The notes: a model not told the origin generated them from the letters alone. Counted from the stretch's first letter, positions 1-64,000 are shown. The stretch is 64,000 nt of DNA from Amoebophrya sp. A120 (GCA_905178155.1 CAJINV010000005.1:7246989-7310988); one strand, 5' to 3'. Numbers and translations: made by a program.

Positions 1-229
1 AGAAATGAGTCCCAGTCTGAGCCTGCATAACGACCAACCGGCGCTGCACCAGGAGGTTATCCAAGCTGAAATGAAAATCGTGTTGTAGACGATATTTCTA
101 CATAGCAAGTGGCCTTCGTTCATCGAAATGGAAATTGTGATGCATACAGCACAAGAACACTCGACCACCGGTGAGTTGTCCCCTGATCTTGATTATTTTT
201 CTACCGTTTTGATTTTGAAAAAGATTTTT

Positions 230-315
230 TTGAAGACGGACCTGGCATCATGATGATGCGAGAAGAGGACGTGGAGATGAACGACATCAAGTACCAGGAA
301 CAATTTGGTCGATGA
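230..315 (+). CDS. Probable last exon of an upstream gene (..MMMREEDVEMNDIKYQEQFGR*)
   Basis: GC3-rich codon run ending in TGA, preceded by intron-like sequence containing the TTGTGATGC introner motif. Confidence 0.4.
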
Positions 316-511
316 GGTGACTACACACACAGCTTCCTTGTTTCAGTTTTATGACGGTGCACAATTACTCCTTCTCCCCCCCCATGTAGTGCTGGTTGGT
401 GTGGGAAAGCCTTGCATCTTCAGCATGACAGGGGGCAGCTGGAAGTGGGAAACAGCATGACAAATTGGCAGACTATACTTACTTCTGTTTATTTTTACGA
501 ACAACCTCCTG

Positions 512-558
512 TAATTCAAATACAAATTCTTCATCTTCACCCACACCTTCGTGCTTTA
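512..558. repeat. ~50 bp junction motif, copy 1 (TAATTCAAATACAAATTCTTCATCTTCACCCACACCTTCGTGCTTTA)
   Basis: Near-identical copies at 1302-1345, 21865-21920 and 23798-23845; partial copy at 23253-23282. Confidence 0.9.
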
Positions 559-1055
559 CTCCCAGATACTTAATTAGCGGCCCTTTCCTAAGTCCGGACA
601 TTTCACTCCTTGTCACATACCCAACGCCGAAGAAAAAAAAAAGAACTTGATATAAGTCGGAACGTGTCCAGGAGCTGCGTCTGCAGCTACTCGCTCTTGT
701 GCAGCAGGCGCGCTCCCTTTAGTTCCGTACAACAAAAGAAGCAAGAGGCTTGTTTACAAGGAGCCTACACTTTATCAGTGGCGTAGGCTTCTGAAGCAGC
801 TTGCACAGGGAAATATCGCAACGGAAGAAGTAGAAACAGCCAGTCAAAGAAAGCTTTCGACAGCTCGGAAACTTTAGTCCCCGTCGGCTGCCACCCAATT
901 TGCGCGGGGAGTATTGGGGCACGAATTTCGAGTAAGCAGCCCTCTGAAACGCACCAAAGCAGTGCGCGCGTACTTAGACGTAGAAAATAGGTGGGCAAGC
1001 AGCGTAGATAGGTTGCAATGCTCGGGGGCTCGCGGGATATACGGGCACTGTAAGC

Positions 1056-1274
1056 AAAATAAAAAAAGCCCGGGTAGGAAAAATGCATTTTGCGTTTTTT
1101 CCTACCCGGGGTTTTTATTTTCAAAACCCCGGGTAGGAAATATTTATCCGCTGATCTGCACGTCTGTGAGAGTGATAACAGCTGATAAACATTTCCTACC
1201 CGGGGTTTTGAAAATAAAAACCCCGGGTAGGAAAAAGTGCAAAACTCATATTTCCTACCCGGGCTTTTTATTTT
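1056..1274. repeat. Nested palindromic (foldback) element built from CCCGGGTAGGAAA/TTTCCTACCCGGG units
   Basis: Six alternating copies of the unit; the whole stretch is an imperfect inverted repeat. Confidence 0.85.
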
Positions 1275-1301
1275 CAAAACCTCGTATAACCCCTTCGAAA
1301 G

Positions 1302-1345
1302 TACAAACTCTTCATCTTCACCCACACCTTCGTGCTTTAGTTTCT
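1302..1345. repeat. ~50 bp junction motif, copy 2
   Basis: Matches 512-558 and 21865-21920; overlaps the start of transposon homology through TTTCT. Confidence 0.9.
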
Positions 1346-1802
1346 TAAAAAAACAAAATCCACCCACTTTAGATCAATGCGCAGAGCCGCCGGAGCAAGA
1401 CAGCCGGCGGCCTCGCGACCGGGGCCGGGGCACGGGGAGGATTCGCGCCTTTTTTTGTTCGTGAAAGGTCGAGCGCATGACTTTTTTCTTAGTTGTTGGA
1501 AGCTCGGGCTAAAAGCTCGCGCCACCGGGGGCAGACCAGGTGCAAGAGTCGTCCCTTTTTCCGTGAGGGGCCGAACTCATGACCTTTCTATCTTTTTTGG
1601 TTGGGCGCGGGCGCCCGAGCTAGCTGGTATCGGTATCGGTGCGCTTATTCCGGTCGTGATTCGCCGGGGGTTGCGCCGTGTGTTGTAACAGTAGGCCGAC
1701 ACCACCAGAGCATCGACGCTACCTAGCCTGCGCCGCGTTGGCCATACAAAAACCCCTTGAATCCTAAATCGGAAACATCAATCCGGATGCCTCTAAAACG
1801 CT

Positions 1803-1857
1803 CAATTAGCGGCAAACCCGGTAATGCCTGTGAATTCCAAAAACCCATGACTCTCGC
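1803..1857 (+). repeat. Inner left inverted repeat (CAATTAGCGGCAAACCCGG...)
   Basis: Its reverse complement aligns with 21418-21473 (...CCGGGTCTGCCGCTTATTG). Confidence 0.75.
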
Positions 1858-3328
1858 CGTGCATCGAGCCCTAGTCGCGCTTCATAATGTCCGAGGAGAA
1901 TTGTCTCTGCAAATTTGGCGAACCACGTTGGAAGCGAGCCACGCCCGTGTCGTGTTGAGAAGGTGAAACTTGATTCCCGAAGTTGCAACGTGGGCCAATG
2001 GAGACGGAGATCAGCTGTACTTTTTCTTTCAATCTCTTTCATTATAATTATCTTGTCGTGCCTGAATTAGCATTGGCCTCTCTGTAAGTACTTAGTCATC
2101 AGGAGCTAAATGCTTTATGACTCTGCAGCGCGATGTGTTACGGGTATGACTTTGCATGGTCGAGAACGAAGCTGCGCTATAAACGTTGCCCCCGAAAACT
2201 TCTCCCAGGTGGTCGCGATCCCGCCGAGTTCTGGAAGCGCAAGCATGCGCGGCGACGTCGTGGGCCAAGGGCCGGAGCACAGGTCGAATGTCCTGGGGCG
2301 GGCGGAAGACGCGTGTAAACAAAGGGCTTCCGATGGAGGACTGGTGAAGTGTCTCAGGCAGTGAAAACAAAACGAAAAACGCTGTCTACGTACAAGAAAG
2401 ACCTGTTCTCCAAATATGAAAGCGCTTGCGCATCGCTGAGAATGATTGGACTATGTACGACAAGCACAGGCGTTTTTACTTCTTCTCTCGCTCAAATTTT
2501 GAGAAAGTTTGGAACGCATCCTGGCAGGCACTTGCTGCGGAGCCTGTGGCCTTCTTCTCGCCAGCCGTCAGTGGTGCGTAGTGCTTGCACCGACTGGCCC
2601 GGCGCGCCGACGCTCCTGTTGTCTCGGAGCCGGTGCAATGTTCAGCTGTGGGCCCGATGGAAGATCGTCTCCAATCGTGTCAGACGTGTCTAAGTGCCTA
2701 CGGTGAAACTTACTCGTGCTTTCTAGCATGACAGAACGAGCTCGAGCACTGATGATTGGGCACGAGAGTAGGGGCGCAAAAGGGTAAATAAAAGATCACA
2801 GGAAAAGCCACTGCGCTGCTCTGTCGTGAATGAAGATCGTGAGTCACCACAAACGAAGATCGTGGGGCAGCACAGACGCAAATCGTGGGCAACAGATGAT
2901 GAAAATCGTTTTTCGCAAATCGAGGGGCTCTCTAATCGCAAGCATGCTATCAATTGAAATGAAAACGCTTAAAGCTCGCTGAAATGAAAATACATCACTT
3001 GGAATGAAAGCACTCAACTTGAAACGGAAATACACTAATTTTTTCGCAGTCGCGCGAATTTTCGACTTCTTCACTTTACTTTGCAACCCGAAGACCGTCT
3101 TATTCATTTTATATTGCAACGCAAGGCCAAGACCTCTTTTTGATAAAGCTTAGTAAGTCTCTCAGCACCCTTACGCCCTATCTATTTCGTCCAGCTACGA
3201 ATAAATATCCATCGTCTATCTGCAAACCCACACTACTTTACGCGACATACTTCCACTCAGCGCTGTAAGTAAGAGCCTTCGTTGTATATAATTTCTGTAG
3301 AGCCGCCAGTGCAGACACCGCGCCTCAT

Positions 3329-4197
3329 CATGAACCAACTCCAGCCCCTCCAAGGCGCGCCGCAGGGTGCGGCTGTGGATTGGCAGCAGGCGCTCCTGGC
3401 CGAAGTTGTCGCGGCCGTGCCGGCAGAGTATAAAAAAAAGAGAACGCACACGTCGTACACCTTGCGGAACCGCCTGAAGTTTGGCCTTTTGGCTTTGCGA
3501 CTGGAAGTAGCCGGCTGGGACTATCAAATGCAAAAGTGATATCTGGGTCTGGAAGATTCTAAACTTGTGATGCTGGAGGTGTCTCTGGATTCGTAAAAGT
3601 ATTGCGCGACAAGCAAGAAAAGTAGAATTTGTGCTCCGCGGAGATGGCATTTGTCATGCGGAGGAAGCGCTCTAAAAAGTAAGAACCTGTGATGCTAGGC
3701 CATGCATTGCAGGCATTATGGATCATGCAAAACAAATCTTGCAATCTCCCAGACCCAAACACTTTTGCTTTTGATAAGGACGACATGCGAACAATTCGCG
3801 ACGTTTTGACGACCAAGGAAAAGCACCGAACAGAGAAGGTCCTGAAGATGATGTCCCGCGGGAAGGAGATGGCTTTGGAGGTTTTCCTCCCACAGCAAAT
3901 CGCCGAAGCCTGGAAAATATGGATTGCAAAAATGTCTGGGTCTGGAAAGTTGGAACTTGTGATGCTGCGTTTGGATTCTAAAACAATCTGTATTGCATGA
4001 GCAGCAAAGAGAATAAAAAAAATTTTGCTACAAGGAAAGAGCATTTGTCATGCGGTATAGGCATCAAGAAGTCCTCACAAAATCTGTGATGCTAGGGCAT
4101 GCATCACAGACATCAGGAGTCCTGCAAAATGCGCATGACAGACCTTGGATCCTTCCAGACCCAGACATTCTTCCATTTGATAGAGAAATCTCGGTGA
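3329..4197 (+). CDS. Small spliced basic protein (~110 aa, 3 exons), possibly HTH DNA-binding
   Basis: Removing introners 3522-3776 and 3918-4182 gives MNQLQP...KKKRTHTSYTLRNRLKFGLLAL...AGWDDMRTIR...AWKSR*. The RxxYT..RLK pattern resembles transposase N-terminal HTH motifs (weak). Confidence 0.6.
3522..3776. mobile_element. Introner, family A (TATN4TGCAAAA..TCTGGGTCTGGAAG)
   Basis: Terminal IR, GGAC direct repeat, frame restored. Confidence 0.85.
3918..4182. mobile_element. Introner, family A
   Basis: TATGGATTGCAAAAATGTCTGGGTCTGGAA...TTCCAGACCCAGACATT..TTTGATA. Confidence 0.85.
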
Positions 4198-6513
4198 CCT
4201 CGACTCGTTTCTATGAAAGCGGGGAAGGCTTCGGAGGGTAAGTAGGTCTAGGCACTCAGCGAGCTTCAAGATTTTTCATCATAGTGGTAGTTATAGTAAG
4301 TCGCCGCATTTACCTTGGTAGGGTAAGTAAGAGTGGCCCTGTCCTCCACGCCAACACTTACCTGCTTACCCTCGAGCCTTTCTGATTGATAGCGGCTCTT
4401 GAAGCATTATTCTTCGAAGGAGCTGGATCGGTTACGGGATGTGGGGGCCGGGCCGAAGGTCGTTGTGCCTGAAATACGGGAGTCCGTATATGAAATGTTC
4501 ATCGAGTAGAGCAGGGAAAACAAAACGCACACCCGGCGCGGGCATTTCGGCCCCCGGCTGGGGGCTTCTGGGCTCGGCGCTGAATCGCCTGCAGAAGCAG
4601 GGTTCAAACTCTTCGGAAGAAGTAAGAAGCGAATAGTCTCTGATTGCTGTTGGCAGCAAAGCTTTTGAGGCAGGGGCCGGGCGGCTGTGCCTGGTAAGAA
4701 GAGTCTTTAAGGCTGGGGCCGGGTGAACAAAAGCGCGCTCCCCCGCGCGAGTTGACGCCCAAAGGCCTGCGCCCGGGCCATTGGCCTGTAGAATTCATGC
4801 TCTCCTGCAAATGTTGCATTTCCGCGCGGATCGCACATTTTCGCGCCTTTTGTTATTTTGCGGACGGTTTTAGCGTTGCTGCGTAGCCTGGGCGCAGATC
4901 ATCTAGAAACACACATGGCAAATAGGCCGAAGCTCGCGACAACGCAGCGTCAGAGAGGCGCCCTGATATCCGAGGGAGCCGCGGCTGCTGCGTCTGCGCA
5001 TATTTTGCATCGCGCAGCGGCCGCGTCCTATTCCTTGGAGCCTTTCAGCGCCCGGAGCTTTGGAGTTGCGTTTAGTATTGTCCTGGTAGCATCCTTTCGG
5101 AATGAGCACGAAAGGGTGCCAGGGCACAGCTCTGCGACCACTTAGCACCCTAAAGAATCGCTGCTGTGGCGTTTGCGCATTTTTTACTTTGTGCAGAGGC
5201 CGTTGCCCTTTTTCTGTAGTCGCTACGATGTTTCTTTACTCTTTGGCGAAAGTTTTTTCATCCTATTTCGCCACCATGGCTGGCCCGGGCAAGATTCTCC
5301 TGCTTCGAGCAGTTGCTTGCTTCTCACAAAAGTGCTTGCGCTGTTGCTGAAAGTCCTCGTTGCTGGATTTCTATTGTTGCCTGCGCGCCACGAGAGAAGG
5401 TAATAAATTAATCAGCGCATGGCTGCGCTCAGTCGTGACCTTGTAGACATTGGGTATTTGAAAGGCGCGCTGCTGCTACAAGTGCGCGTGGTTTTGTTTA
5501 TGCAGCGGCCGTTGCCTCTTTTCTGTAGCCGCTCTGGCCGGTTTTTTTGCTCTGTCTTCGGCGTGTCCAACATCTAGCGCAGGCACCGTGCCCTTGGGTG
5601 CCCATTGTGGGTCGGGTTTTGCGACGCGCAGTCCACGCAAATTGGCGTAGGAGGTGCGACTGTCGAGGGTAGGAGTGGGAACTCTCTGTTCTAGTAATTC
5701 AAGACAAAGCGGCGCGGCCAATGAATTACAGAAAAAGGCACGGCTGCTTCATTTGCGCACTTTTTCCACTGCACCTTGGCCGGCGCCTCCTTTCCGTAAC
5801 GTGTCCCCTAGCAGTTTGCTTCCAATGTTGTTTCTCGTAAGTGTTGGACCGCGCTAGTTCTCAGTAGCCTTGCCGAGCAAATTTCTCTTGGTGCTAGAAC
5901 TGGGCGTGGTTCTCTTTCCGTGAAATACCTTGGCTTCGCAAGAAGCAGACTGCCCTCAGTCCCCTTGTTGATGCTTGCTTGGGATGTGAACTGAAATTGT
6001 TTCCATCATCCGGGGAGAGAAGCTGCTGGCGCTGCCCTGTGATTGAAAAGGAGAAGCCTCAGCCATGAGCGCCCCCATTGAGGGAGTAGAAGCGGGGCTG
6101 TAAGCACCCCCGTCCGCAAGTCAGTAGCAACACGTCCGGGGCCCCCTTCAATGCGAACTCTCACCCAGGGGCTCCTCGGGCTTGAAGAGTTGCGAACCAG
6201 GGGACGCCTCTTTCCTACGCAGAAACACAGCGCATTCACTTACTTACAGGCCAGGGGGCGCGTGTAATGCAAGGCACTCACTTACAGCTAAACTGCTTTT
6301 TGCATACCGTATGCAGAAAGCATTTCGTCTGTAATTAGGTCGTGCATCGTCCAGCCAATGTTCATGTTGGCAGAAGCAGCACGTATCATCCTGCCACTGG
6401 TGAGACGGAAAACGATTTACAGAGGGTCTTGGGTGGGAGCTGGAGCCTCAACTTCCGCACCTTTCAAAGTTGCGAAAGCCCCCGCTCGCGGGAGACACAA
6501 AAACAGACTGAGT

Positions 6514-6733
6514 GTCACTGTAGTAACGTCGTGTAATTGCGGTCACACGGCGGCACCATTGTGGCACTCAGTTTTCTTGTTCTCCCGCGCGCGGCCACGG
6601 GAACTTTTCCGACTTAAAGTCAGAAAAGTTCCAGCTCCCGCTTGCGGGAGGAAGGAGAAAGTCGGTTTCACCGTAGTGCCGTCGTGCAAATGCGGCCACA
6701 CGGCGGTGCGCTGGCATTCAGTTTTTTCTCTCT
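6514..6733. repeat. Diverged ~65 bp direct repeat pair
   Basis: CACTGTAGTAACGTCGTGTAATTGCGGTCACACGGCGG vs CACCGTAGTGCCGTCGTGCAAATGCGGCCACACGGCGG. Confidence 0.7.
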
Positions 6734-6748
6734 CGAGAGAGAATTTAG

Positions 6749-9700
6749 GAATAGGAACCAGCTGCGCCACACCAGGGGATCATGTGCGCCAGCACCCTAT
6801 GGAAGCTGCGCATCAAAGCCGCAAATGTTGCGTTTGCGGATTGGATGTAAGCTCTCGAGGGACTGCAAATTGTCAAGGGGCATTGCGATAAGTAGTTCAG
6901 GGTCGATGGCGAGACCAAAGGGCCCCGAGCCTCCTTGGAGGGCCGACCGGGTGCGCAGTTTTGTTTTCCGCTGCATAGCGCATTGCGGTTCGCGAGGGCG
7001 AAGGTCAGTTCGAATCTATTAATCACATTGGGCGAGGCCTTCCGCAAGCAGTACGAACGGGACAACACCACGACCGTGATCGATCCGGAAACCGGCAAGG
7101 AGACGAAAGTGCTGCCGAAGACGCCGAAGATCAACTGGGACTGGGTGCGGAGGTTTATGGTGGCCTATGACCTCTCGCTTCGCGTGCCGAATACCAGGCC
7201 GAAGCTCAGCCCCTACAATCGAAAGGCGCGGATGGGGTCGAGCTGGCTCGCGAGTTGGGGGGTCATTCACGCCCTGGATTGCCTCGGGTGGGCGTGCGAG
7301 CTGGTCAACGTGGACGAGAAGCCGTGCCTATCCTCCGGAAGAATTTGCCGCGCCCGCCCGATGATTGAATGTCCTCAGGTGCTTTGTCATGTTGTTTGCG
7401 TGACGAAAGTGGCGCTGTCTGTGTGTCTGATGAATAGAAGCAAGCACACCTGCAGGCTAGACAGACGCGCGCTAGAATGTGACCTGGTAGAAATTGCATG
7501 ACAGTAGTGACAGCCTGCATGACAGTAGTGGCGCAATAGTTGCAGGCTATTGCTGGGCGGCCATCTGCGTGCGCGGCCACTTCTTCCTTCTATAGCCTTG
7601 GATGAACATGACTTCCACGAAGAAGTGCATATCCTTCAAGGGCGAGGACCGGGTGGAGGTCATTGACAACCACAATCAGTCACGTGCCAGGTGCGCTCTT
7701 TTTTGATTTTGACTTTATTTCGCACCCCAGTCTCGTCCGTTTGTTTTGGTTTTTGTCCATCGCAATGCAGTCTAGTTTTACCTACAGCTGCGTCCGGATA
7801 AACATACATATGAACTCCCTTCACCAAGCGAAGTCCAGAAGCAAGAAATGTTTCGAAATACATACGAACCCCCGCCCTCAGGTTTACCGTCTTAACGATG
7901 TGCTGCTCGAATCAACGGGCGGACGGCCCACCTCCGCCCATCGAGTTGGTGTTTAGAGCTACGGAAGACGGACAAGTGCAGCAGAAGTTGGACGAGATCG
8001 AGAAGCCCGACTGGATGAAATTGCTTACAGCCCCGAAGGGTTCGTACAGCGCGGAATTGTTCGACGAGTCAATCAAGCGGATTGCTTTCCGTAACCGGAA
8101 ACAGAACAAGGTGACTGTGCTGTTTTTCGATCACTTTTCTGGCCACAAGATCCCGCCGCCACACGTATGCGGGGCCCTTTGGGTCATCTGTATTTTCATT
8201 GGTGCCTGCTGCACCGATTCCATCCAGGTATAGTATAGTGCGAGTTTTTTCATTCCCAGGCTTTTAAGTTTCTAAGAGTTTTGCTCCTAAGTAAGCCGCC
8301 CAGATTTTCTACTTCTAGAGCGATGAAGTCAAAGGGCGCCGCAGTACTCAGACTGCTTGACACGCAAGCGCATTGCTACACTGGTTAGACTTCAAATGAA
8401 ATCAATGGCGTCCGCTAATCAACTTCAAATGCGGTCAATGGCTTCAAATGAAATCAACTTCAAACGAAATCAACTTCAAACGAAATCAACAGATGCTTGA
8501 TACGCATGTTCATCGCGCTCTGCAGAATACCCTCCGGGAGATCGAGATAACCACCGACGCCGCGCAGATTCTGCAGCGATTCAGGGAAGGCGGTGGCTTT
8601 CGCATGACTATCACAACGCGGAAGGCTGCGGTTGAGAGGGTACGGAGAGCGTGGCTGCAGTTGCCGCATGCAGAGTACACCAAGTCCTTCCGTGACAACG
8701 GGTTTATTCCAGATGCGGACCCCGAGCAAATCCAACGAGCAATTCGCGACGACTGGACTAGCTTGAAGGAGAAAAACATGAAGTCGATGCTCGACCGGGC
8801 CAAAGGTGTCGCTGCGAAGTATTCGCATTTGCAGCTGCCGTATCCGCGGCAAACGAAAATCGCTGGGCGTATCTGGCTAGGAATTGCAAAAGCATCCCAC
8901 TAGTATAAATTGCATCACAAACGATTTTCTCAGCATGAAGAATTGAGTTTGTCAGTAGGTATTGCCAACTTGGAGAGGAAATTTCTTATGCATGCCTGCA
9001 ATTAGTGCGAGCACTTCCTTTTTGTATGGCAGCAGGTTGCTCTTTAGTTTTTCTTGCATCACAGACGCGGGCTGCGCTCTGGCCTACCTAGCATTCTCGA
9101 CGAGGAAAGTTCGTGCATTTAAGCCTGCTGATTGACTTTTCGGTTCTGCAGGGTATCCCCAGGCCTTTTTTCGTCCCATAAGCGAACCAGTGCGGCGATT
9201 CAGGACATCCGCAGCACAATCATCACGCCGGACTTGCAGCGGATTGGCGACCCGGGGACCGACTTCGAAGGGCTTGAGCAGATGTTTTGGAAAGACTGGC
9301 ATCCTGATGGAGCATCCGGCTTCATGAATGGCGACGACCAGGATTTGGACGAGCACCCAGACAGCGATGTAGAGCAGGGTGGAAACAGGAAGAAGTCGCC
9401 AGTGGCTGATCCGAAAAAGAAGGCCGCCATATCGAAGAAGAGGCAAGAGCTTATCAAGATCGCACGCGGTTCGGGGCTCGTCACAAATCGCGAAGGGGTT
9501 GGCGAGGTGATGCAGGACGGTCGAAAGGTAGCAGACATGAGCCAAAAACAGCTGATGGAGTCCTATGCTGCCCACGCGGCCGGGCTAGGGGAGTTTGGGA
9601 CGCGGGACCGAACGGCTAGGCGGCTTGAGATCGTGAAGGCGCGGGAGGATGAAAATGGGGCCCCAAAGAAGAGTTTATACGAACGCTTTAACGAGAAAAC

Positions 9701-11118
9701 AGTCAGCTCGACGGACTTCGAGGAGGAGATGAAGGAACAGGCGAAAAAAGCTAAAATCGACCAGACGCATATTAAGTTCGCGCGGGCGGCCCAGCAGTTT
9801 CTGGAGAAAGACAGCAAACGACCAGAGCCTGCGAAAGACCTTGCCTTGTTTCAGCCTGACAGCATGCGGAACGCCGCACACGCGAAATTCGCAATCCAGG
9901 CTGCTTTTTGCTGCGACGACAAGAAAGCCCGCTTGATCCATGAATATTGCACCCTGAAAAACGTTATGCTTTGCATATGTGCTTGCGCGTTGGCCTGAGC
10001 GCCGTCACAAATCGCATGACAGATTGCGACTGTGCTTGGTAAATTGCATGACAGATCATGGCTGTGCTCCGTAGATCGCATGACAGATTGCAGCTGTGGC
10101 TGGTAAATCGCATGACAAATTGCCGGAGCCCGCATGGTCCGGGGCCCGCATAAAACACGCACTGTGTCGCAGCGGATGTCGCGTGACAAATCTCAGCTCC
10201 CCAGGAGCAGGCACATTTGCAAAGCACACTCGCGAAAACAGCCCCGGAGCACCCAGCTCACTGCATGTTTCTGCAGCGAAAGTTGCAGGGCAAGGAGAGC
10301 GAGGGCATCGGCCACCTCATTGCAGCCATTGTGAACAGGGTCCAGTTCAGTATCCTGTGCAACAGTATCGCTCTCGTAGTAATTGCAGTCATGCATTGCA
10401 AATTTTCCTCCTAACGTAAATCCGCATAACAAATTCTATTTCGCAGGCTGAGGAAATCCGCATGACAAATTTTATTTCGAGGAAATTTGTAATGCATTTA
10501 TTACAAACGCGATACATTTTGCAATGCATATCCAGACTGGTGGAACAACGAAAAAACGGCGTAGACATGGCGACATGGTTGACACACACAATGGCGGCGG
10601 TTGAGCGGAACCTGACCACGCTAAGGGCCGAGAGGAAGAGATACCTAGCGGAGGTAGCCGCGCATAAGGCTAGGACGCCGGCTGAGCGGGCCTACCTACT
10701 GGAAAAATTGGAGGCAGCGCGGGCCGAGGAGCAGCGCGTCCTGGCCGAGCAGGCACGCAAAAAGGAAAAGGAGAAGCAGGAAAACGAGCGCCGGAATCAG
10801 CAGCTCCAAGCCCCGGGCGCCGCTAGTAGTAGTTCTTCGAAAGCAGGCCAGGGAGGCGCTGCTAGTAGTACTTCTTCGAGAGGAGACCAGCACGCAGGCG
10901 CTGCTAGTAGTACTTCTTCGAAAGCGGGCCACGTGGGCGCTGCTAGTAGTAGTTCTTCGAGAGCAAGCCAGCACGCGGGCGCTGCTAGTAGTAGTTCTTC
11001 AAGAGCAGGCAACGCGGGCGCTGCTAGTAGTAGTTCTTCGAGAGCAGCCCAGGCACAGCAGCGGCCCGCCCCTTCCAACAGCTTGCCATCTTCTTCGGAC
11101 CTTGCTCGCCGGCGGTGA
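6749..11118 (+). CDS. Spliced pogo/Tigger-like (CENP-B HTH + DDE_1) transposase with long C-terminal extension; 5' end unresolved
   Basis: Exon translations give WVRRFMVAYDLSLR (CENP-B HTH), LVNVDEKP (D1), RFTVLTMC..DGPPPPIELVFR, VLFFDHFSGH (D2), CTDSIQMLDTHVH (D3; about 34 residues from D2) and AW..SFRDNGF. GT-AG introns at 7691-7881 and 8228-8492, plus introner-type introns. Confidence 0.85.
9965..10228. mobile_element. Degenerate introner with internal 32 bp tandem array
   Basis: TATGCTTTGCATATGTGC...GCACATTTGCAAAGCACA IR; GCATGAC at 10014, 10046, 10078 and 10110. Confidence 0.65.
10351..10530. mobile_element. Introner, family B (TATN4TGCAAAAGTATCG)
   Basis: TATCCTGTGC...GCAATGCATA flanked by TTCAG/TCCAG. 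Confidence 0.85.
10816..11048 (+). repeat. 39 bp coding tandem repeat x6 (GAASSSSSRA..)
   Basis: GCGCTGCTAGTAGTAGTTCTTCG repeated in frame in the last transposase exon. Confidence 0.9.
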
Positions 11119-11529
11119 TTGCATTTGATGGGGTGCTCGCAGCTGGAACGCACACTTCAGAAGCATCTTTTTATCACACTACACAATTATCTTTTTATCG
11201 TTGCTCTCTCTACCTTCGCCTGTTACCACGATAGATGCATACTCTCGAGCTCGCGCTTTGATTTATACTACTACTTGTTCCCACACCTACAATAGCTTCG
11301 CTTTCTTGTCGATTGTTAGCCACCCCCTTGGCGTCAGCCGTCAGCCGAAGTGTGGCAAGATTGCTTTTTTGTTGCTCATCCTGCACGCCTGGGGCCTGTT
11401 GGGCTCCATTGCCCTGCCGTGTTCACCTAGGTAGCTGGCCCGCCCACGTAGCAAGCCGGAGACCCGGCCACCTAAGGGCGCGGGCTTCGCAGAGCCAGCG
11501 GGCATCCGCTGGTCGGTGCGCCCCTCGGC

Positions 11530-11737
11530 GCCGACGTTTTGTCACAGAAGTGGGCCCCGGGCACTCCGTTAACGCGACCTATGGGTACCCATAGGTTGTG
11601 TTTATCGTGAGCTGTTTTTGGACTTTTCGGTGTGCAGGCAAAAAGCCGAAAACAGGCTGCGATAAACACGACCTATGGGTACCCATAGGTCTGGTTAACG
11701 GAGTGGCGCAGGGCCACTTCCTGGACACAACGTCGGC
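11530..11737. repeat. ~208 bp foldback element with two internal ACCTATGGGTACCCATAGGT palindromes
   Basis: GCCGACGTT...AACGTCGGC arms pair along most of their length. Confidence 0.85.
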
Positions 11738-11977
11738 CTACGTCACGGGGATGCTCCTTGATCTACTTAACACGACCTTTGGCCATGCAAAGGTCATGTT
11801 AACCATTTTTTTTTCCACGTATATGCAGGAAGTCCGGGCCCCAGCGCTTCAGTGCCTCCCGACGTGTGCATGGGGGCACTGCGTTGGCAGACACTTTTTT
11901 CTTCCCCGCAGGAGCGGGATCTGGAACAAAGTTTGAAAAGATGTCGAAGGAGACATCTTTTCAAATTTTTGTCGAGC

Positions 11978-12064
11978 GGCCTCGATCAGAGGTCGGCCTC
12001 GATCAGGGGTCGGCCGCGATCAGAGGTCGGCCGGCCTCGATCAGAGGTCGGCCGCAATCAGGGG
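11978..12064. repeat. 17-21 bp tandem repeat x5 (GGCCTCGATCAGAGGTC)
   Basis: Direct reading of the sequence. Confidence 0.85.
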
Positions 12065-12281
12065 TCACCTGTTGTCCGCCCCGAGGGCTCGTCAGTTTAT
12101 TTTGTAGAACTGAGCAGCACCAGCTTCGCCTTCGCGCGATCCAAATCGCGTGAAAGCGGGGGCAAGAGATAACCCCCTACATCTTGTAACCTTATCGGGT
12201 TTAGGTATCTTTCTGCTTTGCTGGTCGCGCCCGCGGGGTCAAGGGGGTTCAGTTACCAACGGGGTCAAGGGGGTTTAGTTA

Positions 12282-12432
12282 ACTGCCAGTTTTGTTTTCC
12301 ATGCGGCCTTTCGCCTCGGGTGGCAAAGGCCGCATGGAATACAAAACTGGCAGTTTTGTCGAGCGGGAACTGGAACTTTGATTTCAAAGCTCCAGTTCCC
12401 GCTCGACAAAACTGCCAGTTTTGTATTCCATG
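12282..12432. repeat. Overlapping hairpin array (ACTGCCAGTTTTG / CAAAACTGGCAG)
   Basis: Two consecutive near-perfect 30-45 bp stems sharing an arm. Confidence 0.85.
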
Positions 12433-13423
12433 AGGTTTGAGTTTTCAGGCGGTTCCTTCTCGCCACCGAAATGGTGGAGAAGGAGCCGCATGGAAATTAA
12501 AAAAGCAACGGTCTGGTGCCGCCGGTCGAGGAGAATGGCGTGTAAATTCGACCCGGCGCAGGGATACAGTACCCGTTGAAGAGCAAAATCCAAAAAGAGC
12601 GTCATCATTCCACACGTTTTGCATTTCCGATCGGCCTGCCCAAGCGGGAAGCAATACTCACAAATACTCATTATTCGAAAGAATTTCATCCATGAGACGC
12701 TCCTTCTGCAATACAAACCAAGAACCTCTTCACTCATGAAAAGTCTCAAAAGCCTCCTCGTGCAATACAAATCAAGCAGTGCAGCCACGGTCGTGACTCC
12801 TTCTTCCGGCAATACAAACCAAGAAGAAACTCAGCCACGCAAAGTTCCTCCGAGAATCAATACAAATCAAGCAGCTCCTCAGCCATAACTCGTTCCGTCG
12901 GCAATGCAAACGATCGAGAAAGAAGTTCAGCCGCGAACAGTTCCGCCTGGAATCAATATAAATCAAGCTCTCAGACAGGTCTTTCGAAAGAGAGAAGGAT
13001 CGAAATCGTGGTCCGGCCGAGAAGGCGTCGCTGCGATAGAAGCAGATCTATCACCGATCCCCTTGGAAATGGAGCGAACGGCGCAGGTAGCGCATGGCAT
13101 GAGAAAGCCGACGTCGGTTCGTATGACTGGTATTGCGCGACCGTGGAAAAAAAACGCACGGACCAAGAATGATCCGCAAATGCGCATAATATGCGATCCG
13201 ATTGACATTTCATCTGCGCCGGAAATAGCAGAAGAGGCCTACGATCCGAGGAGCGAAGCGACCTGGTGCGCAACAAAGCCAAAGCGCTCTTCTCCCCTGG
13301 TAAAAAACCAGCGACGTTCATCTTCTTCATCTTCCACTGCAAAAAGCCAGACCATTCAGCTTCAGGATTTTTTCCACACCTTCCACTGCATAAAAAACAA
13401 CTTCAACTTCTATTCGCCGCAAA

Positions 13424-13729
13424 ATGTCCGACCAAGAGATGATGGAGATGGAAACGCTCATCAACGCCTCCGAAGCCGCCGGGGCGGAGGAGGAAATGAT
13501 CGAGGACGAGCTTGGGGGTTGGTTGGTCCCTACGCCGAAGACCCGCGCTGCTCCGAAGGCGAAGGCCCGCGCTGGAATCAACTTGAACCAAGCCGACTCG
13601 GCACTCTTGTCGACTTTACTCGGGCCGGAACAGGAGCAGGACCAAGAATTGACCAGCCGCGAGGAGGAGAATATCAAGTTGATGGGTTTTACTGCTGCGC
13701 GGAACGAGGAGCTGGGTACTTTTTCTTAG
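13424..13729 (+). CDS. Acidic hypothetical protein or first exon (MSDQEMMEME...)
   Basis: GC3-rich ORF with AAAATG start; possible GT donor near 13716. Confidence 0.55.
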   Translation: MSDQEMMEMETLINASEAAGAEEEMIEDELGGWLVPTPKTRAAPKAKARAGINLNQADSALLSTLLGPEQEQDQELTSREEENIKLMGFTAARNEELGTFS

Positions 13730-14222
13730 TTTTTCGTATTTTAGTTTTTGTTTTTCTAATATGCAAAAAAGTCCATTTGTTTGTGTGTTGAGTAAAGTTG
13801 AGTGAGCCTACCTCTATTGCCAATATATGTGAGTTAACAATTTGCTTTCAAGTGCGAAAGAGTCTCGGTCTGGAAGGATGCGAACTTGTGATGTGTGTCG
13901 CGGATCATGCAACAATCTGTGTTGCATGACTTGCAAAGGGTCCCCATTTCTCGCCATGTTGAGAGGGCATTTCTCATGCACAGGGGCTGCAGAAGCTGTG
14001 ACGCTAGAGCGTGCGTTCCAGACTTGCTGGAGCTTGGAAAAACTGCATGACAAATCTCGGAATCTTCCAGACAGAGACCCAGAAGCTGTTGTATTTGTCG
14101 AAAAGATTCTCAATTTGTCCAACACCAAACCCATTAAAATTTCCTAGGTTTAATTGTGGGGCAGATCGAAAACTTGTACCACTCCGAGGCAGAAGACGAG
14201 ATATGCGGAGCTACGGGAGTGA

Positions 14223-14424
14223 TACCCAGGAAAAAACACCCAATCCCGTCCATTTTTTGCATGATATTTACACCCAACCCCCAGCCTATTTACCAACTTA
14301 CAGCATTACGGCGGATCCCATGAAAACCCGTGGCCTATTTACCAACTTACAGCATTGTAGGTTGGCAAATAGGGCGGGGGTGTCATGCAAAAAATGGACG
14401 GGATTGGGTGTTTCTTCCTGGATG
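14223..14424. mobile_element. Introner-like element, family C (TATCCAGGAAAAAACACCC)
   Basis: ~50 bp terminal IR; same ends as 35245-35356. Confidence 0.75.
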
Positions 14425-14595
14425 CAGGGTTCTCAAGGTGAATGTTCTCTACAAACCACGCCGGTTTGTTGAGCAGACCGAACACACCAACGGGCCCCCC
14501 ACCAGCGTACTTCAGCTGCTGCGTTCATGTGTTTCCCCCTACTTAGGTTCTCTTTTTTCTTGCTCTGTGGGCCTGCGCCTTGCCATCTTCTGAAA

Positions 14596-17500
14596 ATGCC
14601 TCAAGTGAACAAGCATCTACCTAACAAACAGCAACGCATCCTGAAGATGGCCTTCAATATGGACCCGAACACGGTGCGGGTGACCATGATCAAGAACGGC
14701 AAATGGTCGAAAACGGCGGGGATTTTTGCTATTTACGAGCTTCTATCCTGTGCAAAAGTGCCGCACTAGTATAAATTGCGTCTCTCTCATCTCAACGTAA
14801 ATCAGCATTACAAACTCAAACTCCGTTGCGTTTATCTTTCTCAAGGTCAATCAGCATTACAAGTTCAAGTTTGTAGCTCTGGGCTAATTTGTAATGCAAT
14901 TCATTGCGTTTATGCATTACAAATCTCGCTCTCGTCATCGTAAATCACGCATTTATGAATTGCAAGTCTCTCTCTCGTCGTAAATCAGCATTACAAATTC
15001 AAATTTGTAATTCTGCGTTAATTTGTAATGCAATTTATACTAGTGCAATGGTTTTGCAGTGCATAGCTTCTGCTGCGGGGAAAACTGCGCTTCGACCAGA
15101 ATGGGGCGTTGGAAGTCGGTGAGGGAGAGAATTGCTTCAAGGAAAAGGACTACAAGAGGCTGGCGCGCGAAGGCATTTTCGTGGCCGTCGACGAGGTCGA
15201 CGACCTGATGGGCTTGATCAACAATCTGGAGAAGTTGAAGGTGTACTCCTTCGAGGCGGCCGACCTCATTTTAATCTGCAAAGGTGACGATCGATGATGA
15301 TGATGATGATGATGATGATTTTGCTACCCAGAAGGCCAACACGTCTGCTCATGCGATGACGCAAGTGGTTCCTTTTTTCGAGAGAAGACAGAAGATCGTG
15401 CTGAGGCAGTATATAATGCACTTATCTATTTGAATTCATATTTTCAGCGTGGGAAGCGATCCGGAAGAAGTGCGAGGACGGAGGGGGCTTGTACGGTGCC
15501 CAAATTGTGCTCCTCAAATTCCTGTACTTTGGATTAGTTTTTGATTTCTCTATCTGATTGTCCTCGCCCCATGTTGTTCGTCGGTGCCTTCCCTCCGAGA
15601 TGAGAGAGTTGCTAGTGCAGAACTCCACTTCAATTCGCACACAGGGACCAATACAAGGCGTTGACCAACACCGGATATGAGTTCACGACGACCACCGCCC
15701 CGCAGTACCAATCGATCGCAAACATGATCGCCCAGGTATAAGATTAGCTATTGGAGCATTGCAAACCCCTTGTAGAGTGACACTTTTGGTAAAGCGTTGG
15801 TCATCGGCCGAGCTGAAGCATGACAAAGTAGCTAAGTCTTCGCGTGACGAGTGCGCTCAGCATGACAAACGCAGTAAAGTCACCTGGTTCAGAGTGCGTT
15901 TGGAGACTCGTCATCATTTCCGCTCAGAATGCCATCTGTAAATACTCATCAGGAAGGAGACAACAAGGCCAACGGGTTTGCGGACTGGTAAGGAGGGCGC
16001 ATACTTAGAGTTTTTTTATTGGGGCCGATCGTAAGTGGCTGTTTCTGGTCGATTAAGTACTTCGTCCTGTTGCTTTCGAAAAGAGAATATCCACGCCTCT
16101 GCTCCAATCAATCGCACAGCATCCGTGCGGCCAACCGGAAGCTCGACGTGCCGACGGATTCCGTCCTGAACCAGCTGGGCTTCCTGTATCAGCTTGCGGT
16201 GGATTGTCGTCAGTCGGGGATTAAGAAGGTATTATGGACTTTCTAGGAGTTCCGAGGCCCCATGTCTGGTTTTTACAGTAGTGGCGTTCTTGAGGGCGTG
16301 TTGATGATTTTGGTTCTTGTTGTTCATCTCAAACTAACACTTTTCAACGCGCAATCAAAAACCCAACAGCGCACGCTCGACTGGTTGCTGGTCTGCCCCT
16401 GGCACCAGCACAGCCTGTACCACAAAAAGTGCCAGAAGTTCAAGCAGACCGACGCCGCAACTTACATGAAAGACCGGAACGCTTTTTTCGCGCACCAAGT
16501 CATCGGGGAGACGTTGGACGGGGCGGAGTACACCAAGGCCGTGTACAACAAGCGCTACGACGTCGGGAAGCACCTGAAGACTATGGTAGAGAAAAATGCA
16601 GGGGTGGTATATTTGTAATGCAAATACGCGAAATGCGGACGGATCTGTTATGCAACTCTGGGGCTCGACTATGTTATGCGAAAGGAAGACGGACTTGCTA
16701 TGCAAAGTGAATCATGGATCTGCCACCCGCCCGTATTTTTCCGTGTGATGATGATGCTGGAAGAAGAGCAGTGCGAGTCGTGGGATGCGCCGGTGATGAA
16801 AGACATTTTCCCCAACAAAAACGAAGACGACTACCTGCAGTTCATCTGGGCCAAATATCAGTACAACCGGGGAAAGTTCAAGACCGCGCTCATCAAGTAC
16901 TGCGAGGACAACAACTTGATAAGCAACGCAATCTTTCCGGAACGCCAGGCAAAAATGTTTCTCAAGAAGAGGGCGTCTTCCGTGGCGGATGCCTGGTTCC
17001 AGGCCCCCCCGCCGGAAGAGGAGCTGGCTCTGTTGCGGCAGCAGGATGACGATGCCGGGGACGCCGGTCCCGCGGAGGAAGATAAGGAAAGCGACAAAAC
17101 GGGGAAATTGGACCCGGCGGACTGGTATTGGGCGAACAAGTGCGCTCTTCCGCCGAAGAAGATCAAAATCGTCGACAATTTCGGCCAGGACTATGATGAC
17201 CCGGATTTTGCCGAGCCGCACCAGGACCACAACCGCAACAAAATCGATCCGCTGGTCACGCCAGATGAAACCGTACAGCTTTTTTAGAAATGAAGCGCCC
17301 GTGCCTGCTGCTACTTACCTGCTCTGCTATTTCAACAACTCTTCTAGTTTTTCACGGGCAAGAGCGCAAGTCCCAGTTTTTCCAACTAGTAAGTATTTCT
17401 CGTGCCTCCGCTGAGAATGATGTTGCGAGTCCAAAGCGAAGCCCTTGCTCTTAAAATTTAAAAACAGCCCCTGCACATCGTGGACGTCAACACGCTATGC

Positions 17501-19657
17501 ATTGCAAAAGTACCGCGCTCGTATATATGCATTACAAATTTCCTCAGCATGAGACTTTTGTAATGCTGAAGATTTGCCTCATAGTTACATTTGTAATACT
17601 GATTCTCCTTAAGACAAAGATTTGTAATGCATGATTTGCAGTGCTGATTTGTAATGCTGATTTGTAATGCAAGTGCTGATTTGTAATGCAAGTGCTGATT
17701 TGTAATGCATGGCTTGCATTCATACGAGTGCGATACTTTTGCAGGGGATACACGTTGAGCGTGCTGAACGACAGGGGCATCGGTGGGAAATTTCCCTTCA
17801 AGGTGAAATACTCCGGGGGTGCACAAGATATGGTGAAAGAGACGGCGAAGCTGATCAAGAAATACTCTGACAGCCACTTCTACATCTTCTTGGGTGGGAC
17901 GGATGAGCAGGCGCTGAAGGACTTCAAAGATGGCATGGGGGCGGCCCTCGTCCGCGAGATCGACTTGGTTCCGATCAAGACGGACGAAGAGAACAACCAA
18001 TACGCATGGCAACAGTCCGCGTAACTCATCGCGCCCGCGCAGGGGCGGAGTTTTCTGCAGAAAGGGTTCGCGCACTAGAGAACTAAAAAGGCACGCTCCT
18101 TTTTCCCTTTTGGAAATAAAGACGCAACCCCAATCCCCCGCTGCGATCCCTACTATCTAGCGTGATGATTTACTTTCTTTGTTGTGCATATCTACCACCA
18201 CGATGCGGTCTTCATCGAGAAGGCGCTGACGAATATCCCGAAGATGCCGAGGAATTTGTATTACCCCCCGATCCCGAAGGATATGGAGTTCTCAGACGTT
18301 TACTTTGGCATCTTGTTTGTAATGCAAATTTAGTCTGTCATGCAAGTCGAGTCTGCATCTTGGGCCACAGCCAACAAGTAGTCGCTTTCGCGCAGACCGG
18401 GTTTCTAAATAATGCAAAGAAAACAGACCACAGCCAGGTCCCCACTTTTATCGCTCCTCCTCTTGCGTCGCCTACTCGTGAAAGGTGCTTAGCGGCTGAG
18501 AACTCCATATAGGAATCAAGGCGCCACCATGCCGGGCCGATCGCAAACCTGCGAGCGGAAGAAGAGAAGCAGGGCTTCGTGCGGAAACAGGGCGTGAAGT
18601 CGACGTCCGTGAAGGTCGACGATGAACAGGACGGTACTTATTTATATGGAGATATAATTTCAAACTCCCCTTTGGGGTTTTGCTTTCTATATACGGGGAT
18701 CTACTCAAGCTCCATTTTGGTTTTGCATTGCAATATATGAAGTTCTACTTTTTCGCTTTGTAGTTCTCGCTCCTTTATTCTATTCGTGTTCGCCCTCACG
18801 TACATGAGTTCATGCGCTCCCGATTTGAAGGGGAGTTTTTGTAGGATTGATTGATGCAGCCTGAACCCCAAACACAGATGGCTGGAAGGCCGAAATGAAG
18901 CCGAAGCGCGTTCCGAAGGATGAGGACATTTGCTACCGGCGGCACAAGCCGGACAAATTCTGGAAGCAGGTCGCAGACCTCGCTGGGTGCACTGTCGTGG
19001 TTGGCCACTACATGGACGGCCAGCGGGCGGCCCTGTACAAAATGGACCGGAAAAAGTACTTACTTGCGTTTTGCCCTCCTCTTTTCACTGACAGTAGCTA
19101 CTTCCTTCTGTTTTTGCAGACAGACAGAGCAGTGCCATTTTTTATCAGACAGCCCGTTATTGCTTCTGCAAGAAACGCCAAATCGCTCGACATACAGGTA
19201 CTACGGCATGGCGATGACGGCGGCCCACAAAAGGTACCACCTGGGTCAGTTCAAGTTCCACTCTTTGCGGCTCGAGGTGACTGGAGACATCTTCGGGCTG
19301 CACAACCTCACCGCGCTGCAGAAAGGGTACTACGAGTACTACGAGGAGAACCCGAAGAAGAGAAACCTGTACCACATGCAAGTCGTATTCTTAGACGAGC
19401 AGTTAACGCCGGCGCAGCTGCAGCTGAAGAAACAGGGCAAGTTGGTGACTCCGGAGACCCGGCGTGCCCCCGGATCCGGTCCGTTTGACAGGCCGGGCAG
19501 CGAATTCATGCAAGCGATTCGCAACACCAAGTCGGGCCGTGAGGGTGGGATCAAGCGGAAGGCCGAGGAGGGTAGCACCGGGAAACCAAAAGCGAAGGCG
19601 AAAGCTGGGGCCAAGAAGACGACGCAGATGGATTTGTTGAGTCTGGCTGGTACTTAA
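14596..19657 (+). CDS. Multi-exon hypothetical cargo gene (one or two genes) inside the giant element
   Basis: GC3-rich exons MPQVNKHL.., LEVGEGENCF.., DQYKALTNTG.., TLDWLLVCPWH.., VMMMLEEEQ.., LSVLNDRG.., HKPDKFWKQV.., ending KKTTQMDLLSLAGT*; frames joined across introners 14744 and 17496; no family recognised. Confidence 0.65.
14744..15065. mobile_element. Introner, family B
   Basis: TATCCTGTGCAAAAG...TTTTGCAGTGCATA; GCTTC duplicated. Confidence 0.85.
17496..17750. mobile_element. Introner, family B
   Basis: TATGCATTGCAAAAGTAC...GATACTTTTGCAGGGGATA; CACG duplicated. Confidence 0.85.
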
Positions 19658-21417
19658 GCTCCTCGCATTACCTCCGAGCAGAAGCACTTCCTTGAAAAAT
19701 AAACATCGCTTTAGTGCTTTAGAGCTGAAGCTGCTCCTTATTTTGAATTTCGACTTTATAGCGACGACCTTAGGCGTCTAGAGTGACAGTGCGAACCTAG
19801 AGGCTTGCGCCCTGCGTGACAGGGCGCAGCTACTCAATGAAAACGCACACGACGCGACGCTCTTCGGTCGGTTGCTTCCATCCTTCAGCTCTTACTATGG
19901 CCCGCACAAGCCCTGGCACCCCGGAGGCTTGAGCGGTAGCGAAATTGTGCTCATTCACCCACAGAAGGGCTACAGTCGTCACTCTGACTGCGTCGCGCGT
20001 AAGTAGATAGCAGCTGCTCTGTGTTGGATTCCTCGATCGAGATTCTGCTTCTCAATATACTCACAGGTTCCCTGAGCGGTGGTGCTAATCAGCCGTCGAC
20101 GGGCCACGAAGAAGAGGAGAATCTTTTCCCGTCCCTGGGTGGGGCCTCTAGCTCCAGCAGCTTTGGCCCAAACTGACTTTATTTTTTTTATAGAAATGAG
20201 AAGACTTCCTTCGGCAAGCAACGGCTTTCAAAATTAGCTTCCCCGACTTTTTTTTACTTAGCAAGGCCAGGAAGGAAGTAAGTATCTTAGACATGGCGCG
20301 ACAAGAAAAACGAGGCAAGAACTCCTTCAGTCTTTTGTTCATAGTCGGTATGCTAATCTTCAGTCGCTGCCCAGTAGGAATCCAAACGTGAAGAAGTACG
20401 AAAGAACGCGCTTTGTTCTACAGTCTTATGATAGGCACTACATATGTACGGTCGATAATGAAGGTTCTCATCTCCATTTCTGTGAATTCCGCGCCGCGGA
20501 CTGCGCAGAAAAGTGGAGCACAAATATATAGAGTCACAAACCCAAAGTCGTTTTTTGACATGCAAAAAATCACACTTCAGTACCACACCACCACTTCTTC
20601 GCACGCTTTGTTTGGGTTTCCCTGTGCCTCGCCAGGAAAGCACAAGCAGGGCGTGGACATCTACACTGCAACGTGCTTTCTATCTCAGAAGTAATTTCAT
20701 CTAGATAAGAAATCCAGAACTCGCGCGGAATACTTAGTGGCACACAGGCGCGCTCGACATTGCCACGCCGTGATTTATCGAGCTCGCGCAGCGAATATTC
20801 GGAGCGGGACACTTCAATGGCCATTACTTTTATCAATGCTTCCACCTATAAAAAGTAAAAGACCGCGCTCGGTGGAAATTGTAACTCTACGTTGAAAATG
20901 ATTGAAGAGAGTGACTGTCTTCGCGTGAAAGATGTATTTTCAGACAGTCGAAGGTCGCCGTGTTGCAGCTTCGGAACTGCCGTGGCCTGTTCTGCCTCAC
21001 TGGCGGGCGCGAGCCTCAAGGAGCTTTCCCGCGGGCAGTCTGTGCATCCCGGGTGCCAGCACAGCCCCGCGCTTTGTGTAAGAACGAAGAGTGCGCAGCT
21101 TTAAAGCCGCGGGATCGGTTCGTTCTTTTTTTCGATGTAGGTAAAGATCATGAAGTCGTCGCGCAGGTCGTAGAGCGTCGTGGCCGATCGTCAAGCAAGT
21201 CGCGCTAAACTCGTACGCGCAAAGAAGCTCGCGCCGAAAAGTGCGAAACCTTCGCAGGCACGGATTCGCACCCAGAAGCCCCTTGCTCATCGCAACAGGC
21301 CGGCAGCGGGTCCTAGATCGTTTTCGCTGCGTTTGTGTTCTTAAGATGCGCCGCGCTGATTTTCGTCTGAACGAGAGATCGCGCAAGCCTTTGAGCGAGA
21401 AATCCTGAAGTTTTTGA

Positions 21418-21473
21418 GCGAGAAATCATGGAAGGGTGGATCCTCACAGAGTAACCGGGTCTGCCGCTTATTG
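21418..21473 (-). repeat. Inner right inverted repeat
   Basis: Pairs with 1803-1857. Confidence 0.75.
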
Positions 21474-21864
21474 CCTTACTCAAAGTAAACCCTGAACCCT
21501 TTGCGACCAGACGCCCACGCGGAGTACTCCCATGAGCTAGCTGACGGCCCCCGCTGCGTGACCGGGTCCGGAGCGTGGGCAAGAGAGGCGCTGCTCCAGT
21601 GAAGTGCAACGCCCATGACCTTTTTTTTCTTCGCTGCCCGGGTGCGCGCAGCGCGCTTCCCGGCGGCCACCACCTCCGACCGCCACGACCTACTGACCCC
21701 CGGTCACGTGGCGTCCGGCCGGCCGGACGGACGTGTCCCGCCCGGTCGCGTCTTGGCTCCTTGTTACCTTGCAATAATTTTTAGGGCAGGGGACCTAAGG
21801 CCCACCCAGCTGGGTGGGTCGAAGGTCCCCTGAGGACCTAAGCGGACATTTTGTGGCCCTCTTC

Positions 21865-21920
21865 TAATTCAAATACAAATTCTTCATCTTCACCCACACC
21901 TTCGTGCTTTAGTTTCTGAA
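21865..21920. repeat. ~50 bp junction motif, copy 3
   Basis: Begins at the TAA directly after the outer TIR. Confidence 0.9.
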
Positions 21921-22536
21921 ACTAAACTCAGCCCATGCGGCCAAAGAAGTTGCGGCGCAGCCGCTGTTCGCGTAAATATTCGCCGTAGAGCCGCCCCCCA
22001 CCTCTCGCACTGCCCGACGGAATTCGGGCGATCTTGGGCTGAGTTTTTGTCTATTCATGTTTGAGGCCAATAGGCGGCTTTTGTGCTTGTGACACATTTT
22101 CGCTGCGTGTTTTGCCGGCCTCTTTCCTATTCTGGAGTGCTCTTCTCGTCGCGCGCTCCCTATGGCAGGCAGAGGCGACGGCCCCGACGGGATTCCATCT
22201 GTCTCCCGATATTGATCTAGGGCGAAAAGTGTGGTGGGGTTGTCGGTTTTTGTGGTTAGTCCTGGCTAGCGGTCCCCAATCCTACCAGGGTGACACTCTT
22301 GGGCTCTTTCCGCAGCAGATGAGAGGAGACTTCATGTGGGCAGAGGCAAAGGCTTGGGCGAGAATTGGGATAGGATTTTGCGTGAGTTGAAAAGAAGTTA
22401 GAAATGAGTTGGGAAAGAGTTGAAAATAAGTTAGAAATGAGTTGGGAAGGAGTTGGAAATGAGTTAGACGTACTTAGTATCCACGTTTTGAACTCTTTCC
22501 TAACTCCTTTCCAACCCTTTCCCAACTCCTTTTTGA

Positions 22537-22736
22537 AATTCAAAAGGAGGGTTGGGATTTTGCATGAATTCAAAAGGAGGGTTGGGATTTTGCATGAATT
22601 CAAAAGGAGGGTTGGGATTTTGCATGAATTCAAAAGGAGGGTTGGGATTTTGGGCAAATTCAAAAGGAGGGTTGGGATTTAGGACGAATTCAAAACGTGG
22701 GCTGGGAATTTGGGTGAATTCAGAATGAGGGTTGGA
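22537..22736. repeat. 30 bp minisatellite (AATTCAAAAGGAGGGTTGGGATTTTGCATG), 5 good and 2 degenerate copies
   Basis: Head-to-tail copies with no spacers. Confidence 0.95.
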
Positions 22737-23670
22737 CAGGCCCGCCCTGGCAAGCGGATCTGGCCTGCAAAATTGGCGGGCGCGCCTTCGGCGCGCGGAG
22801 GAGTTCGTCTTTGTTCCTCTTTCGTTTTGCTCCGGGAGATGACTTGTCGCGCCGGCTTTCGGAACTCTCGATCTGGGACCTTTCGGTGAGGGCAATTTTT
22901 TGGGGCGGAGACTCTGCCTCGCGTCGTGTTCGACATGTCGCGTAGTCTGTGGAAAGGAATACTGGGCGAAGCCGCAGGAGTTTTTTTCTCCTCGAGCAGA
23001 ATATCGATGCTACCCACGCGCCCAGGTGTGCGCCTCCTTTGTGTTTTTCCCCGGTGTGGATCGGGCCTTCCATTTTTTTTTTGATGTGGCAACGGCGCAG
23101 AAATGACTGTCCCCGAAAATTGCGCGGGAGCTCGCTTTTTCCGCGCTTTAATACATCTTTTCCGGACCCCACATTTCCAAAATTGAAGACTTTTGAATTC
23201 GTTTTGAATTAGTTTTGAAAGCAAATTAATGCTCGGGCGCTTCTTGATTAAGTAATTCAAAATCAAATACAAATTCTTCATCGTCAACGTTGCACTTGTA
23301 TCTCCAACCGTCGATGAGCAGCGTGGAGAACATGTTGGCCGCAGGAGCAGCAATTCCTGCACCGTTGGCCGCATGCATACGGGAAGATATCCGCAGCAAA
23401 TTTCATGCCTGGTTGGTGAGAGAACGCGTTGGCTCCTGCTCTGTGAATTATCATTCATCGAGCTACTAGACTTATCCTTGTTGGCGTTCAAGATAGGAAG
23501 AATAATAGGTGAACTAGTAGAACTCTAAAGAAGTTTAAGTTGCTGTAAATTACAGCTGTAGTGAGATGGAACAATGACATCAAGAAAATATTATCCATTG
23601 TGCTCTAAATCTACGTACAACAGCACTCTCTGCGCCGACCACGTGTACAAATTTGCGATGCATAGCTCAT

Positions 23671-23801
23671 TAGGAAATGCAAAAGCATCGCACTCGTATA
23701 AATGCATTACAAATTTCCTCAGCATGAGAAAACCAATTTGTAATGCGGATTTGACTTAACAAAAAGATTTGTAATGCATGATTGCACTACGAATACGATA
23801 C
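23671..23801. mobile_element. Truncated introner, family B
   Basis: TGCAAAAGCATCGCACTCGTAT start; right end stops at ...ACGATAC, where the junction motif begins. Confidence 0.75.
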
Positions 23802-23845
23802 AAATTCTTCATCTTCACCCACACCTTCGTGCTTTAGTTTCTGAA
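23798..23845. repeat. ~50 bp junction motif, copy 5
   Basis: Identical core to 21865-21920. Confidence 0.9.
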
Positions 23846-25301
23846 GCAGGAGTTGAATGAAATGAAACACAAGATGAGTTCCGCAAGGTGTTTTGCTGCA
23901 AAAATGTAGTTTATCTCTAAAAATATTACATCCGATTTTTACGACCATTTTTCTACGAAGACAAAACTAACAGAAACAGGAACTAAAATCTGATTTTGAA
24001 CCTGGAACGACCCCTGATGATAGTAAATTCATTTACTTTACAACTCCGGAGCCACTTTTTCAAAGGAAAGCGGTCGGGTGTGGTGAAATAAGAGGAAAGA
24101 TGATTAAAGACTCGGCCGTTTTTCAATGGCACGACCACGAACATGATTTCAGTATCGCGTTTGCAGTTTAGTACCTTTTCTACCTCACGTTTTGTCAGGA
24201 CATGGTCTCCACCCTACTTTCCTGCCTGCTGTGCACGACTCGGGTCAGATCCAGTAGATCCTGAACGAGTGACACCGACCAATAAATAAAGTGGTGCGAA
24301 TGCGAAGTAAATGCTGATAATCTTCTCCGACGCCCTTTATTACTTCTAAGGTATTGCTCAACGTTTTCATTTTCACACGTGCAAACGTGTGTCCATCGTA
24401 TAATCAGCGAACAAGTTTTAGTTTGTCATGCTGAGGCGCGGCGTCGTTGCTGGGATCGTGGTACTACTATAAATAAATTCTTGTTCGTCATCCACGTGGG
24501 ATGAGTTGCGTTCTGCTGGTGGTCCTACATTTCCTTCGAGATCCTGGCACCAGGAGGAGAAACTGCATTCTGATGTTTCCCTTTGTGAGTACTTATGTTT
24601 TCTGGTGAAATGTACGCTCTGTCTAGCGGGATCCGACACCGACTCAAGAAGAGCCCTGGCTGCACAGCTCAAAAGCAACTACGACTACCGCACCATGAAG
24701 ATGATATAGCATATGACTCGCGCGTTTTTATTCGTACATGAATCCACTTGTGCAGGAGGTGAACATGCCATCCGTAGTATCGGAGAACAGAAGATTTTTA
24801 GAAGATGAAATCGGTCATCGTACACGAATAAATTTATGGCACACGCTGAAGAACAGATAGTGCTAGATTGCCACTTCGTCCTCGTCTCTCTTCGTTCCTT
24901 CGTTCGTGCATCCACACTACTACACAAGGTGAAGTAGTGAAAGACTAAAACGTAGTACCCGGAGAAATCTTGTTGTTCTGTCGTCCTCCCATCTTCACGA
25001 CTTGTTTCTTCCGTCACATTTAGAACTTTCGCAGCGTCTTGCACTCTCCGTTCCTTCTGTAGTACAACTTGTCGTCCTTGTTATTCTCGTAGGCGTGGTG
25101 ACGATCGTAACACATCAAAAGCTGCTGCGACACAACTTTAACTTTAAGTTCGACTCGGACTCGTCTCTTTCGCTAGAATGTTGAAAAGCAGGAGGACAAA
25201 GCAACGTAGGTAAACCACCTTTAGAAAAAAAATCCCGCACGAACTACCCGCAAGTAGAAGCCTAGCTTTCCAGCTGCTGAGCAGATTAAATCTTACTTCG
25301 C

Positions 25302-28300
25302 TTGAAGTCTCAGTTTGTTTCCGTGTCGTCTGGAAATTTTTCTTGTTTCTCCATTGTAGTCCTCGTGGTCACACACATTCTTGCTTCAGTTGTTGCGCTG
25401 TTCCGTGCTCGTAGTGCGGACTACGTACTTCGAGGTTATTCGCCGTTGAGGAGTTGTCAATACCTCTGCTGCAAGTTAATTTCGCACTTTACTCAAAAAC
25501 TCCGAGTCATTAAATTGATAATTTTAACAGTCGCAGGTTGCGAAAACGACCCCAACAGCACGATGTTGACAAAGAAGATAAACATGACGTGCAGCACTCC
25601 AGCGCCTTCATGCCGAGGACATTCTGTTGCAGCGGTGGAGATGAAGGAGGCAGCCGCGGCGCGAGGATCGGAGAGCAAAAGCAAAAGGGTTCGATGGGGC
25701 AGAGGCGAACTCCTGGCAGCTCTCCACCTGGTACTGGGAATCGAGTTGCCGATATGCTAGTGGACAACTACGCACCCGCCTCCTACCCCTGATTTGCCAT
25801 GCAAAATGCCAAAGTCTAGTTTTACCTAACTCTTCCGTTTTCCAGTAGACTACTGGCAAGAATCTGAGTTGCATGAAAAGTTTTACTGCAGGAGGAGCTG
25901 CAGGCTCAATTATAAATAACAGCGGTACCACGTCGACGGGCGTGACTTTGTCATGTAAAAGCTGCATGTTTGCGATAGTCGTAGTTCCTGTTGCTGTAAT
26001 AAATATAAACCCTTCGTCGAGAAATATTAGCGGGGGGCTGGGCGGGCTGGGGGAGCTGTCCACAAGCATAGACGACCCTGTTTCTGATTCCCGTTTCTGC
26101 CGCATTTGGACCATTCCGCAACGGCGCCGACGGGTTATAAATTGCAAAAGTATCGTACTGGTGTGAATTGCATTCACTTATAAATTGGCTCAGCATGACA
26201 AATTGAATTTGTAATGCGAGCAATAAAGGGTTGAAATTGTATTTATTGAATTTGTATTTGTAATGCGCATTTTCCGATACGGATACCTTTAGTTTGGTTT
26301 GGGAAAGCGATCCGTATTAATGCACGACTGCGATTACTAGTACAAGTACGATACAGTTGTTGCACAGGATACGAATTAATCTTCTGCGACCACACATTTG
26401 CGATCAAGAAAACTACGAACGGCGAAGGTGCAGCCATCTCAACATGCAGTGACGACGATGGGGGAGCTGTTGACACAAAATTGTGGCCCGTTCCGGACAA
26501 GGAGACTTGCGAATACGCTGCCAAAGTGTGCACCGCTGAAAGCAAGCTCGGCAATCAGGACTCTTTCACCGCAAGCCTCAGCTTTGACACGCATTGGACA
26601 CGACCCGCCGACGATGCTATTTCGTACTCCCACTGCTACGCGTTCCACGCCGCCACCCCTACCGATGATACCGAAGTAGAGAGGTCCGGGATTCGCTGGG
26701 GCGGAGGCGGTAGCGGACAGGGGGAATCCGGCACCATCACTGCACACGTAGAGCGAATCATTTGCCTGCGCTCTGTTCCCTCAAGGGATGGGCGTGTCAG
26801 TCTCCTACCGCCGTACAAGGAGGCTGACGCTGCGGTCGGCCTCGGCACTCTGAGTATGAATGGGCAATACAATAGAATCCACGCGCAGCTTCAGTCCTGG
26901 CTTTTTTTTCTTTTCCAGTCTACAGAATGTTGCAAATAAGCAGAAAACATCATCGCCCCACGAACTACCCGCGCAGTGGGTTGTCAGACGAAAGTCGCAC
27001 CTATGTTGTACGCACTATCGCCCTGCGACTTTTTTCGCCGCAAGCCCCGGCAACTTTTCTCGCGAAGGTTGCCACGATTTTAGCCTTCGCGGAAGCCGCG
27101 CAGCTACGCTTTAGCTGCGCACCAACAGCTGATGTAATTGCGCTAGGCGCCGACCTTGCTTTTTTGTTTTTCCGTTTTCAGGATGGGGCAAAACCCAAAA
27201 CGCGGCGAGCCATTACAATCCATCGGGGCCGCGCTGTTTTTGTTTTATGGGGGTTCGCACTGTACTTGGTGGGCCGATGCCATCCGCAACTTTCATTATT
27301 TGCGTGGGGCCATACTTACGTAAGCGCCCCGGCTTGAAGTTTCCGCGTGCTTCTATTTTGTCCCTTTATACGACGCGCAAAAACTGGTATCCGAAACGAC
27401 GACGCATTTCCCAATCTTTATGATTCCACAAACAGTGGTGCGTACATACCTATGTCCACTACCGCCAGGTTCGGAGATTTATATTTTAAGGATGTGTTGA
27501 GCGTCAGCTCCTTCGGCTCTGGTGAGTCTCACCGAGCCGCAGCAAATGACAAAATAACTGATTACGAAGACGAGGACAACGAAGACGTACCACCGAGTGG
27601 AGATGATTTCGGAGCGGGCATCATGGCGCAATGCCACCCGGGGTTTCACGTTCCTGCAGATGAATGCCGACCCGACATCTTCAGCGATCCGACGAGCGCG
27701 CTCGGGACTCAATTGCCAACCGCATATGCCCGTCCCGACGGTGAAACTTACAAATACACAAACTGCTACTTCAGCAGTGCAGCGGCTAACCGGAACAAGT
27801 TTGTTGCTTTGCTATACAACGAGGCACAAGAGAGCAATATTCTTCCAACATCCGCGGGAACCGCCACGAAGTGGAAGCTGGGGGCCCAGGACCTTCCCCC
27901 AAATCCAGACTGCGAGAGCGACATGACTGTTCACGACGCTGCCGGTTCGGGCGCGGCGTATCTCCACTTTTCCACGTGTCCGCTCGTGACAGACCCAAAC
28001 GCTATTGTTGCTGCCAAGGATAACCAATGGGTGATCAATTATCTGCTGCAATTTGTTAAAGTGCTGCGCGTTGGTCATCGTGTTTGCGGGGATCATATCA
28101 TGGAATAGAAAATGGCATGAGCAGAACTGAAGACTGATACGCGAGGAAGCATTTTCTTTATATATATTCTTGGGCTCCCCGTGTCGGTGTCCTCGGCGTA
28201 TTGAAATTGATTACGTAATATTATCAAGAAGCATTTGCTTCATGGGCTTGTGGCTGGGCCAGGGGGGAAATTCATAGTTCTACTGGATACGTGCTTTAAT

Positions 28301-31300
28301 ACTGGATTTTTGGTGTCGTGTGATCAGTTCTCAAGAATGCTGTGTATTGCACTTTCGCACCACCTCAGAACTACCCCCGGAGAGGCGCTCTTCCCAGAGC
28401 AGTTCCTGGTTGTAGGGTCAGCCACTACCGCTTCGAGTGGCTGTCCCGAGGGGGCTGTAGATGGTACAGCATCTTAGTGGTGGGCTGCCTTTTAGTTCCC
28501 GCGGGCACGACCTTGTTGTTGCCCGCCGGTGCCCCTCTCATCAACCTCTTGCTCCGCGTCATTAACTCAGCATCCACGACAAGCTGCAAAAGATAAAGAA
28601 TAAGAATCCACATCAAGCGCGCAGGACGAGCAGCAGGGGGCAGATCAACCAGAGTACAGCAATTTTACCAGCAGGGCCAACCTGTTAAAGATATGTTCAT
28701 GCTGAGCTCTGTGCTAGCAAGCAGGTCAGTGAGAATAAGTACACCCGCCACTGCAGGTGTCGCAATGGTCGTCTTGCCCCGGCTTTGCCCGCGAAGGAAG
28801 CGGAGCATGCGCCGCGTTCACTTGCGCGCGATTTTTAGCAAGCGCCGGTGGGATGTGCTCTTAGTGGATCTACTGGCGCTGTAGGATGGAGAATCTGGTG
28901 GAATAGACCGCACCTTCGCGCTAAGCAACAATACAATTTCGACTGTGACTCGCACATCGAAAAAAGCATATCTGAAGAGGGATGCCGGCGCCCCTGCAGC
29001 CACCTTTTCCTTTTCCGCCATAGCCCCGGCGCGCACGCAAAAAATTAGATAGAAGAACGCCCCTGCGTGGCGTGTTTAGAAAAAGTAAATAAAACCACCA
29101 CGACAACGCCGCCTGCCCTGGTGCCCGAACCCCAAACCATTTTTCCTTGTTGACCAGAAAAGCGCGCGCTCTTTCAATTTGCATAAAAGCAACGTAGCCC
29201 CTGTTTCCCTCGTGGAGCCCAGTAAGTACCTCCCTCTCTGCCGCACAAGCCGCGCGGCGGGCCCCGCATTCGAAATCCTGCACGCCGAAGCCACCTGCTC
29301 GGCCGGGTTTCACGTTGCGGGAACGTCGTGCAAGGGTGTTGGACTGCAGGACGACTTACTAGTGCAGTCCGATAAGGGTGACACAAATGGCAATCCGAAA
29401 TACGCCAAACAGTTCACAAACCTGGTGTATCCCGGCTTGGCTGATATAGGATCGAGCGCCGCTTCTTTCAGTCTGCTTGTATCGGTCGGGGGCGAAGCCA
29501 CGAGTTTGGGTGATTTGACTGCAAGACCGCTTGGAGCCGCAATTTTCGTCGAGCCGCTTGTAAGTGGCGCCAATGCCGCTCCCCCTCTTGCGACGCACTC
29601 GGCCAGCTATGGGCTCCGCCTTGCCAACATTCCGGGAGGAGCCGCGTCCGGCGCCACTGCGGCAGACGCCCTTACACCGGAGACGCCGACGGCGTGGCAG
29701 AACGGGCACGTATCTGCCGCAGACATTGCGGTTGCTACAGCTTCTACTGCGACAGCGGGGCAGGCTCAAGGTGAAGCCATAAAGGTAAGTGGCTATGGCT
29801 GTGTCAGCAACTTACAGACAACCACGACACAAACCACGACAACGTCAGGCGATTTCGACTTCTACCCGACCGACAGCTTCGTCTTTGCCTACAATCGTGC
29901 CAAGGCGACTGCACGAACTCCGTTGTACCACGATGGCTACACGTCCAATTCTATCCTGCGGGAGAACTATTTATACGCCCTCTCCATCACCTGATATGTA
30001 TATTCGCCATGCAAGCCTGGCAAGAATGAAGTTGCATTCTGACCAACACATCTGGCGATGCGTATCCCGCCAAGGCTTCTGGGGGTTTCTTTTAGTCAAG
30101 CAGCCCCGGGGCTTGAGGCTGCTTCTTGGCCATCAAATCGCGTATACTATACATAGTGTGTTTCTGGAAAGTTATCTCCGTGATGCGGGTAGATCATCAG
30201 CAGGAAACTATCTTGACTACACTTTGGCAACAGGCAGGGAGGAGAACTTCACTGCGCGGCCTCGCAATACTTGTATGTTGACTTGCAACCTTGTATGACT
30301 GAAACTACTTCTTTTTCTTAGCGCAGATCCTGACTGGGGGCGGGGGCGTTTTTACTCAGGATAGGGACCCGCTTGCCGGATGCGTTCAACGTCTGCCTCC
30401 GCGCGCAGGTTTGCGAGTCCGGCGCGTACGAAATTCTTCCTCCTGGGCGTCCGTGCGCCCTGGGGTTCGCGCTGGAAGTGGACCCTCCCACGGGAGGCGT
30501 ATCAAATGCAAAAATGTCTCGGTCTGGAAACTTGTGATGCTGCGTTGGGAATAGGGAATGCTCTGTAATCAATGCACAGCCAAGCATGAGAAACATCTGC
30601 GCTTCTTTGCGTAGCGTTTTTCGCATGACAAACTGCGTTTTTGCATGACAGGCAAAAGGGTCTCGTCTTGGACACGCATCACAAGCTTTTTGGTCATCCC
30701 GGACAAGCATGACAAACCTCGCAGTCTTCCAGACCTAGACACTTTTGCATTTGATAAAGCGCCGCGGCGGTGATTGTGTCCGACGTCCTCACCAGTTGCG
30801 GCACTGCCTTGTATGACGAAGTATCCGGCCGAATGTCGGTGCTCGAAGGTGTGGAGTACCAAATGCAAATAATGCGACAGGGTCAGGGACCATGAACATG
30901 AAGCCTTGATGTGTGCTTCTAATGGTGTTGTCCTCGCATTCTCCGACGCCTTGTTGAAGGTTTACGTTGATTTTAATTCGCTGGCAGAGAATCATTTATT
31001 GTGTCGCGGATTAGCATAATATTGTGACCACGGGATTTGCCTTTTACAGAAGTCTGTCAGGCTTTTTGCCATTCCGCGAGCTGCTGCATGCAGTGCGACT
31101 ACATAGACTAACGCACTAGCTGTTCGTATTCTCATTCTGAGAATCCGACGCCAGCGTCTTTTACCGTGGCGGCAGGGCAACTACAATTGCACTTGTGGCA
31201 GAACGTTTTCCCTGGCCCTGACAGGTTTTCCGTGCATATTGAAATGCCCACAGACAGCGAACTAGCCATATCAAATGCAAAAATGTCTGGGTCTGGAAGG

Positions 31301-34300
31301 TTGGAACTTGCGATGCTAACCCTGGACTCTAAAAAAATCTGTATTGCATGACCAGCAAGAGATGTCTCGTCTGTGCTATGCGGGGAGGGCATTTGTCATG
31401 CTGGGTAGGCATCAGGAAGCCCTCTAAAAATCTGTGATGCTAGGTCGTGCGTTACAGACATCCTGGGTCATGCAAAATATGCATGACAAACCCGGCAACA
31501 TTCCAGACCCAGACACTTTTGCAGTTGATAAGCCACAGCAGGTCTCCCATTCCAGCTGCGGGTTGACGCGCGTACAAACAAGATTATTTTTCGCCGACCC
31601 ATCTCGTCTAGCGGAGAGAAAGACTATTTGCCGGTCGTGCCGCTCTACCAACACGCCATCTGCCACCGCGTGCAACTATCGCGCCAGAACATGTTAGCGT
31701 TAGCGCACTTTGCAATTATGCTCGCTGTCCGTGAATTAGGCAAAATTCAAATTGATCTGAGTTGGGATTTCACAGCGCCCAAGGCGGCCATGATCGTGGT
31801 TGTTTGTCTTGCTCTTGCAAGTAGAATGTGGTGCGTAAATAAAGTCGCTGACGCTAACAAACACTTTTGCACTCAATAGCAAGCCTGCCAAGGGACAACC
31901 ACTGCTGGCCTTCCGCTGGAAGTCTTTCTACGCATTGCAAATATGTTTGGGTCTCGAAAGTTGTGATGCGGATGAATGCTGACTGACTGGAGTACTTGGA
32001 TTTGGAGTCTCAGCCGAGAGTGGCAAACCTTTGGGCCGCTCCCTCGAACGCAGTTTGCCTTGCAAATTGCGTTTTTGCATTTACAAAACTTGCTGCGATT
32101 TTGTCGGTCGGGCAAGATAATTGATTCTTTACAGAAGATAAAGACTTCAAGACAAGCATGGCAAGTTTATTCATTTTTCCAGACTCAGACATGTTTGCAA
32201 TTGATATGCTCCCCCAGGCAGCGACTGCCTCCACGGGTTCCACCTGCACTAACAAATAGAAATGCACACCCGCACGGCAATATTGTGACGGGACGCTTCA
32301 TATGCTGCGTTGAAAGTGCACAGGCATGGACGTCAACGCGCGTTGCCAAGAGCACTGCGGGTCGGCCACTTCGATGGCATACTTGCAATGCGGCGGCATT
32401 TAATGCTGCGAGCGCGGTGGCCCCTAAGCACTACGACTAAGCACTGTGTCTTGCGTAACACAGCCACAGAAGTGGATCCTGTTTTGTCGAATTTCCATGG
32501 AAATCGAAAAAGAGCTGTCTTCTTTACAAAACGAAGAAACGCATTCAACTTCGCGAGTTGCACTTCAACGTATCTATAGTAGTGCCTTCTATGGGTGTGC
32601 TTTTCTATGTGATACGCACAGCCCTGTGCTTAACGGCGCGCAGCCACCAGCCGACACCGTCGCAGTTCTTGAGCGCCAGATTAGCGGCTCGTGTATTCTA
32701 GAGAAAAATCCACCCCGCCCCACAGCATATTTATTAGGGTGGCGCCCCCTGTGCCTGATCCTGATGTGTTTTGAATGAGATGCGGAATGTGCATTTGCAT
32801 CAAGTTAGTCATGTCTTCTTCTCCTGTATGATGGGCAGACGCGAGCTGCGCGAAACATAGCCATGCGGACAACCACTAAAATCGTGCTTTTTTGCCGACG
32901 TCTTCAGGGTCTGACGCGCTTGCCATGCGAGGCTATGGCCGTGCTAGATACCGAAGCATGCGGCCTGTGATGATCCTGAGGCGCCCTGCAATCACCACGA
33001 CCACAGTGGCCATTTATGACAGTGAGACATCGCAACAGGTGGAAGACGTTTTTCTCTGACCTTGGGGAGAGGGCCGGACTTTTCTTTGGCATATCGCGCT
33101 TCGGATATAAGCCCATCAGATTCACGCCGCCGTCAAGTGCCAGCCCTGCAGCAACTACAAAGCCGCTGCTCTTTGGCATTTATTTCGCCGCCGACACGCC
33201 TGCGCCAGCTAGTATCACCACCGCCGCAAATATCCGGGATGAAAATGCCATCGCAATTATTTCCACGACGCCTTTGCACTTTTGTGAATGTGCCATGATG
33301 ATGGTTAAAGCTAAAAGCGCATCGCAGCCAAGCCTTAGTGTGCGTGTTATCGCCTGGTTATTTTCCGTCTCTACAATACTACAAAAGAAGGAGCGCAAAG
33401 TTGCCATTTATACATTGTAAAGCACAGGCACAGCAGAACCGAAGTAAAGCAGCTCCCTCCGGCTACTGTAATTGACTTAGACTCCGCGTAGTGGTTGACT
33501 TTTCACTGCGACATAACAACCTTCCGCAAAGGTGTATATGGTTGCGATGGTCATCTTCTCCCCCTCCATAGCGAATCTTCCGGCGGTGACGTTAAATCCG
33601 GGGAACTCGTACTTGAACTTTGACCAGAACAACGGCAAGCACGCTCGAGTCTGTTATGCGCGTCAGGCACAAACCGTTACACAAGCGGAGTTCCACCGGG
33701 CGGCAGGGCTAAAAGGCTGCGAAACGTACGCCCACCACTTATGCATTGCAAATATGTCTGGGTCTAGAAGGTTGCAACTTGTCATGCTAAACCCGAATCA
33801 TGCAAAAATCTGTGTTGCGTGAGTGCCCAAAGCTGTCCACTTTCGACCAAGTTGGGTAGAGGGAGTTTCTCACGCAGGATAGGCATGGCAGAGACCTCGC
33901 AGAGTCTGTCATGCTAGGTCCCGCATCCCAGACCTCAGGGGTCATGGAGAACCTCCTGCGTGACAACTTTAAGGACAGTCTTCCAGAAACAGACATATTT
34001 GCACTTGATACCACATGCTGGACCCTCGTTTGTGCGGCCAAGCGGCCGGCCTCGCGGCGGGCGGGTCTGCCCGCGTCACGTACTCCGACGTGCTCCCCTT
34101 CGGCTGTTCGTACCTCCCAGCCTACTATGAATTGCAAAAGTATCTTCGCACTCGTATAAATGCATTACAAATTTCCTCAGAAAGAGAAATGGAATTTGTC
34201 ATGCTGATTTGCCTTGGCAACAAGATTTGTAATGCAAGACTTGCATTTATACGAGTACGATACGACTTTTGCACAGGATACCTACGCGGGTGATACGACT

Positions 34301-37300
34301 GTCGCGACACCGCCAGCTGAAGCTGATGTCGTCGTCAACCTGGGGGGCGTCGGCTACCAGAAAAACTACGTGATGCCGCGCACGCTGTCGCACCGCGCGG
34401 AGCGCATCCAGGTCTGCCGAGCTGCCGCGGCGGTGTCGATGGTCGCTCCTGTCACGCAACAGCGCTGCCACTACCTCACAGCGGAGGTAGCCAGCTTCCG
34501 GGCGCGCTTTCCGCAGGGGAGCTACGACTCGGTCAGGCTCCAGCTGGTGAAGTACGATCATGTTCGTACCGGGTTCGCAAACGGAAGGAACGTGTGGGCC
34601 GTCTCGACGTTCGACAAGGAGTTCTTCAGCTCGTCGCGGTTTCGTTCCGATGCAGCGTGCCTGCAGCTGCACGGCTTTCTGGGAAAGGTGGGCAAGCTAA
34701 ACCTCGGAGACGAGGAATTTAGTGCTCGCATTCTTAATGCACGAAACAACGAAGGTCAAATGGGCGAGGGGCTTATTAGCTCTCATATGCCTCGAGGAGT
34801 GAGGGGTGGCGTTGTCGAGATCTTTACTGACCCAACCTGCTCGAAGTCGGGGCACGCGAGGCTCGACGCGGACGAAACAAAAGCGGAAAATGAGAACGGG
34901 AATCCAAACGCAGAAGATCTTGGCACACCCGCAGGCGCAGAAGGGGACACGTTTAGCCTCCGCGCTCCCCCGGAGATTTTCGACACCGCTTGTCTGGACG
35001 ACTTATGCTCTGCAAAAGTATCGCTAGCGCACTCGGATTGATTGCAATCATCATGCATGAAAGATCTGGCTTCTATAAGCAGCTAATTTAATAGCACTAC
35101 AGCTTTCATGTCTGTTTCTGGAAAAATTTGTCATGCTACTTCTACTAGTCGCACTAGTGCGATACTTTTGCAATGCATGCGATTCCATCTGGAGCAACTG
35201 CGACACGACAAACATCTGCTACCAGAAGGTTCACGAATGGCGCATATCCAGGAAAAAACACCCATGATCCCCATCCATTTTCTGCATGACAAGCATTGGA
35301 CTTTATGCATGCTTTGCATGACAAATTGGATGAAGATGGGTGTTTTTTCCTGGATAGCGCACGTCGTCCGACTACAGCAGTTGCAAAGCGAAATTTCCCC
35401 ATCCCACGGCGCGTGGTGCGGGAACCAGCGAATTTCCCTCGTACCTTATTCTGTGTAAAGACGTCCCCGCCCCAGAGTTCTTGTCATGCAAATCTGCATG
35501 CCAAAAAAGTTCGTCATGCGGAGCCCCATGAGAAGCATTTTCTATTCGTATTTGGCAATTTGTGATGCTAGGATCAGCATGATATGCTGGATCTGTGATG
35601 CTTCTGAACTAGCTAATAAACAGGATTCCACTAGTACGAAGACAAACTTGTCATGCGAAACAACCAAAGCTGGCGGATTTGTATAGCAGATTTCGCATCT
35701 GGGGACGTTTTTCCTCAGGATATACCTCACCCAACAGCCGGACGTCCTCACCCGTCTGTTCGCGAAGTACGAGCGGTGTTTATCCTGTGCCAAAGTATCG
35801 TACTAGCATGAATTGCATTACAAATTCGCTCAGCATGATTACAAATTTAGATTTGTAATGCGGATTTTCCTTGGCAACTAGATTTGTATATGCAGAAGTG
35901 CAATTAGTACGAGTGCGGTACTTTTGCAATGCATAGCGGTTGCTGCTCGGCAAGTACGCCTGTTCCGGTGTGAGCAATTCCGAAAATTGCATGTGCGATG
36001 CGGGTATCAAATGCAAAAATGTCTGGGTCTGGAAGATTGGTAGGTTTGTCATGCAGGTTTTCCATGACCCACACGGTCTGCCATGCACGGCCTAGCATGA
36101 CACCAGGTTCTGTGAGATCTCTATCATGCCGCTCCTGCATGAGAAACTTCCTCTACACTTGTTCAAAAGTGGACCTCTTTTGGTAATCATGCACCACAAA
36201 TTTTTCCACGATCCAGATGGCACATGACAAGTTACACTCTTCCAGACCCAGACATATTTGCAATGCATAGCGGGATATGTGGGCGAGATGGGTGCCACGA
36301 GCTTCTCGTGCAAAGCCTGTCCCGCGGGCACGTACCAGCCGATGCTATCCTGTGCAAAAAGGCCCCCACCCCACGGATTTGTAAATGCAAATCTGCATGC
36401 TAAAAATATTTCTCATGCGGAGCGCCATGGGAGGCTTTTTCTAGTCGTGTTTCGGAATAAATTTGTCATGCTCGAACCAGCATGATGTGCCAGATCTGTG
36501 ATGCTGCTGAACTAGCTCAAGAACAGCATTACACTACGAGGCCAAACCTGTCATGCGCAACGACCAGAGCCTGCTGATTTGTCAAGCAGATTTCCCGTCT
36601 GGACTATGGGGTGGGGACGTTGCCAAAAATGATAAATGCGCGGCATGTTTCGCACCGCCACGGACGCTGGAAATGAAGCCACCGTGTCAAAATCCTGCAT
36701 CCCCTGTCCCCCGGGTTCGTACGGACCCCGCGAAGGGCAGGCGGCCTGCATGCTATGGATTGCAAAAATGTCTGGTGCGTCTGGAAGAATGGAAGTCTGT
36801 CATGCTTGTCTGGCATGACTCGACGAGAATTATCTGTGTTGCATAGGCACGAAAATAAATAAGCCATCTTTCTTGTCATCCAAAACCCAGTCTGCCATGC
36901 GGAATTATACGTAAGACATAGAATAGACATCGCAGCCAAAAAATTTGTCATGCATAGCTGCGTAATTGCAGTGCGTCTATCATTCAGTTTTGGCATTACA
37001 AGTTTCCAGACCCAGACATATTTGCAATGCATACATGCAGTGCCCCAACAATCAGCCCCTGACGGCACATTCCGTCTCGACGTCCACGACTACGACAACC
37101 ACTGACGACGATTCGCGGCGCAGGAGGCGGACAGAAGAAGACGACGCGGCGGCGGAGGGAGAGGACGCGGGGACCCCGGAATTGATTGGCGCTGTCAATG
37201 CGGCGAGCTGTATCGCGGTGCCAAGTACAGCAGTAGACGGGAGCACCAGTACCACGGAGGCCACCGTGCTGGACAACTCCGCTGTTGCGATGGTGGTGCT

Positions 37301-39229
37301 ATGCACTGCAAAAGTATCGTACTAGAGTACAAATCGCAGTACAAATTGGCTCAGCATTACAAATTGAATTTGTAATGCGGATTTATACCTTCTAACCAAC
37401 TAGATTTGTAATGCATAACTGCGATTTTTACTACGAGCGCGATACTTTTGCACAGGATAGGTGCTCCTCGTGGTGATTTTCAACAGCGTGCTGTTAGTTA
37501 TGGAACTGTTAGGATCGAAATCGACAAAGTTGAAATGATTTGTCATGCATAAAATTGATTCCAGTTGGACCCCAGCTTCCAAGTGGCGCATGACATCAAA
37601 TTCTGGTGGTGCCTAAATCCAGTTTGTAATGCTGTTTAGGCAAAGAAGACTGACTCTCTCATGCTAGTACTTTAGCAGCTCGAGCTCTAAACCCAAACAG
37701 GCTTACAGTCGGAGCCTCACTTGCCTGCTCTGCAATGCACGTAATTCGTGTCATGCATTTTAAGCATTAAAACTTTGTCACTTTCGATCCTGACAGGTCC
37801 ATAGTAGTGATCACGGCCTACACCGTTTTCACGTCCGCCGGCCCGCCCGGCGGATCCTTTCCCCCCATGGTCGGCCCGCCCGCAGTACCAAAATGAAAAA
37901 TCTTCCCTCCCCATCCTAAGACGGAGATTTGTGTAGCATGATTTGCTACCACAAATCGTGTTGTCATGCTAGAAGGCAAAAGATGAGGACTGTAGTGCTG
38001 GCTGGCCGCGTGGGAATGCCTTACATATTCCGCATGACAGGAGGCAACTAGACAAGTGGGAAACAGCATCACAAATTTCCTGCAACTCAGGTGGCCACAA
38101 CTGCTTCTCTTGGCCTTCTAGCAAGACACAAATGAGATTTGTGTACGCAAAGAAATCCAGCATCACAAGAAATGTCCTTTTCAATATGGGGAGGGGGGAT
38201 TTTTTCTTTCGATACGCAGCTGGGATGATGGGCGGAGGCATGAAGGGCGGCATGATGGGAGGTGGAAAAGGAATGATGATGGGCATGAAAGGCGGCGGTA
38301 AGATGATGCCCCCCATGGGAGGAAAGAAGGCCATGATGATGAGCAAGAAGCTATCCTGAGGAAAAACGGCACCCCCGACACCCCAGAGAAGTAGTCAAGA
38401 TGAGGAATATTTTGCGAAGCAAATGATCAACAGGGGTCTTTGGCTGTTGCGCATGACAAGTTTCGGTCTCGTCTAGGTCAGTAGAAGTCTGTTCATGGTT
38501 GGCTACTAGTGAAGCCGCATCACAAAATATCTAGCTCCTGATCTTCCCGGTCGTGACTAGAGCATGACAAAGTCGTCCTAGACCACAGTTCGAGAAATAA
38601 ATGCTGCTCATAGCCTTGCGCTGCATGAGAAACATTTCTAGCATGCAGATTTGCATGACAACCCTGGGTGGTCTCGGGACGTTTTTACACAGGATAGACG
38701 GGCATGATGATGGGTGGCGGCATGATGGGTGGCGGCATGTATTCACAGTAAATTTCCAGTACACGTACAGATGGCGTCTATGCATGACAAAACTTGGCTT
38801 CTATCCTAGTTTAGCATGACAAATTTTACGCTCCAAATTGGTAGAATTTGTGATGCATGTTGTACATGTACGGGAAATTTGTATTGCATAGCATGATGGG
38901 AAAGTATCCAAAGGAAGAAAGCTAGCAGGTCAGCACATTTTTTCACCTTGTGATGCAAAAATACATGACAGACTGCTCAGAATGAAAAATGAAGATCAAG
39001 ATCTGTATGTGTTGTAACATTGCTGGAAAGAACTGCATGTTTGTGCTATACGCCCGGGGAGGACCCATGACAGATTTTTGGTAGTTTTTTGTGTATTTAT
39101 CTGTGCAAGTCGTGCATGACAGTTGTACAAGTACAACAGGTGTGAAGTTGTAGACCTGTGAGGTTTTTTCTGTGGGATAGCAAGAAGGGCATGATGATGG
39201 GAAAAGGAAAGCCCGGGATGAAGTGGTAG
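25302..39229 (+). CDS. Large multi-exon Cys-rich single-pass membrane or surface protein with GCC2_GCC3/ephrin-receptor-like repeats; start uncertain
   Basis: Hydrophobic N-terminal stretch; exons with CHPGF, CSAGF, CKACPAGTYQP and CIPCPPGSYGPREGQAAC; Thr tracts; TM segment AVAMVVLLVVIFNSVL; M/G/K-rich tail ending KGKPGMKW* (TAG 39227-39229). Confidence 0.7.
26136..26371. mobile_element. Introner, family B
   Basis: TATAAATTGCAAAAGTATCG...TGCACAGGATA. Confidence 0.8.
30500..30756. mobile_element. Introner, family A
   Basis: Terminal IR; AGGCG/AAGCG flanks. Confidence 0.85.
31269..31530. mobile_element. Introner, family A
   Basis: Terminal IR; AGCCA duplicated. Confidence 0.9.
31929..32206. 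mobile_element. Introner, family A (diverged)
   Basis: TACGCATTGCAAATATGTTTGGGTCT...AGACTCAGACATGTTTGCAATTGATA. Confidence 0.75.
33740..34010. mobile_element. Introner, family A
   Basis: Terminal IR; CCAC duplicated. Confidence 0.85.
34126..34280. mobile_element. Introner, family B
   Basis: Terminal IR; CCTAC duplicated. Confidence 0.9.
35004..35179. mobile_element. Introner, family B (diverged)
   Basis: TATGCTCTGCAAAAGTATCGC...GCGATACTTTTGCAATGCATG. Confidence 0.8.
35245..35356. mobile_element. Introner, family C
   Basis: Terminal IR; GCGCA duplicated. Confidence 0.9.
35447..35722. mobile_element. Introner, family D (TATCCTG..AAAAACGTCCCC)
   Basis: Terminal IR; TACCT duplicated. Confidence 0.85.
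35781..35935. mobile_element. Introner, family B
   Basis: TATCCTGTGCCAAAGTATCG...GTACTTTTGCAATGCATA. Confidence 0.85.
36005..36269. mobile_element. Introner, family A
   Basis: Terminal IR; GCGGG duplicated. Confidence 0.9.
36346..36634. mobile_element. Introner, family D
   Basis: Internal homology to 35447-35722; ATGC duplicated. Confidence 0.8.
36754..37033. mobile_element. Introner, family A
   Basis: Terminal IR; CATGC duplicated. Confidence 0.9.
37300..37459. mobile_element. Introner, family B
   Basis: Terminal IR; GGTGC duplicated. Confidence 0.9.
37499..37803. mobile_element. Introner, family E (TATGGAA..GTCAGGATCGAAAT)
   Basis: Terminal IR; homologous to 47957-48266 and 54328-54637. 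Confidence 0.85.
38352..38696. mobile_element. Introner, family D
   Basis: TATCCTGAGGAAAAACG...CGTTTTTACACAGGATA. Confidence 0.8.
38740..39179. mobile_element. Long diverged introner
   Basis: TATTCACAG...CTGTGGGATA with many GCATGACA motifs, between M/G-rich exons. Confidence 0.7.
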
Positions 39230-41661
39230 CAAAGAAAAGAAAGTGGAATAAGTAAGTAACCCCTCTAGCGCCGCAACTACTCCGTGATGTAGATTTGTTT
39301 TTATGACAGCAGCCTAAAATAAACGTTTTCAGCGCCCACTGACTTGTGATGTTGCAACTACCCGCCGTACTAGATGCGTTCCTCTGTGGTCTCTTCCACG
39401 CCCTCTGTGGGCCGCGAGGAGGGACGAGTTGGGAGTGCTGGGAACAAGCTTTTTTTGAGGTGTGTGGTTTATAGTTGTTCTAGTATTAAAAAAAAAACAA
39501 GCTTTTTCAAGATGTCACCATTGTTTCTAATTCTATGTACCGACTTGCTTTTTTGAAAATTTTCATGGATCTCGATCAACTAACAACACGAAAAAGCCAC
39601 GGGTTTTTATTTCATAATTTCATACTAAACACTAACACATTTTTCTGAAGTCTGCTTTACACATAATTTTCTTTTTTCTGAAACGAAGCACAAGTAGCAA
39701 AAAAATTTTATTTCTGTACTTTAAACACTATCCGCATCAGCATCTTCTGGATCTTCTTTTTTCGTTTTAAAGCTAAACAAGAATGCACGACGTTACGCAA
39801 AAGCACTTTCGCGACTACTCTGATCAACATACACAAAATCTTCTGAAGCCGTTCTTTCCGTTCAACGTTTTTATCGCACCGTTTTAGTGCTATGCATTTT
39901 CATTTTGAACAACTCAGTATTTTGATTTTTTTTTGCTACGCATTTTTATTTTGAACATATCGCAGTACTTTACGTCTTTTTTTTGAATAACATTACATCA
40001 CGCAAGAGCACAATTGTTTTTTCGACTTTTCATTTTTCGATTTCGTTCTTCCCCCCACACGCAGCTTATATCAATCCATGGATCGACCCCGCCAATAGCA
40101 ATAAAATACCGCTTTCTAAGAAGACAAAAAAATGGTAACCCCGATAAAAAAAAAATCAGGCTCGCCCCCACCTAAAGTCAGCTCCGCAAATGCCTTTCGC
40201 GATCGGAACCACCAGCACGACGTTTTTCTACCGTACTAGTGGCAGTAGTTCCCCTACTCTAGTAGTACTTCTAGAACGTTTACGCCGGTGCAACCAGAAG
40301 TAGAAATAAATTGTTCGCTTTGTTCCTTTCGGTATCTTTAAAGTCGAAGAAAAACAAATACCCGATGTGGAGGACGTCACCAACAAGTTCATGGAGCACC
40401 CCTCCACGAATTTTTTATTCAACACCTTCACACTTTTGTTTCATTTCACTCGTCACAGGCTTGATTTCCAAGTTTCAGCCACTCACTAGCAGCTGTTATT
40501 TAATATTCGCTTGATTGGACAAGATGAAACAGAAGATATACGTTGAAGCTGGCTGAACTCTGAATCTGCTGCATGAAATGAAATCCGGGGCTATTTCTGC
40601 AGCAGGACGACGACTGGACGAGCAGTTCTAGTTACGAGAGGAATAAAACTGCCGCGCTCGTCCTCTCCTGATGGTGCGCATCATCAAGTGTTGATCACGA
40701 TGTGCTGCTCACAGACGAGGTGAGTTTTCGCTTTCACGCCACATTTTCATTTTGATATAGACCGCACCACTGCTGTAGTTCAGATTCAGAACGAAGCGAA
40801 TTCACCACTCGACGACGCAAAAAGTAAAAGGCCAAGCGGAACACGCTGTCTCTGTTGTACCCCACTCCCCGCCCAAGAAAGAAATAAGTATTAGTAACGT
40901 ATAATAGCAGGTATTGAAATAAAGAGTTTTCGGAAATGAAAACACAAAAAAAATAATTACTCGACAAGCTCAGGCTGAGCTGACCCCCGCTGCGACAAGG
41001 AACAAGCCGCGGCGTAGGGAACTAGTACCTTGTTGTGGTCGTATGTTCGCCCAGGATGGCAGTTCACCTCGACGTGAAGTAGCTTCCACCAGCCCGCGTC
41101 GTGTTTTTACTCGGTTTCTTCAGAAGTTTCTCGGTCAGTATTGTTTCCGAAGCAAGTATATGTCGCGGAACATCAGGGCGGATGAGTCGGTACATCTACA
41201 ACATGATTTGAACATCGTTTTATTATCCTCGTGGTATCGGTTTCGTGTTGCGTTCTCAATCTCATCCTTGCGAACTGCAACTCCTACATCGGTAGTTCTT
41301 TTGCCGTGCACATGACGTTTGCGGAGAATCTCCGTTGTACTTCTCGTCCTTACTGTACTGCTTCTACGTACAAAAACCAAAACCTACGGTTGTCGTCGTT
41401 GTGCTTGTTACGTGCTTGCTGGACGAACAAGTCCATTTTTTCGTTTAAGTTATACTCACCGCTGGCCCGCAGCCCGTGGCAGTCGTTCATGCTTATTATC
41501 GTGCTATGAGGAAGAAAAGCGTCGAAGAAAGTTTGCAGTCATTATCAGCAGTAGCTGCAGCTTGTTTTCCAGGTCCTTTCGTGGTAGTTGTCTTCCTCCA
41601 GAAGTAGATTTTGATTTGATCATAAGAATTCATCAAGCAAAAGCCACATAAAAAAACATAA

Positions 41662-42813
41662 GAAGGGGGTCACAAAATGTCCGCTTAGGTCCTCAGGGGA
41701 CCTTCGACCCACCCAGCTGGGTGGGCCTAAGGTCCCCTGCCCAAAAAATTAAGTTATGAATCCGCCACAGCTCGCGTCCGCCCGTTTCAGTTTTCTGGCG
41801 TCCGCGGTGGACGCCACGCCGTCCGCCCGCTTCATAAGTTACAACAGGGCAACGAGGAGCCTAGACATGCCCGGGGGTGTCATGTCCGTCCGTCCGGCCG
41901 GACGGCACGGGACCGGGGGCATTCCTGCCTCGGGGCGATTTCGGCGCTGAATGCAGCAGCAGCTGCGGCCCTCGGTTAAGCAGCGTTGGCCTTCCCTTGC
42001 GCCGCTGCAGTAGCAGCTATGTACAGAGAGGGGCTACTTTCTTAAAAAACAAAATCCCCCCAGACTGGATCAATGTGCAGAGCCGCCGGAGAAAGACAGC
42101 CAACGGCCTAGCGTATGATTTTTTTCTTAGTTGTTGGAAGCTCGGGTTAAAAGCTCGCGACACCGGGGGCAGACCAGGGGAGGGAGTCGTCCCTTTTTCC
42201 GTGAAGGGCCGAACTCATGACCTTGCTTTTTTGGTTGGGCGCGGGCGCCCGAGCTAGCTGGTACCGGTATCGGTGCGGTTATTCCGGTCGTGATTCGCCG
42301 GGGGTTGCGCCGTGTGTTGTAACAGTAGGCCGACACCACCAGAGCATCGACGCTAGCCTGCGCCGCGTTGGCCATAAAAAAAAACCCTTGAACCCTAAAT
42401 CGGAAACATCGACTCGCATGCCTATAGGGGTAAACCCTAAACCCTTTGCGATCGGACGCCCGCATGGACTACTTCCACGAGCTAGCTGACGGCTCCGGCT
42501 GCGTGACCGGGCCCGGAGGGGAGCGTGGGCAAGAGAGGCGTTGCTCCAGTGCAGTGCAACGCCCATGACCTTTTTTTCTTCGTTGCTCGGGTGCGCGCAG
42601 CGCGCTTCCCGGCGGCCACCACCTCCGACCGCCACGACCCATTGCCCCCCGGTCGCGTGCCATCCGGCCGGCCGGCCGGACGTGACCCGCCCGGTCACGT
42701 CTAGGCTCCTTGTTATCTTGTAATAATTTTTAGGGCAGGGGACCTAAGGCCCACCCACCTGGGTGGGTCGAAGGTCCCCTGAGGACCTAAGCGGACATTT
42801 TGTGACCCTCTTC
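41662..42813. mobile_element. Non-autonomous TIR element (1152 bp) with TAA target-site duplication
   Basis: ~90 bp near-perfect TIRs GAAG(G/A)GGGTCACAAAATGTCCGCTTAGGTCCTCAGGGGACC..., extending imperfectly to ~170 bp; TAA at 41659-41661 and 42814-42816; no credible ORF. Confidence 0.9.
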
Positions 42814-42895
42814 TAATTCCCTCGTAGTGTTTGTGCTTTATTATTCTAAGGCAGCATTCCTCCCTGTGCTAGGAACTAGGTAAACAAATAGGAGA

Positions 42896-43891
42896 ATGAT
42901 CGTCGGGCTGATGCCGCGACAAGACGAGAACAACATGTCGGTATCAAACCTGAGCAGGAAGCCCGCAGCGTGCAGTTGCAGTTCTCAGCACTATCGACAT
43001 CCACCGAGATTTGCTACAACAACCTCAAAAATCAGTGCTAGAGCTAGTCTTTTACTTCTGCCATCATGTTTTTACAACAACCCGCTGGCTTCTCTCCTCC
43101 CCCTCGTAGTTTCCTTTACGCAGGAGCAGCCAATTTCGTTGTTCAGTCACCAAGGAACATCAAGCGCGACGAGTTTTTTCGTGTCCGGGGCTGAAGTGGT
43201 GCGCGGCGGGACAACATCAAGAAGTCGAAGAGCAAAAACTCCTTCCACCTCGCACAAAACCTTCTTCCACGCCGAAGACGGTGGTGCGCAGCGGGTCGCT
43301 CACAAACACCTCGGCCGCGCCGACCACAAGGAGAACTACCCGCAAAGCAGGAGCAACATGGAGGACACAACTTCTAAAACAGCCACAGGCCTCCCAACAC
43401 CTTCTGCTCCAGCTGCTTTCTTGTTCGCCTCTCGAGCTACCGCGTCTTCTTTCGCCGCAAAGCGAAGTACGTCGACGCTGGCGCTGGGGACTGCGTTGGA
43501 CCAGCACAACAAGGCTGGGGAGGGCAAGAAGCAGAAACTGCACGGGCAAGCGACTTTGATGTTTCAGCATCCGGAAAACGCCGAGAAGCAAGACCAAGAG
43601 CACCAAGCTCACGCTGAGGCCGCAAGTTCCTCGTCCTCGAAAGCGAAAGTTGAGGCCGCGGTCTCCTCGGAGAAGGTGAAGGTCACCACGACCTCCGGTC
43701 GCGTTACGAGCAAGGCCATGCTGGCCACTTCCTCGAAAGATGCGATTGAAGACGCCGTCGGCGACAGCGCCATCAGCTTCAACACCGGGGGCGAGACAAC
43801 GACCTTCAAGCTCAAGGACATACCGTGGTGGGGTTGGGCTATCGTTTGCTTCGTGCTTGTGGCGATCATAGTCGGCATACGAAAGAAGTGA
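42896..43891 (+). CDS. Hypothetical Ser/Thr/Ala-rich protein with C-terminal transmembrane anchor
   Basis: 331 aa ORF, GC3-rich in its 3' half, ending IPWWGWAIVCFVLVAIIVGIRKK*; start uncertain. Confidence 0.7.
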   Translation: MIVGLMPRQDENNMSVSNLSRKPAACSCSSQHYRHPPRFATTTSKISARASLLLLPSCFYNNPLASLLPLVVSFTQEQPISLFSHQGTSSATSFFVSGAEVVRGGTTSRSRRAKTPSTSHKTFFHAEDGGAQRVAHKHLGRADHKENYPQSRSNMEDTTSKTATGLPTPSAPAAFLFASRATASSFAAKRSTSTLALGTALDQHNKAGEGKKQKLHGQATLMFQHPENAEKQDQEHQAHAEAASSSSSKAKVEAAVSSEKVKVTTTSGRVTSKAMLATSSKDAIEDAVGDSAISFNTGGETTTFKLKDIPWWGWAIVCFVLVAIIVGIRKK

Positions 43892-45789
43892 ACAACTCGT
43901 CGTGCTCTCCTCGCACAGGCTCCCCACCGTGATTTGACATGTTGACGATGGCCATTTGCAGCAACAGAAGAAAGCACTAGCACCTCGAAAATCTGAGTTT
44001 TTTTTCTTGAGACGGTTGTTTCCAGCGCATGAGACAGAAAAATCGCACTTCTGAAAATCTCTCGATCCATGTTGCCGTGACGCTACTGTTTGGGCCTTCT
44101 TCATCCTGTCCGGAAATGGTCATTGAACAAATGGTGCTATGTCGAGAGTAAATAGGCAGAGCTCAGGTCTGACACGTTGACTTGGTCATTTCATCGCACG
44201 TTGTGGTGCTGTGCCTGCGTAGTACACTACGAGTTTTTGTTTTTCACTTTCATACGGCATCATCGTTTGCATCGTCAGGTGCTGCTGCCCACCTGCGCCG
44301 AAAATGGAGCTCGTCGAGGTTCGATCATGATCGAGATGAAGGAGGTGACGCAAGAGAAGTCTGCGTGAAGAAAAATCTTTATTGCGAGTTCTCTATCACT
44401 ATCTAAGTAGAAGGACATAACTCAATGCAGCCCGACGTCGAGAGCAGGAGGTGAAGTAGACGAAGCTGCAAGAACGAACACGATAAAGATCCGGAGTCCT
44501 TCCGCTTTAAGATCTTTTTCAGCGCGATACTAAAAAGCAGTTAGATTTTTCATTCCCCCCCCATTTTCTGATCGATCATGTTCCGTGCGTTTTTCTTCTT
44601 TACCCAAACAGTTTTCTTTTCCCAATTCACAACATGACACGACCTGCAAAATGAAAATGTTGTTGTGCGGTTTTTTCTCATATAATGTACGTATTTTCCC
44701 AACTACTTATAACAAACCAGCATTTCACCGAGTTTTCGTTGCGATGAATCTTATCCGTCCTCTCCCAGTACATTGGAAGGAAATTTTTCACGATGCTTTA
44801 CCGTTGAAAACTTCCTCCGTCGCAACACCAAGAAAAAAACCAAAAAAAATTCTGAGACAGTCGCGGCCACTTACATGTTAATGGAATCGACATCCCACGA
44901 CGAAAAACGGGTAGCATGAGAATGACGAACCCCTCGTCGTGCGTGCCGCCGTGGCTTTCTCGATCACGCCGAAGAAAATTATATATCTGTTCACTCTCAG
45001 TTGCAGCAGGAGAGAGAAGTACCTCTGCGAGCAGAGCGTTCGAGGCACGCTAACTTGCTTTCCACGAACCAAAACACGAAAGATCAGCACAATCGTATTC
45101 CAATCGGTCTTCCCTTTCGTGTCCCTTCATCTAGTGGTAAGGCTAGTTGGAAGTGGAGGCATTCATTACTTCTAGAAGGAGCCAGGAACAACGCAACCTC
45201 CTCTATAGCGGGAGCTGTGTTGGTGGATTTACCAAGACGTAGATCCTCCAATTGGCTATGATCGTCCAGCATTCCACTACTGTGGTCTTAGGCTCTACAA
45301 CTCTAAACTTGTGTGCGTGTATGTGTCGTGATGATTGGGATTGTCTTACTTCCAATTTCTAGCCCTGTTCTTTTTCTTGATCTTCTTGATGATCCAATTT
45401 TTTTAGCGGTCGTAGTGTCATTCTTTTTTCCAGATTTCGTTCCGAAGCCGATCTAATGCCAGCAACCATTGTTCCGTACCTCTACCTGTGCGTGTGCTGC
45501 TGCCGTAATTATAAATAAATTTAGGACTTATTGACTTGTAGAAGTTGTATCGTAACAAAATGAATAAATGAAGATGTTTTTATGTCATTTCTTATTCTAC
45601 TTGGAATCGCACACGATTTCAATGCCCATTGTTTTTCGATAAGAAATGGGAAATGCAGGATTCTCGCAGAAGCAGGATGGCCTTGCTTTTTTAAGATCTC
45701 CAAGGCCCCCGCTTTAGTATGCCATTCTTGAATTACGTCGTTGATGCCGTTCTCCTCCCCACAAGACGGATGTAGTGACAACTACGAAG

Positions 45790-48700
45790 ATGGTTAACAA
45801 AAATAATGATCCAGGCAACAACATGTCGCCGTCTGCGGCGCTGCACGGTTTTTCTCCCGGCGGAGGGAGGACGAAAAATAGCAGGATGGATGTGCTGAAA
45901 TTTCTGTATCGACGCGGCAAGAGCAGGCATTGGAGCGCCGGAGCTGCAGGAGATTGCTCTATTTCACACGATGCTGCAAATCCAAATGCAAAACTCGTCA
46001 ATCCACCCAGGAAGACGTCGAGATGTTGGAGAGAGAGAACCCGGCTGCACTCGGTAAGTAGAGCCGCTTTATTTCTACTGCTCCTACTACTGCAGCTGAC
46101 ACTTGAGATAATTCTCGGCGATTTGTTCCTGCTTGGATCTTGTGCAGGACAGCAGCCGGCGCATCCTAGCGCTGGGCAAGGAACAAGTGGTGCGAAGACG
46201 AGTGCAACTGCTAGGCCTGCGTCAGTACACAAAAATGTGAATCTTCCCGCTCCCCGCGGCCCTAGCTCCGAGAACATTCGAGAAGACTTGATTTTGAACC
46301 CCGCCAAACAGACACAGTATCACCCGGATATCGAGAACGACCTATCAAATGCGAATATGTCTGGGTCTGGAAAATTGTCGTGCTGTTTTTGCATGACACA
46401 GAAGGTCTGTCCTGGACGCCCTAGCATTACAGGTTTTGACAAGCTTCCGCATTTTTGCATAATCCGCATGACAAATGCCGCATTTTGGTGACAGGAAGTG
46501 GGCATCTGTTGCTGCCTATGCATGAGAGATTTGCGCGTGTCGTGAAATGTGCATCACAAGTTCGCATCCTTCCAGACCCAAACATTTTTGCATTTGATAC
46601 AGCCCCTTCCCCGACCACGACTGCCGGCGTGTGGAAAACCCCGTTATGCATTGCAAATATGTGGTCTGGGTCTGGAAGGATGCAACTTGTGATGCTGGAT
46701 TTGGATTCTAGATATATCTGTGTTGCATGAATAGCAAAAGAGGTCCAGTTTTTGCCACGGTGAGAGGGCATTTCTCATGCGGTATAGGCATCAGAAAGAC
46801 CTGACAAAATCAGTGATGCTAGGGCATGCATCACAGACAGCAGGAGTCCTGCAAAATGTGCATGACAAGTCTGTGTGTAAGTCTTCCAACCTTCCAAACC
46901 CAGACATAGTTGCACTTGATACCCGTTATCGATTGGCAAAGGCTCCGCACGGTCTTCAAGATTGGGTGTCCGGCGACCAAATATACTTACACCTTGCAAT
47001 GCTCCACCATGGTCACCAATTGGGCGGCGGGGCTGGCCTTTTTGGAGGACTGGACTGATTTCCCCGTGCAGAAAGTATGCATTGCAGAAATGTCTGGGTC
47101 TGAAAGAATGCAGGACTTGTCTTGCTTGTCTGGTATGACTCTTGGATCTGTGATGCGTAAGCAGGACCGGGGCCTCCTGCCTGGCATGCAAAAACGCAGT
47201 TTGCCATGCGGAAAACGAAGCACATGATGGCACGTGCAAAAACTTGTCATGCTTGGCTGCGTATTGTAGTTGTTCGCCCATCATTCACAGACTTGCATCA
47301 CAAGTTTCCAGACCCAGACACTTTTGCAATTGATAGAAAGGCCGCAAGCACGACCGCGTCCGAAAAAAGGCGGTGGAGCAGTGCTATATCCTGTAGAAAA
47401 ACGTCCCTCCCACGACAGAGGCCGAGTTGTCGTGCAGATTTGCAATTGCAGGTGCAGGAACTACGCTTCTATTAATCCGCACCCCGAACAAGGGAGGCAC
47501 TCCCAGCCGTTTTTTTTGAATTTGTAATGCTGCAAATAGGACCAGGAGATGGCTTTGTGATGCGGCTGCCCTCGCTAGTAGTAACCTGCAGTACAATACA
47601 GCGAAAGACAGAAACTTGCCATGAGTGACTTCTCCCAAAGTGTCTGGACTTGTGTTGCAGAGATCCCAACTCGAGGACTAGGGGATGGGGACATTTTTCC
47701 ACAGGATACGCTACTTGGGCTACCTCACCTTGATGATCGTTCGCCTCATGCAGTGCATGCTCAAAGAACAGATGGGTGATTGCTACCTTCCGTATCCAGA
47801 AAAAAACAATCATCTTCCCCAGCATCCCTTTTATGCATGACAAACACAGGATTTCATACGTGTTTTGCATGACAAACTGGATAGCAGATAGTTGCTTTTT
47901 TATGGATATGCCGTACTCGGTACACGTGCGGGAGCTTATACGCGGCGTGAATTTCATATGGAAGCGTCAGGATCGAAATTGACAAAGTTGAAAAAACTTG
48001 TGATGCATAAAATGCTAGACGCAAAGTGCCGGTCTTGCAGAGCAGGCAACTGAGGCCGATTATAAGCCTGTTTGGGGTGTGGGATAGAGCTGCTAAAACA
48101 GCATTACAAAAGCAGTCTTCTCTGCTCAAACAGCTGCATGACAAATTGGATTTCCATGCTGCCAAAATTTGTCATGCGCCACTTGCAAACTGGGCTCCAG
48201 CTGGTATCGCTTTTTTGCATTACAGATTATTTCAACTTGCACGATTTCGATCCCGACACTTCCATACTTCAAGGTTTTTCTCGGCACGGACTGGCCAGTG
48301 TTTGCGCTGCTCAACATATCCCACGAAAAAACTGTTTCACTGTGAACTTGTGATGCAGAAAATGCATCACTGAAGTGTTTGTCTTGCTACACATGCAAGG
48401 CAAGTGATTTTTAGCAGTGTTTTCCCTTAGGATCGTTGCATGGCAAGTTTTCCCTTTAATGTGTAGCGAACTTGTAATGCAAAACTTGCAAAATCCTTAC
48501 AGTGAAATAGTTTTTTCTTGTGATACAACACGGCTCCATTCTACAACTGGCCAAGCTACGACAAGGAAAACTTGGATTTCGATTGTGACAAAAAATCCAA
48601 AAGTATGAAAGTGCACAACCTCGTCCCCCACCACTTATGTAGAGCATCAACAGCATTACAAACACCAGTACAGGTGGACGCTGTGCATGACAAGTTTTTT

Positions 48701-51700
48701 ATCCGCCGAGTGTACTAGTACTATTTATTTTGATTTCTGGAAAAATTTGTCATGCACACGGTGCCACAAGGTAGCAACTGGATTTCGGTTTTCGCATGAC
48801 AAATGAGGGGAAGGGCGGGGAGTTGTGCACTATCATAAAAAGCGTGGTCTCCTGGACGGAATTCCGGGACTTGTTTGTGTGGCCGGAAGACTACAGGAAA
48901 CACTGGTTTGAAGAAAGCATCCAGTATTATCACACAGCAGCTCCTCCCGTTGAACGTGAAGTACAACATGGTGGTGAGCATAGAGAACAAGTCGACGAAA
49001 CGGGACACTATCCCACAAAAAAAAACTGTTTCACTGTGATGGCTTCGCAAGATCTGCATCTTCACAAGTTTGCTACACATGACACAGAAAATTTGCCATG
49101 CGCGTTTCCCAAGGGCAAACACGCTTAAAAATCCATAGTGTTGCAGGTGTAGCAAGACACACACTTTGGTGTTCCGCTCTCTGCATCACAGGTTCACAGT
49201 GAAACAGTTTTTTCTCACGATAGACACACCCTGCTGATCACTGAGGAAGAGAAGCTCGGGATGCGGTTGGCTTTTCCGATATGGGGTTCTCAAACGTATC
49301 ATTCTCAACTGTTGCGTGAATTTGTCATGCAAAAGCACCATCATCATCCTCACGATCAAGCTGCTTCGCCCACCCCCCGGGGAGGGGATCCTTGACCTGT
49401 GGCGCTGGGAGCGGGTGTCCACTACATGATGATGATGATGATGATGAAGCTGCTCCGCATAACAAATTTGCGAAGGGCTAAACCGCGCCTAAATCTGTGT
49501 GGAATTTGTAATGCTACAGGCGCAAGAGCCTTTCCCTTTCACTTTTCCCATTCGTGCATCACAAATTCATGTAACAGTTGAGAATGTAACAGTTGAAAAC
49601 GCGGCCATATCCGAAGCCATTGGCGTATGACGAGGAAAAGCGGCGCTGGTTGTACGACCAAAGAACAGAAGATGATTCATCCATTTCTACCGCAGCAGGG
49701 TATGATCCTGCAGAGCAGGTAGAAGAAAGTCCTCTCTTTATCTCGCACAACAATCGCGGGCCGGCGCCCATCATTCGCATATGAAAGCCTCAGAATGGAA
49801 ATTCTCAAAGTGGGAAAAATTTGTGATGCATGAAATGCGACACCAAAAAGACTGTATTGCAGAGAACGCAATTTGGGGGCTGACTATTGTCCTTCTACGG
49901 GTTAAGAATTGGAGTGCTGATTAGCATGACAGAAACGCACCCCTTTGCCTGACTAGCATGACAGACACGCTTTGAGTGCCCGGGAAATTTGCCATGCGCC
50001 AACTAGAATAGGTGCTCCAACTAGAGTCGTTTTTTTGCATTTCAAATTATTTTCACCGTGAGGATTTCCAACGTGAGGCTTTCATATCGCACGCTCGAGC
50101 AGGAGGAGGAGTTGTTTGCGGATGTCAGTGAACACAGCTTCATCCCTATGCAAGAAAAAAACTGTGTAAAGTGTAACTCTGTAATGCAGAACATGCAACA
50201 GCGGGTTACGCCTGTCATGCCACACAGCCATGAAGTCTCTTTTTATGATGTGGGTTTTCTCTTACAAGCCACGCATGACAGGTTTTCTCTGTCATGTAGA
50301 GCAAATTTGTGATGCTGTCCGCCAAACAAGAAAGTTACACTTACACAGTTTTTTTCTTGCATAATCCGAAAGATGGACGAGAAGGAAAACCGATTTTACT
50401 ACCAGGTCGTCCGACCGCCCGGTAAAGCGTTTATGAGGGCTGTTTTTCCACCAGAACAGCATGAGCCACCAGATGAGTACTTTTTCCAGACGCCGAAGCA
50501 GGCGCATTTTTACAGCAATATGGCGCTCTCAAACGTTACATTCTCAACTGTTAATACATGAATTCGTCATGCAGTTTTACAATCAGAGTCGACACAGTCA
50601 AGCTGCTTTGCATGACAAATTCTCGAAGGGCCAAACGGGCTGAGAATCTGTGCCAAACCTGTAATGCGAAAGGCGCAATCTTTCCCCTTTCAGTTTTGCC
50701 ATTCTTGCATCACAAAAAGAATGTAGTACTTAATAGTTGAGAACGCCATAAGCAAATTTCGCTCCTGGTGGCTGGATTCGATCAAATTTGTCTATGACAA
50801 GCGCATTTCGGAAGACACGGCAACGAGCTCGCAGCAGTGTCTATACGGACTCTACACAGCGAACGTGATTAAGGCGCTCTGGGCCGCGGATACCGAATCA
50901 TCTGCCTTCCAAGCCTACGCCGAGCATGTCAATGGCATGTTTTTTGAGTCCCTGCACTTCCTATGAATTGCAAAAGCATGATCGCACTAGTTGTATAAAC
51001 TGCATTACAAATTGACTTAGGTAGGAGCATTACAAACTGAATTTGTAATGCGGATTGGCCTAAACAAAAAGATTTGCAATGCATACACGCAATTAGTACG
51101 AGTGCGATACGTTTGCGCTGCATACTTCCTGGGCGGTAGCAAGTGGCCCATTTTCGCCTTACTGGAGCACGGGAAATCCCTATCAACTGCAAATGTCCCT
51201 GGATGTCTGGACGAATGCAAGAACTTGTGATGCTATCTTTGGACTGATGAACATAAAATCTGTATTGCATGAACAGCAAAAGAGCTCCAGTTTTTGCTGC
51301 GCCGAGAGAGCATTTCATCTCATGGGGTATGAGCATGATCAGAAAGCCGTCGCAGAAGCTGTGAAGATGCTACGTCAAGCATCACAGACATCGCGGGTCA
51401 TGGAAAATATGCATGACAAACCTGGCACTACTTCTTTCCCAGACCGAGACATATTTGCACTGCATAATCCCTGCGGCGGCACAAGTTTGACCTGGATTTT
51501 TCCCGGGGCGAGCTGGATCTGATATGGCATTCTCAATTGTTACATTCTCAACTGTTGCATGAATTTGTGATGCAAGAATGGCAACAGGAAAAGGCCGGAT
51601 CTTGCAACTCTTGCATTACAAATTCGGCACAGATTCCCATGCTGTTTAGGTTTTCCAAAATTTGCCATGCGAGGCAGCTTCACTGTGTGGACGTTGATGC

Positions 51701-54700
51701 TCATCTTGCATGACAAATTCATGTAACAGTTGAGAATGTAACGTTTGAGAACACCATATCTGATATGGAAAGACTCGGGTCCCTGGCTGCAGTCCCTCGG
51801 TGTGGAGGAACACGGGGCGAAGATCCTGGGGTATCCTGTATAAAAACGTCCCCACCCCAGGGTTGTCATGCAAATGTGCAATGACAGCAACATTTGTAGT
51901 AACGCGCATCTCCTTGAGAGGCATTTCCAGTCCGTGCTTTGGAATTTGCAATGCTGTAAACAGGAAGAGTAAATGGCTTTCTCATGCGGCTTTCCTTGCT
52001 AACCAGCGCTACACTGCAAATGGAAACTTGTCATGCAGATCTCCCAAAGCTTGGAGATTTGTGTTGCAGTTTTCCCACCTTGACTATGGTGCGGGGGCGT
52101 TTTTACGTAGGATATGGGGAGTTTCATCGGCAGTGCTCTTTCCGACCAGGACGTTTTGGCGAGGCCCGAGGGGAAAATGCGGGACGAGATGATTATATCA
52201 AAGAACCCAGAGAGAATAATTGCTACTACCTCAACACGAGCTGCAGGACTAAAAACAGCGAGCTACTTCTCCCATCGCGATTCCCACTACGGGTGGCGTC
52301 CTTCCTTTGTGGATATGCATTGCAAAAGTATCGTAGTACTCGTATAAATGCATTACAAATTTTCTCAGCATGAGAAATGAAATTTGTCATGCTGATTTAC
52401 CTTAAGAAAAATATTTGTGATGCAAGACCTGCATTTATACGAGTACGATACTTTTGCACTGGATAGTGGAGCTGGTCCGGCAAATTACGGGGGCGGTGTA
52501 CTACAATGAAAATACCCCCACCCCAGCACTTGGGAGCATTTGTATTGCAAACCCTTCCAAATGAAACACTCGCCCTCTTGCATCTATCAGCGTCACAGAT
52601 TTTCGATCGTGAATTATAGCAAAAATCTGTATTGCAAAAAATCGCAGGAAGAGTGGCGCTCGTCATGCAAGCGATGCTAAATACGCCTAGAAGACTCTGC
52701 ATCAGAAAGATTCATAGTCCTTTCCTGCAAGACAGAGGGCTTTCACTTGGAGACTTTGCATGAGAAACTTCTGCAAATTCAGGGGTGGGGGTATTTTCCA
52801 CTTTGATACGGTACTGCAGGACGGGAAAAACCGGGAAACCGGCAGACGGCTGCTATACGTGTCCTTCGTGTACGGAAAGTACAAAAAATACATCGCCGGA
52901 TGGACCCGCCGGCTCAAGGCGTTGCGCATGACGAACTTCCTCTTCTATTGCTTGGATTGGGACACGTACGCGGAATGCGAGAGGGTCGGCGACAGGGAGT
53001 TTAGAAGTCCGTCATCATCATCCTCAGAGTCCTCGTGGTCCTCGACAGGAAATAATATTCTTGTTTCTCCACCACGGCCACGGTGTGCCATCGGGGAAAC
53101 CATTTCGTCCTATCCTGAGTAAAAACGTACCCACACCAGAGTCAGGATGAGGATGTTGCAACACAAACCTAGGAGTTTTGTGAGTCACGCATGACAAGTC
53201 GCACTATGCAGCGTAGTGCAGGTTAGCAAGTGCAGCCGCATCACAGATTCATCTGCTCATCCTGTTCACAGCATGACAAATTCCAAAGCACGATTGGAAA
53301 TGGCTCTCATGGGGATGCGCATTACAAGTCTTCCTGTCTTTGCAAATCTGCATTACAACTCTGGCGTGGGTACGTTTTTACTCAGGATACGTCCCTCAAC
53401 AAGTTCACGATCGTTTTGACGGCACTGCAACTCTATGCATTGCAAAAGTACTATCGTACCAACTAGAAGGAGTAACCGCATTACAAATGAGCTAGGCATG
53501 ACAAATGGAATTTGTAATGCTGTTTTAGCATAGGAGGAAGATCTGTCATGCAAATCCGCAACTGGTTTTGGGTTTAGGACGAGCGCGATACTTGTTTTGC
53601 AATGCATCAGCTCGGGTTTGACGTTTTCTGGGTGGATTTGGACGCGTATAACATTGCACAACTCCCCCTCCCCCTCATTTGTATGGCACGACGAGCAGCA
53701 AGACAAACACCAAAAAACATGGGGCCTGTGCGTGACAAATTTATATGCAGCCTAAAAATGTAGTACTGATTGCACTTCCGGAATTTGTCATGCAAACAGT
53801 GCCAGAAGGGAGCAATTGGATTCGGGTTTTTTCATGACAAATGAGGGGGAGGGGGAGTTGTGCACTCTCATAGCGCGTACCTGGTGCAAGATCCGACAGA
53901 AGACGTTTACGCCACGTTGGAACTCGGGATGAAGACCGCTTCATCTGCGTTGAATGAAGATTCTCACAAAGATGACGATTTCGACTTCAGCAAGCGGTAC
54001 AAGGACTGGGCACATATGGGGCTCTCAAACGTCACATTCTCAACTGTTACATGATTTGTCATGCAACATTCCCATAAGTCGCCAGAAGATGATTAAGGTG
54101 CTTTGCATCACAAATTCTCGAAGGGGTACTTAAACAGCATCTAAATCTGTTGCAAATAATTTGTGATGCGAGACTCGCAAGCTTGCCCCTTTCCATATTG
54201 CTCTTCTTGCATCACAGATTCCTCGTGTAACAGTTGAGAAGGTAACCGATTTGAGAACGCCATAGCACAACGGTCAGACGTTGGGCTCTACCCCCTGCAC
54301 GGAGACGCCTACTCCCTGCTCACGCTGTATGAAACTGTCAGGATTGAAATTGACAAAGTTGAAATGATTTGTCATGCATAAAATGGATGCCAGTCGGAAG
54401 CCCACTTATCAAGCGGCGCATGACAAATTTTCATAGCACCGGAATCCAGTTTGTCATGCTGTTTGGTTACAGAAGACTGCTTTTGTCATGCTACTTTAGC
54501 AGCTCTATTTCAAACCCTAAACAGGCTCACAATCGACCTCCCTTGCCTACTCTGCAAGACAGGCATTTTGTGGGCTGCATTTTATGCATCACAAACTAAA
54601 TTTCAACTTTGACGATTTCAATCCTGACGCTTCCATACGCTGGAAGGAATGAAAAATGACGCAAATACGGAGCGCGCGGGCCGCGCAGCAGCAGCTCTGT

Positions 54701-57279
54701 CATCCTCGTCGACGGGCACTAATGGCAGAAGTAGAAAGTGTCCAGCAGCAGGAGCTGGTGGAAGAACTACAAATCGAAATCGCCCAGACAAAAGCACAAC
54801 ACGAAGATCACAGCAGATGAAGAAAACCACGGAGAATGAAAGTGAAACTATGCAGGGCGACCTGTCGGCAAAATCAAAAATACAACGGGGAATAACAAGA
54901 AACAGCCGCGCAGAACCGTTTGAGATGCTGATCTCTTACTCTTTTATCTCAGACTGCATCTGCAACGGCTTTTTCTTCATGAAAAGCACGCCAAGAATGG
55001 ATAGGGAATACAAAATCTCCGTGGTTGTACCTACACGTACTGCAAGATGCATAGACAAATTGTTCTGCCAAGAATCCCAAGCATGAGGGGCCCGAGACTT
55101 GTCATGCCGAATGACTTTAGGTAAATATTTTGTCATGGAGTAACAGCATCTGTAAGTCGTGTACGGGAAGTTTACGTGTGGATAAGGTAGGAATGGATGA
55201 AACAGCTGATCATCTGGCTCTACCACCATCCATATGAGCACTATCGAGAGCAAACATGTCTGGGTCTGGAAGGGTGGAACTTGTAATGCTGTCTTTGGAT
55301 CCTGCAAAAAATCTGTAGTGCGCATGCAGCACGAGGAGTCCAGTTCTTGCTACGCGGACCGGGCATTTCTCACGCGGTATAGGCATCAGCAAGCGCTCAC
55401 AAAATTTGCGATGCTAGGACATGCATAACAGACATTAACATTATGGGGCATGCAAAATGTGCATGACAAGTTTTGCATTCTTCCCGGCGACCCAGACACA
55501 TTTGCAAGGCATAAGCACGACCAGCGCGCAATGTCGGCCTTTCTAAACTACACCGAGAAAGTCGCGTTTCCAAAGCATGTGGAAGAAGATCTTCATGGAA
55601 GTAGCGGTGCTGAAACAATAGGAGATGGCGACAACTTGGGACAAGTGGACGACGCAGGTGAGTCTACTTTTTGCAGCGAACAAGGCGACGACGAAGTGGT
55701 CGAAAAGATGGCTGTGAACGAAGAAACCGGGGCAGATGAACCCCCTCCTGAAGAGACACCATCAGCTGCGACAAAAAACAAACAACACCTCTGGTATCCG
55801 CCCGAGGTTCCGCATATGGATCTCTCAAATCGGTTACCTTCTCAAGTGTTACATGATTTGTCATGCAAAATGCGCATCAGCATCCACACGATGAAGCTAT
55901 TTCGCATGACAAATTTTTGAAGGGCTAAGCAGCATGAAAATCTGTGCCAAATTTGCAATGCGAGAGGTGCAAGCTCCCTTCTTTTGCTTTTCCTTTTCTT
56001 GCGTCACAAATTTCTGTAACCGTTGAGAATGTATTAACATTTGAGAACGCCATACCGCACTGGTTTGTGTTCGAACCAAACAACAAATATGTCAACTATC
56101 CTGTTGTGAAACTCCGATCACTTCTTCCTTGATGCGCACCTCCGTCAATGGGGCATCAAGATGCATTTATGATTTTTCATGCGTTTATTTGAACTTCATC
56201 TGGAGTTTATGTTTATCCCCATAAGAATGCCCTTTCTCTGCCAACTATACTAGTCACGGTGTGTAGTTCTTCAAGTTGAAGTTCTTCGATTTCCTCAGGA
56301 TAGCCCCTGGCCGTATTGGACCGGGAAGATGGATGAAATTTTGTTGATCCACTTTCTCTATCCTGTGCAAAAGTATCGTACTCGTATTGCAATCATGCAT
56401 TACAAATCTTGTTCTCAAGGTAAATCCGCATTACAAATTTCATTTCTAATGCTGGGGAAATTTGTAATGCATTTATACGAGTACGATGCTTTTGCAATGC
56501 ATATTCTCGACGGCAGCGCCTACAGTCTCTACGGTCGGGGGGATTGGGATGCTAGCATCCCGGTCGTGGCGGAGCATTCTGCAGCATCTACCTCCTCAGG
56601 CCCGACGGATCAGCATCCTGCAGCTGCAACAGGTAGTGTGGATGCGTCGAGTAGTCAGGAAAGAATAGGTTCCTCCGGACCCGGAGCTGCTAGCGCACCA
56701 ATAGACGTCGAAGATGAACCGCTCGTATTCACAGAAAAAACTACCTACTTTTCCCATCTATTTTAGCATGACAAAAACAGTGCACGCTTCATGCTCTGCA
56801 TTACAAATTGGATCGGGCGAAAAGGTGTAGTTTCTTCAGTCCATACCCCGACGGGAGGATGTTAGACACTTTCTACGAAGATTTGGACAGCTACAGTCGC
56901 AGGTTTTCCGGTCGGGAAATACGCGTGGAGCAAGGAGATGAAGAATCCTTATCTTCCGCGCTCGCTTTAACCCCGAAGATGAAGCGGCTGCTACAGAGAG
57001 CCCGGGAGCCGGAAATTGTCGGGACTCGGCAGATATTCACCGCAAATAAAGTATCGCACTCGTAGTAAGCGCAACCTTGCATCACAAATTTGTTTGTTCA
57101 CCTCAATCTGCTTGACAAATTACATTATATTCATCGCGCGAAAATTAGTGATGCTATTGCTACTAGTACGATGCTTTTGCAATGCATAGCAGAAATGCGG
57201 TATCCTGCCCAACGTCCACTCGGCGCACGAAGGAGTTGGGTGGCTGGACGCGGAGGTGCGGAGGGTGTATCCGATGTAA
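45790..57279 (+). CDS. Nucleotide-diphospho-sugar transferase (Nucleotid_trans / GT77-like), type II membrane protein, ~32 exons
   Basis: N-terminal hydrophobic ALFLLLLLLQLTLEII. Spliced core reads LNKFTIVLTALQLGFDVFWVDLDAYLVQDP (DxD), CICNGFFFMKST, WLYHHPYEHDQRAMSAFLNY and LIHFLDGS; ends RRVYPM* at 57279. Confidence 0.8.
46343..46599. mobile_element. Introner, family A
   Basis: Terminal IR TATCAAATGC...GCATTTGATA. Confidence 0.85.
46645..46921. mobile_element. Introner, family A
   Basis: Terminal IR; CCCGT duplicated. Confidence 0.9.
47076..47335. mobile_element. Introner, family A
   Basis: Terminal IR; GAAAG duplicated. Confidence 0.9.
47387..47708. mobile_element. Introner, family D
   Basis: Terminal IR; GCTA duplicated. 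Confidence 0.85.
47793..47908. mobile_element. Introner, family C (diverged)
   Basis: TATCCAGAAAAAAAC...GCTTTTTTATGGATA. Confidence 0.75.
47957..48266. mobile_element. Introner, family E
   Basis: Terminal IR; TTCA duplicated. Confidence 0.85.
48317..48525. mobile_element. Introner, family F (TATCCCAC.AAAAAACTGTTTCACTGT)
   Basis: Terminal IR; CAACA duplicated. Confidence 0.9.
48604..48837. mobile_element. Introner, family G (TATGA.AGTGCACAAC)
   Basis: Terminal IR; AAAAG duplicated; homologous to 53647-53872. Confidence 0.9.
49009..49222. mobile_element. Introner, family F
   Basis: Terminal IR; GACAC duplicated. Confidence 0.9.
49280..49609. mobile_element. Introner, family H (TATGG.GTTCTCAAAC..ATTCTCAACTGTT)
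   Basis: Terminal IR; TCCGA duplicated. Confidence 0.85.
49780..50086. mobile_element. Introner, family E-related (TATGAAAGCCTCA)
   Basis: Terminal IR; TCGCA duplicated. Confidence 0.9.
50147..50363. mobile_element. Introner, family F-related (TATGCAAGAAAAAAACTGTGTAA)
   Basis: Terminal IR; ATCC duplicated. Confidence 0.9.
50519..50750. mobile_element. Introner, family H
   Basis: Terminal IR; AGCAA duplicated. Confidence 0.9.
50962..51124. mobile_element. Introner, family B
   Basis: Terminal IR; CTTCC duplicated. Confidence 0.85.
51181..51466. mobile_element. Introner, family A
   Basis: Terminal IR; ATCCC duplicated; frame restored. Confidence 0.85.
51523..51758. mobile_element. Introner, family H (opposite orientation to 50519)
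   Basis: Terminal IR; TCTGA duplicated; frame restored. Confidence 0.9.
51832..52114. mobile_element. Introner, family D
   Basis: Terminal IR; TGGGG duplicated. Confidence 0.9.
52314..52465. mobile_element. Introner, family B
   Basis: Terminal IR; GTGGA duplicated. Confidence 0.9.
52499..52808. mobile_element. Introner, further family (GAAAATACCCCCACCCC IR)
   Basis: Subterminal 17 bp IR; CGGT duplicated; frame restored. Confidence 0.8.
53111..53389. mobile_element. Introner, family D
   Basis: TATCCTGAGTAAAAACGTACCCAC perfect IR; CGTCC duplicated. Confidence 0.92.
53434..53608. mobile_element. Introner, family B
   Basis: Terminal IR; AACTC/AGCTC flanks. Confidence 0.85.
53647..53872. mobile_element. 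Introner, family G
   Basis: Terminal IR; ACGCG/GCGCG flanks. Confidence 0.85.
54015..54264. mobile_element. Introner, family H
   Basis: Terminal IR; GCACA duplicated. Confidence 0.9.
54328..54637. mobile_element. Introner, family E
   Basis: Terminal IR; CGCTG duplicated. Confidence 0.9.
55242..55513. mobile_element. Introner, family A
   Basis: AGCAC duplicated; removal joins YEH-DQ. Confidence 0.9.
55815..56054. mobile_element. Introner, family H
   Basis: Terminal IR; CCGCA duplicated. Confidence 0.9.
56359..56503. mobile_element. Introner, family B
   Basis: Terminal IR; TTCTC duplicated; removal joins IHFL-DGS. Confidence 0.92.
57034..57188. mobile_element. Introner, family B (diverged)
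   Basis: GCAGA duplicated; right end TTTTGCAATGCATA. Confidence 0.8.
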
Positions 57280-58372
57280 AGACGAAGAAGGCTACTTTGA
57301 TGTCGGGAATCGGAAATGCGGAAGGCGAGGGGACAACGAAAAGCTAAAGACGCTGACGCTGAGGCAGTACGAAGGAACAGACGAAGGAAGAGAAATTGAG
57401 CACGTTCACGTTCAAGATTGTTCACCCTACACAGCAGACGCACAAGAAGTTCAAATGAAAGCAAATAACCTGAGTAGCAATTATTAAAACGAAAAGATAT
57501 AATCAGTACTTCAAAATGAAAATCACACTCACATGATTGTTCGAGCGACGAGGGAGAGAAGAAAGAAGAAAGAAGAATTGGAAGCGGGAGTTTCCAGCTG
57601 AGCACAACAAGCAAGCTAAAATTCTTTACTTTGAACGAGTCAGAGTCCAAGTAGGTGTGACCTACTTGTTCTTGACCACGCTCTGGACAGCTTCTTCCAC
57701 CAGTGTGAATCACCCAGGATTTTCAAAAACAAGTGTTTTGCTCCTTCAGTTTTGTTTTTTCTTTTGCTCATTACATTCGCTGTCCACCGGCGCGTGGTCG
57801 TTAAAGGTGGAAGTATTTTTTCCTCGTTTATGATTGAAGATGATCAGCATCAGATTCATTTGCACACGACAGATCGTTTGCGTGCGGGTTTTGACCGTCA
57901 ACGTCACCGAGTTGGAGGTTCGGTTGGCATTGAGACGATGGACGTGTGTAGAACAAGGGGCTCCAGTGGCAGCAGAGTATGGCGATCACCACCGTATGTG
58001 GTGGACAAGGATGTTTTGGTGGAGGATCAAGAGGACTACATCGATCATTGGGGCAATGAAGGATCAAAAAAACAGAGGAAGTGGAAGAAGCATTGATGGC
58101 TTTATTCTCGCTGTTGTACGATGATCCAAGTACGATACGTAGATACCACTCGTAGACGAGAGGCGGTGGATATGGTGCTTGTATTGCGACAGAAGTTGTT
58201 GAAGTACCAGTTGCAGTAGATCGCGGCTAAGTCTGGAGAGTATACGGCTGCTTCGTCCAGCATACGGACGGCGACAAGTGTGTAATACACGAAACACCAT
58301 TTGCGGATTAATTCATAATTACATACAACAAGAGCTTATTTTCTAGTACTACAACCAGAACGCGACCACAAG

Positions 58373-59458
58373 ATGCGACCCTCGAAACTCGTTTTCGGTG
58401 CCAGCATGGAACAAAGCTGCACCACGATGGGAGAACCTGCATCAGGAGTTACAACCCGAAGAGCAGCAGCAGCTACACTTTGCCAGCAGGGCTTGTACAA
58501 GTTTACGAAACGCAGCCACCGGCTAAAGCGGCTACAGGCCGCACGATCGAAGTTTTTGGTGGAAAGATTGAATGCGGGTACTTTCAAGCTAAACTTGGAC
58601 TTGCTAAAAAACTCCGCATCTACTGTATCTTCAACATCGTCATGCAGCAATTTGCAAAGAGGACCTGATCTTCCAGAAGTCGGAGCGTCGACGTCCTCAG
58701 AGCTAACGAGAAATCTTCAGACTTGGATTGAGAACTACACGTATCCAAGACTACTAGATAGCTTTCCATTTCTTGATGTCTCCTTGTCAAGAAGCAACAA
58801 GTGCAGGAAGAAGGCGGAGGAGCTTCGAAATTTGGTATGCATTGCAAAAATGTCTGGGTCTGGAAGAATACAAACTTGTAATGCGCTTTTCAGAACACAG
58901 AAAAATCTCTCATGCATAGGTAGCAAAAGCTGCCCACTTTCTGTCACCAAATTGGGGGACTTGTCACGCGGATTCGGCATGGCAGAAGCTTCTCGACGAA
59001 ACCTGTGATGCTAGAGCTTCCATGCCAGACCTTCTGCGTCATGCAAAAACAGCATGACTCTTCCAGACCCAGACACTTTTACATCATTTGATATCTGGTG
59101 CAGCAGGGCAACTACCACCGTGTGGAGCAGATTTTGGAAAAATGGACGAGCAACTACATTGAAGATCATGATGACGAAACTACAAGCGCAACGAAGTTGC
59201 TGAAGAAAAATGCAGGAGACGAACTAGAAATCCCGTTTCTGGAACTGCTCCAGATTCTCGCACTACAGGGAGAAAATAGTTGCTCTAGCACGCCTGTTCT
59301 GAACACGTACGAAGGGCTCATCTGCAACCACCACGATGAAGTAGACACCTCAATATCGACAGCATCAGGTGCAGCCGGAGCAACGGCCATCAGCACTACT
59401 GCAGCCGAGAAGCTGGTGTTGCGAAACGTCGATAAAGTCCGCTTGGAGCTACTCGCCT
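58373..59458 (+). CDS. 5' part of a hypothetical protein gene (2 exons seen; remainder lies beyond the retroelement)
   Basis: ORF 58373 joins ORF 59098 in frame (ELRNLV-QQGNYH) after removing introner 58836-59093. Confidence 0.65.
58836..59093. mobile_element. Introner, family A
   Basis: Terminal IR; TTTGG/TCTGG flanks. Confidence 0.85.
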
Positions 59459-59620
59459 TATCAACTGTAAAAATGTCTGGGTCTGGAAGAATCCGACTTG
59501 TCATGCTGATTTTGGATTCCAAAAAAATCTGTACTGCATGAGCAGCAAAGAGAGTCCAAGTTTTGCTACACGGAAAGAGCATTTGTCATGCGGTATAGGC
59601 ATCAGGAAGCCCTCACAAAA
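59459..59620. mobile_element. Left part of a family A introner, interrupted
   Basis: Colinear with 3918-4082 and 31269-31430, then homology stops at CCTCACAAAA. Confidence 0.85.
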
Positions 59621-60715
59621 TGTTCATTTCACTTGTTAAATTATGGTTAATTTTGGTCGCGAAATCGATCGCCTTTAGAGCGTGCGCAGGCGCGAAGAGT
59701 CGCGCGCGCACGCACATGCGCAAGGCAGCAAGCGCTGCACTTGTCGCACTTACACTACGCATGTCATGCGTATTCGCGCGATTGATGGAGCCTCTGAAAG
59801 ATGCCGAAAATCCAAAACCTGATCACGTCACGATAGCAAAAGTTCCGGCCAGGATCAGCCTCAATTGAGGGCAGATCCAATCCGTCATAAGTCGCGCGTT
59901 CGAAATTGCCCTAAAAGTTGATAGATCTGATCATGCTCAGGTCGTAAATCTCGACCTCGCTAAATGTGAGAGGTTCGAAAGGCGAAGGCCTTGCCTCCTA
60001 ATATATTCCGCGCCAGCAGATGCTGGCAGCGAGCAAGACGCGCGTGTTTGCGCGCCCCGCCTAACATTAAATGCGCACGGCCGGACAAGGGCAGAGGCCC
60101 CTGCGCAATGGCCAGGCTAGATGGGTGCCAAACGTCACCCACTTATGAGAAAGCGCCCCGAGGGGCCCGAAGTAGGGCTGATGCCCTACAGCAGCTGTGG
60201 TTGCTAGGTGTTGCAGGCACATGTGATGTGATCGCGCTGCAGAAGAAAACTGCGTAGCAGGCACCGTGGCAGTGCCAGGTGCACGCGCGCGGCCGACCGC
60301 AAGCGCGCTGCCGCTCGTAAATTTGCGCATTTCACCCTCCAAAAGGGGGGGGGTACTATCGCAAATTTTAAAATATCGATGTGATTTCGCGGCCTGTGAA
60401 TTTAAATTTGAAATTTAGCACTGTATTTCGCTCGAAGTAGCGATCGAAATTAAATGTAAACACACCACCCAGGGTTTCGCGTTTTCAATCTCGAGAGGAT
60501 TGTCACAAATTTCGCAAGAGCGTACTACAGCCACCTGGCACGAGAGTACCGCTACCAATTTCGCACGAGAGATTCGTCGCATTTAACTTTCGCACGAGAG
60601 ATTCGTCGCTCCTACTTTCACACGAGGGATTCGCTGTTGCTTCGTCTAGTCTTAGGCTACGCACAAGCTACACATCTGATATACTTGCTCCCATCCAACT
60701 ACAAAGAGCTTAAAA

Positions 60716-63406
60716 ATGGAAGGCGTCGAAGGTGTCCGTATGGAGGCCGAGATGAGCAACGCGTGGCCGGAGCGTTTTTTCCCGGATAACCCGGCAAAGG
60801 CGCAATGCAAAGCCTTCTGGAAGAAGTATGTCTGTGACACTAAACCCGATGGCAGCAATAGCGGCGACATGATCGCTGACCCGCTCCTGCGCAAAGCGGT
60901 TGGCTCGGCCATCTTCGAGATTCATGGCGCCAAGGTCGTCACGGTTGATGGCGATTTCGCTAGCCTGAAAAAGGTCTTGGAAGAGACCTCCATGCCGTGT
61001 TTGGCGAAGGTTGCCGAGGTGAACCCGACCCGGGCCGACCTCAAGGAGGTCGGGGCTTCCGGGCGTATTTTGAGTGTGTTGCAGATTTTAGTCGCGCAGC
61101 AGAAAGAACAGAAGCAGAACGATGCTGCGCAGCAGCTTCAGGACGCCGCTCGCATGATGGCGAACGTGAGTGGTTCGGCCACCGGCGGCGCCGTCGCCTT
61201 GCCGAAAAAAGTGGTCGATGTAAATGCCCGCATTGTAGCACTGGGGCTCCAGGACATGGAGCAGCACCACCTTCCCAGTTCGGAGCAGGTGAACGCGGCT
61301 CGCCTCCAGATCGAACGGGGGACGAAGTACCCCTACAACGACCTCAAAGCCCGGCCGTGGTACCCGAAGAACGCCCACGAGTGGCAGGTGAAAACTGGCC
61401 TTAGCGCGGTGGATCTGAGTGATGCGGTTCGTGACGCCGCGTCGAAGTCTGGGCTCGACTCCCGGGCAGCTGAGAAGCAAGTCCTGGTAGAAGTCCAGAC
61501 GAAGGCAAAACAAACACCGCTCCCGTGCTCGCAGTATTTGTACCTGCTACGCAAGTCGAACCTGGCCTGGGTCATCGCTTTGGATGACCCGACGGTCGAC
61601 CGGGACGCCTTCAAGATTTTGATGTTGTACGACGCCGCGACTCTCGACGCCATGAATTACTACGGCCAAAACAGTGTCATGGCGTGCGACACTTCCCTCC
61701 GCCTTTCGCTCCAAGAAGAGAGCAAAGCGTCCGGGTTCAGCTTGGTGGCGAGCTTGGAAAAGTACAAAGGGAACCGCTTCGACCAGTTCATGTCTCTGAA
61801 GAGGCAGCGAGAACTCGAGGAGCGCCAGCGCACTGACGCGAATAAATTCCAGCGCGCCACTGATGGCGGAAAAGGAAAAGGAAAAAATAAGAACGGCAAG
61901 GGCAAAGGATATGGAAAAAACAAAGGCACCAATGACACTGCTTCCCCGGGCGCCGGGGGGACGCATAACAAGTCCGATGGCTCACAAAACAAGGGCAAGG
62001 GGTCAACTTCTACGTCTACTACGACGCAGAAGAAGGAAGGCGAGCGACTAATCTCCGATGAGATGCACGATCGAACTGTTCAGAACGCGTGCAAAATTGA
62101 TGAACTCCATGTGCGATTTTTCAATAATGGCGTTGAACGTGAAGAAGAACTACCTGTACGATGCCGCGATAGCAACGATGCAGTTGAGAAAGAACTTCCT
62201 GTACGATTTTCCAATAGCACGACTAACGAATTAGTAGAAGAGCTTCCTGTACGATTTTCGAACTCCCAGAAAGGCCTTGCAGTCGAGGACTGCAACACAG
62301 TAACCCCCTGCCCACCATGTACAATTTCGCACTCACCTCGTTGTACGATGCCGCCCGCGGCTCCCTGGAAAAATCAAGAACATCCCGTAAAAGGTGCCAG
62401 CGCGCTGGAAGAAGTCCCTCAGCAGGATACAAAGACTGCGCTTGACTCGCGGACTCCGCTCGTCACGTCAGAAGCAGTCGGTAGCAGCAGCACTGGCTGC
62501 GCATCTTCCAGTCAACGTCAGGACCAGTTGCAGCACAGCCTCCCCACAAGATACCCACTTCGAGTTGCTTCATCACTGGCGAGCCCAGCCAGGCGGGAGC
62601 TAGCAACCAAATTTCAGAACAAGCACTATGTAGACCGTTGGGAGGAGTTAATGAAGTCCGGGGTGGACGCTTCCTGCTTCTGCGCTCCGGAGAGAGACAA
62701 CAAGCGAAGGGTTTATTTGAGGGATGAATTCGAAGAAGAGTCGGACTCGTGGTCAGACGATGACCAGCATGCCACAAGCCAACCGCAGCAAGTCGCAGAT
62801 ACGCCTAAAGGCGATGAAGGTGCCGGGCCTAGTGCCGGGTGTAGGTACAAGCACCTGTCCCGGTCCCAGGTGCTCTCACTGAGGCAGAGAGGCGTTTATA
62901 TGTCGATAGACGCTGCCTCAGTGCGAGAGCATGTATCTTTGGCGCTGCAGTTCAAATTTCCAGAGATCGCTCCCGACCCATTGCCACTAGACCTTCTGGA
63001 GGCGGTGGAGTTCTCCGCCGAGGACGTGAGCAAAAGGCAGAAGGCCCGGCGGGCCGCACTGGATTATTGGGCCGGTAGAAAAGAGGTCCTGAAGGTCGGA
63101 GACTGGCCAGACAGCAGACCGGAACTCAATCGCATCGAGTACAGGCTGATGCAGGAGATGATGGAGATGGTCGGGATCTTCGGCGGGCGCCTCGTGGAGC
63201 GCCTGGAGATCGGTTTTCCGGTTGTTGGGGTTTTCGACGAGCCTGCAGTGTTCGAACGAAAAAACAGGTCTCGTCCCATAACCACTGTTGGTGAGCTCTG
63301 CAATAGCCGCGAGCAGATCCTTCGCGACATCGCTCGAATAGCCGGGCGCGAAGAGCCCGAGGGAGGAGTCAGAGCGAATTTGGGCGAGCTTCATCGAGGA
63401 ATGTGA
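60716..63406 (+). CDS. Gag-like polyprotein plus pre-RT region of the retrotransposon
   Basis: 896 aa intronless ORF with a GKGKGK basic tract, ELPVR repeats and LEIGFPVVG pre-RT motif. Confidence 0.75.
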   Translation: MEGVEGVRMEAEMSNAWPERFFPDNPAKAQCKAFWKKYVCDTKPDGSNSGDMIADPLLRKAVGSAIFEIHGAKVVTVDGDFASLKKVLEETSMPCLAKVAEVNPTRADLKEVGASGRILSVLQILVAQQKEQKQNDAAQQLQDAARMMANVSGSATGGAVALPKKVVDVNARIVALGLQDMEQHHLPSSEQVNAARLQIERGTKYPYNDLKARPWYPKNAHEWQVKTGLSAVDLSDAVRDAASKSGLDSRAAEKQVLVEVQTKAKQTPLPCSQYLYLLRKSNLAWVIALDDPTVDRDAFKILMLYDAATLDAMNYYGQNSVMACDTSLRLSLQEESKASGFSLVASLEKYKGNRFDQFMSLKRQRELEERQRTDANKFQRATDGGKGKGKNKNGKGKGYGKNKGTNDTASPGAGGTHNKSDGSQNKGKGSTSTSTTTQKKEGERLISDEMHDRTVQNACKIDELHVRFFNNGVEREEELPVRCRDSNDAVEKELPVRFSNSTTNELVEELPVRFSNSQKGLAVEDCNTVTPCPPCTISHSPRCTMPPAAPWKNQEHPVKGASALEEVPQQDTKTALDSRTPLVTSEAVGSSSTGCASSSQRQDQLQHSLPTRYPLRVASSLASPARRELATKFQNKHYVDRWEELMKSGVDASCFCAPERDNKRRVYLRDEFEEESDSWSDDDQHATSQPQQVADTPKGDEGAGPSAGCRYKHLSRSQVLSLRQRGVYMSIDAASVREHVSLALQFKFPEIAPDPLPLDLLEAVEFSAEDVSKRQKARRAALDYWAGRKEVLKVGDWPDSRPELNRIEYRLMQEMMEMVGIFGGRLVERLEIGFPVVGVFDEPAVFERKNRSRPITTVGELCNSREQILRDIARIAGREEPEGGVRANLGELHRGM

Positions 63407-64000
63407 AGCTGGGGCATTGGATGGCCCCTACGACCTTGATTGCCCGCACGAGAGGAGCAACCTGCCGGAGGACTTTCTCCCGCTGCGCCGCTTTATCGTC
63501 ACGCAGAATTCGCATTCGGGGTCAACTCAGACTTACCGCACGAAGCACCGCCCGTGCGACAATGCAAAGAGGAGCCGCCTGAACGATGGCTGTGCCGTCC
63601 GCACACCCATCCAGTTGATGGGGGGCGAGCACTTGAACGCGACGGCCATCGGGCTATTGCGGGCGCTGCGTAGGTCGACACCACAAGGGGAACCGGTCCC
63701 GGGGGTGAGTTTTATCAAAAAGGACATGAAGAAAGCCTATCGGCAGCTTCTTGCCTACCACCGGTTTGTGGTAGTTGTTGCGAAACACCCGACGACAGGC
63801 AGGCTGCATGGGGCCACGGCCCGGGCTCTCCTATTCGGAGAGGAAGCGGCCGTCATCAACTTCAACATCTACAGCCTAGTTGCGGTTGCGCTCGGCAGGA
63901 GGATCCTGCGACTCCCCCTGACAAGTTACTTCGACGACTTCGCCAACCCCATAGTCTCGGCCGACGTTCTGCAGGCGTCGGCGGATCTTGATCAACTGTT
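63362..64000 (+). CDS. Reverse transcriptase domain (frame-shifted continuation, 3'-partial)
   Basis: Open frame EECEAGALDGPY..RRFIVTQ..KHRPCDNAKRS..KKDMKKAYRQL..ALLFG..YFDDF. Confidence 0.9.

Follow-up and report, generated by a model that had tools for sequence, protein, structure and literature searches.

A one-ended 20-kb stretch in Amoebophrya sp. A120 as the likely relic of an unusually large pogo-type transposon

Reported pogo elements range from 1.20 to 5.20 kb, and a TAA target-site duplication (TSD) was described for 341 of 385 Fot-type elements, with terminal inverted repeats (TIRs) of about 100 bp in FotC, according to the available text of PMC7386202. For Amoebophrya, the accessible part of a genome study lists two putative transposases in strain A25 and none in A120, and this absence was used to rule out a general transposase-driven spread of introners (PMC7789003). 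In the accessible text of its supplement the words 'transposase', 'pogo' and 'DDE' do not occur. Moreover, no description of the element treated here was found among the literature matches listed, which cover mostly non-subscription sources, or in the available part of PMC12130899.

Here we describe a locus of A120 within a window of 64,000 nucleotides, the whole stretch of DNA that was analysed. The window is eukaryotic, has 50% GC and is rich in inverted-repeat elements of 180-320 bp; an Rfam search of its positions 1-24500 gave no match. A 20.5-kb unit (1341..21864) holds a predicted intron-split pogo-type transposase gene and a second gene, here called gene 2, and has two arms of a small repeat as its ends. 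The locus is a genuine, well-assembled composite in which the transposase is predicted to be intact, gene 2 is an orphan and the arms come from a recently mobile 1.15-kb family. We consider it likely to be a single, one-ended relic of an unusually large pogo-type transposon. The outer parts of the unit and the small element are the following:

1341..1795, plus strand: left arm, covering an internal portion of the 1.15-kb family; the initial 376 bp, including the left TIR, are absent; 5-bp microhomology with the flank
21485..21864, plus strand: right arm, including the right TIR at about 21775-21864; relative to the family TIR this has one change, near the end
21865..21867, plus strand: TAA beside the right TIR; paralogous uninterrupted site at 512-514
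41662..42813, unstranded: full-length non-autonomous element of 1.15 kb, its TIRs being 94.7% alike over 94 bp
41659-41661 and 42814-42816, unstranded: TAA TSD of the complete element, flanking 41662..42813
1299..1349, unstranded: one copy of a local 40-57-bp repeat that flanks the unit; further copies at 505-558, 21865-21921 and 23798-23845, a partial one at 23260-23286

The original prediction took the two ends of the unit for the two halves of the 1.15-kb element. This holds for what is present: of 388 left-arm bases that align with 42038-42426, 359 agree, with 58 bp extra in the arm, and the right arm matches 42430-42813 at 348 of 378, a likeness of about 92%. Within the small element both matches lie in the same order and 3 bp apart. 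The left arm, however, lacks the portion 41662-42037, which includes the left TIR and of which no copy was found near 1341; here the arm joins the local repeat at the 5-bp microhomology. Lacking these 376 bp, the unit is one-ended, and the transposase gene is bordered by a TIR on the right side only.

Further family loci were sought in metagenome contigs with an exact 25-base TIR pattern, which gave four loci, three of them distinct and all in one other assembly. One is a complete short element (L167, same site as L166) that is identical at 1135 of 1146 bases, has different flanks and carries a GAA TSD. The two others of this second assembly show one end each, flanked by TAA (L165) and CAG (L164); one of these two is a short-junction copy with one TIR, and the other is cut by its contig end after 358 bp. 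Matches of these loci to the interior of the unit fall on introner-type repeats only. The family TIR measures about 90 bp. Both two-ended small copies (2/2) have a 3-bp TSD, TAA/TAA and GAA/GAA, and the bases adjoining the one-ended cases (n=3) are TAA, TAA and CAG, which gives TAA at three of five family sites and GAA and CAG at the remaining two. The target site of Tc4/Tc5 is TNA. As small copies with 99% identity occur at different loci, the family must have been moved recently by some transposase.

In one DNA run (X1) the region of the short junction, where the two arm sequences adjoin, reached a depth of about 200 compared with 25-30 on either side of the small element (24.9 and 29.5), contig depth in X1 not being equivalent to copy number. 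Among the pieces listed, at least four contigs bridge the short junction, one of which is the window's own copy; the others differ from it at 18-28 positions in about 200-250 bp. Summed depths of the pieces listed indicate that a fifth contig (depth 29.9) probably bridges it too and suggest that one contig (depth 24.1) covers the left-arm side only. There are thus at least four, probably five, short-junction loci, up to about 12% different from the window's copy, and the short form can therefore be no younger than the divergence of the long unit's arms.

Between the arms, the first gene and the repeats nested in and beside it were placed as follows:

3330..9998, plus strand: gene with a predicted pogo-type transposase, DD34D triad; 9 exons, first stop after 823 codons
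10535..11118, plus strand: ORF with a low-complexity tail, likely the last transposase exon; weak match to an A25 relative, not above shuffles
3522..3776, unstranded: introner in the transposase gene, TAT...ATA; others at 3918-4182, 4212-4391, 7329-7594 and from 8870
4507..6977, unstranded: 2.47-kb insert in the transposase helix-turn-helix (HTH) region, with imperfect terminal inverted repeats and introner geometry, single copy
11530..12435, unstranded: hairpin clusters (11530-11737 and 12281-12435), a few related copies elsewhere in X1

Removal of five TAT/TAG-bounded inserts by one fixed rule (the element plus 5 bp) and of two GT-AG introns leaves 541 stop-free codons from 3330. One further intron, whose ends were picked among several frame-keeping choices, extends the frame to 823 codons ending at 9998, so the protein would comprise 823 or more amino acids and is predicted to be intact. 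Taking out the 2,471-bp insert (4507-6977) by the introner rule restored both frame and homology. The predicted transposase aligns with the A25 protein CAD7965843.1 (33%, E 4e-70) and the AT5 protein g6152 (31%, E 1e-71). Its catalytic triad D265, D383 and D418, also kept in one relative (P0004), is DD34D and lies within the DD29-56D range of pogo DDE_1/DDD enzymes. In the ESM Atlas the catalytic exon had DDE_1 as its top match (0.96) and in 27 of 30 matches. No window exon reached the cut-off in the Pfam scan: for DDE_1 the window exons were without a match and the relatives stayed below the cut-off (E 0.0085 and 0.047); for the HTH the window exon itself matched HTH_Tnp_Tc3_2 at E 0.0025, and a part of the AT5 relative (P0005) that can be aligned to the window protein matched HTH_Tnp_Tc5, again short of the cut-off (E 0.0063). 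These results bear out the spliced DDE_1-type transposase of the original prediction. The small HTH-like gene that had been proposed beside it (3330-4506) is no separate gene; it is the N-terminus of the transposase, as one relative matches in order at 3417-3509, 4396-4506, 6983-7222, 7880-8227 and 8490-8825.

A search of 1.84 billion representative proteins gave three matches, two real and one by chance, the latter (P0003) being dropped as it matched via SdrD_B repeats. Among the best 7996 candidates scored, a profile search returned three proteins, all from A25 and on three contigs, the A25 accessions being CAD7965843.1, CAD7927403.1 and CAD7956102.1. The real relatives found are Amoebophrya proteins only, including these three dispersed A25 paralogs. 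Two of the paralogs are 92.7% alike over 261 amino acids, end before the third Asp and are annotated as truncated, which fits decaying transposon copies; an annotation error could give the same pattern. With the transposase exon, a word-based protein search, of little weight as evidence, yielded nothing, no viral relatives were found, and PDB sequence searches gave nothing significant. Three RNA runs with the same species label (X4-X6) cover only introner bits at low identity and are uninformative on expression. The GC3 of the transposase gene is 0.71.

The second gene lies downstream in the same orientation:

14596..19657, plus strand: gene 2, predicted 14 exons and 860 amino acids, without homolog
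13424..13714, plus strand: 97-codon ORF, possible 5' exon of gene 2, GC3 0.74, not joined to the model
14744-15065, 17496-17750 and 18282-18509, unstranded: introners in gene 2, removed by the fixed rule

A multi-exon gene of this kind had been expected here. Its model has no internal stop and a GC3 of 0.77 and comprises seven GT-AG introns, three introners removed by rule and three hand-tuned boundaries. Neither a homologue nor a family was found in Pfam, PHROGs, the ESM Atlas, PDB or sequence searches, and a word-based protein search with the longest exon also gave nothing, which counts as weak evidence. The gene 2 exons did not match Myb/SANT. A motif of gene 2 may resemble one of tyrosine recombinases; Pfam, PHROGs and the Atlas gave no support, and a custom tyrosine recombinase profile missed gene 2 but missed the lambda and Cre positive control as well. 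A single Pfam match to BRCT_3 (E 0.16), which would suggest a BRCT protein, found no further support. Single-sequence folds of two exons were poor (pLDDT 44 and 57), and fold searches of the second exon returned common alpha/beta arrangements only (best Z 7.0). Gene 2 may belong to the host, or its product may be cargo or an accessory protein. Inside the unit only two genes, this one and the transposase, could be modelled; no further gene with homology support was found, the ORF at 13424-13714 being the one extra frame.

The introners of the window start with TAT, have an A run about 10 bases in and bear a direct repeat of 4 bp with an offset of one base. These repeats match at 0 to 4 of 4 positions and the introners are of mixed age. 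The hairpin clusters had been foreseen between the inner repeats and were found there. Together, nested introners, hairpin repeats and the 2.47-kb insert make up about 6.4 of 19.7 kb, with approximate boundaries. The description as a giant multi-gene transposon is overstated, as the unit has two genes, one-third of its length is later nested insertion and the left TIR is gone.

Just inside the arms lies a second pair of repeats:

1803..1857, plus strand: inner imperfect inverted repeat, left copy, pairing with 21418-21473
21418..21473, minus strand: inner imperfect inverted repeat, right copy, pairing with 1803-1857

In agreement with the original prediction, this pair of about 55 bp is set 7 and 11 bp inside the two breakpoints. 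It is identical at 41 of 57 columns (72%) and at 18 of the outer 20, its arms are each other's best match within the window, and its score was equalled or beaten by only 5 of 4955 random inverted 100-bp window pairs. The absence of a TSD at these repeats was borne out: readings of TA, 3 bp, 6 bp and 8-11 bp were inspected by eye and none was clean, the flanks matching at two of three bases when read as a 3-bp TSD. At the junction, 3 bp of the short form are replaced, not duplicated, in the long form. The left inner junction is bridged by one short-read contig of X1 (1692-3571), and a 3,869-bp contig passes 21199 and appears to reach about 21582, across the right junction, judging from its record length and allele depth. 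These contigs support the assembly of both junctions, X1 being possibly the window's own source sample.

Copy number of the interior was assessed in the same run, possibly again the window's source sample, at a likeness threshold of 85%. By this measure it is single copy, with a depth of 19.5-34.4 in 19 of 30 bins, like the flanks of the small element; of the remaining 11 bins one is the left arm, eight are introners and two are hairpin repeats. The interior contigs are unbranched, without differences and up to 6,250 bp long. Neither a second long copy nor an empty site was seen in X1 at 85% identity or above or at the three family loci of the second assembly. The expectation that both genes would recur between the same repeats at other loci was thus not borne out. 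Because neither a second TIR nor a second locus was found, the unit falls short of the status of a mobile giant transposon.

The arms abut in order around a transposase gene, which points either to a deletion from a long parent or to an insertion into a short copy. Both readings, already named in the original prediction, persist, and its slight preference for the deletion is strengthened by the hallmarks of the family and the inner repeat. We favour, at about an even chance, that the stretch is the relic of a large cut-and-paste pogo-type transposon and that the 1.15-kb family is its internal-deletion derivative. TAA TSDs and TIRs of about 100 bp occur in Fot-type pogo elements, so the outer ends suit the type of enzyme inside. 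The reading is also based on the spliced frame, which stays open for 823 codons and can be aligned to proteins of A25 and AT5, on the A25 paralogs, which are dispersed on three contigs and in two cases truncated, like transposon copies, and on the short-read contigs bridging both inner junctions. Such a parent would have measured about 14.5 kb with both ends, or 21 kb including the nested inserts. It would have inserted at the TAA at 21865 and gathered introners, which would be spliced out and thereby leave both reading frames open. Its left end may have been lost by microhomology deletion, and with it the unit would likely have become unable to move. The short form could have arisen by a deletion between the inner repeats, which may have guided it by pairing with each other while a gap was repaired, and would then have spread in trans, the predicted transposase of the unit being a candidate source of that activity. 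We are more doubtful of the stronger version, a 15-21-kb pogo-type transposon with a second large gene, riddled with introners (one of 2.5 kb) and still mobilising its 1.15-kb derivatives.

Several points speak against a long parent: the interior is single copy in X1, the left TIR is missing, gene 2 has no tie to transposition, and the old short junction is likewise compatible with a short copy that was interrupted later by an insertion. Moreover, 3-bp TSDs of the type TWA/CWG mark PIF/Harbinger and Nuwa elements in the accessible text of PMC4482050, and together with GAA and CAG instead of strict TAA this means that the outer ends could belong to another enzyme. The protein set of PIF/Harbinger or Nuwa elements, a PIF-type DDE transposase with a Myb/SANT protein, was not found here: the enzyme is DDE_1-like and the gene 2 exons are without a Myb/SANT match. 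GC and CpG profiles across the junctions did not separate the competing origins.

We regard as unlikely an insertion in which a copy of the small element was the target of an independent 19.7-kb element, with the inner repeats as its ends and both genes aboard. The breakpoints lie only 7 and 11 bp from a repeat pair that beats chance, the short junction is old and common to several diverged copies, and the contig seen on the left arm and unseen on the right (depth 24.1) may be another interrupted copy. However, no TSD of any length is evident, whereas TA or TAA is the usual trace of a pogo enzyme, and the short form had 3 bp replaced instead of duplicated. The inner repeats are just 72% alike and without a TSD compared with 92% for the arms, a poor fit to a later insertion. 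Besides, the left subterminal DNA is single copy from 1867, so no family of short derivatives with inner repeats is seen.

Capture of host chromosome appears quite unlikely; here, break repair or rearrangement would have enclosed a host gene and a domesticated gene of pogo origin between the halves of a small element. Such a capture would agree with the single-copy interior, with frames that remain open although they are interrupted by many introners of mixed age (their 4-bp repeats matching at 0-4 of 4), with full-length relatives in distant Amoebophrya strains and with the frequent domestication of pogo transposases described in the available part of PMC7386202. Yet all three catalytic Asp are retained, and the A25 relatives are several, dispersed and partly truncated. 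The GC3 values of 0.71 and 0.77 exceed the 0.54-0.67 of five flanking ORF stretches and one long ORF, a small sample of predicted ORFs, and a chance capture would leave the inner repeat at both breakpoints unexplained. Very unlikely is a composite in which an older pogo element, with the inner repeats as its ends, sat inside the outer element and left the short form by imprecise excision in one copy: it would account for the coincidence of breakpoints and repeats, for the additional 7 and 11 bp and for the filler of 3 bp, but it requires a pre-insertion outer element, none of which was seen, and the repeat flanks match at only two of three bases as a 3-bp TSD.

If the favoured reading of a large parent is true, the size range of pogo elements would extend from about 5 kb to 15-21 kb and include a cargo gene, and the parent would be three to four times the largest reported pogo element. 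Independently of this reading, the locus holds a predicted intact DDD transposase hidden by introners of the Amoebophrya A120 type. Since a split gene can escape domain scans, as the window exons below the Pfam cut-offs do, the argument from missing transposases in the available text of PMC7789003 can be retested; if true, introner-split genes would explain why that study lists none in A120.

Among other known systems, the introners of Amoebophrya A120 have a TAT...AAA inverted-repeat motif and a 4-bp direct repeat, as do the nested inserts, and in both ends and repeats they differ from the outer TIR and its 3-bp TSD (available parts of PMC7789003 and PMC12130899). PIF/Harbinger and Nuwa elements agree with the small family in TAA and CAG sites and in the G at the start of the TIR, where those elements have A or G, whereas GAA/GAA does not fit (PMC4482050, accessible text). 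The ciliate ITm elements Sardine/Thon, Tec and TBE are alveolate DDE/D transposons that, like the unit, have extra ORFs between their TIRs; according to the accessible parts of PMC3464196 and PMC7325037 their enzymes are of the Tc1/IS630 type, they occur in several to thousands of copies, Sardine measures about 6.7 kb, and they carry a tyrosine recombinase ORF. In size and extra genes the unit resembles En/Spm of Chondrus (16-20 kb, 4-5 ORFs; PMC6431247) and ToxhAT, a 14-kb TIR transposon with extra genes (PMC12506042). Both belong to other superfamilies, and in the available text the mobility of their large forms is documented or implied by the family, whereas the unit is one one-ended copy. 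The closest match is with Fot and Fot-like pogo elements as described in the accessible parts of PMC7386202 and PMC7325037. These share with the locus a DDE_1 domain with a DDD triad and, as in the 1.15-kb family, a mostly TAA 3-bp TSD, TIRs of about 100 bp and non-autonomous derivatives; their CENP-B/Tc5-type HTH may have a counterpart in a relative of the window transposase, whose Tc5 match stays below the cut-off. They differ in being 1.20-5.20 kb long with one or two transposase ORFs, compared with 20.5 kb (about 14.5 kb net) and an additional 860-aa gene, and the unit stands apart from them by its DD34D spacing, its GAA and CAG TSD variants and its introner-split genes. By analogy, the locus would operate like a pogo/Fot parent together with its miniature derivative.

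Further internal-deletion variants of the 1.15-kb non-autonomous family were present among the contigs of one DNA read run over its window copy (41662-42813). One such contig, with a depth of 81, omits 179 and 252 bp, and depth, which for these contigs does not equal copy number, was higher in the bins of the terminal inverted repeat (TIR) than in internal bins. At the metagenome contig locus L165 (1-231), the copy of this small element stops approximately 125 bp before its right end and is followed by unrelated sequence. It is another one-ended copy.

The 20.5-kb unit (1341-21864), which carries the predicted pogo-type transposase gene, is accompanied by the following repeats:

505-558, 1299-1349, 21865-21921, 23260-23286 and 23798-23845: five copies of a 40-57-bp repeat around the unit
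22386-22735: inverted repeat (22402-22532), then a 30-bp tandem array, immediately right of the unit

The five copies share 90-100% identity; the intervening DNA is unrelated. On the minus strand the repeat is an open reading frame (ORF) for an acidic peptide. It may represent a duplicated exon or else a target that was struck repeatedly. Adjoining the first copy, short sequences resembling the inner inverted repeat and the outer TIR core lie next to each other (569-615), resemblances that may be due to chance.

Two ORFs and an insert were also recorded:

60716-63406: intron-free ORF, about 896 codons
4507-6977: single-copy 2.47-kb insert, interrupting the transposase gene at a codon-exact point
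6292-6891: Cys-rich ORF within this insert, 199 codons

The lack of introns in the longer ORF is unusual for this intron-rich window. A Pfam search returned no match for it. It possibly belongs to a retroelement. The Cys-rich ORF showed no codon bias and no convincing family match. The surrounding insert contains hairpins and shares the geometry of the short introners (inverted-repeat inserts, here presumed spliced out), of which it would, if spliced, have approximately 10 times the usual length.
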